From Eledone cirrhosa (taxonomy: Eukaryota): a stretch of 64,000 nt of DNA. The stretch spans positions 372,001 through 436,000 of the forward strand of contig CAXHJY010000928.1 of assembly GCA_964016885.1 (NCBI GenBank), given 5' to 3'. The translations under genes and the position numbers were made by a program. Positions 1-64,000 of the stretch are shown piece after piece; position 1 is the first letter of the stretch; each line of letters begins with the position of its first letter. The notes beneath the pieces were generated by a model. The model had not been told where the DNA came from. It ran no database searches and worked only from the letters and a program-made list of their open reading frames with translations.

Positions 1-43
1 ATATATATATATGTATGTATATATATATATATATATATATATG

Positions 44-1870
44 TCATCATCATCACCGTTTTACGTCCGTTCTTCCACGCTAGCATGGTTAGATGGGTTG
101 TCCTGTTGTGGACAGTGTCTGGTCGGCTGACCATGCCTTGCTCATACAGGAACTGATTTTGGCTTGATTTCTACAGCTGGATGCCCTTCCTAACACCAAC
201 CTCATTTACAGTGAGTGATGGGTGTTTTTTCCGTGGCGCCTACACATCTACTTTACAGTGTGCGCTGGGTGCTTTTTTTGCTGTGGTACCTCCACGACCA
301 CTTTGCAGTGGGAGGGTGTGGGGGCATATTGTCTATATGCTTCAGCTTGTACCCATGGAAGGTCGGGTACTCTGTATTACTGCGTGACGCCAGAGGTCAC
401 GGTCGTGTGTCATTACCTTTGAGAGGTGTAATTGGGTAAGGTCGGCTTTTATCACCTCATCCCAGGTTTTCTTGGGTCTCCCCACTCCACGGTATCCATT
501 GACTTCTTGTGCTCTGCACCTTTTTATGCAGCTGTCATCCTTCATACGCATCACATGTCCATGCCAACGCAACCGCCTCTCCTGCACACAGCATTTGATT
601 CCTCTTATGCTCAGTCTCTCTTTTAATTCATTTATTCTTTCGCATATATTACTATTACACATCGATCGGAGCATGCAGGCTTCGTTTCTTTCTAATCTAC
701 GTAAGTCTTCCACCTTCAGCGCCCAGGTCTCCCTACCATGTAACATTGCTGTTCGTATACACGCATCATACAGTCTGCCTTTCATTTTGAGGGAGAAGCC
801 TTTTGCAGCTAGCAGTGGCAGTAGTTCCCTGAACTTCTTCCATCCCGTTCTTACGCTAGTTATTGTACTTTCTGAACACCCACCTCCGCTCCTAATTCGG
901 TCACCTAGGTAGCAGAAGCTGTCTACTGTCTCTACAGAGCCCTCCCAGAGATTGGTGGTACTTGTTTCCTGTGGCTGTTTGCTGCTTGCTGTCCCAGCAC
1001 AGCTGCTACATGTGAAGCCTACATTCTTAATTAAGCTTCCTCAGATCCCACTACATCTCTTGTGTACCCATTGTTTGCATTTGGGGCAGAGAATGGAGTT
1101 CGTACCTACACCTTTCTTACATACTGAGCAAGGCCATTTCCCTGAGGGGATCTGGGTTCTGTTTTCTCGTCTACTTACAAGGACCTTAGTCTTTGTCATG
1201 TTGACTTTGAGACCCTTTCTTTCTAGTCCCTGCTTCCAAGTTTGGATTTCTTCTCTAGTTCTACCATAGATTCAGCTATAAGTGCGAGGTCATCTGCATA
1301 CAGGAGTTCACATGGGCATCCTGTCTTAAACACCTCCGTTATTGCCTGCAGGACTATGATGAATAGGAGAGGGCTAAGAACAGAGCCCTGGTGGACCCCA
1401 ACCTGTACGCTAAATTCCTCGCTATACTCATTGCTAATCCTAACTTTGCTGACTGCTCCCCTATACATGGCTTGTACCGCTTTCACACGCCATTCATCTA
1501 CTCCTAGTTTTCTAAGAGCCCAGCAGATTACACCACGTGGAACTCTGTCAAAGGCTTTCTCGAGATCGACGAATGCCAGGTAGAGTGGCTAACTTTTAGC
1601 TAGGTACTTTTCCTGTAACTGCCTCACAAGGAAGAGGGCATCAGTGGTGCCTCTTCCTGGTATAAACCCAAATTGCATCTCATCTAGTTTCACTCGATCC
1701 CTAATCAACTGTGCTATAACTCTTTCTGTTACTTTCATGACCTGGTCCATCAGCTTTATACCTCTATAGTTTCCTCTATCTAGTACATCACCTTTACCTT
1801 TGTAGCAGTTGACAATGATGCTACTGCACCAATCTTTTGGTATGACACCTTCTAGTATTACCTGGTTAAC
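44..1870 (-). mobile_element. RTE-clade LINE family A, 5'-truncated, frameshifted copy with (GAT)n tail
   Basis: ORF pieces 1589-1885, 1223-1486 ([12 protein letters not shown]) and 342-785 match the intact ORF at 15443-18562. The 3' UTR and (CAT)n tail on the plus strand abut a TA microsatellite. Confidence 0.93.
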
Positions 1871-2384
1871 ACACATTAACCACACATATTAGAAGCATCT
1901 GTATGTATATATATGTTACTAGATATTAATTCTTTATAATTATCTCCAAATTATTTGTCGAGCAATATTGGCCAAGACTGCTGCTATGGTAGCAGGCAGG
2001 CCGCTGTCTTATTAACAAACCACTTTCTACTGATCGATGTCCCATGATTGATTCTTTTTGAATTTGCCACCGACGCAGTAGGCAGTGATTTTCTCAATGG
2101 CTAGGAATTCAGTCCACGCTTTGCTATTTTCTATCCACTGAATTATTTTTGTATAAGTTTCCAGAGTCCTCGCTTTGCCTGGATACTTAGCTGAGAATAG
2201 TCTTCCCTGACGACGAAATGCTTCTCTGTATTTTCTTCGGAAAGTATATTTATTCCATTTCAGAAACTAATTAGTTGGGAGTGAAATTTTAGTAAGTAAG
2301 TTAATTTTATAATTTTCTTATTTTACGTCTCTCATATATATATATGTATATATATATGTATATACATATATGTATATATACACA

Positions 2385-2658
2385 GAGATATCCACGGTAA
2401 GTTGTGGGGTCTAGTTTGCATGAAGAACTCAATGTAATCCATATGTTGAAAATGTTGTAGGTTAACATAAATCCCGGAAAACAATAAAACATTAAAAGGA
2501 AAACAGTCATGATATAAGTTAAAACAATGAAATAAAAAATCAAGTCATTAGAAATATACTTCACTGCTTTACGATCATACACATATATGTACACACACAC
2601 ATATATGTACACACACACATATAAGCGCTCATACACATATACTCGCATATACACACAT

Positions 2659-2696
<38 letters not shown>

Positions 2697-3243
2697 TCCC
2701 ATATCATACATACATAGATACATATTTACTCATGCAATTAAGGGTGGTTGTGTACCTTGTTGCCCTTAGTCATTAACGCATAAATCTAAGGAAGCTAAAA
2801 CATTAAAAGGTAAGAAGTAAGCATGAATGCGTATAATTAAGGGAAAGGGATACTAACAAATGGTACGTCATATAGAATTATAGTGAGTTGCTATTTAGAA
2901 TATTTAATTAGGTTTATAGTATTTAAATGTTTTTCATATACGGTGATTACAAACTATAATCAGTCCTGTCTTTTATTCAATAAATCGTCCTTAGATTTAG
3001 TAATTTCCAAGATCTCTCGCATCATAACCCGCATTCCCTCCTGTTCCCAAGATATGGAGTTCTTTGTAGAGTGGTGTTCCATGATAGCTTGAAATCTATT
3101 TTTTTCTTTTTATAGTTATTTACTGCTTCAGCTAAAGATGTGGTGTTAGCTAGTTTAGTATTGTTAAAACTCCTAGAGTGTGCATAAAATCTTTTCTTAA
3201 ATGTGTTTGATGTAGATACTATATATGTTTTTGTTGGAGTCAC
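2385..3243 (-). mobile_element. Penelope-like element 3' remnant (GIY-YIG end plus decayed pseudo-LTR)
   Basis: ORF 3022-3243 (YIVSTSNTFKKRF..ANTTSLAE..W..TPY..NRREC) resembles the endonuclease end of ORF 50297-52738. The motif ATGAAGAACTCAATGTA is shared with the pLTR at ~46640. Confidence 0.75.
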
Positions 3244-3376
3244 TAGTTGACATGGTGCATTTATATATTAATTTATACGTATAGTTGACACAGTGCATTT
3301 ATATATTAATATATACATATATATACATAATGCAAGTGTGGAAGATGGACATTAAACGATGATGATGATGATGATG

Positions 3377-3410
<34 letters not shown>

Positions 3411-3415
3411 GTATG

Positions 3416-3446
<31 letters not shown>

Positions 3447-3459
3447 GTATATATATGAA

Positions 3460-3956
3460 TGTACAGCCACCGGAAATAACATCTGTGAAATATACAGCGC
3501 CATCTACCTGTTAGCTAGCTACCTCAGTGAAACAAAAGAACCCTTAAAACCTACCAGAATAAACGCCTACACAGCGGCTAAACATCAAACGATTATTTCT
3601 GTATAAATAGAGTGGTTCCAAACACTTCACCAGTCGACTTTTGGCAGAGTCAGCTAACGTATCGTTGTTCCTCTCCTCTGCCACGCTTTGTCACTCACAC
3701 ACGACTTGTACCCCGTATCGTCGCTTCATATGAAAATAAATAGCTGATCGAATTTACATCTCGCCTTGCTTCGTCCTTTCAACTTGTGCTTTCGTCTGTC
3801 CATCCTCAACAGTTCTTTTAAGGGCTATATGTGACAACAGTCCTTTTAAGGGCTATCTTCAGATCTGATCAGACCGTATGCGATAACAGTCCTTCTAAAG
3901 GCTATTCTCGGATCTGATCAGAAGTAGTGACTAGACTGACTAACCACGTCGCTACA
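3460..3956 (+). repeat. Putative 5' LTR of a Gypsy-type retrotransposon
   Basis: Ends in ...GCTACA 2 nt before a PBS. TATAAA at ~3602, AATAAA at ~3735, three internal ~20-bp repeats at 3788-3905. The TG start at 3460 is tentative. Confidence 0.7.
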
Positions 3957-3958
3957 AT

Positions 3959-3976
3959 TGGTGACCCCCGACGTGA
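3959..3976 (+). promoter_or_regulatory. Primer-binding site complementary to the tRNA-Trp 3' end
   Basis: TGGTGACCCCCGACGTGA follows the LTR; the tRNA-Trp complement is TGGTGACCCCGACGTGA (one extra C here). Confidence 0.8.
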
Positions 3977-4016
3977 GTCGAACACGCAACCAGACAGCAC
4001 CTAAGAAAATACCAAC

Positions 4017-5244
4017 ATGGACATGCAACCAACAACAGAGGCCGAGATTTCAGAGCTGCGGGCTGGTCAAATTAAAGCCCTCTCAAATCAAGTAGAGAAC
4101 CTGACCTTTCAAACACACTGGCGATGCAGCAACAATCGATCCAGGCCTTTTCACAGTCGAAGATCCAGTAGTCCCAGTCAAAATCGTGTGCCTGGCAACA
4201 TCTGCTGGTATCACACAAATTTCGGCACACAGGCATCTAAGTGCAAAGCCCCGTGCTCTTTCCGGAATACCACCCAGGGCCTAGCGACGACATTCAACCC
4301 TGGTACTGAAAAGAAAAGTTGTCTATTTTTTATTAATGACCAGGCGACAGGCATACATTACCTCGTGGATACAGGAGCCCAGGTTAGTGTTATTCCTGTT
4401 TCACTAATCTCAGGCAAAAGACACCCAACGCCGTCCTTTCTGCAGGCAGTGAACCGATCGTCCATTCCGACTTTCGGGAAAAAATCACTGACCCTCAATT
4501 TAGGCCTGAGGCGGCGTTTTCAATGGGTGTTCATCGTGGCAGACCTGCCGACCCCTATCCTAGGAGCCGATTTTCTCCACCACTTCAACCTTCTGGTGGA
4601 TATGAAGAACCGGAGGCTTATCAACACCACCACAAACCTCACTGTGAGAGGTATATTTACCACGCAATCCACAGTGAGCCCTGTAATTTGCCAGTCAGAG
4701 CCTTCGCGTTACAACGGCATTCTCCAGAAATATCCAGACATCACTCGCCCGGTATTTAAGGATGGACCTATTAAGAATAGTGTCACACACCACATCGAGA
4801 CAAGAGGACCACCCACAGATGCCCGACCAAGGAGACTGCCTCCAGACGATTGAGAATTGCCAAGCAGGAGTTCCAACACATGCTGGACCTCGGAATCATT
4901 CGCCCTTCCTCCAGCAACTGGTCTGCACCCCTACACCTTGTTCCAAAAAAAAACCGAGAATGATTGGCGACCATGTGGGGATTATCGTGCACTTAACAAT
5001 TCTACAGTGCCTGATAATTACCTCACCTGCACGATTTTTCTGCCTCTCTGCAAGGCGCACGCATCTTTTCCAAGGTAGATTTGGTGCGTGCATATAACCA
5101 GATACCTATGAAGCCTGCAGACATTCCGAAGACCGCAATCACAACACCGTTCGGTTTATTCGAATTCCTGCGAATGCCATTTGGTCTGCGCAACGCTGCA
5201 CAAACTTTTCAGCGGTTTATTAACACCGTGTTACGCGATCTACC
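4017..5244 (+). pseudogene. Gypsy/Ty3 gag (mostly deleted)-protease-RT fragment
   Basis: CWYH..FG..A.KC..PC gag knuckle, LVDTGAQVS aspartic protease, and RT motifs WRPCGDYRALN and [14 protein letters not shown] spread over several frames; truncated before YxDD. Confidence 0.9.
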
Positions 5245-5301
5245 TGTGTCAACTATACGTATACATTAATATATAAATGCACTGTGTCAACTAATGATAG
5301 G

Positions 5302-5480
5302 AACAACAACAACCACCATAATAACAATAATAGCAACACACACAACTATGACGATAGATATAATTGTTTCTACTTTTGGCACAAGGCCAGCAATTATCCC
5401 AGTGTATTACTGGTACTTTATTTTATCGACCCCGTAAGGATGAAAGGCAAAGTTGACCTCGGCGGGATTTGAACTCAGAA
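5302..5480 (-). mobile_element. tRNA-derived SINE fragment (Meta/MESC-like core)
   Basis: The minus strand has a B-box GAGTTCAAATCC followed by GAGGTCAACTTTGCCTTTCATCCTTACGGGGTCGATAAAAT and a (GTT)n-like tail. Confidence 0.7.
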
Positions 5481-7897
5481 TGGAAAGGGCCGTAACTCCA
5501 TGTGTCAAAGCATGGCACTCGACCCTCTACCGATACTGCCAATACCCCTTAGAGAAACTATTCTTCAACCCAGCTGACAAAACATATAAGATGGGTAATA
5601 TCTATCCTACGAGGTTACTCTTTAATAAAAGAGTTTGCATACCACAACAAATAGATGACGAGACAGAGGCACAGTTCACCATAGCTAGAAATAAGATTAG
5701 ACAAATAGTAGACAGGTATACTAAGAGACAGAGCAGACCAGAGGCCCAACAACTTGGGAGGAAACCTGTAGAAGGCTTGGTTAGCCTCAAGCAGCGCACA
5801 AGGGATGGTGAGGTAGTATGTCTACCCACGGATAAGTCTGGTAGGATGTCAATAGATAGTATGCCGAACTATATCAAGGCTATGCAACCCCACATAACCA
5901 ATACGAGCAAAATTGCACAGCAAATACATGATGGGAGAGAGAAAATCCTCAACGCTCACATGATGTGGACCGACATCCTAAAGCCAAGCAGACGCACTGC
6001 CAACAACTTCCAGGCGTCTAATAATGGCATACCACCCTTGTATGGGCTCCGCAAAGACCATAAGACAGTCGACAACCTGACAACAGGACCACCAACAAGA
6101 CCTGTATGTGGAGCAAATATAGCTAGCAACTACAGGATCTTCTACTTCCTCTCAATGGTTATACGCCCCATAATCAAGATGTCCCCAGATGTATGTGGCA
6201 GTACAGAGGACCTCCTCAGCAGAATCAGTGAGTGCAACAAAAACAGGAACCTATCCAACTGCATAATAGGCAGCATGGATGTGGTATCACTGTACCCATA
6301 CATTAACATTGATTTTTTTGTGGAAATATGTGTGGAGATGATCATTGAGAGTGAGGTGGAGTTCTGCGACGTCGACACAGACGAACTGGACCTCCTACTT
6401 AGACTTACCTACGACACTGACTACCTAGACAGCCATGACCTTAGACGATTCTGCCTCAGTAGACCCATAAGAGGTAGAGCCCCCACCATAACCTCAATGG
6501 CAAAAAAGACTCCCAGGGTAAGGTGGATTGGGTGGACCAAAGCTATACTGACCCCCCAAAACAATGATCAGGTAAGAAAAATGGTCGCACATGCATTAGG
6601 GGCTAGTATCAAATCTACCCTAAAGGGCCACATATTTAAGTTCAACGAGAAGATCTACACCCAAAATGAGGGAGCAGCCATTGGCGTCAGCATAGCTGGT
6701 GACGTTACCAACCTTTTTATGTTATGGTGGGAAAGGAGACTCAAAGATCTCCTTGATGAGAGCTCCATAGACCTCATCATGTACTCTCGTTATGTAGACG
6801 ACATCAATATAGTAATAAGGACATCCCCACAAGAGAGCACTAATAAGTTTGATTTAGAACGTAGCACAATGGAAAGCATCCAGCAGATAGCTAATTCCAT
6901 ACACCAGAGTATAACTGTAACTATCGACTACCCTTCCAAACACCCTAACAATAGACTACCTGTATTAGACACGGAACTCTGTATTAACACTATAGACTAG
7001 AGAACCCAATTTCTCCACTCACACTATGCTAAACCCATGGCCTCCAAATACCTGATACTCAAAAACTCAGCAATGTCCAGTAGTGCTAAGTTTAATATTC
7101 TGACCGCAGATTTGGTACGAGTGATGAAGAACGTGTCCCGCATGTGCGACCCAACAGAAATGGAAAGACACATCCAACACTTCATCAACCGCATGCAGTT
7201 CTCTGGCTACAACCAAAGAGACAGAATCAGAGTATACGAAGGAGCCACGGAGAAGTATAAGACCCTCATAGAACTGGACATGAAAGGAATTTGCCCATTA
7301 TACAGGAGCAAATCATGGAATAGCTTAGATAGGACTAGACATAAGATAGGGAAAGCCACCTCATGGTACGACAACCAGAGATACCAGAGTGTCATGTTTG
7401 TGGACGCTACCCCTGAAGGGAAATTAGCAAACCAGTGTAGAAAGGCCCTGAGAAAGACCCACTTAAAGATTAAGGTAGTAGAAAAGCCAGGAACCACCAT
7501 AAAATCCCTGATCAGCAAAACCTACCCTTTTAAGAAAACCCACTGTACTTATAGGAAATGTATCATATGTAGAGTAAACCCCCGGATAAACTGTAAAACT
7601 AGAAACGTAGTCTATAGCATAAGATGTACAGAGGGTACTTGCAGAAACATGACAACAACACACATAGGCGAGACAGCTTGTAGCATAGGTGAAAGGATAG
7701 ACCAACACTGGGGGGAACTAAAAGGACGAAAAAACGGTTCAGTACTATACGAACATGCCAGACAACAACACAACGGTAACATAGACAACATAGAAATTAG
7801 AATAATATCTAAACATAGAAATGACCCAGCAGATAGGCAAATCAGAGAGGCCAGCGAAATAGAACTTAGAAGGCCAAGGTTAAACAAACACCACTGA
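5481..7897 (+). pseudogene. Penelope-like element RT + GIY-YIG ORF (Neptune-like), one in-frame stop
   Basis: DKSG, MDVVSLY, G.AIG, YSRYVDD; ORFs 5453-7000 and 7037-7897 share a frame and are split by one TAG; Cys-rich linker then NVVY..C..HIGET endonuclease. The clade label is inference. Confidence 0.88.
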
Positions 7898-8159
7898 CCT
7901 AAGAGAAGTATAAATAAATAAATAAATACATACACAAGCACAATAACAACAACCATATAAACACACACTAGTAAACTAAGATAGAATACATTAACCAATA
8001 CACAGACACCCAAACAAGAACACACATCAAACAAAACACTATACACACACGCAAACGCATGCGCAAAGAAGACAAAAAAAAAACAAATAAATAAATATAT
8101 AAACAGACTAAATAAAGATGGCGTAAGCATACAATGCAACAGGAGGAAACATAATAGCA

Positions 8160-8203
8160 CCACTGACGATGCTGCAGATGTGCAACGAAAGAATTCTGAT
8201 AGA
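8160..8203 (+). ncRNA. Degenerate hammerhead-like motif 3' of the PLE ORF
   Basis: CTGACGA, stem TGCA-gatg-TGCA, GAAA, palindromic GAATTC. The cleavage triplet and stem I are poor. Confidence 0.4.
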
Positions 8204-8393
8204 CTATATGTTTGTGTCTATATTATATCTGTATTTTTGACTGTTGGTCAGTCAATGGTAACATTGAGGACCGAATAAATTAAATTAACTGATATAAAAG
8301 ACACAGAAGCGAAAACCAACCAAGTAGTGAGAGTGTTCTGTTATTAATTCTGGCAATATTATTACACAAATATGACCCTCCCCAAGTATAACA

Positions 8394-10691
8394 ATCATCA
8401 TCATCATCATCATCATCGTTTAACGTCCATGTTCCACGCTTGCATGGGTTTGGACGGGAGTTTTCCCACTTGAGGCAAGAGTGGTTGTTTTGCTCGCATA
8501 GGACTGTCTGGCGGGTTTTCTACGGCTGGATGCCCTTCCTAACACCAACCACGTTTACAGTGTGGACTGGAAGGTTTTTACCGTGTTACCTACATGGCCA
8601 CATTACAGCGTGGACTGTGTTTTTTTTTGTCGTGACACCTACATGACCTCATTTGTTTCGGACTGGATGTTGTGGTACCAACATAACTTTACATTAAAAG
8701 GGGTGGTGTGGATGGGGTGGGGGTAGTGAGATGGGGGTGTATTTTTGTTAGAGGAGCCTACTGACTGTAGTAGGTTTCACTTTGTACTTAGGTAAGGCGG
8801 GTCTTCTGTATTACTGTGTAGCGCCAAAGATCTCGGTCCAGTGACATTGTCTTGGAGAGGTGTAAGTGTGTTTGGTTGGAATTTATCAGGTCATCCCAGG
8901 TTTTTCTGGGTCTGCCTACTCCGTGGCTACCGTCTATTTTTATTGCCCTGCACTTTGTTATACAGCTGTCGTCTTTCATGCGCATCACGTGTCCATACCA
9001 ACGTAGTCTTCTCTCGAGTAAACAACATCTGATCCCTCTTATTTCTAATTTTTCTCTTAGTTCGTTAATGCTTTGCCGTTCACGTATATTACTATTACAC
9101 ATCCAGCGGAGCATGCAAGCCTCGTTCCTCTCTAGTCTGCGTATATCCTCTGCACACAATGCCCAGGTCTCACTGCCATGTAACATTGCTGTTCTTATGC
9201 AGGTATCATACAGCCTGCCTTTCATTTTTAGAGAGAACCCTTTAGCGGCTAATAGTGGTATAAGCTCTCTGAACTTTTTACATCCAGTTCTGACTCTAGC
9301 TACTGTACTTTCAGAGCACCCTCCCCCACTGCTGATTTTATCACCCAAGTAACGGAAGGTGTCCACTATTTCTATAGAACCATCTGTGCAATGGAATGAG
9401 CTAGTATTCTGTGGGCACTTGCTGCTACTTATTGCACCAGACCACCGGCCACATATAAAATCTATATTCTTAGTTAGCTTACCTGTGATCCCACTACATC
9501 TTTTATGCACCCATAGTTTACATTTGGGACATATAATGGAGTTTCTACCTACTTCTTTCCTATACACTGAGCATGGCCATTTCCCGGATGGGACCGGCGC
9601 CCTATTTTCCTTCCTACAAACTAGAACTTTAGTCTTAGACAGGTTAATTTTAAGGCTTTTGATTCTAGGCCAAGCTTCCATGTTTGGAATTTCTTCTCTA
9701 GTTCAGCCATTGATTCAGCTATGAGCGTTAGATCATCTGCATATAGGAGTTCCCATGGGCAACCGGTCTTGAACTCCTCTGTTATAGCCTGAAGGACAAT
9801 AATAAATAGTAGGGGGCTAAGAACAGAGCCCTGATGAACACCAGCTTTTATGCTAAACTCTTCACTATATTCGTTGTTAATTCTAACCTTGCTGACTGTT
9901 TCTTTATACATGGCTTGTATAGCTCTCACAAGCCATTCATCAACACCTAGTTTTCTAAGAGCCCACCAGATAATGGAACGGGGGACTCTGTCAAATGCTT
10001 TCTCCAAGTCGACAAAAGCTAAGTATAGGGGTTTACTTTTAGCTAGGTACTTCTCCTGTAGTTGTCGTACAATGTAAAGAGCGTCTGTGGTACTTTTACC
10101 TGACACAAACCCAAACTGCATTTCATCTAGATCAATTCGCTCTCTGATTAGTTGCGCTATTACTTTTTCTGTGACCTTCATGACCTGGTCGATTAATTTA
10201 ATGCCTCTATAGTTACCCCTGTCTAGGGCATCTCCTTTACCCTTGTAGCAGTTAATAATAATGATGCTGCTACGCCAGTCCTTCGTTTTACTATCCGGGT
10301 GACCATAGTGTGTCCCACCGTTGCAGAAGCTTTCAGCCACTATTTCCGAAGGCCCAGCCGCCTTACCCGTCTTCATATCTTTGATTGCCTTACTTATTAT
10401 ACTACCTTCGACTAACACTGCTGGTCCCTCTATTGGATCGATGTGGGGGAGACTGTCTTTCTCCCATTTATTCTCCTCATTTAGTAGCCTTTCGTAGTGA
10501 CACTTCCAAGCTACCTTCTTATCAGCGTCAGTGATAGCAAGTGCACCATCATCATTGAGGACACACTTCTCCCCGACAATATCACGGTTTTCCTTGACAC
10601 ATTGCCTAGCAATCCTGAACACCTCACGTTTTTGGTCCTCGCGTTGTAGAACATGCTTGAACTTTCTTTCCTCTGCTTCCCTTCTTGCGAA
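8394..10691 (-). mobile_element. RTE-clade LINE family B, 5'-truncated, frameshifted
   Basis: ORFs 9621-10697 ([15 protein letters not shown]) and 8788-9681; 3' UTR and (GAT)n tail at ~8394-8416. Confidence 0.93.
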
Positions 10692-10800
10692 CAACATATA
10701 TATATATATATGTATATGTATATATATATGTATATATATATATGTATATATATGTATATATATATTTGTATATATATGTATATATATATGTATATATATG

Positions 10801-10855
<55 letters not shown>

Positions 10856-11010
10856 GTATATGTATATATATATGTATATATAATGTAGGAGGTGAGTTTT
10901 ATTGTAGTACAATAAAGCAATGCAGATATCGGATAAGAAGCACTCTACAGTTTGTAGGACTGGAGTATACATAATATATAAGATCAAAAGATGGTTAAAA
11001 GAGTTCCATG

Positions 11011-11081
11011 TATTTTATTATGCGCATTTCAGAAACAAATATCATCATGCAATAACATTTGTATTTTCATCAGATAAAATA
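11011..11081 (-). ncRNA. Type-I hammerhead ribozyme in PLE-1 pLTR
   Basis: Minus strand: TATTTTAT CTGATGA [36-nt hairpin] GAAA TGCGCA TA ATAAAATA; 8-bp stem I, intact core, palindromic stem III. Confidence 0.85.
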
Positions 11082-11446
11082 GGAAGACATGATATGAAGG
11101 TTAAAAAACACTTGTGAATAGTGCAGTTTTAAATCAACATATGAAAAGTAGTTTTAGATTGATGTGTGATATTGGTAAAAAAATTTTATGGGGGGGGGGG
11201 GGTTGGAAAGGATGAAAAAGAGGAGGAGATGAGAGTAAAAAGTGGAGGGGGAGGAGTATAATGAGGAAGGATGAGATAGGAGGAGAGATGGGTGATAGAG
11301 AGAGAGAGATAGTTTTTATAACTGAGAAAAATATATTGTTTTACATAGAGAGGTTGAAAAACCGTTGGAAGATAATATATAAATTAAAAAAAGAATTTGA
11401 AAATTAACGAAGAGAAAAATAATGTTAAGTTAAGGTTTGTATATTG

Positions 11447-11615
11447 AAGGGTTTAATAATATGTGCGATGAAAAGAAATTGTTAATATGTATTAAGAATA
11501 ATATTTAAGGGTTTAATAATATGTGCGATGGAAAGAAAATGTTAATATGTATTAAGAATAATATTTAAGGATTTAATAATATGTGCGATTGAAAGAAAAT
11601 GTTGATATGTATTAT
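11447..11615. repeat. 60-bp tandem repeat (about 3 units) inside the PLE-1 pLTR
   Basis: AAGGGTTTAATAATATGTGCGAT... recurs at a 60-nt period; mirrored at ~14490-14660; about two units at 57212-57320. Confidence 0.85.
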
Positions 11616-12053
11616 TAAAAATAGCAAAGGTAATGTAAGTAAGGATGTATTGTGAAAAAAGTAGAAGATAGGATGAAATAGATGAGCATGAAAGTGAGAA
11701 AAAAATAATGAATTGAGGATGAATAATCTAACGTCAAAAAAATGTTTATGTTTACGAAGGATTTTTTCAAGGTGATATAAAGTAAGAATATATTGTATTG
11801 TGTAATAATTGTTTCTATGTTAGGTACAGTGAGAAAAAGGTACAGATTAGGGGTTAGAAATTAAAAGAAAAAGAAAAGAAAAGGAAGAAAGGGAAGTGAT
11901 AAATAGGAGTGATATAGAATGAGTAACAAGTATTATATAATGTATAATAAATAACTTTGAAATAAGGTAGAAAGATGGGTATATTTTTAAAGAAGTATAT
12001 ATATATATATGTACCTTTGAGAAAAGGATTCTAAATTGATAAAGTATTGGATA

Positions 12054-14395
12054 TTAGCTGTATACTTTATGGAATGTTCTGTGGAATTTATTCAAGAAGA
12101 GAGAAAACAAGTCAGTGCGTCTATTTATTATAGAATCTAAATTAGATATAATGGTAAATTTTTCATTTAGACAGAGATTGCAAGTCTTGGATAGAGAACT
12201 GTTCAAGTATAGAGAAGCAGAAGAAACCTTTTTCCAAGAGATGTTATATTTAATATTTTTGTCTTTCAAGGACCATATGAGTTCTGAGAGAGCCGTGTTG
12301 GTTCTTTTAAGTTTATATTTAAAAGACGAATGATGATTATAAAGACGAGCTTTAAAGGAGGTGGAAGTGGAGCCAAAATAGGTGAAGGAATTGGTGTCAG
12401 TTATAACTTTACATTCGTAGATTAAGTTTTTATCCAGACAATGGTTGTTGAGAGGACATTTATTTTTAACAGGGCAATTGCGATTAGAGAGATTATTAAC
12501 GAGTGACCTAGTGTTATCTATAGAGGGAATTGGATTGGAGAAGTTATTTGCGATAGGAATAATAGTTTCTTGATTTAGAATGGGATTAAGAACATTTAGT
12601 GAAGTTGTGTTTGACGTTGTATTTGGGTTTGCAGAAATTAGCCTAGGGTTTACAATGACGTCGGGAGTACTATTACTATTATTATGATATTCAGTGTTGG
12701 AAGGAAGAGATTTAGTATTTAGTATTTTATTGTTGTGTTTAGAGATAATGTTGGAAATGTTGGAGGATGTCGAATAGGAAAATTTTATAGTGTGTTTGTT
12801 AAATATTTTACTATAGATATGTGAGGGAGGGAAGCATTTATTTAAGGCACTAAAGAATAATTTAGGAATATTATTATTAATAGAGATGGAGAAAGGAGCA
12901 TTATACCAGATTATGTTTTTGTATCTAGGTCTTTTATTAAAGTTATTGGAATGATCATGATTAATTATTCTACTGTAAGATCTTCTAGAATTTGTTTCTT
13001 TATTATATTTGATTTTATCAGGATAGCCGGCTTTAGAAAGCGCGTTATTATAGTAATTGGCGTTAGCATCAAAGATGTTTTTATTAGAAGATAGGTTAGA
13101 TATTCTTTTTCCAATATTACTAACTATAGCATTCTTAATATTAGTGGGGTGGTTAGATTTAAAATTAACATAATTTAGATTCTCATTGTTTTTATGGTAA
13201 GGGTAATATAGGCCAGTGTCAAGATTAAGAGATACATCCAAGAAATTAGCTATTTTGATGCTGTTATCAAATTCAATTTTTAAGTTATGTTGGTTAAAGA
13301 GATTACGTATATTGTTCTTAATAATATTAAGGTTAACTATGTTGCAATTTAAGATAGTAAAGAGTTCATCGTCACGATAAATTCCACCGCGAAGTTGAGG
13401 AATTTTCCGACTCAAAGAGTTCAAAATAAAGATACCAATTAAATCTGTCAATTGGGATGAATCGGATGCTCCCATTGTGATGTCGAAGTTGTTAGAGGTA
13501 TCGGCTCTGGTCCAATATTCGTTGTTGAACTCTAGGATGGTTTTACGTGCGGTGAGAATGATGTGAAGTTCATCTGTGGTGATGTCAGAATATTTAAATG
13601 CGAAAGATAGAGCATTGCTGAGAAGTGAAGGCGAAATAGAAGAATAGTAGCTGGCAATATCAAATTGAACAAATTTTAGTTTGTTTTTATTATTCAATTT
13701 GTTGATCCAGCCAATCACTTCAGAAGTACCAAACCATAAATTTAAGTTCAAAGAAGAGCAATTAGAACGAACCTGTGGGATAATTCTATCCAAGATGGCT
13801 TTACTAACAACCCCCATTAATCTAACAGGTAGTTCAGTGCGAAAATTGTTTTTGTGATCCTTGAGAATTATCCTCGGAGTTCTTGAGAGGAATGGTTCGG
13901 TCTTTTTTCCGATGCCAAGTTTTGACATAATCTCAGAGGCTTCAAAGTTTATGGATTCTAAATTATCATGGTTGGTTTTACGATATTTTTTCCTAAGTTC
14001 CTTTAGGATAAGGTTGTTATAGTTATCCTTGGAAATACCATATAAAATATTGGTTTTGTCAGAGTGGACTAAAACATTTTTTGAGGAATTTAGGTTTGAA
14101 ATTGTGTTCTTGAGATTTACAAGGTGCTCTTGTCCTTTGTAAGGGTATCTCTTGAATTTAAGATTTTTTATAATTTTTGTTAACTCTTCCTCGAATTGCA
14201 CTAGATTTTTGTTGGAAGGAGGATTTCTTCTAGAATTAAATAGATGATCGAGGAAGTTATGTTCCTTGGTATAGAAGTTCCCTTTTAGGCGCTGGTCATA
14301 GAAATAAGCTATTCATCTAAGTCTTCTTACAAAGGAGTCAGTTTTTTCAATTAGAAGTTTGGTGAATTCAGATTTACCAGGCATAGGAATGTCTT
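12054..14395 (-). pseudogene. PLE-1 RT + GIY-YIG polyprotein with a premature stop near the N-terminus
   Basis: 715-aa ORF with HSDKT, QFDI..YY, DITMG, GIYRDD and LIYEC..YFGSTS. The upstream in-frame KDIPMP..FVRRLR*IAY has a W-to-stop change. Confidence 0.88.
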
Positions 14396-15019
14396 TTTTT
14401 TTTTTCTGACTTTCATGCTCATCTATTTCATCCTATCTTCTACTTTTTTCACAATACATCCTTACTTACATTACCTTTGCTATTTTTAATAATACATATC
14501 AACATTTTCTTTCAATCGCACATATTATTAAATCCTTAAATATTATTCTTAATACATATTAACATTTTCTTTCCATCGCACATATTATTAAACCCTTAAA
14601 TATTATTCTTAATACATATTAACAATTTCTTTTCATCGCACATATTATTAAACCCTTCAATATACAAACCTTAAATTAACATTATTTTTCTCTTCGTTAA
14701 TTTTCAAATTCTTTTTTTAATTTATATATTATCTTCCAACGGTTTTTCAACCTCTCTATGTAAAACAATATATTTTTCTCAGTTATAAAAACTATCTCTC
14801 TCTCTCTATCACCCATCTCTCCTATCTCATCCTTCCTCATTATACTCCTCCCCCTCCACTTTTTACTCTCATCTCCTCTTTTTCATCCTTTCCAACCTCC
14901 CCCTCCCCCCATAAATTTTGTTTTACCAATATCACACATCAATCTAAAACTACTTTTCATATGTTGATTTAAAACTGCACTATTCACAAGTGTTTTTTAA
15001 CCTTCATATCATGTCTTCC

Positions 15020-15090
15020 TATTTTATCTGATGAAAACACAAATGTTATTGCATGATGATATTTGTTTTTGAAATGCGCATAATAAAATA
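15020..15090 (+). ncRNA. Type-I hammerhead ribozyme in the inverted PLE-1 pLTR
   Basis: TATTTTAT CTGATGA AAACACAAATGTTAT..ATGATATTTGTTTTT GAAA TGCGCA TA ATAAAATA. Confidence 0.87.
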
Positions 15091-15442
15091 CATGGAACTC
15101 TTTTAACCATCTTTTGATCTTATATATTATATGTATATATATATCATCATCATCATCATCATCACCGTTTTACGTCCGTTCTTCCACGCTAGCATGGGTT
15201 AGACGGGTTGTCCTGTTGTGGGCAGTGTCTGGTCGGCTGACCATGCCTTGCTCATACAGGAACTGATCTGGCTTGATTTCTACAGCTGGATGCCCTTCCT
15301 AACACCAACCTCATTTACAGTGAGTGCTGGGTGCTTTTTCGTGGCGCCTACACGTCCACTTTACAGTGTGGGCTGGGTGCTTTTTTGCCGTGGCACCTCC
15401 ACGACCACCTTGCGGTGGGGGGGGGCATATTGTTTATATGCT

Positions 15443-18400
15443 TCAGCATGTACCCATGGGAGGTCGGGTACCCTGTATTACTGCGTGACGCCAGAAGTCA
15501 CGGTCGTGTGTCATTGACTTTGAGAGGTGTAGTTGGGTAAGGTCGGCTTTTATCACCTCATCCCAAGTCATCTTGGGTCTCCCCACTCCGCGGTTTCCAT
15601 CAACTTCTAGTGCTCTGCACCTTTTTATGCAGCTGTCATCCTTCATACGCATCACATGTCCATACCAGCGTAACCGCCTCTCCTGCACGCAGCATTTGAT
15701 TCCTCTTATGCTCAGTCTCTCTCTCAATTCATTTATGCTTTGTCGTTCACGTATATTACTGTTACACATCCATCGGAGCATGCAGGCTTCGTTTCTCTCT
15801 AATCTACGTAAGTCTTCCACCTTCAGCGCCCAGGTCTCACTACCATGCAACATCGCTGTTCGGATACACGCATCATACAGTCTGCCTTTCATTCTGAGGG
15901 AGAAGCCTTTTGCAGCTAGCAGTGGTAGTAGTTCCCTAAACTTCTTCCATCCCGTTCTTACCCTAGTTATTGTACTTTCTGAGCACCCACCTCCGTTGCT
16001 AATTCGGTCACCTAGGTAGCAGAAGCTGTCTACTGTTTCTACAGGGCCCTCCCAGAGATTGGTGGTACTTGTTTCCTGTGGCTGTTTGCTTGCTGTTTCA
16101 GCACAGCTGCTGCATGTGAATCCTACATTCTTAATTAAGCTTCCTGAGATCCCGCTACATCTCTTGTGTACCCATTGTTTGCATTTGGGGCAAAGAATGG
16201 AGTTCCTACCTACACCTTTCCTACATACTGAGCAAGGCCATTTCCCTGAGGGGATCTGGGTTCTGTTTTCTCGTCTACTTATAAGGACCTTAGTCTTTGT
16301 CATGTTGACTTTGAGGCCCTTTCTCTCTAGTCCCTGCTTCCAGGTTTGGAATTTATTCTCTAGTTCTACCATAGATTCAGCTATGAGTGCGAGGTCATCA
16401 GCATACAGGAGTTCCCATGGGCATCCGGTCTTAAACTCCTCCGTTATTGCCTGCAGGACTATGATGAACAGGAGAGGGCTAAGAACAGAGCCCTGGTGGA
16501 CCCCAACCTGTACGCTAAATTCCTCGCTATACTCATTGCCAATCCTAACTTTGCTGACTGCTCCCCTATACATGGCTTGTACCGCTTTCACAAGCCATTC
16601 ATCTACTCCTAGTTTTCTAAGAGCCCACCAGATTACTGCACGTGGAACTCTGTCAAAGGCTTTCTCAAGGTCGACAAATGCCAAGTAGAGTGGCTTACTT
16701 TTAGCTAGGTACTTTTCCTGTAATTGCCTCACAAGGAAGAGCGCATCAGTGGTGCCTTTCCCTGGAACAAACCCAAATTGCATCTCGTCTATATTCACCC
16801 GGTCCCTAATCAGCTGTGCTATAACTCTTTCTGTTACTTTCATGACCTGGTCCATCAACTTTATACCTCTATAGTTTCCTCTATCTAGTGCATCGCCTTT
16901 ACCTTTGTAGCAGTTGACAATGATGCTACTGCACCAATCTTTTGGTATGGCCCCCTCTAGTATTACCTGGTTAACGATACGTGTGGTTATAGTGTGACCT
17001 ACAGACCCAGATGCCTTCAGCATCTCGGCAGCTATACCCGATGGACCGGTTGCCTTCCCTATCTTCATATCTCTGATTGCCTTACTTACTACGCTGCCGC
17101 TGACTTGTACTGCTGGTCCCTCTATAGGGTCTACGTGGGGTAGGGTCTCTTCTTCCCATGCATTCTCCTCATTTAGTAATCTATCATAATGACTCTTCCA
17201 TGCATCTTTCTTCTCAGCACTTGTGAGGGCAAGCTCACCTTTATCATTCCGGATACACTTCTCTCCAATGACATCACAACTATCTCTGACACACTGCCTC
17301 GCAATCTTGAATACCTCCTGTTTCTGGTCCTCACGTTGTAAAACATGCTTGAATTTTCTATCCTCTGCTTCCCTCCTAGCTAAGTATACTTGTCGCCTAG
17401 CTTCCCTCTTGGTCTCTATGTAATGTACCCTGCTCCCCCCGTTCTTCCATTCTTTCCATGCCTGTCTCTTGGCCTTGACTGCTTCATCTACCTTATTGTT
17501 CCACCACCAAGTCACTCTCCTCCTGCTTGAGGTCTTTCTCCAGCCACAAACCTCATCCGTCGCCTCTAGTAAGTTATTTTTTAGGAACTCCCAGTTCTCT
17601 TCTACGTTAAATGTCTCTATCTGTTCTTCTTTACTGTCGTAGGCGTTGAGTAAAATATCTTTAAATCTGTTACTGGTTGAGGGGACTTTCAGCTTCCAGA
17701 TCTTTCTTCTCCAGGTTGGCCTCTGTTTCAGGGCTCGTCTAGTTCTGACCGTGAGGTCGCTGACAACTAAGCTATGTTGGGATGTACATTCCTCACTAGG
17801 GAAGGCTTTTGTGTTTACGACCGTCCATCTGTCACGTCCTCTGATGAGGATAAAATCTAACTGACTAGAGTGCTCCCCTGATCTATAGGTGATCAGGTGG
17901 TTGTCGGGTTTTTTAAAGTTTGTGTTACATATCGACATGTCATTGGCGTCGCAGAATTCTAGAAGTCTGAATCCTTCCTCATTCCTTGTGCCAACTCCAT
18001 GGCCTCCATGTACTCTATTGAAGCCGTCGCAGTGTTTACCTACGTGTCCGTTAAAATCTCCTGCAATGATTAGGAAGTCCTTGTCGTCTGTTAGAGCAGT
18101 AGTGTGTATTAGGGACTCGTAAAACCTATCCTTAAGTTCGTCTGGCAGCCCCGATTGGGGTGCGTAAGCTGATATTATTGTGGTAATTGTCTTATTCAGG
18201 ACTAGTCTGAGTTTAATGATTCTTGCATTTACCCTGTACACTGAGATTACTTTATCTACCCACTTGTCAGCTAATAGTATACCTACACCACCCATCCCAT
18301 CGTCATTTCCCACCCAGAAAAATTTGTAGCACTGGCTTTTTCCTACAAGGACTCTAGCAGACCCTCCTCTCCATCTAGTCTCTTGCACACAGCATACATC

Positions 18401-18562
18401 AACTTCCTTTCGCTCTAGCATTTCTACGATTTCTCCTGCTCTTCCTTTCATTGAGCCTACATTGATGGTACCAACTCGGAGTTTTGGGCATTTGTCGACA
18501 CTCGTAGGGGAGGGTCTCTGGGTTGGCGCTTCACGTGGGTGCTTGGTAGCTCGCAGATTCAT
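15443..18562 (-). CDS. RTE LINE ORF: AP endonuclease + reverse transcriptase + PHD-like Cys/His finger (1039 aa)
   Basis: TINVGS, VQETR, GDFNG, LDFIL, SQH (APE); [22 protein letters not shown] (RT); WPCSVC..CPKC..WVHKRC..CSSC; [17 protein letters not shown]-terminus. Confidence 0.95.
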   Translation of the reverse strand: MNLRATKHPREAPTQRPSPTSVDKCPKLRVGTINVGSMKGRAGEIVEMLERKEVDVCCVQETRWRGGSARVLVGKSQCYKFFWVGNDDGMGGVGILLADKWVDKVISVYRVNARIIKLRLVLNKTITTIISAYAPQSGLPDELKDRFYESLIHTTALTDDKDFLIIAGDFNGHVGKHCDGFNRVHGGHGVGTRNEEGFRLLEFCDANDMSICNTNFKKPDNHLITYRSGEHSSQLDFILIRGRDRWTVVNTKAFPSEECTSQHSLVVSDLTVRTRRALKQRPTWRRKIWKLKVPSTSNRFKDILLNAYDSKEEQIETFNVEENWEFLKNNLLEATDEVCGWRKTSSRRRVTWWWNNKVDEAVKAKRQAWKEWKNGGSRVHYIETKREARRQVYLARREAEDRKFKHVLQREDQKQEVFKIARQCVRDSCDVIGEKCIRNDKGELALTSAEKKDAWKSHYDRLLNEENAWEEETLPHVDPIEGPAVQVSGSVVSKAIRDMKIGKATGPSGIAAEMLKASGSVGHTITTRIVNQVILEGAIPKDWCSSIIVNCYKGKGDALDRGNYRGIKLMDQVMKVTERVIAQLIRDRVNIDEMQFGFVPGKGTTDALFLVRQLQEKYLAKSKPLYLAFVDLEKAFDRVPRAVIWWALRKLGVDEWLVKAVQAMYRGAVSKVRIGNEYSEEFSVQVGVHQGSVLSPLLFIIVLQAITEEFKTGCPWELLYADDLALIAESMVELENKFQTWKQGLERKGLKVNMTKTKVLISRRENRTQIPSGKWPCSVCRKGVGRNSILCPKCKQWVHKRCSGISGSLIKNVGFTCSSCAETASKQPQETSTTNLWEGPVETVDSFCYLGDRISNGGGCSESTITRVRTGWKKFRELLPLLAAKGFSLRMKGRLYDACIRTAMLHGSETWALKVEDLRRLERNEACMLRWMCNSNIRERQSINELRERLSIRGIKCCVQERRLRWYGHVMRMKDDSCIKRCRALEVDGNRGVGRPKMTWDEVIKADLTQLHLSKSMTHDRDFWRHAVIQGTRPPMGTC

Positions 18563-18806
18563 ATTTCATCTATTGATTCAGAGTTGCTCGTGTATTCCCA
18601 GCTCATCCATCCCTAACGGTGGGAAAATTGAGGGCTAGAAGGACAGTGGTGGTGGGGTAATGGCAGGGTGTGTTGGGATGCGCCAGAGGAGGAGAGAGTT
18701 AGTTAGGCAGGTAGTAGCAGCAGCAGCAGTAGAAATGGCATGCTAGGTTTGATTGGTCGAATAGACTATGGTGGTGTGTGGGGGTGGGGGGGAGGGAAAT
18801 TGTGAG

Positions 18807-20500
18807 GTAGGAACTGAGGGTCGCATGGTAAATATCCAAGTTAATACTACATCAGTAAAATTAACAATAATAACGTCATGAAAAAAGCTACTAAGAGAAA
18901 CCCTCGAAAATTTATCGCTAATACAGCAGGGAAAATTTAACGCTAATACAGCAGGGAACATCATAATATTAACGACATGAAAAAGCTACTAAGAGAAACC
19001 CTCGAAAATTTATCGCTAATACAGCAGGGAAAATTTAACGCTAATACAGCAGGGAACATCATAATATTAACGACAATATGTAGGCTAAAATACCTTCGTA
19101 GATTAGGTGGATGGCTGGCTGGGAAAATTTGAATCAGCTCTAGTGGTACATTTTAGCAGAGAAGAATGGCAAAGTGTCTTATCTCTTCAATATTTTCAGA
19201 TTGAATGAATTAGGTTAAAGACAGGGTAGTAAGCCTTAAAGAAGTGCATAGAGGGGGGGGGGTAGGAACTGAGGGTCGCATGGTAAATAACTGAGAGAGA
19301 TACAATAGGATTAGAATACCGCATGGTAAATATCCAAGTTAATAAGTTAATACTACATCAGTAAAATTAACAATAATAACGTCATGAAAAAAGCTACTAA
19401 GAGAAACCCTCGAAAATTTATCGCTAATACAGCAGGGAAAATTTAACGCTAATACAGCAGGGAACATCATAATATTAACGACATGAGAAAGCTACTAAGA
19501 GAAACCCTCGAAAATTTATCGCTAATACAGCAGGGAAAATTTAACGCTAATACAGCAGGGAACATCATAATATCATAATATTAACGACATGAAAAAGCTA
19601 CTAAGAGAAACCCTCGAAAATTTATCGCTAATACAGCAGGGAAAATTTAACGCTAATACAGCAGGGAACATCATAATATTAACGACAATATGTAGGCTAA
19701 AATACCTTCGTAGATTAGGTGGATGGCTGGCTGGGAAAATTTGAATCAGCTCTAGTGGTACATTTTAGCAGAGAAGAATGGCAAAGTGTCTTATCTCTTC
19801 AATATTTTCAGATTGAATGAATTAGGTTAAAGACAGGGTAGTAAGCCTTAAAGAAGTGCATAGAGGGGGGGGGTAGGAACTGAGGGTCGCATGGTAAATA
19901 ACTGAGAGAGATACAATAGGATTAGAATACCGCATGGTAAATATCCAAGTTAATAAGTTAATACTACATCAGTAAAATTAACAATAATAACGTCATGAAA
20001 AAAGCTACTAAGAGAAACCCTCGAAAATTTATCGCTAATACAGCAGGGAAAATTTAACGCTAATACAGCAGGGAACATCATAATATTAACGACATGAGAA
20101 AGCTACTAAGAGAAACCCTCGAAAATTTATCGCTAATACAGCAGGGAAAATTTAACGCTAATACAGCAGGGAACATCATAATATTAACGACAATATGTAG
20201 GCTAAAATACCTTCGTAGATTAGGTGGATGGCTGGCTGGGAAAATTTGAATCAGCTCTAGTGGTACATTTTAGCAGAGAAGAATGGCAAAGTGTCTTATC
20301 TCTTCAATATTTTCAGATTGAATGAATTAGGTTAAAGACAGGGTAGTAAGCCTTAAAGAAGTGCATAGAGGGGGGGGGGGGTAGGAACTGAGGGTCGCAT
20401 GGTAAATAACTGAGAGAGATACAATAGGATTAGAATACCGCATGGTAAATATCCAAGTTAATAAGTTAATACTACATCAGTAAAATTAACAACAATAACA
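18807..20500. repeat. Hierarchical tandem array: ~455/611/508-bp units containing 2-3 copies of a ~99-bp subunit
   Basis: GTAGGAACTGAGGGTCGCATGGTAAAT at 18807, 19262, 19873 and 20381; the subunit contains two CGCTAATACAGCAGGGAA copies. Confidence 0.92.
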
Positions 20501-20557
20501 ATATATGTATATATAATCAATAACAAAGAACGCCTATGGCATATGCATATCTTTACT

Positions 20558-20603
20558 TGCTAACATTGTTTCATCCGCACTATAAGTGGGACTCATCAGA
20601 GCA
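20558..20603 (-). ncRNA. Minimal type-I hammerhead ribozyme
   Basis: Exact reverse complement of 22179-22224. Confidence 0.82.
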
Positions 20604-22178
20604 TAAAGGTTGATTACATATCACACAAGCAATAACAAATCCAAGACATTGAAGAAATAAAGAATAAAAAATAATAAAAGATAAAAAATATTGAGGAAGT
20701 AAAAATAAAAATAAACATTGAAAAACAATTGAAAAATAAGGGGTGCTATCAGTCACAGTTGGGCGGGGTGCTGTCAACATATAGTTACATACAAGCATAC
20801 ACATGGATAAGAGAACAGACAAGAATAGATAAGATAGATAGGAGTAGGTAAGAATAGATAAAAAATAGGTGAAAAATAGGTAAAAAATAGACATATAATA
20901 TATATAAGAAAATATAAAAAACATACATATAAAATATACAGATAATAGTGATACAGGGTAAGGAATGAAATAAAATAAAATTAAATTAAATTAAAATTAA
21001 AATTATATAAAATAAAATATAATATAATATAATAATAAAATAAGATAAAATAAAATAAAATAAAATAAAATAAACTAAAATAAAATAATATAATATAAGA
21101 TATAATTAAATAAAATTAAATAAATAAAATTAAATAAAATGAAATGAAATAAAATAAAATAAAATAAAGTAAATTGAGATAAGATATATATTTTTTTAGA
21201 ATATATTTCTTGAATATATCAGGGGCCCGCGAAGGCCCTAAGTGTCACAGTTATCAGTATCACTTGACCATTGCAATGCAATGGAGACGTTCCAGGTTGG
21301 GCAGTCTCAAAAGTTCACTCGAAAGTCACGGGTGTGCATTCACACAGTTGAGCGGTGGGGTAATCACAAACCGGTTCACACCCGGGCAGGAGTCCAATGG
21401 TCAACAGAGGTACATCGAAGGAAGGTAGGAGAATTCACGTGCAGCAGCAAGAGGCAGACAAGTGGGCCGAAAGCAAGCAGGTGCAGGCGGGCTAGCCGAA
21501 AGCAAGCAAATACAGTTGGGTCAGGCGGGTTAATATGCATACTCAACAGCGCATACAAAAGATATATAAAAAATAGCTTCAAGAGCCAATATCATGAAGT
21601 CACCGCATTGGGACATCTCAAGATTATACACACCAATATGTTCTGCACGTATATGCACATATACACACCACATGCATATGCAGAGGCGGTATACATATAT
21701 ATATATTTTTATATACAGACATATACAACCACCTACACCCATACACATATAAATGTATACACAGACACACACGCACACACACACAGCGTAGGACACCCGG
21801 GTCAAAGCTGATATTAAACACAGAAATACCACATTAGGCAAGACCCACCACCACGGATAATACATTCAAAATAAATACATACGAGGAGATGCAGTAAAAT
21901 AAATCAAATTGAATTCCTACGAAGATAATCGTGTCCGCACGTGCCATTCCCCTTCTCTTATCCATGTGTATGCTTGTATGTAACTATATGTTGACAGCAC
22001 CCCGCCCAACTGTGACTGATAGCACCCCTTATTTTTCAATTGTTTTTCAATGTTTATTTTTCAATGTTTATTTTTATTTTTACTTCCTCAATATTTTTTA
22101 TCTTTTATTATTTTTTATTCTTTATTTCTTCAATGTCTTGGATTTGTTATTGCTTGTGTGATATGTAATCAACCTTTA

Positions 22179-22224
22179 TGCTCTGATGAGTCCCACTTAT
22201 AGTGCGGATGAAACAATGTTAGCA
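22179..22224 (+). ncRNA. Minimal type-I hammerhead ribozyme
   Basis: TGCT CTGATGA GTCCCAC TTATA GTGCGGAT GAAA C AAT G TT AGCA. Confidence 0.82.
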
Positions 22225-22456
22225 AGTAAAGATATGCATATGCCATAGGCGTTCTTTGTTATTGATTATATCACGGCTCTGTCCTCAGACATCGAGCTAA
22301 CCTTATACTGCCTGTTGGATAAGTGGAGTGTTATACACCCCTGATCCTCTCCCTAATATACTATATGTATATATATGTATGTATATATTTGTATATATAT
22401 ATATATGTATGTATATATATATTTGTATATATATATATGTATATATATGTATATAT

Positions 22457-23952
22457 AAGGTAAAGGGGATGCTCTGGAGAGGAGCAATTATAAGGTTATA
22501 AAACTGATAGATCAAGTTATGAAAGTGGCAGAAAGGATATTAGCACAACTAATTAGAGAAAGGGTCAAACTAGATGAGATGCAGTTTGGTTTTGTGCCTG
22601 GGAAGAGTACAACAGATGCCCTCTTCTTGGTGAGACAAATGCAAGAGAGGTTCTTAGAGAAGAATAAGCCACTATACTTAGCCTTTGTTGACCTAGAGAA
22701 GGCCTTTGATAGGGTACCCCGATCTGTCATCTGGTGGTCCCTAAGGAAGCTAGGTGTTGAGGAATGGCTTGTGAGGACAGTGCAAACTTTGTACAGAGGT
22801 ACTCTGAGTAAAGTCAGGGTAGGAATGGAGTTTAGTGAGGAATTCCAGATACAAGTAGGAGTACATCAAGGTTTGGTCCTCAGCCCGCTCTTGTTCATTA
22901 TAGTCCTCCAAGCCATAACAGAGGAGATTAAGACTAGCTGCCCATGGGAACTTCTCTATGTTGGCGATCTGGTTCTTATAGCAGAATCAGTAGAGGAGCT
23001 AGAGAATAAATTCTGGCTATGGAAACAGCAGTTGGAAGCAAGAGGACTGAGAGTGAACCTAGCTAAGACAAAAGTGTTGATGAGTAGAAAAGAGGACAAA
23101 ACACTGATTCCGTCAGGGAAATGGCCATGTTCGATATGCAGAAAAGGAACTGGCATAAATTTAATAAAATGCACACAATGCAGATCCTGGGTACACAAGA
23201 GATGTAGCGGGATAGCAGGCAAACTAACAGGTAGGGAGAAATATGTATGCAGTAGATGTACAGGGAAATTAGACAGTAGAAGTCGCATTGATAGACACAT
23301 TTTTCAAATGCAGGAGGGCGCTATAGAAGTGGTGGATAGCTTCCGGTACCTAGGAGATCAGATTAGCATGGGAGGAGGGTGTTCCGAGGCCATAGTATCT
23401 AGAATAAGGACGGGTTGGAAGAAGTTTAGGGAGCTGCTTCCACTGTTGACGAAGAAGGGTTTCTCCCTGCGTACGAAAGGCCGGTTGTATGATGCCTGTG
23501 TGAGGAGCGCAATGCTGCATGGTAGTGAGACATGGGTAGCAACTGCAGAGGATATGCGACGGCTGGAGAGAAATGAGGCAAGCATGCTCCGTTGGATGTG
23601 CAATATCAATGTGCATGAACGACCCAGCATAAATGTGTTGAGAGAGAAACTGTGTCTGAGAGGGATAGAATGTAGTGTACGGGAGAGGAGACTGAGGTGG
23701 TATGGACATGTGAAGCGCATGGAGGATGACCGATGGGTGAAGAAGTGCCAGGAATTGCCAGTTGAAGGAAGACGTGGTAGAGGTAGACCACGAAAAACAT
23801 GGGCGGAGGTGGTGAGAACAGACCTCAGATCATTGAAGCTCACGGGGGAGATGACGAGGGACCGTGACGAGTGGAGAGATGCTGTGCTGAATAAGACCCA
23901 TCCCACCCTTGCAAGCAGAGAAAAGCGGACGTAAAATGATGATGATGATGAT
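22457..23952 (+). mobile_element. RTE-clade LINE family C, 5'-truncated
   Basis: 471-aa ORF 22519-23934 with RT motifs (YADD mutated to YVGD) and the same Cys finger; the stop codon lies directly before a (GAT)n tail. Confidence 0.92.
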
Positions 23953-24227
23953 GTATGCATATATATATTTGTATATATATATGTATATATATGTATATAT
24001 ATATATATGTATATATATATATTTGTATATATATATATATATATTTATATATATGTATGTATGTATATATTTTTATATAATAGAAAATAGAATAGCTTTC
24101 ACTGTATTTTTGACTAAAGGAATTTTAGCCTGATAATGGGGTTTAGAACCCTCAGATAAATGGAAAAATATGAGTATTGACATACTTACTTGATATTTGT
24201 ATATATATATATGTATATATATGTATG

Positions 24228-24259
<32 letters not shown>

Positions 24260-24472
24260 TGTATACATATGTATATATATAAATATGTATATATATATGT
24301 ATATATGTGTATATGTATATATGTATATATATATATATGCATTAGTTAAGCAAAACAAGACCACAAACTTCACAAGGAAGACATTATTAAAAGATTGTCA
24401 ACATATTTTAGTTTGATGTAAGGAATGTAGAGAATAATAATAATAATAATAATATTAATAATAATAATGCCC

Positions 24473-24593
24473 GTTTACAACTCTTTCGCTACTCCGTATA
24501 ATATTTCTGGATCAGATGACCATGTATCATAATTGATCTGGTTCAGTTGAAAATAATTAACATATTTAAAAAAACAGAGTGGCTCATCGGAAC
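24473..24593 (-). ncRNA. Degenerate long-stem-II hammerhead candidate downstream of the PLE-3 ORF
   Basis: Minus strand: GTT CCGATGA GCCACTCTGT..ACGGAGTAGC GAAA GAGTTG TA AAC; one core change and a stem III mismatch. Confidence 0.45.
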
Positions 24594-26206
24594 TCAAAGG
24601 AATATAAATTAAAGTAATGTTACATAATATAATGTTCCATATATTGGTTTTTACTATGGTGCCTTGGTTGCATCAGCTGTCAGCCATAATCAAGCAGTAC
24701 TCATCTGTCGAGGCTGCATTGTGTGAGATCTGCCTATGGGTAACAAGATGGCTGCCAAAGGGTGGTTTCAGGGGAAGTAACTTCTCGAGAGATTAGAGAT
24801 TGTGTGTATTTTATAGTTAAGTGCTAGTATTTAAATTATTTAATTGAGAGACAATGTAGGGGAGGTAACTTGTAATTATCGAGTTGTTCATAGCAATTTA
24901 ACTTATTAGCTACAATTAGAGATGGGGCTACATGACTAAGTTGGGTCAAAAACTCTATTGGCGAAGGAATTAGCCCTTCGATGTTGACAGCTAATGGTTA
25001 CCTCCGTTCTATCGTTAATTGGTAGAGGTCGTGATAGAGTTATGTAATATGCTTCCGTAATACAGAGATCACAAGATTTCCTTCGTCCATTGAACGGTTG
25101 GGCCCTAGCCACGATATCCCATTTTAGTGAGTGTTGAACTTTGTTTATTTTAAGGTTTTTAATGAGCCTAGCTAGCGATGTCGAACATTTGTTACTAGGG
25201 TCTCAGAAGGAAAAAGAGTGCGCGTTATAGTGTACCTTAAAAGGGTTAGAGGTAGACCCGATATAAGAGCAGGTATTCGAAGCAGTCTCAACTGTGCACC
25301 TATAGACTATGTTGGGTGTCAGGCAGTGTCCATTTAATGGGCATGCATTGGGGTAGCGGCAGTTGCTTCTGCGGTTAGTGAGAGTAGGGTTATTTAACCT
25401 AAGCAGTTGGTCCGTGCTAGAAGGATTAGATGGGGGAGGTGTGCTACTAGAGTAATTATTGGTGTAGTGGCGTGGTGTATTTGATAGGGGTGGTGGTACC
25501 GCGGTGTGGGAGTTATACTGTCTTAGCTTATGATGGTTACTGAACGCGATGTGGCTAGCTAGGTTAGGTGTTGTGGAGAATGAGATTTTAATGTTGTTTT
25601 TATTAAAGAGTTTGTAATATCTATGGTTAGGGGGGAAGTGTTTGGATAGGATAGGGAAGAAGCATTTGGAGATATTAGTGGCTAGATTAGATGAGAATGG
25701 TGGGTTAAGCCAGGTGATATTTCTAGGTATATTCCTTCTAGGGGTTCTAGTGGAGTTGGTAGGGGCCTTCCTAGGGTTATTATTACCTGGGGGTTTGTTA
25801 TTTGTCATCCCATTTCTCATTCCTATTCTAGGGTTGATTCTTAGTTTGCTACTAGGAGTGGGGAGCAGGCCGCTGCCACCATTTAATTCCCTGTATAGGT
25901 GCTGTTACTGCTAAAATTCCGGCGAATCTGGCTATATGCTAGGGTATTTCTAGTTCTAGTGTTAAGTTTATTATGGTGAGTTGCTGTGTTATGGCATTTA
26001 GGTATGTAATAAATTGATTGTTCATAACCAGATTCAGAGAGAGCCTTATTGTAATATTGCGCGTGGTTTATAAATATCTCTTCATTTGCTAATATCATTG
26101 AGATCCTATAGGAGATAGATTTTATTACTGCTCTGATGAATGCCGGTGGGTGGTTAGAGTCTGGGCTAATATATGTGAGTATTTCGCCTGGTTTATGGTA
26201 AGGGTT

Positions 26207-26563
26207 CATCATCATCATCATCATCATCAGGTTTAGCGTCCGTGTTCCACGCTTGCATGGGTTTGGACGGGGGTTTTCCCACTTGAGGCAAAAGTGGTTG
26301 TCTTGCTCACATAGGACTGTCTGGCGGGTTTTCTACAGTTGGATGCCCTTCCTAACACCAACCACATTTACAGTGTGGGGCTGGGAGGTTTTTACCGTGT
26401 TGCCTACACGGCCACATTACAGCGTGGACTGTCTGGCGGGTTTTCTACAGCTGGATGCCCTTCCTAACACCAACCACATTTACAGTGTGGGGCTGGGAGG
26501 TTTTTACCGTGTTGCCTACACGGCCACATTTACAGCGTGGACTGTGTTTTTTGTCGTGACACC
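26207..26563 (-). mobile_element. RTE-B 3' UTR-only insertion nested in the PLE-3 RT
   Basis: (GAT)n tail and 3' UTR with the 91-bp internal duplication; splits LDLNNNLY / PYHKP. Confidence 0.88.
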
Positions 26564-26944
26564 TATAAAGGTTATTGTTGAGATCAAGGGTGACATCTAG
26601 GAAGTTTACTACTTTATGGTTCAGCTCGATAGTGATAGAGAGACCGTTATTTTTGAAGAATCTATGAAATTGTTTCTTAAGCAAATCGATTCCCCGATTA
26701 GTGCAATTGTGGACTGCAAATAGAGCGTCGTCACATATATTAGCCCACACTCTAACCACCCACCGGCAGTCATCAGAGCAGTAATCAAATCTATCTCCTA
26801 TAGGATCTCAATGCTATCAGCAAATGAAGAGATATTTATGTAATGTAATATGTATGCATATTACATTACATAAAAACAAACTTAAACACTAACTAATTCC
26901 TCTAAATTCATAATTCATCCACTCTTCTACTTATTATATACTTA

Positions 26945-27588
26945 ATAACATTAATATTTTTATTTTAATAATACATATTAACGATTTCTTTTCATCGCAC
27001 ATATTATTAAACCCTTAAATATACAAACCTTAATTTAACATTATTCTTAATTTTTTTTTTCTCTTCATTAATTTTTTCTCTTCCATCAATTTTCTTTTAA
27101 ATTATATATTATCTTCCAACGGCTTTTTAACCTCTCTCTGTAAAATAATATATATATTTTTCTCAGTTATAAACGCTATCTCTCTCTTTCTATCACCCAT
27201 CTCTCCTATCTCATCCTTCCTTATTATACTCCTCCCCCACCATTCTTTACTCTCATCTCCTTCTTTTTTTCATCCTTTCCAACAACCCCCTCATTTTTTC
27301 CCAATATCACACATCAATCTTAAATTACTTTTCATATGTTGATTTAAAACTGCACTATTCACACGTGTTTTTTAACCTTCATATCATGTCTCCCTATTTT
27401 ATCTGACGAAAACGCAAATGTCATCTCATGATGATATTTGTTTTTGAGATGCGCATAATAAAATACATGAACTCTTTTAACCATCTTTTGATCTTATATT
27501 ATTTATATTCCAGTCCTACAAACTGTAGAGTGCTACTTATCCAATATCTGCATTGCTTTATTGTACTACAATAAAACTCACCTCCTAC
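26945..27588 (+). mobile_element. Solo PLE-1 pseudo-LTR
   Basis: Diverged copy of ~14590-15122 plus the extension seen at 10884-10980. Confidence 0.85.
27395..27465 (+). ncRNA. Mutated hammerhead (GAAA changed to GAGA) in the solo pLTR
   Basis: TATTTTAT CTGACGA ..GAGA TGCGCA TA ATAAAATA. Confidence 0.7.
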
Positions 27589-27617
27589 ATATATATATAT
27601 ACATATATATATATGTG

Positions 27618-27700
<83 letters not shown>

Positions 27701-27749
27701 GTATATATGTATATATATATATGTATGTATATATATATATATATACATA

Positions 27750-30452
27750 TTCCAGTAAGGAAGAGCAATTAGAGTCGTATAATATAGAGGAACAGTGGGA
27801 ATTCCTGAGAGCAAACCTGCTGACGGCGGCAGACGAAGTCTGTGGCTGGAGCAGGCCTGTAGGTAGGAGGAGAGTAACATGGTGGTGGAACAGTAAGGTG
27901 GAGGAGTCAATTAAGGCCAAAAAGCAGGCTTGGAAAGTATGGCGGGATGGGGGAAGTAGAGAAGACTATCAAGTGGCCAGGAGGGAAGCTAGGAGACAAG
28001 TGTACTTCGCAAGAAGGGAAGCAGAGGAAAGAAAGTTCAAGCATGTTCTACAACGTGAGGACCAAAAACGTGAGGTGTTCAGGATTGCCAGGCAATGTGT
28101 CAAGGAAAACCGTGATATTGTCGGGGAGAAGTGTGTACTTAACGATGATGGCTTACTTGCCATCACCGACGCTGATAAGAAGGTAGCTTGGAAGTGTCAC
28201 TACGAAAGGCTTCTAAATGAGGAGAACAAATGGGAGAAAGACAGTCTCCCCCAGATCGATCCAATAGAGGGACCAGCAGTGTTAGTTGAAGGTAGTATAA
28301 TAAGTAAGGCAATCAAAGATATGAAGACGGGTAAGGCGGCTGGGCCTTCGGAAATAGTTGCTGAGATGCTGAAGGCATCTGGTTCGGTGGGACACACCAT
28401 GGTCACCCGGATAGTTAACCAAGTCGTACAGAATGGGGTTGTTCCGAAGGAATGGCGTAGCAGCATCATCGTTAACTGCTATAAGGGAAAAGGAGATGCC
28501 CTAGATAGGAGTAACTATAGAGGCATTAAATTAATCGACCAGGTCATGAAGGTCACGGAAAAAGTAATAGCGCAACTAATCAGAGAGAGAATTGATCTAG
28601 ATGAAATGCAGTTCGGGTTTGTGTCAGGCAAAAGTACCACAGACGCTCTTTTCATTGTACGACAACTACAGGAGAAGTACCTAGCTAAAAGTAAACCCCT
28701 ATACTTAGCTTTCGTCGACTTGGAGAAAGCCTTCGACAGAGTCCCCCGTTCCATTATCTGGTGGTCTCTTAGAAAACTAGGTGTTGACGAATGGCTTGTG
28801 AGAGCTATACAAGCCATGTATAAAGAAACAGTCAGTAAGGTTAGAATTAACAACGAATATAGTGAAGAGTTTAGCGTAAAAGTTGGTGTCCATCAGGGCT
28901 CTGTTCTTAGCCCCCTACTATTTATTATTGCCCTTCAGGCTATAACAGAGGAGTTCAAGACCGGCTGCCCATGGGAACTCCTATACGCAGATGATCTAAC
29001 GCTCATAGCTGAATCAATGACCGAACTAGAGAAGAAATTCCAAACGTGGAAGCACGGCCTAGAATCAAAAGGCCTTAAAATTAACCTGGCTAAGACTAAA
29101 GTTCTAGTTTGTAGGAAAGAAAATAAGGCGGCGGTCCCATCGGGGAAATGGCCATGCTCAGTGTGTAGGAAAGGCGTAGGTAGAAACTCCATTTTATGTC
29201 CCAAATGCAAAGTATGGGTGCATAAAAGATGTAGTGGGATCACAGGTAAGCTAACTAAGAACATAGATTTTACATGTGGCCGGTGCTCTGGTGCAATAAG
29301 TAGCAGCAAGTGCCCACAAAATACTAGCTCCTTCAACTGCGCAGAGGGTTCTATAGAAATAATGGACAGCTTCCGTTATCTGGGTGACAAAATCAGCAGT
29401 GGGGGAGGGTGCTCTGAAAGTACAGTAGCTAGAGTCAGAACTGGATGGAAAAAGTTCAGAGAGCTTATACCACTATTAGCCGCTAGAGGGTTCTCCCTAA
29501 AAATGAAAGGCAGGTTATACGATGCCTGCATACGAACAGCAATGCTGCATGGCAGTGAGACCTGGGCATTGTGTGCAGAGGATATACGCAGACTAGAGAG
29601 GAACGAAGCTTGCATGCTCCGCTGGATGTGCAATAGTAATATACGTGAACGGCAAAGCATAAACGAACTAAGGAAAAAATTAGAAATAAGAGGGATCAGA
29701 TGTTGTTTACTCGAGAGAAGGCTACGTTGGTACGGTCACGTGATGCGCATGAAAGACGACAGCTGTATAACAAAGTGCAGGGCAATAAAGATAGACGGTA
29801 GCCACGGAGTAGGCAGACCCAGAAAAACATGGGACGAGCTGATAAATTCCGACCTCACACGCTTACACCTCTCCAAGACAATGTCACTGGACCGAGACCT
29901 TTGGCGGTACTCAGTAATAGAGAAGACCCGCCTTACCTAAATACAAAGTAAAAACCTACTACAGTCAGTAGGCACCTCTATCAAAACACACCCCCGTCCC
30001 ACCACCTCCACCCCACCCACACCGCCCCTTTCAATGTAAAGTTATGTTGGTCCCACAACATCCAGGCCGAAACAAATGAGATCGTGTAGGTGTCACGACA
30101 AAAAACACACAGTCCACGCTGTAAATGTGGCCGTGTAGGCAACACGGTAAAAACCTCCCAGCCCCACACTGTAAATGTGGTTGGTGTTAGGAAGGGCATC
30201 CAGCTGTAGAAAACCCGCCAGACAGTCCACGCTGTAATGTGGCCGTGTAGGCAACACGGTAAAAACCTCCCAGCCCCACACTGTAAATGTGGTTGGTGTT
30301 AGGAAGGGCATCCAACTGTAGAAAACCCGCCAGACAGTCCTATGCGAGCAAGACAACCACTCTTGCCTCAAGTGGGAAAACCCCCGTCCAAACCCATGCA
30401 AGCGTGGAACACGGACGCTAAACCTGATGATGATGATGATGATGATGATGAT
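27750..30452 (+). mobile_element. RTE-clade LINE family B, 5'-truncated with an open RT frame (~27751-29940)
   Basis: The real part of ORF 27553-29940 begins at SSKEEQ; intact RT motifs and Cys finger; 3' UTR with a 91-bp duplication and a (GAT)n tail. Confidence 0.94.
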
Positions 30453-30457
30453 ATATA

Positions 30458-30790
30458 TATCATCATCATCATCGTTTAACGTCCATATTCCACACTTGCA
30501 AGGGTTTGGACGGGAGTTTTCCCACTTAAGGCAAGAGTGGTTGTCTTGCTCGTATAGGACTGTCTGGCGGGTTTTCTACGGCTGGATGCCCTTCCTAACA
30601 CCAACCACATTTACAGTGTGGACTGGGAGGTTTTTACCATGTTACCTACACAGCCACATTACAGCGTGGACTGTGTGTTTTTTTGTCGTGACACCTACAC
30701 GACCTCATTTGTTTCGGACTGGATGTTGTGGTACCAACATAACTTTGAAAGGGGTGGTGTGGATGGGGTGGGGGTAGTGGGATGGGGATA
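30458..30790 (-). mobile_element. RTE-B 3' UTR fragment
   Basis: Matches ~8394-8740. Confidence 0.88.
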
Positions 30791-30793
30791 TGT

Positions 30794-31201
30794 ATAGAGA
30801 AGACCCGCCTTACCTAAATACAAAGTAAAACCTACTACAGTCAGTAGGCATCTCTAACAAAATACACCCCCGTCCCACCCCCCCCCACCCCATCCACACC
30901 GCCCCTTTCAATGTAAAGTTATGTTGGTGCCACAACATCCAGGCCGAAACAAATGAGATTGTGTAGGTGTCACGACAAAAAAACACAGTCCACGCTGTAA
31001 TGTGGCCGTGTAGGCAACACGGTAAAAACCTCCCAGTCCCACACTGTAAATGTGGTTGGTGTTAGGAAGGGCATCCAGCCATAGAAAACCCGCCAGACAG
31101 TCCTATGCGAGCAAGACAACCACTCTTGCCTCAAGTGGGAAAACTCCCGTCCAAACCCATGCAAGCGTGGAACATGGACGTTAAACTTTGATGATGATGA
31201 T
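30794..31201 (+). mobile_element. RTE-B 3' end fragment
   Basis: Starts at the last codons (GAGAAGACCCGCCTTACCTAA), followed by the full 3' UTR and a GAT tail. Confidence 0.9.
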
Positions 31202-31885
31202 ATATATATGTTTATATGTATGTGTATATATATACATATATATATATGTATATATATATATATGTATGTATGCATATATGTATATATATATGTATATATA
31301 TATGTATATATATATATGTATATATGTGTATATATATATGTAAGTATGTATAGGTACATATATATATGTATATATATATGTAAGTATGTATAGGTACATA
31401 TATATATGTATACAGACGTAAGGTAGTATGTATATATATACATACATGCACACATATATATATATGTACGTATGGATTTACCAAACATTTATTATAATGT
31501 TCGGTGTGTTTGTAAACAAACATCCCAAATTACACCGTACAATGTTCGGCAACCATCGTTGCCTTTTTGTTCAACACTGACGAAGGAACAAAGTACTAGT
31601 TTCAATCTTATTAGCTATCGTCAGCACCGTATACCTTCCTTCCAGATGATTGAACGTCTTAAAGTATATACTTTCCTCATGCATATTAACGGCTGAGAAG
31701 CCTAATTTGCATATCGAGTGAGTTAATTGACCGCGCATACCGAAAACGATAAATGGAAAAGAATGTACCAGCCGTACTAAGAGTGAGAAATGAAATTTCG
31801 TTTCATTCTTTTCAATTTATATATATATGTATGTATGTATATATATATGTATATATATATGTATGTATATATATATATATTGTTG

Positions 31886-31916
<31 letters not shown>

Positions 31917-32642
31917 GTATGTATATATATATGTATGTATATATATATGTATGTATGTATATATATATGTATGTATATATATATATATATGTATGTATAT
32001 ATATATATATATATGTATGTATATATATATATATATGTATGTATATATATATATATATAAGGATTATAATACTGGAGCGTATTTGAGTCAAACACCCTCT
32101 TCATATTATAGAAATGACAGTAAGAGGTATATTTGTTTCTTGTAATTATATCATATTATTGCCTCATGTATATTGGGTAGATGTATTAGTATTATTTTCA
32201 CTATTACCATGCTTATTTTTAATATTCAAACTTCTAATAGGGCTTAATTTCTGTGTAATAGAACATAGATATGTGTATTGTTATATGTGTGTGTGTGTGT
32301 GTGCGCACATATATACATGTATATATTGTACCTTTTGATTTTTAATTTGGAATTTTAATGTTGGTATAAATATATTATTATTATAATGTATTATATTGTG
32401 TTATATATAATTCCTGCTCTATATAACCAAATTTGTTTAGATTTAAGTTGGTGGCTTTGGACTATATTTGTAATATGGTTCTTAATGTTATCTACATCCT
32501 TAGTTATTATAATTTTATTATTTTTATCTTTATTTTCATTTTTATTATCGTATATCTTTGCAAGACATTAGTGTATGTACACTCCATATTCTTCAGAGTT
32601 TCTGGCTTGTATCTGCCGATATTACCTCTTGTTGTTTTGATT

Positions 32643-32680
32643 GCCCTGATGAGTCCTTAATAGGACGAAACATTGTCGGC
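32643..32680 (+). ncRNA. Minimal type-I hammerhead ribozyme
   Basis: GCC CTGATGA GTCCT TAAT AGGAC GAAA C ATT G TC GGC; perfect core with a GUC triplet; AATAAA follows. Confidence 0.88.
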
Positions 32681-32796
32681 TAATAAAAACTTTTGATGTA
32701 TTAAAGGATTCTTTGTCTTACTCTCTTAATATATATATATATATGTATGTATAGATGCATATATATATATATATATATGTAATTTTAATATAGATG

Positions 32797-32847
32797 AGAT
32801 TCTACAGGACTAGAACTGTTTCATTCTTTAGAAATCATCAGGAATCT
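32797..32847 (-). ncRNA. Type-I hammerhead ribozyme
   Basis: Minus strand: AGATTC CTGATGA T TTC TAAA GAA T GAAA CAG TTCTAGTC CTG TA GAATCT. Confidence 0.85.
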
Positions 32848-33361
32848 GGGTATCAAAAAATAAGTATGGTATTTATAGGTCTCTTCAAGTGGTAGGAGAG
32901 GGTGGGGAGTGGGATGGGTGTAGGTCATTGGTTGATAGAAAAGGGAATTCATTAAAAGCTAATTCTTCAAAGCTATAGTTTGTTTTTATTTTTATTTTTA
33001 TTTTTAGAGTTTGTTACTATATATATATATATAAATGTATGTGTATATATATATATATGTATATATGTATATATATATGTATATATATATATATATATAT
33101 GTATATGTATATATATATGTATATATGTATGTATATGTATATATATATGTATATGTATATATGTATATATATGTGTATGTATATATATATATGTATATAT
33201 ATATGTATGTGTATATATATATATGTATATATGTATGTATATGTATATATGTATGTATATGTATATGTATATGTATGTATATATATATGTATATATATAT
33301 GAATATATATATATATATATGTATATATGTATATATATATATATATATATATGTATATGTA

Positions 33362-33706
33362 TATCATCATTTTATCATTTCATTTTACGTCCGTTTTTTC
33401 CCTGCTTGCAAGGGTGGGACGGGAACTGATTCTGGCTTGATTTCTACAGCTGGATGTCCTTCCTAACACCAACCTCATTTACAGTGAGTGCTGGGTGCTT
33501 TTTTGCCGTGGCACCTCCACGACCACTTTATAGTGGAATGATAGGGACCCCAGTCCCTATCATCTCATTTCTACAGCTGAGTAAACTGGAGCAATGTGAA
33601 ATAAAGTGTCTTGCTCAAGGAAACAACACATCACCCGGTCTGAGAATTGAACTCACAACCTTTCGATTGCAAGGCCAATGCTCTAACCACTAAGCCATGT
33701 GCCTCC
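33362..33706 (-). mobile_element. tRNA-head / CORE-like SINE with an RTE-related tail
   Basis: A-box TGGCTTAGTGG, B-box GAGTTCAATTC, CORE-like TTCCTTGAGCAAGACACTT, then a segment matching the RTE-A 3' UTR and a terminus matching RTE-C. Confidence 0.88.
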
Positions 33707-33713
33707 ATATGTG

Positions 33714-33756
<43 letters not shown>

Positions 33757-33961
33757 GTATATATATATATGTGTATATATATATGTATATATGTGTATAT
33801 ATATATATATGTATATATGTGTATATATATATATATGTATATATGTGTATATATATATGTATATATGTGTATATATATATATATATGTATATATGTGTAT
33901 ATATATATATATGTATATATATGTATATATGTATATATGTGTATATATATATATATGTATA

Positions 33962-34010
<49 letters not shown>

Positions 34011-34022
34011 CATATATATATA

Positions 34023-34076
<54 letters not shown>

Positions 34077-34292
34077 TATTTACGTATAGAGAAAGAGAAA
34101 AAAGGGGGAGGATAGGTGATACATATAGTTATTTGCCAAGTAGCGTATGCCAAAGGTGCTCGATACTAGTACCGGCAGTATTAAATATTCGAAGTGTTAA
34201 TATTTAGTGGGCTAGAGATTTAGCAGAGTGTGGGCACGTGGGAAAGTAAAAAATCGGAGAATATACCGTTAAAACATGTTTATTTAAAACAG

Positions 34293-34332
34293 CACCTACG
34301 TACGTTTCGCCCAGTTGGGCTTCTCAACGGCA
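34293..34332 (-). ncRNA. Variant hammerhead candidate (U3-A8 core)
   Basis: Minus strand: TGCC G TTGAGAA GCCCA AC TGGGC GAAA CGTACG TA GGTG. Confidence 0.5.
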
Positions 34333-34591
34333 TAAATAATGAAAAGTGTTCCTTATATTGCTCGGAAAGAGTTTTTGGGGTTAAATCCACATCAAGGTTC
34401 ATTGCTCGCAAAAATATCTTGTTTTGATTTTGCAGCAGGTTAAGGGAGGTAACTCTGGCCGGTGTTAGGGCAGTTTTTGCCGGACAATTTTTTTTTAATT
34501 TTTTTTTGCCGCATCTGTTTGTCTGAGGCTGGGTCTGATATGCAAGGATAGTTTCCTGGGTGTTATTTTGCAGCGCCTGCCCGCCGGGGTG

Positions 34592-35740
34592 TTAAGACTA
34601 AGGTCCTTGTAAGTAGACGAGAAAACAGAACCCAGATCCCCTCAGGGAAATGGCCTTGCTCAGTATGTAGGAAAGGTGTAGGTAGGAACTCCATTCTTTG
34701 CCCCAAATGCAAACAATGGGTACACAAGAGATGTAGCGGGATCTCAGGAAGCTTAATTAAGAATGTAGGATTCACATGCAGCAGCTGTGCTGAAACAGCA
34801 AGCAGCAAACAGCCACAGGAAACAAGTACCACCAATCTCTCGGAGGGCTCTGTAGAAACAGTAGACAGCTTCTGCTACCTAGGTGACCGAATTAGCAGTG
34901 GAGGTGGGTGCTCAGAAAGTACAATAACTAGGGTAAGAACGGGATGGAAGAAGTTTAGGGAACTACTACCACTGCTAGCTGCAAAAGGAAAGGCAGACTC
35001 TATGATGCATGCATCCGAACAGCGATGTTGCATGGTAGTGAGACCTGGGCGCTGAAGGTGGAAGACTTACGTAGATTAGAGATAAACGAAGCCTGCATGC
35101 TCCGATGGATGTGTAACAGTAATATACGGGAACGACAAAGCATAAATGAATTGAGAAAGAGACTGAGCATAAGAAAAATCAAATGCTGTGTGCAGGAGAG
35201 GCGGTTGCGTTGGTATGGACATGTGATGCGTATGAAGGATGACAGCTGCATAAAAAGGTGCAGAGCACTAGATGTCGATGGAAACCGCGGAGTGGGAAGA
35301 CCCAAGATGACCTGGGATGAGGTGATAAAATCCGACCTTACCCAATTACACTTCTCAAAGGCGATGACACACGACCGTGACTTCTGGCGTCACACAGTAA
35401 TACAGAGTACCCGACCTCCCATGGGTACAAGCTGAAACATATAGACAATATGCCCCCACACCCCCCACTGCAAGGTGGTCGTGGAGGTGCCACGGCAAAA
35501 AAGCACCCAGCCCACACTGTAAAGTGGACGTGTAGGCACCACGAAAAAGCACCCAGCACTCATTGTAAATGAGGTTGGTGTTAGGAAGGGCATCCAGCTG
35601 TAGAAATCAAGCCAAATCAGTTCCTGTATAAGCAAGGCATGGTCAGCCGACCAGACACTGCCCACAACAGGACAACCCGTCTAACCCATGCTAGCGTGGA
35701 AGAACGGACGTAAAATAGTGGTGATGATGATGATGATGAT
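34592..35740 (+). mobile_element. RTE-A 3' fragment
   Basis: Cys finger and C-terminal ORF 35025-35435, a small deletion at ~34988, 3' UTR and GAT tail. Confidence 0.92.
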
Positions 35741-36319
35741 ATATATATCTATAATTGGAAATTTAGTAAAATCGAATCTCTGGCGGTTTGCAAGCAAATT
35801 CGGCCTACTTATATGAAATGATGAGTTAGCAAAGCACTCGATAAGTTAGGTCCTTAGAGTAATAACATACGTTTAAATAGCTTGACAAATCGAACATTGT
35901 GGTAGGCAAAATCTAACACAATAATATACCAAAGTAACGATAGAACTAACAGGTTTATAAAAATACACCTGGACAAATCGAACGATTATAAGTTTAAAGT
36001 GTTTCTTTGAATCCAAAATCAAATATCAGACTTACGTGACTGGCAAGCTCGTGGTATTCATGATCAAATGGACGATTGAGTTTTTCAACAGGCTTTTCGT
36101 TCTACCCAGAACTGGGGTGATAAGCTAAATGTTGCTGCTAAATGCAGCGTATCGTATCTATAGCTGTCACGTGTTAATTCCAGCAAGGAAATAACCCCCG
36201 GTTTTTGGCGGGTCATTCAAAATGTTAGACAAAGGAAATATTTTAATTTCCGCTAATCATCATGATAAGCTCTCGACTATATATATATATATATATTCAT
36301 ATATGTATATATACATATA

Positions 36320-36355
<36 letters not shown>

Positions 36356-36361
<6 letters not shown>

Positions 36362-37841
36362 TTAACAACGAATATAGTGAAGAGTTTAGCGTAAAAGTTA
36401 GTGTTCATCAGGGCTCCGTTCTTAGCCCCCTACTATTTATTATTGCCCTTCAGGCTATAACAGTGGAGTTCAAGCCCGGCTGCCCATGGGAACTCCTATA
36501 CGCAGATGATCTAACGCCCATAGCTGAATCAATGGCCGAACTAGAGAAGAAATTCCAAACATGGAAGCATGGCCTAGAATCAAAAGACCTTAAAATTAAC
36601 CTGGCTAAGACTAAAGTTCTAGTTTGTAGGAAGGAAAATAGGGCGCCGGTCCCATCCGGGAAATGGCCATGCTCAGTGTGTAGGAAAGGAGTCGGTAGAA
36701 ACTCTATTTTATGTCCCAAATGCAAAGTATGGGTGCATAAAAGATGTAGTGAAATCACAGGTAAGCTAACTAAGAACAGATTTTATATGTGGCCGGTGCT
36801 CTGGTGCAATAAGTAGCAGCAAGTGCCCACAGAATACTAGCTCTTTCAATTGCACAGATGGTTCTATAGAAATAGTAGACAGCTTCCGTTACCTGGGTGA
36901 CAAAATCAGCAGTGGGGGAGGGTGCTCTGAAAGTACAGTAGCTAGAGTCAGAACTGGATGGAAAAAGTTCAGAGAGCTTATACCACTATTGGCCGCTAAA
37001 GGGTTCTTCCATAAAAATGAAAGTCAGGCTATATGATGCCTGCATACGAACAGCAATGTTGCATGGCAGTGAGACATGGGCATTGTGTGCAGAGGATATA
37101 CGCAGACTAGAGAGGAACGAAGCTTGCATGCTCCGCTGGATGTGTAATAGTAATATACGTGAACGGCAACGCATAAACGAACTAAGGGAAAAATTAGAAA
37201 TAAGAGGGATCAGATATTGTTTACTCGAGAGAAGGCTACGTTGGTATGGTCACGTGATGCACATGAAAGACGACAGCTGTATAAAAAAGTACAGGGCAAT
37301 AAAAATAGACGGTAGCCACGGAGTAGGCAGACCCAGAAAAACCTGGGACGACTTGATAAATTCCGACCTCACATACTTACACCTCTCCAAAACAATGTCA
37401 CTGGACCGAGATCTTTGGCGCTACACAGTAATAGAGAAGACCCGCCTTACCTAAATACAAAGTAAAACCTACTACAGTCAGTAGGCACCTCTAACAAAAT
37501 ACATCCCCGTCCCATTACCCCCACCCCATCCACACCACCCCTTTCAATGTAAAGTTATGTTGGTACCACAACATCCAGCCCAAAACAAATGAGGTTGTGT
37601 AGGTATCACGACAAAAAAACACACAGTCCACGCTGTAATGTGGCCGTGTAAGTAACACGGTAAAAACCTCCCAGTTCCACACTCTAAATGTGGTTGGTGT
37701 TAGGAAGGGCATCCAGCCGTAGAAAACCAGCCAGACAGTCCTATGCGAGCAAGACAACCACTCTTGCCTCAAGTGGGGAAACTCCCGTCCAAACCCATGC
37801 AAGCGTGGAACATGGACGTTAAACGATGATGATGATGATGA
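36356..37841 (+). mobile_element. RTE-B 3' fragment, frameshifted
   Basis: [14 protein letters not shown]..; ORF 37017-37454; 3' UTR and GAT tail; TA repeats on both sides. Confidence 0.92.
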
Positions 37842-37925
37842 TATATATGTATATATATATATATATATGTATATGTATATATATGTATATGTATATATAT
37901 ATATATGTATATATATATGTATATG

Positions 37926-37974
<49 letters not shown>

Positions 37975-38011
37975 TTCTAAGATATATACATATATACATA
38001 TTTATATATAC

Positions 38012-38042
<31 letters not shown>

Positions 38043-38470
38043 CAATAATAATGATGGCTGCCCATTGCAAATGGTGCTGCATATGAAAAAGTGAGTCCTT
38101 CATCAGTGACCCTCCAACCGTCCTAGGCATTTCATCGCTTTAAGGGCCATATGCCTCAGGTTGGTGCGAACAACGGCTAAAAAAAGTCGTTGGGACACGT
38201 AAATAAAGGGGACGTTACGGTAACAAACAAAATGGTTTAAGCAACGGAAAGTGAGAAGAAATAGACAAGTCCCAGATCTCTATGAATATAAACTCGGTGA
38301 AATCGTGAACAAGAGACAAAAGAGCATCAAACCTGGTTGAAATGTGAGAAAGGAAGGAATTTCGCACAAGTCTAACGGGGGGGAAGAAGAAGAAGAAGAA
38401 GAAGAAGAAGAAGAAGGGGTCTGGTCTACGAATTCGGTAAACATAAGTATATATATATATATTTATACAC

Positions 38471-38541
<71 letters not shown>

Positions 38542-38637
38542 CATATATATATATACATATACATATATATATATACATACATATATATATATATATGTAT
38601 GTATATATATATGTATGTATATATATATATATGTATG

Positions 38638-38668
<31 letters not shown>

Positions 38669-38731
38669 GTATGTATATATATATGTATGTATATATATAT
38701 GTATGTATATATATATATGTATATATATATG

Positions 38732-38762
<31 letters not shown>

Positions 38763-38813
38763 GTATATATATATGTATATATATATATATGTATGTATAT
38801 ATATATATGTATG

Positions 38814-38882
<69 letters not shown>

Positions 38883-38997
38883 GTATATGTATATATATGT
38901 ATATATATGTATCTAAATACCATTCCCCCCCCCCCATCCACCACCCCTCCCTTGCCACTACCTAAATCTATAAATACCAGAACTTAATATGACATCC

Positions 38998-39048
38998 AGC
39001 TTCCTGAAGATTTCATCTGAATGAAACAGTACTAGTCCTGTAGAAGCT
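38998..39048 (+). ncRNA. Type-I hammerhead ribozyme
   Basis: AGCTTC CTGAAGA T TTCA TC TGAA T GAAA CAG TACTAGTC CTG TA GAAGCT; 6-bp stem I, 4-bp stem III, GUA triplet. Confidence 0.87.
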
Positions 39049-39134
39049 CCTTCTATAAAATAAAAAAATTTTACTCTGCCATGTATTGAGTACCTTACTT
39101 ACTGTGGTTATCCCCGACTCAACCCGGGACCTAC

Positions 39135-39176
<42 letters not shown>

Positions 39177-39219
39177 ATATATATATATATATGTATATGT
39201 ATATATATATATATGTATG

Positions 39220-39281
<62 letters not shown>

Positions 39282-39287
39282 TGTATG

Positions 39288-39318
<31 letters not shown>

Positions 39319-39319
39319 G

Positions 39320-39352
<33 letters not shown>

Positions 39353-39383
39353 GTATATATATATATATATGTATGTATGTATG

Positions 39384-39416
<33 letters not shown>

Positions 39417-39471
39417 GTATATATATATATATATATATGTATGTATATATATATATATGTATATATATATG

Positions 39472-39514
<43 letters not shown>

Positions 39515-39518
<4 letters not shown>

Positions 39519-40130
39519 CAGGTCACCAGTTGGTGATACTGGTAACATGTATCCCAGTACAACCTGTCCCATGGTCGGGTCGTTGGCGACTAAACTGGCA
39601 ACCCCACCAAGGTTTCTTGGTGAGGAGGGTGACTTTGGACATCCTGCAGGACTAAAAACAAAACCTGTCAAAGGGCAAAGGAGCTCTTTAGAGTCAATGG
39701 CCATCCAAAATCACTGGGAGAGATGACCCTTTAGCCTTTGTCAAGGCAGAATTCTAGGAGAAGGAAAATTCTGATATAACACCTGCAACCCTGATGGTAT
39801 CCAATGATGTTGACTTGTTCTTCTTTTTGGTAAATATTATCTTGGTTAAGAGAGTGGGACTGGCTTTGTGCAGTGCCTTTGCTCACTATAAAAGCTTCAT
39901 GGCACAGGCATTGCTTTATATCTGGAGATCTCTGAACTCTCTGCACTTGTCGTCACATGGTACCATGGGCCCAGCTCTATGTGTCAATAATTGTCACAGG
40001 TGTAGTGTTTGTACCAGAGTTTTCAAGTCGCTGGCTGGACTAAAAAGTCACACTCGTTCAGCGCATTGGTAGGGGTTCTCCTACATGGATATAAAGTAGT
40101 GGCCGTACTCGAAAACGAGGGGCAGCCACC
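39515..40130 (+). mobile_element. Probable non-autonomous LINE (RTE-like) derivative: structured leader joined to a C2H2-coding 3' end
   Basis: Encodes [22 protein letters not shown] at ~40001-40072; terminal hairpin CTCG-AAAA-CGAG; TA flanks. Confidence 0.55.
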
Positions 40131-40323
40131 ATATATATATGTATGTATGTATATATATATATCTATGTATATATATGTATATATATATATATGTATATAT
40201 ATATATCTATGTATATATATGTATATATATATATATGTATATGTATGTATGTATATATATATATCTATGTATATATATGTATATATATATATATGTATAT
40301 ATATATATCTATGTATATATATG

Positions 40324-40354
<31 letters not shown>

Positions 40355-40411
40355 GTATGTATGTATATATATATATATATATGTATATATATGTATATAT
40401 ATATATATATG

Positions 40412-40464
<53 letters not shown>

Positions 40465-40560
40465 GTATATATATAACTTTGAATAACTTTGAAATGTTTT
40501 GGCCAGTATTGGCCCAGGCCATGTCTAACTTAATAGCACCACCTGGCGAAGTCTTTCAAT

Positions 40561-43500
40561 TCAGGTTTTGGGCACCATGGCCCATTCGAGAAGAGAATTA
40601 CTGTTTGCGGAGACATATCCGGGTGTGGGTGGTTTGTCCGGGATTACTTGGAGGAATTTGTCCAAAGACTTCTTGAATTTTGTGTGGTCAGTTTCTGTTT
40701 TGACGTGTCCTGGTGTGATGTTGAAGAGAGCAGGGCCGATTGAGGTGAAATAATTGTGCCGTATTGTTGTTATGAGTTGCGATTTAGATTTTTGAATGGG
40801 ACGGATAGCACGGGGCCCAAGCCTTGGGTGTATCTTGAAGGCGATGCCAACATCATTTGGGCAGTGATGATGGAACATTTTCCACATCATGCAGAAAATA
40901 TAACGCTCACGGCGACGTTGGAGTGAGTAAAGTTTCAGGTTTTCTAATCGACCCCAGTAGTCAAGGTCTGACATGCCATCTATCTTTTTCGTGATTGCCC
41001 TTTGAGGAGCTTCAAGTTTCATGATACTTTGTTTCGTGTGGGGAGACCACAGTGGACAACAGTATTCAAGGTGTGGTCGGGCAAAAGTAGAGAAGAGAAG
41101 GATAATGGTGCGGGAATCTCTCGACTGGAAGGTTCTGAGGATCCAGGAACACATTCTGCGGGCCATGTCAACTTTGCTGCTTATATGCGTGGTCCAGCTT
41201 ATGTTGCTGTCCACGGTTACTCCCAAGTCTCTGATGTTGTTAGATGCCACGAGAGTTTCCCCGGAGGGAAGGGAGTACGGGAGTTTCAGAGCATCCTCTT
41301 TTCCAAAGTGGATCAGTTCGAATTTGTCTTCGTTCAGTAACATGTTGTTCTTTTCTGCCCATTGGGTAACAGCCAGTAGGTCTGACTGAAGGCTTATCCG
41401 GTCATCCACGCCATTGATGACCTTTTGGAGCTTGGAATCATCAGCGAAAATTTTAATGTTGCTGTGTTTGATGATGTCAGTGATGTCATTAATATAGATG
41501 ATGAAGAGAAGTGGGCCCAACACAGTGCCTTGTGGGACCCCACTACTGACTTTGGCTGGGCTTGATTTGACTCCCTCAACTACAACATGTTGGGTTCTGT
41601 TTGACAGGAAGCTCTTGATCCACTGCAGCAGCTTTCCAGTGACACCAATATTGGACAGCTTTCTCAGTAGAATCTTATGATCAACCCTGTCAAAGGCCTT
41701 GCTGAAATCAAGGTAGATAACATCAGTGTTGGAACCCTCTCCCAAGGCTCTCAAAATGTCATCAAAGTGATGCAGTAGCTGCGTCAGGCAATCCCTTCCA
41801 TTACGGAATCCATGCTGGTTGGAGTTCAGCATATTGTTACTCTCAAGGAAGTGGGTCATTCGCGATCTCACCACTCTCTCAAATACCTTAATGATATGAG
41901 AGGTGAGTGAGATTGGACGGTAATTCACGGCAAGGGATTTGTTTCCCTTTTTGAAAACTGGGACAACAGACTGGGATAGAAGGTTTTCTGGCACATATCC
42001 AGCATCCAGTGAGTTCCGCCACAGATTGGCAAGAGGAGATGCAAGTTGGTGTTGACACGCCTTCAAGACACAAGCAGGGAACCTATCGGGACCTACTGCT
42101 GAATTATGCTTGATTTCCTTTATTGCCGCCAAGACATCAGGGGCGCCAAACGTTATGTCCGATAAGGTGTAATGGGGAGTAACATCGCCGATACAGCCCA
42201 GATCGGCCATATCAGGATTGCTGAAAACAGAGCAGTATTGTTTCTGCAGTATCTCACCCATGGTTATAGCATTGTCTTGAAGAGTGCCATTTTCATCAAT
42301 TAGAGGGCCAACAGTAGAGCCAGTGATTTTGTGTTTTTTTGCAAATGAAAAGAACACTTTGGGATTGAGTTTGATCTTCTCAATGGCCCAGGCCTCTTCA
42401 GCTCTTCTCTGATTGTTGATGAGGGACATTATGTTGTTTTGGAGGTTATGTTTTTTAATCTCTAGTGATGAAATGGCAGTCAAGTTGATGTGTTGCTGCT
42501 GACAGTATTTCAGCTTGTTGATTTTTTTGTTCGTTGTCTTAATTTTTCTGATGAGCGTTTTTCTATTTCTAGGGATTCTGCTCTTAGATTTGTTTATAGT
42601 TCTTAATGGGGTGTGTTTAGCACATATGTTTGTAACAGTGTCCACAAATGTCTGCCAGGACTTTTTGATGTTAGTGGGTGTATGAGTGTGCGTGAAGGAC
42701 CAGTCGACATGTGCAAGATCATGACTGATCGCTTCCCAGTTTGCATTGTGGAAATCCATAGCGTCAAACGGATGGACAGGAGAGATGACATTGGGTTTGT
42801 ATATTGGACGGTGGAATCTCAGATCACAGAGAACCATGTCATGATCAGAGAGTAGAGTTTTCTCCACTACAATATTGTGGATATTGTCAGTGTGATTGCT
42901 GAAAATTAAGTCTAGGACGTTTTTGTGGCACCTCGTTGGTTCTAGCACCAGTTGGGATAGGAAGAAATCATCCATGAAGTCAAGAAGCGATTCCACAGCT
43001 TCCCTGTCAGAGGTTGAGGCAGAAGAACCTGGTGGCAGGCTGTTTGTGGACCAGTCAACTCCGGGGAGGTTGAAGTCCCCCATCATTAAGATGTTGTCAG
43101 GGTGACACTCTTGGATGAAACACTTTATGCTGTTGAGGCATTCCTTGAAGCATGGTACAGGCGTTTGGGGTGGCCTATAGAGCCCAACTACTAATAGGTT
43201 GTTGGTTTGACTGAATACAGTGACTGCTTCACAGTATCCATTAGTGAATATGTTCATAGCCTCTGTTGAGAAAGAATTATGGACATAAATGGCAGTTCCG
43301 CCCTTTCTTCTGCCAGCGCGATCAGCACAGATGGCTTTGAAATTTTTCACTTTCACCTCGGCTTCCAAGTGGAGGTTACTGAGATGGGTTTCAGTGAGGA
43401 CGAAGAAAGGGATGTGGTTTGGATGGACATCAATCCAGTCCTCCAGGAATTTGATCTTCCATTTTTGAGTATTGGTGGAAGGGCTGATGCCTTGGGCGTT

Positions 43501-43581
43501 AAGCAAAAATGTAGAAGCGAGAGTGGATGGTTTTAATTGTTTTGGTGTGTTGTTAATTTGTTTGTTTGTTAATGGCAGCAA
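40561..43581 (-). CDS. CR1-group ORF2: AP endonuclease + reverse transcriptase (1006 aa)
   Basis: LNAQG, LTETHL, LYRPP, MGDFN, LDLIF, SDH; [25 protein letters not shown]; RPHLEYC..W.P; uninterrupted. Confidence 0.95.
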
Positions 43582-44333
43582 TGGGAGTTTGTGCAGTGGG
43601 GTGATAGTGGAGGGTGGTGCTGGGTGATAGCTCGAATGTTTTTTTCCAGTTCTTTTGCCAGATTCATTATGGCTAAAAAAGAGGAAGGAGTTTCCTGTTT
43701 AGAAGACTGTTGGTGACTGTGGTAGTGGTTATTTTTATGTAGGTTATGGTTTTTGTTTTTGCTTTTATTTTTAATTTTATTTTCATTTGTCCGACGGGTC
43801 CCCGGGAGATGGGTAAAGGGACAATCCCGGTCTAAACACAATCTGTCTCGCAGGGAAAAGCGGCAGATTTGTGGATTCCTTGTTTGAGTTATTGGTGGTT
43901 GTGTTGGTGTTAAATTAGAGTATGTATTATGGTGGTGGCTGTTTGTGGGGATAGATCGTTTTGTCCTAGGTAAATGGGTGAATTTGCAGCCACTATCCGT
44001 ACATATTCTATAGCGTAGAGAGTAGCGGCAAATGATGGGGTTTCGAGTGGGTGGGTATGTGGGTGTGTGTGTTGTGAGAGGTGTAGATGATGGTTTGGGT
44101 AGGATTTGACGACCTTTGTGGACTGTGGGAGGGAGAGTTCTTGTTCTGGTATTAGAAGGTAAATTCCTTGACATAGCAGTAGACAAAAATGTTGTAGTAG
44201 TAGTAGTAGTAGTAGGCAGAGATGTTGGCAGTGGTGATGATTGGACTGCTGGGCCAGAGAAAGGATGTGGCGTTTCATGCTGTGAGACAGAGGCTACTGG
44301 GGGGTCAATAGTTTCATTTAGTAGATCGGCCAT
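43569..44333 (-). CDS. LINE ORF1 with two CCCH zinc fingers (254 aa)
   Basis: [19 protein letters not shown] and [19 protein letters not shown]; overlaps the ORF2 start by 13 nt. Confidence 0.8.
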
Positions 44334-44496
44334 TGTTGATTAATCAAGGAGTGGTTCACACTGTTGTTGTCGTTGTTGTTGTTGTTGTTGCTGTTGTTGA
44401 TGTTGTTGTTGTAGCTGTTGTTGTTGCCGTTGTAGCTGCTGTTGTTGTTGTTGCTGCTGCTGGACAGCATTCGAAGAAGAAAAAACACACCGTAGT

Positions 44497-45587
<1,091 letters not shown>

Positions 45588-45992
45588 AAGCCGACCTTAC
45601 CCAACTACACCTCTCAAAGTCAATGACACACGACCGTGACTTCTGGCGTCACGCAGTAATACAGGGTACCCGACCTCCCATGGGTACATGCTGAAGCATA
45701 TGAACAATATGCCCCCCCCCCCCCACCGCAAGGTGGTCGTGGAGGTGCCACGGCAAAAAAGCACCCAGCCCACACTGTAAAGTGGACGTGTAGGCGCCAC
45801 GAAAAAGCACCCAGCACTCACTGTAAATGAGGTTGGTGTTAGGAAGGGCATCCAGCTGTAGAAATCAAGCCAGATCAGTTCCTGTATGAGCAAGGCATGG
45901 TCAGCCGACCAGACACTGCACACAACAGGACAACACGTCTAACCCATGCTAGCGTGGAAGAACGGACGTAAAACGGTGATGATGATGATGAT
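45588..45992 (+). mobile_element. RTE-A 3' end fragment
   Basis: Near-identical reverse complement of 15144-15552. Confidence 0.92.
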
Positions 45993-46038
45993 ATATATAT
46001 ATATATGTATGTATGTATATATATCTATGTATATATAA

Positions 46039-46098
<60 letters not shown>

Positions 46099-46127
46099 AT
46101 ATATATGTATGTATATATATATGTATG

Positions 46128-46167
<40 letters not shown>

Positions 46168-46207
46168 TGTATCTATGTATATATATATATATCTATGTAT
46201 ATATATG

Positions 46208-46270
<63 letters not shown>

Positions 46271-46451
46271 ATATATATATCTATGTGTATGTATGTATAT
46301 ATATATATCTATGTGTATGTATGTATATATATATATCTATGTGTATGTATGTATATATATATATCTATGTGTATGTATGTATATATATATATCTATGTGT
46401 ATGTATGTATATATATATATCTATGTATATATATGTATATATATATACATG

Positions 46452-46483
<32 letters not shown>

Positions 46484-46547
46484 TATCTATGTATATATAT
46501 GTATGTATATATATATATCTATGTATATATATGTATATATATATATG

Positions 46548-46601
<54 letters not shown>

Positions 46602-46786
46602 GATAAATCTACCAAGAGTTTACGGTAGTGTCCAATCCGTATGAAGAACTCAATGTATTCCGGATATCATGGGAAGAAGAGATGTAATGAAAATCCACTT
46701 TCGGTGAAAGATAAACGGTATACAGAGTCAAGATAAAATATTAAACAAATAATGAACAAACAATTCCTTATATTAAACAAAAAAAG

Positions 46787-46941
46787 TTCACTATTTAACG
46801 ATCGTTTCTAGGGTATATATGTGTTATAATTGGTATGCATATTCAACAGATCTATGTACAAAATTATACAAAATTATACAAATTATCAAGATTAAATATA
46901 CATACCTAACACATATATACGCCGTCTTCAGAAATAATGAA
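46787..46941 (-). ncRNA. Long-stem-II hammerhead, inverted copy
   Basis: Reverse complement of 49799-49953. Confidence 0.75.
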
Positions 46942-47760
46942 GTATATTTATTGATAATAACAACAATTCAAAATATCAGTTCAAAATTGACCAATGAAAA
47001 CACAAAGGGTTAAAAGCAGTTTGGTGTGTGTATATACATGTAAAATCCTTACACATATTTTACAATAATGTGTGTATAATTTGTATGTGCATACTAAAAA
47101 GATGGATGCAAACACAAAATTTCAAGGTTAAAATCTCTGTAAGCTTAATGCGCTGATAAGATGCGCAATGATACTTATGGAGTCAAGCATATAAATATAT
47201 TTTTTTCATACTCACACATATCAGTATAATCACACATACATGCGCGTATATGCATAAATATACACATAACCACGAACATACAAACACACACACTCCCCCA
47301 CTCACATTTATATATGTGGATATAAAATCATAAGCAAATAGAAATTAAGTCACTCACATAAAACACTGGCACACACATTTCAAGATCAAGATACAGAAAT
47401 TAGGTGGGAGGGGGGGGGGGAGGGGTCAGTATTAGATTGTCAGAGCAGACTGCCTAATATAAATGTATCTATAAATTAAGAAAAATAAAAAAATAAAAAC
47501 AATAAAATATAATAAATATAATATAATGTACATACACATACAGATATACATACACATACATACATGTAAGCGCACATAGAGATATTTACGCATACACACA
47601 TACGTATACAGTCATACACACACATACACTTACACGAACATACACATACACATATAAAAAGATATATATACACACACACACACACGCGCAACACATACAC
47701 ACATACACATATATATAAAAAATAGATAATAAAGATATATATCCATATATATATATATAT

Positions 47761-47819
<59 letters not shown>

Positions 47820-47908
47820 TATACACATACATACCCATACATCTAAATATACATACACATACATACACACATACATGTATATACATGTACATACATATAC
47901 GCACATCG

Positions 47909-47961
<53 letters not shown>

Positions 47962-48298
47962 CACTCACATAGACATAAAGATACATACACACACAACTTA
48001 CATACACACGCATATATATATATATATATATACATAGATGTACCTTCATACATAGAATTAGATATATAATCATACATACATATGCACCTACTTATACTCA
48101 TATAAATAAATACATACGCTTCCATATATGTGTATACACATAAAAAACAATACCACCTCACCAAACTCAGACATACAAATGAAAATAATAATAAAAAAAC
48201 GCATATGTATATACATACACACACGCATTAATAGAGATATATATATATACACACATACATACACACACATATATATACATACACACACATATATACAT

Positions 48299-48377
<79 letters not shown>

Positions 48378-48384
48378 TAGACTC

Positions 48385-48415
<31 letters not shown>

Positions 48416-48775
48416 AACATATATATCCACACACTCATACCACCATAAATACACATACAAACACCCACATGTATATATATATATATATATATATCCACAT
48501 CTCTATTAATGCGTGTGTGTATGTATATACATATGCGTTTTTTTATTATTATTTTCATTTGTATGTCTGAGTTTGGTGAGGTGGTATTGTTTTTTATGTG
48601 TATACACATATATGGAAGCGTATGTATTTATTTATATGAGTATAAGTAGGTGCATATGTATGTATGATTATATATCTAATTCTATGTATGAAGGTACATC
48701 TATGTATATATATATATATATATATGCGTGTGTATGTAAGTTGTGTGTGTATGTATCTTTATGTCTATGTGAGTG

Positions 48776-48826
<51 letters not shown>

Positions 48827-48915
48827 CGATGTGCGTATATGTATGTACATGTATATACATGTATGTGTGTATGTATGTGTATGTATATTTAGATGTATGG
48901 GTATGTATGTGTATA

Positions 48916-48990
<75 letters not shown>

Positions 48991-49798
48991 GGATATATAT
49001 CTTTATTATCTATTTTTTATATATATGTGTATGTGTGTATGTGTTGCGCGTGTGTGTGTGTGTGTATATATATCTTTTTATATGTGTATGTGTATGTTCG
49101 TGTAAGTGTATGTGTGTGTATGACTGTATACGTATGTGTGTATGTGTGTATGCGTAAATATCTCTATGTGCGCTTACATGTATGTATGTGTATGTATATC
49201 TGTATGTGTATGTACATTATATTATATTTATTATATTTTATTGTTTTTATTTTTTTATTTTTCTTAATTTATAGATACATTTATATTAGGCAGTCTGCTC
49301 TGACAATCTAATACTGACCCCTCCCCCCCCTCCCACCTAATTTCTGTATCTTGATCTTGAAATGTGTGTGCCAGTGTTTTATGTGAGTGACTTAATTTCT
49401 ATTTGCTTATGATTTTATATCCACATATATAAATGTGAGTGGGGGAGTGTGTGTGTTTGTATGTTCGTGGTTATGTGTATATTTATGCATATACGCGCAT
49501 GTATGTGTGATTATACTGATATGTGTGAGTATGAAAAAAATATATTTATATGCTTGACTCCATAAGTATCATTGCGCATCTTATCAGCGCATTAAGCTTA
49601 CAGAGATTTTAACCTTGAAATTTTGTGTTTGCATCCATCTTTTTAGTATGCACATACAAATTATACACACATTATTGTAAAATATGTGTAAGGATTTTAC
49701 ATGTATATACACACACCAAACTGCTTTTAACCCTTTGTGTTTTCATTGGTCAATTTTGAACTGATATTTTGAATTGTTGTTATTATCAATAAATATAC

Positions 49799-49953
49799 TT
49801 CATTATTTCTGAAGACGGCGTATATATGTGTTAGGTATGTATATTTAATCTTGATAATTTGTATAATTTTGTATAATTTTGTACATAGATCTGTTGAATA
49901 TGCATACCAATTATAACACATATATACCCTAGAAACGATCGTTAAATAGTGAA
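49799..49953 (+). ncRNA. Type-I hammerhead with a ~116-nt stem II
   Basis: TTCATTATTT CTGAAGA [116-nt hairpin] GAAA CGATCG TT AAATAGTGAA; 10-bp stem I, palindromic stem III. Confidence 0.78.
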
Positions 49954-50296
49954 CTTTTTTTGTTTAATATAAGGAATTGTTTGTTCATTATTTGTTTAAT
50001 ATTTTATCTTGACTCTGTATACCGTTTATCTTTCACCGAAAGTGGATTTTCATTACATCTCTTCTTCCCATGATATCCGGAATACATTGAGTTCTTCATA
50101 CGGATTGGACACTACCGTAAACTCTTGGTAGATTTATCTACATAATTTTGCTCCTATTTTCACGGAAATATTCGTATTTTTGTACTGTATGTGTGTATTA
50201 ATTTTATATTTATGTATAAACATATATATATGTATGATTTTGTAAACCCATATACATTTAGTTGAGCTCTTTCAATTGTCCATCATCCATATCAAA

Positions 50297-52738
50297 ATGG
50301 AAAAACAATATTTAGGAACCTCCTTAAAAAACATACCAATACCTTCTAAGGACGACTTCTTACTCCTTATGATTCAGAAAACTAATAATTTTATCAGAAG
50401 GGTTAGATGGAGAGCCTACCACTTCGATAGAAAATCTAAACAAGCAGATCGGAAATATATGTATGATTTCAATACTTACAAGAATCCACCACACAACTTT
50501 TTACTTGAAGACTTCGAGAAAGACCTTTTTAATTTAATTAAACACCTCAAATTTAAAAAGTATAAATCCGTCTTTCAAAAGGACCTTGATTCTACCCTAT
50601 TGGACCTAAAAAAGTCTAAAAAAATCCATGTCCACTCGGACAAAACTGGTAACTTGTATCATATGGATATTGAACATTATAATGAGTTCATATATAAAGA
50701 ACTCAGAAAAAATTATAAAAAATCTAATAATGTGTCACTCACCAACATCAACAACAAAACACACAACATAGTAAAAAAACTAAATATTGAAGATAGAACT
50801 GAACCTTTGGCATTGAAAAGACCACACTTCAACCTGAAAGATCACAAATCTAACTTTAACTCTAATCCTTCTATTAGACTTATATGTCCCTCCAAATCAG
50901 ATATTGGAATAATTAGCAAAAAAATTTTAGATAGAGTCATCCCACAAATAAGAAAATACGTTATTTTACCACTCTGGGAAAACACCTCCCAGGTAATTAA
51001 TTGGTTTAAAAATATTAGGTGTAAATCTTCTGCTTCTTTCCTACAATTTGATATAGATAATTACTATTCTTCTATATCACCCATACTCCTGAACAAAGCA
51101 TTAATATTTGCTAAAAATAGATCTAATTTAACTTCGGATGACATTAACATTATTACACATGCTAGACAAACACTTATTGAATTTCAGAATGAATACTGGA
51201 CCAGAAACACATACAGTAATCTTTTTGATATTACTATGGGTTCAAGCGATTCCGCCCAAATTACTGATCTTGTGGGCCTCTTTCTCCTTTTCAACATAAA
51301 TGCCTCTTTTCCCCACCTCAAAGGTGGTTTATATCGTGATGACTGTCTTCTTCTTTCTAACAACCTTAGCCTTTCAGAAATCGAAAAAAACAAAAAGCAT
51401 ATTAGAACTTTCCTTAAAGACTATTATAATCTTAATATTACTTTTGAAAAAACAAGTAAAGTAGTAAATTTCCTAGATATAACTTTAGATTTAGCTACGG
51501 GTATATACCAACCTTACCATAAACCTAACCAAAACTTACATTACATACACTCACAATCTAATCACCCTAAATCTATCCTTAAAAACCTTGCATATAATAT
51601 ATCACTTAGAATTTCTAACCTTTCTTCTAACCAAGATGTATTTGATAAAAATGCGACCTTTTATAATGAAGCTCTAGATAGAAGTGGCCACAAAAATAGA
51701 TTAGAGTATATACCTTCTACTAAAAATACTGAAAGCATACAGCATAATATTACCAACAAACACCAAATGAAAAGTACACACCTAAATGCCACCCACAATA
51801 TACCCCAAAATACTAAATCTTCTAATATAAAGTATAGTAACCCTCAAAAAACTACTCATCATACAACTATAATAAATATTAATAATAAAACTCCTAATAA
51901 AAAAGATAAAACACCTAAATCTACAAATATAACTAAAAATAGTTGTGGTGAGATCATTAACATTAATCCTCCTAGTAAAAATCATGATACAACATATAAA
52001 AATAATAAAAATAATAAACAACATAGAAACCGTAATAGACGAGTTACTTGGTATAATGCTCCTTTTAATTTACAAGTTAAGGATAATATTGCTAAAAAAA
52101 TTTTTTATATCCTTGAGAAAAACTTCCCGCCAAACCACAAATACCATCAAATCTTAAATAGGTCTACAGTTAAATTCTCATACTCTACAACAAATAACAT
52201 AAAACAAAATATAAGTGCATATAATGCATATAAATGTAAGAAAACCATAAGTATACCACCAGTACATCAAATTAACAATAATATCTCCTCAAATACAGAA
52301 TTAACGAAAGGATGTAACTGTAGAAACAAAACAAACTGCCCATTAAAAGGGAATTGTCTTGTTAACAACATAGTCTATAAATGTAATGTTAAAACTAAAG
52401 ATTCTATTTGCTCATATATAGGAGCTACCTCTAACAATTTTAAGACAAGATATAATACCCACAAACATAGCTTTAAAAATGCCGCACTGGCTAATACAAC
52501 ATCTCTAGCAGAAAAAATCAATAGTTATAAAAATAAAAATATAAAATATGATTTGACCTGGAGTGTGCTCAAAAGAGCCACCCCTTATCAAAATAATAGA
52601 AAGGAATGTAGATTATGTTCCCAAGAACTATTTGAAATAATGAAGTCTAAGGATATCTTATTAAATAAACGACAGGAATTAATTATATCGTGTAATCATA
52701 AACTAAAAAAAACATTTAAATATTATAAACCTAATTAA
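50297..52738 (+). CDS. PLE-2 reverse transcriptase + C-terminal GIY-YIG endonuclease (813 aa from the first ATG)
   Basis: SLKNIPIP, HSDKTG, QFDIDNYYSSI, DITMG, GLYRDD, VNFLDITLD, CNC..CPL..C linker, IVYKC..YIGATS, C.LC..E; no stops. Confidence 0.94.
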   Translation: MEKQYLGTSLKNIPIPSKDDFLLLMIQKTNNFIRRVRWRAYHFDRKSKQADRKYMYDFNTYKNPPHNFLLEDFEKDLFNLIKHLKFKKYKSVFQKDLDSTLLDLKKSKKIHVHSDKTGNLYHMDIEHYNEFIYKELRKNYKKSNNVSLTNINNKTHNIVKKLNIEDRTEPLALKRPHFNLKDHKSNFNSNPSIRLICPSKSDIGIISKKILDRVIPQIRKYVILPLWENTSQVINWFKNIRCKSSASFLQFDIDNYYSSISPILLNKALIFAKNRSNLTSDDINIITHARQTLIEFQNEYWTRNTYSNLFDITMGSSDSAQITDLVGLFLLFNINASFPHLKGGLYRDDCLLLSNNLSLSEIEKNKKHIRTFLKDYYNLNITFEKTSKVVNFLDITLDLATGIYQPYHKPNQNLHYIHSQSNHPKSILKNLAYNISLRISNLSSNQDVFDKNATFYNEALDRSGHKNRLEYIPSTKNTESIQHNITNKHQMKSTHLNATHNIPQNTKSSNIKYSNPQKTTHHTTIININNKTPNKKDKTPKSTNITKNSCGEIININPPSKNHDTTYKNNKNNKQHRNRNRRVTWYNAPFNLQVKDNIAKKIFYILEKNFPPNHKYHQILNRSTVKFSYSTTNNIKQNISAYNAYKCKKTISIPPVHQINNNISSNTELTKGCNCRNKTNCPLKGNCLVNNIVYKCNVKTKDSICSYIGATSNNFKTRYNTHKHSFKNAALANTTSLAEKINSYKNKNIKYDLTWSVLKRATPYQNNRKECRLCSQELFEIMKSKDILLNKRQELIISCNHKLKKTFKYYKPN

Positions 52739-54470
52739 TAACATTATTCTAGAAATTAATTTAATTTAAATGTTAGTTAACCTATAAATTTAATTTAATT
52801 AATATTTTATTACAGATGAGAAAATATTATGTAATCATAAATTTTGAAAAACCTTTAAATATTACTAATATATACTCAGTAATTTAATTTATAGATTAAT
52901 TTTAATTTATTTTAATTTATTTAAACCTTTTTATTATAATTCTTTTACAGATAAAATATAACAAAATAATATCATGTATCCAATGACGGAGAAAGAATTT
53001 TTAGTATTATAGACCTAATTAATATACATTTTGGAAATATATTTATTATTTGGTTTTAGTTTTAATCAACCTAAAACTTTAATTTTAATTTGCTTAAAAT
53101 TAGTATCCTTGTACAGACGAATTGCAGAATGTCATGTAATCATAGAATGGGATGTGTTTTGGATATATACCTAGTTAATATATTCTGTGCAATTTTTTGA
53201 AAAAGATATGTATATGTATATGTATATGTATATGTGTGTGTTGTGTATGTGTATCTGTATGTATATTTATGTGTGTATATATGTATATGTGTGTATATAT
53301 ATGTATATATATATATATATATGTGTGTATATGTATGTATATGTGTATGTGTATGTATATGTATATGTATGCGTATTAATTTTGATTTTTATTTGCATAT
53401 AATTATATTATGCTATTGATGAAATACAATATCTGCTTTATGTATTGTATACCTAATTAACATATACTAATTAACGTATACTATTGAAATAAATATATAA
53501 TTTTTAATTTAGTTAACATATAATTTATATGCTACTACCGATGTAATACTTTATTTTATTTTTATTTGGGTTTCTTTTCCCTATTACTAAATTCATCTCC
53601 TAATATTGATACCATAACGTTATTAACTTTAATTTAGTTATAATGTAATTAATAATCTACTACTGTTTGACTTCATAATTCTGCTTCAAATATTATAAAC
53701 CTAACTAATTTACACCTTAGAAATCAATACTATCTTTGGTTTAGTTAACATATGATTAATGGTATACTTATTTATTTTGAGATGCATAGATTTCGTATTT
53801 CTTAGCACTGAAAATATGTAAGAACATACATTGAATTAAGATACGGAAAATATTATATGTTTCTTGAAACATATATTTACTTTGATCCCCTTCTCCAAAC
53901 CCCCCCTTTCCCCCATACTATTATCATCTGTATTTGTAAGCGTATATGTATGAATGTATATGTAGGTAGGTGTCTATATAGGTTTTGGTATTTATTTCTA
54001 AATATAAAAATACATATATGAGCATGTAAATATGAATGTAAGATTGAGTGTGTATATATGATTGTACATACATATGTATGTATATATATGTATATATATG
54101 TATATTATATATGTATGTGTATGTGAATGTGTGGTATATATATGTGTATGTATATGTATATATGTGTATGTATGTGTATGCTTGTATACAGGAATATATA
54201 TATGTGTATATATGTATGTATATGTATAAGCGTGTATGTATGTATGTGTATATGTGTTGTGTATATATTTGTATGTCTCTCTATTTATATGTTTATCTTC
54301 GTATCTATGTGATATATGTGTGTGTGTGTGCACGTATGCATATGTATGTGTTTGTGTGTGTTTGTATGTGTGTGTGTATATATGTGTATGTGCGCACACT
54401 CACATACACACATATATATATATATATATATGTGAGTGTGTATGTGTGTCTGTGTGTGTGTGTGTGTGTG

Positions 54471-54522
<52 letters not shown>

Positions 54523-54523
54523 G

Positions 54524-54554
<31 letters not shown>

Positions 54555-54644
54555 GGTGTCTATGTGTGAATATATGTCTTTATTCGTATGTGTGTATTTA
54601 TATATGTATATATTTATGTGTATGTATGTATGTGTATGTATGTA

Positions 54645-54705
<61 letters not shown>

Positions 54706-54991
54706 TATTCTTTATTATTATTGTAATATAACTTATGTGTATATGTGTATAAGTGAGGTTGTGTATGTATATATACTATGTGTATATATAAGAGTAATGA
54801 AAAATATATATATATATATGTATATGTGCATGTCTGTTTTTTATGTGTGTGTATATATATATATGTATGTGTATATGTGTATATATATATATGTGTACGT
54901 GTGTGTATGTGGATATATATATATATATATATATACATGTGGGTGTTTGTATGTGTATTTATGGTGGTATGAGTGTGTGGATATATATGTT

Positions 54992-55022
<31 letters not shown>

Positions 55023-55029
55023 GAGTCTA

Positions 55030-55090
<61 letters not shown>

Positions 55091-55427
55091 ATGTATATAT
55101 GTGTGTGTATGTATATATATGTGTGTGTATGTATGTGTGTATATATATATATCTCTATTAATGCGTGTGTGTATGTATATACATATGCGTTTTTTTATTA
55201 TTATTTTCATTTGTATGTCTGAGTTTGGTGAGGTGGTATTGTTTTTTATGTGTATACACATATATGGAAGCGTATGTATTTATTTATATGAGTATAAGTA
55301 GGTGCATATGTATGTATGATTATATATCTAATTCTATGTATGAAGGTACATCTATGTATATATATATATATATATATGCGTGTGTATGTAAGTTGTGTGT
55401 GTATGTATCTTTATGTCTATGTGAGTG

Positions 55428-55478
<51 letters not shown>

Positions 55479-55567
55479 CGATGTGCGTATATGTATGTAC
55501 ATGTATATACATGTATGTGTGTATGTATGTGTATGTATATTTAGATGTATGGGTATGTATGTGTATA

Positions 55568-55630
<63 letters not shown>

Positions 55631-56454
55631 ATATATATATATATATGGATATATATCTTTATTATCTATTTTTTATATATATGTGTATGTGTGTATGTGT
55701 TGCGCGTGTGTGTGTGTGTGTATATATATCTTTTTATATGTGTATGTGTATGTTCGTGTAAGTGTATGTGTGTGTATGACTGTATACGTATGTGTGTATG
55801 TGTGTATGCGTAAATATCTCTATGTGCGCTTACATGTATGTATGTGTATGTATATCTGTATGTGTATGTACATTATATTATATTTATTATATTTTATTGT
55901 TTTTATTTTTTTATTTTTCTTAATTTATAGATACATTTATATTAGGCAGTCTGCTCTGACAATCTAATACTGACCCCTCCCCCCCCTCCCACCTAATTTC
56001 TGTATCTTGATCTTGAAATGTGTGTGCCAGTGTTTTATGTGAGTGACTTAATTTCTATTTGCTTATGATTTTATATCCACATATATAAATGTGAGTGGGG
56101 GAGTGTGTGTGTTTGTATGTTCGTGGTTATGTGTATATTTATGCATATACGCGCATGTATGTGTGATTATACTGATATGTGTGAGTATGAAAAAAATATA
56201 TTTATATGCTTGACTCCATAAGTATCATTGCGCATCTTATCAGCGCATTAAGCTTACAGAGATTTTAACCTTGAAATTTTGTGTTTGCATCCATCTTTTT
56301 AGTATGCACATACAAATTATACACACATTATTGTAAAATATGTGTAAGGATTTTACATGTATATACACACACCAAACTGCTTTTAACCCTTTGTGTTTTC
56401 ATTGGTCAATTTTGAACTGATATTTTGAATTGTTGTTATTATCAATAAATATAC

Positions 56455-56609
56455 TTCATTATTTCTGAAGACGGCGTATATATGTGTTAGGTATGTATAT
56501 TTAATCTTGATAATTTGTATAATTTTGTATAATTTTGTACATAGATCTGTTGAATATGCATACCAATTATAACACATATATACCCTAGAAACGATCGTTA
56601 AATAGTGAA
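56455..56609 (+). ncRNA. Long-stem-II hammerhead, 3' pLTR copy
   Basis: Direct copy of 49799-49953, 6656 nt downstream. Confidence 0.78.
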
Positions 56610-56741
56610 CTTTTTTTGTTTAATATAAGGAATTGTTTGTTCATTATTTGTTTAATATTTTATATATATATATATATATGTATGTATGCATATATATATA
56701 TATATATATGTATGTATATATATATATATATGTATATATAT

Positions 56742-58716
56742 TTAAGATTAAAAGATGGTTAAATGAGTTCCATGTATTTTATTATGCGCATTTCAAAAAC
56801 AAATATCATCATGCAATAACATTTGTGTTTTTATCAGATAAAACAGGAAGACATGATATGAAGTTTAAAAACACTTGTGGATAGTGCAGTTTTAAATCAA
56901 CATATGAAAAGTAGTTTTAGATTGATGTGTGATATTGGGGAAACAAATTTTTTGAGGGGCGGGGGAGGTTGGAAAGGATGAAAAAGAAGAGGAGATGAGA
57001 GTAAAAAGTGGAGGAGGAGGAGTATAATGAGGAAGGATGAGATAGGAGGAGGGATGGCTGATAGAGAGAGAGAGAGATAGCTTTTATAACTGAGAAAAAT
57101 ATATTGTTTTACATAGAGAGGTTGAAAAACCATTGGAAGATAATGTATAAATTAAAAGAATTTGAAAATTAACGAAGAGAAAAATAATGTAAAGTTAAGG
57201 TTTGTATATTGAAGGGTTTAATAATATGTGCGATGGAAAGAAAATGTTAATATGTATTAAGAATAATTTTAAGGGTTTAATAATATGTGCGATTGAAAGA
57301 AAATGTTGATCTGTATTATTAAAAAAACAAAAGTAATGTAAGTAAGGATATATTGTGAGATGAGCATGGATAAGTTAGATGAAAGTGAGAAAAAAATAAT
57401 GAATAGAGGATGAATAATCTAACGTCAAAAAAAATGTTTATGTTTACGAAGGATTTTTTCAAGGTGATATAAAGTAAGAATATATTGTATTGTGTAATAA
57501 TTGTTTCTATGTTAGGCACAGTGAGAAAAGGTACAGATTAGGGGTTAGAAGTTAAAAGAAAAGAAAAGGAAGAAAGGGAAGTGATGAATAGGAATGATAT
57601 AGAATATGATAAATAACTTTGAAATAAGGTAGAAAGATGGGTATATTTTTAAAGAAGTATATATATATATATATATATGTCCCTTTGAGAAAAGGATTTT
57701 GAATTGATAAAGTTTAGGATATTAGCTGTATACTTTATGGAAAGTTCTGTGGAATGTATGCAAGCACATAGAAAACAAGTCAGTGCTTCTATTATAGAAT
57801 CTAAATTAGATATAATGGTAAATTTTTCATACAGACAGAGATTGCAAGTCTTGGATAGAGAACTGTTCAAGTATAAAGAAGCAGAGGAAACCTTTTCCCA
57901 ATAGATGTTATATTTAATATTTTTGTCTTTCAAGGACCATATGAGTTCTGAGAGAGCCGTGTTGGTTCTTTTAAGTTTATATTTAAAAGACGAATGATGA
58001 TTATAAAGACGAGCTTTAAAGGAGGTGGAAGTGGAGCCAAAATAGGTGAAGGAATTGGTGTCAGTTATAACTTTACATTCGTAAATTATGTTTTTATCAA
58101 GACAATGGTTGTTGAGAGGACATTTATTTTTAGCAGGGCAATTGCAATTGCGATTAGAGAGATTATTAACGAGTGACCTAGTGTTATCTATAGAAGGAAT
58201 TGGATTGGAGAAGTTATTTGCGATAGGAATAATAGTTTCTTGATTTAGAATGGGATTAAGAACATTTAGCGAAGTTGTGTTTGACGTTGTATTTGGGTTT
58301 GCAGAAATTAGCCTAGGGTTTACAATGACGTCGGGAGTACTATTACTATTATTATGATATTCAGTGTTGGAAGGAAGAGATTTAGTATTTAGTATTTTAT
58401 TGTTGTGTTTAGAGATAATGTTGGAAATGTTGGAGGATGTCGAATAGGAAAATATTATAGTGTGTTTGTTAAATATTTTACTATAGATATGTGAGGGAGG
58501 TAAGCATTTATTTAAGGCACTAAAGAATAATTTAGGAATATTATTATTAATAGAGATGGAGAAAGGAGCATTATACCAGATTATGTTTTTGTATCTAGGT
58601 CTTTTATTAAAGTTATTGGAATGATCATGATTAATTATTCTACTGTAAGATTTTCTAGAATTTGTTTCTTTATTATATTTGATTTTATCAGGATAGCCGG
58701 CTTTGGAAAGCGCGTT
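56742..58716 (-). mobile_element. Second PLE-1 copy, 5'-truncated (GIY-YIG end plus pLTR)
   Basis: ORF 57649-58818 from NALSKAGY onward matches 12054-13045; the pLTR matches ~10980-12000. Confidence 0.92.
56775..56845 (-). ncRNA. Mutated PLE-1 hammerhead (CTGATAA core)
   Basis: Same fold as 11011-11081 with G8 changed to A. Confidence 0.68.
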
Positions 58717-58876
58717 TGTATGGTGAAAATGTGTGCGTAAATATATATATGAGGGCAAGTATATTTGTGCATATGTAACCACAAATACGGATATAATATA
58801 AGTTGAAAATAAATTCATAATCTAGTTGACATGTATACATAAACAGGGTGTTAGATACATATCATCATCATCATTA

Positions 58877-61863
58877 TCTATAAAAGGGACATTTTTGTGT
58901 CTGTATGTATGTTTCAATTTTATACATTTACACAATTCCAAAAATATTGAATGAATAATTAAGCAGAATGTTTACAAATATTCTAACTTGCGTCATGGGC
59001 GAACTTATTGGTTAAAAAAAGACCACAATTACGGAAAAATCGATTTATTTCAACAATCGATGATTTCTCCTCTCTCATATGATATACGTTTCCTATATCT
59101 ACTCCCTTCATCACCTCCCCTTAAAATTGCTACCGTCTCTTATAAGTGTTTGTGAAAATGAGAAACATTGAAAAAAAACATATACACACATATATGTGGG
59201 TGCATACACACATATATATGTTGGTATGGTTACGATTGACGTCATAGAAACCGGAACGCGGGAATTTCAATCAATCAACGCATACACAGTTTGTTTTAGA
59301 AATAACAAGAGCATATAATGATAAAGAGAGAGAGAGAAACAAACAGACACACTAAAAGACGGATATATGTGTGTGTGTTTGAATTAGCGCTTTCAAACTC
59401 CATTTCGAAGCTGACTTTCATTTGCTAAACTGTAAGTTTTTCAATGGCCTTACACTTTCAAACTATATTTTTCTGTATAAGTAACTTTAACCCTTTATTT
59501 TCGACATAAAAATACACACATACATACAAATACCTGTACATTTTTTGGGGGGGCCTTTCTTATCAATCTTTTTATCAGCCTTATACTTTCAAAGTCAATT
59601 TTTATGTTGAAGTAACTTTCACCCTTTATTTTTCGATACCTATTAACTTACTAACATTTGTATCACAACAACAATAACAATATTCATAAACAAACAGTAG
59701 ACTTTCAAAGTCAATTTTTCTGTAGAAGTAACTTTCACCCTTTCTTTTGGACATAAAATGACACCTAAACAGAGAAGTCGCCTCAGTCGACATACCGCGT
59801 CAGCAGTGGCGCAAAAGGCTACTATAGCAAACGAGTCCTCTGAGGAAAATGCTTCAAGACTTTCACAGACAGCCTTACGTTCATCAGAATGTCGAGCCGC
59901 TGAAAGTTTCCAACAGCGCACCGCACGCCTAGCCAAATTGGCTTCATACCAGGCTTCTTCCAGGGCTTCAGAGAGCCGTGAACAAAGGTCGAAGCGCCTG
60001 GCTAGAAACGATGCAACTAATGTTGCTTCCAGGTCTTTGGAACGTTTAAAACAACGCACGGCTTGCCTTCCTACGAACGCTGCGGCTATGACTACTTCCA
60101 TGGCTTCTGAAGATGCAGACGGGCGGTCCATTAGCATTGCAAATGTTGCTTCTGCTATTGGTGCCAGACCTTCCCACCAACCACACGACTAATGTTCTAC
60201 GTTCAAGCGTAACAGTCGACGGCGAGAAGCTGCACGCGGTGTGACGAGCCCCAACAGCCCTTACTGGCACCTACGGGCCTTCAAGTATGAGCAAAACGTT
60301 AATTACTCGATGCGCTCTGACATAAATATAGGCGAGATGCGCTTCAATTGCCAATTCTGCAATGCTACAAAGTGGGCTGGGGAGCCACCTGCAATGTGCT
60401 GCTTAAACGGTAACGTCACCTTGCCCCCTCTTCCGGAACCCCCAGAGCCTTTGAAGGAACTACTGACTGGTTATACCTCAAGGTAAAAAAAAAACAACCC
60501 TGATCCCCCAATAAAAAACGCTCCTGGGGGTACCGGAAAAACTTTTGTAACGAATTTGATTCTCGCTAAGATTCGTCAGGAGAAAAAAGTTGCGTTGTCC
60601 GTTGCATCATCCGGGATCGCTGCTACTTTGCTGCCGGGAGGCAGGACAGCACATTCAACCTTTAAACTCCCCTTGGATTTAGTAGAGCTGATGAAGTGCG
60701 TGCCTGTCTTAAGTCGTCCATGTTGTGGCTCCAGGTGAATAGTTTGTACCTGAGCACAAATATGCGTGCTCATTTGCATGGTGACAACATGTCTGTCGCA
60801 CAGAACATTTTAGCACTTGGTGAGGGCAAGATCCCTGTGGATGACAAGGGCGGCATAGCAATCAACACCCTGTGCAACATTGTGAGCAGCCCTTCTGACC
60901 TTTGGGAAGCAGTTTTTCCTAATGTCTCATCTAACTTTAAAAACCTCGATTGGCTCAGCGAAAGAGCCATCCTTGCTCCGAAAAATACCATAGTTAATTT
61001 TATTAACGAGCAGCTGATTGAGAAGATTCCCGGTAAAGAGCACATCTTCAAATCAGACCCCGACGATATCGTTAATTATCCGGTTGAGTTATTAAATCTC
61101 CTTGAGCCCCCAGGGCTCCCACCTCACATTATTAAGCTTAGGGTTGGCTGTCCCATTATGCTAACAAGGAACTTGCGTCCACCAAAGCAGTGCAACGGTA
61201 CTTGCATGGTCGTCAAGTCACTGACACTCACTTGATTGAGGCCACCATTGTAACGGGGTGTGGAAGAGGTGAGAATGTTTTCATTCCAAGGATGAACCTT
61301 TTCCCCTCAGCGTCAGATATCTCGTTCGATTTCCGACGATCCCAATTCCCGGTGAGACCATGTTTTGCCATGTCCATTAACAAGTCACAAGGGCAAACAT
61401 TGTCGGTGGCGGGCATCCATTTGAGGGAGCCATGTTTCTCCCATGGCCAACTTTATGTTGCCTGTTCCCGCGCAGGGAGCAGGTATGGACTTTTTGCTTA
61501 CTCTCCTCCAGGGATGACACGCAATATCGTCTACAAAGAGGTGCTATAGATGTTGGTGCAGGTGTTGAAGCTATGCCGTCTGGAACACTATTTCCTGGTA
61601 GGGTATACCATGGCGGACAGATCTGACACCTAGCGGCATCAGGGCCACCATCTTGCAACTTTGGTCTACTAAATTCGCTATTGGAAGATTATTAACCCAT
61701 CATTGATTGACCAAAATGCTAATTGGTTCGTAACTTTTAATAGCCGGTTCAACTGCTTTATGCACTTAATTGATAAGCTTATTCGCTTTCAAACCACATT
61801 TACCTGTATGTAACTTTTCATAGCAAATGAACAAACCCGAGCAACGCCGGGCTAAACTGCTAG
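58877..61863 (+). mobile_element. Helitron, internally deleted (non-autonomous)
   Basis: 5' TC; 3' hairpin CCCG-AGCAACGC-CGGG then CTAG|T; Rep-helicase remnants inside. Confidence 0.9.
59758..61549 (+). pseudogene. Helitron RepHel remnants: N-terminal Zn finger joined to a PIF1-family helicase
   Basis: CQFC.A.KW..E....CC..G; APGGTGKT (~60519); VASSGIAATLLPGGRTAHS; AILAPKN; QFPVRPCFAMSINKSQGQT; HGQLYVACSR; frameshifts and stops; no HUH Rep core. Confidence 0.92.
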
Positions 61864-61866
61864 TTA

Positions 61867-62671
61867 TCTATAAAAGGCAGATTTTTGTGTCTGTATGTAT
61901 GTTTCAATTTTATATATTTACACAATTCCAAAAATATTGAATGAATAATTAAGCAGAATGTTTACAAATATTCTAACTTGAGTCATGGGCGAACTTATTG
62001 GTTAAAAATGCCACAATTACGGAAAAATCGATTTATTTCAACAATCAATTATTTCTCCTCTCTCATATGATATACGTTTCCTATATCTACTCCCTTCATC
62101 ACCTCCCCTTAAAATTGCTACCGTCTCTTATAAGTGTTTGTGAAAAAGAGAAACATTGAAAAAAAACATATACACACATATATGTGGGTGCATACACACA
62201 CATATATGTTGGTATGGTTACGATTGACGTAATAGAAACAGGAACGCGGGAATTTCAATCAATCAGCGCATACACAGTTTGTTTTAGAAATAACAATAGC
62301 ATATCATTATCTATAATATTATGATAAAGAGGGAGAGAGAAACAAACAGACACACTAAAAGACGGATATATGTGTGTGTGTTTGTATTAGCGCGTTCAAA
62401 CTCCATTTCGAAGCTGACTTTTATTTACTAAACTGTAAGTTTTTCAATCGGCCTTACACTTTCAAACTATATTTTTCTGTATAAGTAACTTTAACCCTTT
62501 ATTTTCGACATAAAAATACACACATACATACAAATACCTGTAAAGTTTTTTTTGGGGCCTTTCTCATCAATCTTTTTACATTCAATTATCAGCCTTATAC
62601 TTTCAATGTCAATTTTTATGTCGAAGTAACTTTCAACCTTTAATACATACATACATACATACATACATACA

Positions 62672-62703
<32 letters not shown>

Positions 62704-63900
62704 CACACATATACACACATACATACATATACACACATACATACAAATACCTGTCACTTAATTTACACACACATCGGCCTTACACTTTCATACACACATA
62801 CATACAAATACGTGTCACTTAATTTACACACACATCGGCCTTACACTTTCAAACTAAATTTTTCTGTATAAGTAACTTTAACTCTTTCTTTTCGACATAA
62901 AAATACACACATACATACAAAGACCTGTACATTTTTTGGGGGGGCCTTTCTTATCAATCTTTTTACATTCAATTATCAGCCTTATACTTTCAAAGTCAAT
63001 TTTTATGTTGAAGTAACTTTCACCCTTTATTTTTCGATACCTATTAACTTACTAACATTTGTATCGCAACAACAATAACAATATTCATAAACAGACAGTA
63101 GACTTTCAAAGTCATTTTTTCTGTAGAAGTAACTTTCACCCTTTCTTTTGGACATAAAATGCCACCTAAACAGAGAAGTCGCCTCAGTCGACATACCGCG
63201 TCAGCAGTGGCGCAAAAGGCTACTATAGCAAACGAGTCCTCTGAGGAAAATGCTTCAAGACTTTCACAGACAGCCTTACGTTCATCAGAATGTCGAGCCG
63301 CTGAAAGTTTCCAACAGCGTACCACACGCCTAGCCAAAATGGCTTCATACCAGGCTTCTTCCAGGGCTTCAGAGAGCCGTGAACAAAGGTCGAAGCACCT
63401 GGCTAGAAACGATGCGACTAATGTTGCTTCCAGGTCTTTGGAACGTTTAAAATAACGGACGGCTTGCCTTCCTACGAACGCTGCGGCTATGACTACTTCC
63501 ATGGCTTCTGAAGATGCAGACGGGCGGTCCATTAGCATTGCAAATGTTGCTTCTGCTATTGGTGCCAGACCTTCCCACCAACCACACGACTAATGTTCTA
63601 CGTTCAAGCGTAACAGTCGTCGGCGAGAAGATGCACGCGGTGTGACGAGCCCCAACAGCCCTTACTGGCACCTACGGGCTTTCAAGTATGAGCAAAACGT
63701 TAATTACTCGATGCGCTCTGACATAAATATAGGCGAGATGCGCTTCAATTGCCAATTCTGCAATGCTACAAAGTGGGCTGGGGAGCCACCTGCAATGTGC
63801 TGCTTAAACGGTAAGGTCACCTTGCCCCCTCTTACCGAACCGCCAGAGCCTTTGAAGGAACTACTGACTGGTTATACTTCAAGGTCAAAAAAAAAAAAAT
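61867..63900 (+). mobile_element. Second Helitron copy, head-to-tail with the first
   Basis: Repeats 58877-60490 with ~410 bp of extra internal minisatellite; diverges after the A-run at ~63900. Confidence 0.9.
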
Positions 63901-64000
63901 CAGAGTTTTGAACTCATTATTAATAGTATCACTGCTCCTTATGTAGAGCTAACTTTAGCCCCATATAAACGGCTGTTATTTCTGGCAGCTAGACACTGGA

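Follow-up and report, generated by a model that had tools for sequence, protein, structure and literature searches.

A Hydra-type element and its hammerhead motif

The window, that is, the whole stretch of 64,000 nucleotides of Eledone cirrhosa DNA that was analyzed, contains a Penelope-like element (PLE) whose whole insertion runs from 46596 to 56663 and is flanked by (TA)n tracts. An inverted terminal repeat and two direct pLTRs accompany its ORF, and self-alignment shows that all three repeats carry the same 155-nt type I hammerhead motif, identical at 49799-49953 (+), 56455-56609 (+) and 46787-46941 (-). The features are as follows.

46596-48500 (-): inverted terminal-repeat copy, 5'-truncated, on the 5' side of the insertion (self-alignment and flank reading)
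46787-46941 (-): copy of the hammerhead within the inverted repeat, with the same sequence as 49799-49953
48470-50007 (+): 5' direct pLTR, 99% identical to 55124-56663
49788-49793 (+): AATAAA, possible poly(A) signal, in all subfamilies read
49799-49808 (+): stem I 5' arm; one position varies U-A/U-G/C-G across copies
49802 (+): putative capped transcription start at the A in TCA, 7 nt upstream of the core, and the most common 5' end among truncated copies
49809-49815 (+): 5' half of the catalytic core, CUGAAGA (DNA: CTGAAGA)
49816-49931 (+): enlarged stem II, 116 nt, with C.A, G-U, G-C and C.C at its base
49932-49935 (+): GAAA
49932-49943 (+): GAAA through U17, ending in a GUU triplet with U17 at 49943; predicted cut after 49943
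49935-49942 (+): stem III, a perfect 8-nt palindrome
49944-49953 (+): stem I 3' arm, pairing with 49799-49808
49983-49993 (+): repeat of the stem I 5' arm, which by prediction would pair with the 3' arm and keep the active fold from forming
50007 (+; 56663 in the 3' pLTR): first 3' end site, putative reverse-transcription start, used in 17/31 copies
50112-50144 (+): second 3' end site, about 50141-50144, with a small hairpin at 50112-50131
50297-52738 (+): intact ORF of 813 aa, Hydra-clade RT with a C-terminal GIY-YIG-type endonuclease
55124-56663 (+): 3' direct pLTR, stopping in (TA)n
56455-56609 (+): hammerhead copy in the 3' pLTR (self-alignment)

An earlier, sequence-only reading of this DNA had described the parts of the motif, and all of them lie where it placed them, with the direct copies (49799 and 56455, both +) 6656 nt apart. 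It had also called the element young and intact, which agrees with the genome search: 21 of the best 40 hits to a 351-nt query, from 1,580 candidates, tie at the top score with 100% identity, and the 813-aa ORF is intact. The inverted repeat (46596-48500, -) stops in (TA)n at the equivalent of 50144, the second 3' end site. The insertion reads seamlessly from 3'UTR through hammerhead to ORF, and 3' of the ORF lies a long microsatellite-rich region before the second direct repeat. The AATAAA is found 9-14 nt upstream of the putative transcription start, and its copy in the 3' repeat could direct polyadenylation within the hammerhead.

By its motifs, the element is a member of the Hydra clade, for which a C-terminal EN+, an RWK-type motif, DKT, CxCX5C, CxxC, CxH and (TA)n targets have been described (PMC8557442). 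Its single ORF encodes an RT plus, at the C-terminus, a GIY-YIG-type endonuclease, and the translation has the RWK-type motif as RWR at 37-39, DKT in place of DKG at 113-115, YRDD and IVY..YIG. It also has CNCRNKTNC (the CxCX5C linker), CRLC (CxxC) and CNH (CxH), and no CCHH. The insertion in (TA)n and the pLTRs with an inverted 5' copy fit the same clade. Only the size differs, which is a descriptive rather than a defining feature (generally <3 kb): the unit here is 6656 nt, because of the long microsatellite-rich 3' region. The Naiad clade was rejected as an identity, since the endonuclease is C-terminal and the Hydra motifs are present. A Pfam search of the 813-aa ORF returned 0 families.

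The motif has CUGANGA, GAAA and UH in type I order, with three helices around this core: stems I and II covary, stem III is an invariant palindrome, and rival folds compete with them. Stem I has 10 bp, including one G-U, and stem II (49816-49931) consists of two long helices with a 5-nt bulge on the 3' side and a tip with three tandem repeats of about 10 nt. The predicted fold has an energy of -48.2 kcal/mol (z -6.7), and 0/200 shuffles were equally stable. We regard it as a predicted self-cutting RNA motif. With a C.A at the base of stem II and U at position 17, slower cutting is expected. Rfam gave no hammerhead at E<=10 within 49750-50200, nor within 45500-58000 among the 150 of 220 matches listed, as anticipated by the claim that the enlarged form would escape length-limited searches. 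The label "split-core" that came with this claim fits less well; the arm is long, but the wording is overstated, as stem II splits the core of every hammerhead.

Conservation of the core

For the core we searched the genome with the downstream flank alone, so that copies were chosen without regard to the core, and obtained 15,207 matches against 18 for the control. Among the first 100 rows, 94 span the 3' core; by eye, 89 of these have an intact GAAA-stem III and 5 carry private changes. Variants shared by subfamilies occur in these rows at position 17, in stem I and in stem II, and none falls in the 3' half of the core; the two CpGs in stem III are likewise free of them. At the first 30 loci, with 31 distinct copies, CUGANGA is intact in 27/31 and GAAA-stem III in 28/31. 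These sequences indicate that the core is under selection.

It is conceivable that the motif cuts no more and that core and stems are retained as a structure for protein binding or promoter function. A C.A replaces the usual G10.1-C11.1, the young subfamily has U17, stable off folds are predicted (see below), and inserted copies show nearly no trace of cutting. We nevertheless consider this doubtful, because the catalytic positions, CpGs included, all lack shared variants and unrelated families in the genome keep the same core with other arms. Moreover, in the published Hydra-clade hammerheads listed in File S2 of PMC8557442, mismatches at the base of stem II are common and 10/25 families have U17, and an axolotl hammerhead has a U.U mismatch at this base (PMC7229834).

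Conservation and covariation of the long arm

The pattern core-N100..130-GAAA-stem III has 10,876 genome matches compared to 13 for the reversed pattern. A pattern with a shorter spacer gave a further 1,398 matches compared to 13, which by eye are mostly relatives with 95-99-nt arms. Every subfamily of the lineage retains an arm of 95-126 nt, with compensatory changes. In 71 distinct copies, the base of stem II is always C.A (U-A in 3), followed by a variable pair (A-U, G-U or G-C), a G-C, the C.C and then the helix. The C.A and C.C, which had been listed as a caveat, are therefore real and are conserved features rather than decay. A register with G10.1-C11.1 and a 2-nt insert was rejected on the basis of the A-U/G-U/G-C variation at position 2. 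Helix I is open, and the conserved C.C at position 4 is a candidate, and only that, for a tertiary contact between helices I and II.

Covariation was scored in 23 copies hand-picked from the 71 distinct ones to span the subfamilies. In this set, 93.3% of the cells are paired and in 8/46 pairs both partners have changed (basal helix 4, upper helix 2, stem I 2). The covariation score is higher than in all 500 shuffles and all slid controls, although kinship among sequences inflates such shuffle tests even without structure, and the count of changed pairs alone is matched by 17/500 shuffles. Consensus folding of the copies failed to find stems I and III. The basal helix of the most divergent subfamily has been rewritten as G-C pairs, and the same lineage is present, with changes that keep the pairs, in contigs under two other organism labels from two studies. 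The core and the stem II pairing are thus both kept among family members, and the claim of a PLE hammerhead with an enlarged stem II conserved across a lineage has held up. Older subfamilies carry a single repeat unit at the tip and younger ones 2 to 4, so the arm has grown from about 100 to 126 nt; it looks as if the tip extends by 10-nt duplication and is less constrained.

Ten ORFs adjoining long-arm motifs, with 62-100% identity, form one clade (100/95) in a tree built from in-genome copies and unnamed homologues, without named Hydra references, in which three labels were assigned by proximity alone and one (L219) is likely to be mistaken. Other Hydra-type lineages of the same genome have arms of 26-43, 35-37 or about 50 nt, and the 26-43-nt and 35-37-nt families share with the long-arm motif a base geometry of three pairs followed by C.Y. 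A descriptor scan of 1.04 Mb of enriched, partly overlapping DNA gave 310 hits compared to 0 in the reversed control, and arm lengths are graded from 14 to 126 nt within this one genome. At the loci read, no ORF could be linked to the families with 58-83-nt arms. A foreign, MITE-like hairpin that landed in a small hammerhead and has been carried neutrally would be in keeping with arms that are AT-rich, partly simple-repeat and without an Rfam match. We think this very improbable, as both helices show compensatory changes, the arm is retained across ORFs down to 62% identity, the base geometry is common to the 26-43-nt and 35-37-nt families, and the arm lengths are graded.

The window and the loci read contain several related elements. 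A sister Hydra-type family with a 36-nt stem II is present at 15014-15100 (+), 11000-11090 (-) and about 56780-56860 (-); its palindrome differs, position 4 of its stem II is a C.U mismatch, and its ORF (12054-14396, -) shows about 37-43% identity. A family whose 49-51-nt stem II has C.A at its base and whose palindromic stem III measures 10 nt is found at window position 2207 (+) and at loci L015, L031 and L037. More families, with 20-83-nt arms, occur at loci L083, L098, L104, L108 and L119-L122, and several of them have a stem III palindrome identical to that of the long-arm element; none of these families could be tied to an ORF. A broken PLE of another clade lies at 5444-7897 (+), and at locus L122 a hammerhead with a 14-nt arm adjoins a relative of it. 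The window also holds two long intact LINE-type ORFs of 1040 and 1045 aa (15443-18565 and 40561-43698, both -), with many decayed copies around.

Ends of inserted copies

Of 31 copies, 17 end on the 3' side at 50007, 13 near 50144 or elsewhere, and 1 reads on. Inserted copies retain the scissile bond, and their termini lie 64 or about 200 nt past the cut site, so the templates were uncut or religated. The word TTTATCT is present at both end sites (50001-50009 and 50112-50144), with a 5-bp hairpin ahead of the second, and the sites are about 137 nt apart, compared to the usual PLE tail of 30-40 nt. In the young subfamily, a search that is blind to junctions whose next base matches by chance gave 2 copies that start at the cut site or no more than 3 nt away from it, and both are fold-backs and ambiguous within an A run. 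In the core-free search with the downstream flank, 0/100 rows start there. The proposal that cutting at both direct copies releases a 6656-nt unit is therefore unsupported as the main route.

Core-bearing copies lack upstream sequence in 12/27 cases, and 5' ends are concentrated within the 5' arm of stem I. Among 100 rows, counted by eye, 53 end at -7, 34 at -1 to -6, 10 at -8 to -11 and 1 near -21, while 2 run on; these rows were chosen by the absence of the normal base 46 nt upstream, with palindrome arms counted twice, and they give the distribution of ends, not their share among copies. Many 5'-truncated copies are head-to-head palindromes, a known PLE structure (PMC3846280). Older subfamilies have 2,208 matches for an end at -7, and about 30/100 rows are SINE insertions. 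The SINE is tRNA-like, reaches about 185 nt and has inserted independently at the site equivalent to 49802. All 7/7 loci read (L167, L171-L175 and L190) are such insertions, with target duplications of differing length; the SINE 3' tail matches its target, and a free SINE copy is present at window 5360-5543. Template jumps were rejected as the source of the constant sequence upstream of -7, because the 7/7 loci are SINE insertions in intact pLTRs, and such rows were therefore left out of the count that follows.

A G precedes the -7 base in 13/44 non-SINE junctions, compared to 13/124 at the next three places (p=4e-4), a count that takes in fold-back junctions, where the base may be templated. 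In L1 work, an untemplated G has been read as a copied cap (PMC9341517). In raw DNA reads of another study, coverage steps up at 49802 and down after 50144. From the ends piled up at -7 with an extra G, and by analogy with D. virilis Penelope, we infer that a capped transcript starts at 49802 from an internal promoter and is copied uncut. By eye, the 36-nt-arm sister family has no equally sharp pile-up of 5' ends. A DPE-like word 28 nt after the putative start is found in the most divergent subfamily only (L063, L111 and L113) and not in young ones.

The pile-up may have another origin, while the selected hammerhead and the uncut template would stand: an endonuclease cut at ATT, or an enzyme stop where the hairpin closes. 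The anole PLE enzyme prefers ATT (PMC11167929), the predicted off fold closes exactly at -7, and the site is hit repeatedly by the SINE and therefore may be a DNA-level cutting hot spot. The G excess just before the end, the TCA initiator-like context and the sharp edge, with few ends past -7, speak against it, and we see this other origin as possible, though not probable.

Predicted folding of the motif

For an RNA running from -7 to 64 nt past the cut, the predicted probability of stem I was 0.00 in 13/13 representatives, and 6-12 kcal/mol would be needed to reach the active fold. When the motif was trimmed to its full 10-bp stem I, this probability was 0.84-0.92 in 9/13 representatives; with 30 nt of upstream sequence it was 0.00 in the window copy and 0-0.76 across the 13. 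As the window copy is predicted to be off with 30 nt upstream, any on state would be transient, dimeric or protein assisted. In the off fold, the strand that ends in GAAA takes up the 5' end and CUG in pairs, and the 3' arm pairs with the repeat at 49983-49993, which is present in all subfamilies read; this duplex has -11.1 kcal/mol, compared to -6.6 for stem I. The programs leave out the tertiary contacts of the core and the cotranscriptional order of folding. The extra helix had been suggested to be an RT-binding or a regulatory domain, and these models favor the regulatory reading.

Palindromic stems III of PLE hammerheads had been described as able to act in dimers, and for the motif here a dimer is predicted to be favored once the flanks are trimmed. 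The predicted homodimer of the palindrome has -10.0 kcal/mol, and with trimmed flanks the active dimer gains 12.4 kcal/mol over a pair of monomers. Natural flanks turn this into a deficit of 3.3 kcal/mol (-113.5 compared to -116.8 for two monomers), and the free co-fold reaches -129.4. These numbers bear on the model of Cervera and de la Pena 2014 (PMC4209133), in which both direct copies would cut as an intramolecular dimer and the 6656-nt unit would be circularized, with RT on the circle giving a seamless tandem of more than one unit. The trimmed dimer, the seamless 3'UTR-hammerhead-ORF insertion and the selection on the core are in line with it, and because ligation restores the scissile bond, it requires no copies that start at the cut site. 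On the other hand, many copies end at -7 with a cap-like G, ends that a circle cannot yield, linear cut RNA is hardly ever inserted, and the active dimer loses to monomers and co-fold once the natural flanks are included. We consider this route unlikely.

Proposed mechanism

We propose, with a probability of about one half, that a capped RNA starting 7 nt before the core folds with the ribozyme off and is reverse-transcribed uncut, and that cutting is a conditional gate on read-through RNA. Transcription would start at 49802 from the internal promoter. With only 7 nt of the 5' arm present, the core would fold back to pair with stem II's 3' strand, and the repeat at 49983-49993 would capture the 3' arm of stem I. 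The enzyme would then start at 50007 or 50144, or at their 3' equivalents, and copy through the uncut motif. A stop at the cap with fold-back would give the short palindromic inserts; alternatively, a jump within the 206-nt stretch common to both RNA ends would rebuild the tandem. Only RNA coming from upstream would have the full 10-bp stem I and could cut, be it in the short time until the competitor has been transcribed, in dimeric form, or aided by the protein of the element. The folding models lend such an on state for read-through RNA weak support. Throughout, the long arm may hold the two core halves together in either fold. A bolder version, a speculation that we hold to be unlikely, is that the capped RNA opens with a 140-nt hammerhead switch that senses the point at which transcription began, off in the correctly initiated RNA that serves as transposition template and on in read-through RNA with its full stem I, with the 100-nt arm as a refolding platform for the element's own protein.

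The role of hammerheads in PLEs could be reduced to a few assays on one 206-nt RNA. This young family provides insertion junctions by the thousand, from which the RNA template can be read: its 5' end lies inside stem I, its 3' start sites lie past the cut site, and ends at the cut site are nearly absent. The family also shows that natural hammerheads can have, and keep over evolution, arms of 100 nt or longer, and length-limited descriptors therefore undercount them. The undercount would extend to PLE clades reported with only "half cores" (PMC8557442).

Comparison with known systems

In the literature searched, which covers papers without Lunse et al. 2017, no hammerhead of a PLE or other natural hammerhead has a long stem II; longer variants may be listed in the supplements to Cervera 2014 and to the Terminon work. 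The part consulted of preprint 10.64898/2026.07.22.740005 has nothing on arm length. The rodent Clec2 hammerhead has a type III fold, with the insert in the loop of stem I. Like the motif here, the discontinuous Clec2 hammerhead is a natural one that a long insert breaks up and that compact descriptors overlook; unlike it, Clec2 lies in a host mRNA 3' UTR, and its insert of several hundred nt is not a covarying stem II helix (PMC6765202).

Among PLEs, the closest likeness is to the Hydra clade as described by Craig et al. 2021 (PMC8557442), which has the same protein motifs, (TA)n targets, a type I hammerhead near the 3' end, often a mismatch where stem II begins, and either U or A at position 17. 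The core spacers listed there are 12-26 nt in 25 Hydra-clade families and 48-54 nt in two spike-moss PLE-X elements, compared to 95-126 nt here; the middle arm is about four times longer than in described relatives. The perfect 8-nt palindrome and the 6.7-kb unit, compared to usually <3 kb, also set this element apart. The minimal PLE hammerheads of Cervera and de la Pena 2014 (PMC4209133) are likewise of type I, located in pLTRs and provided with a short, palindromic, dimer-suited helix III. Their helix II has 6-8 bp where the element here has a 116-nt arm, and they have G10.1-C11.1 with an extra base after A9, whereas here a C.A stands in register.

Drosophila virilis Penelope (Schostak et al. 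2008, PMC2377424) also starts inside its pLTR, from a TATA-less internal promoter upstream of the hammerhead; its intron ends at helix I (PMC4209133), whereas the start proposed here lies inside helix I. Anolis Poseidon (Frangieh et al. 2024, PMC11167929) shares the two RT start sites downstream of the hammerhead and the uncut template. It belongs to another clade, with a small stem II that overlaps the ORF start, while here about 137 nt separate the sites and the ORF begins 350 nt downstream. In that study, the anole hammerhead cuts only with protein, insertion does not depend on it, and RNA-seq reads ending at its site are absent. Taken together, the motif would work as other PLE hammerheads do and departs from the minimal description at helix II and at the 10.1-11.1 pair.
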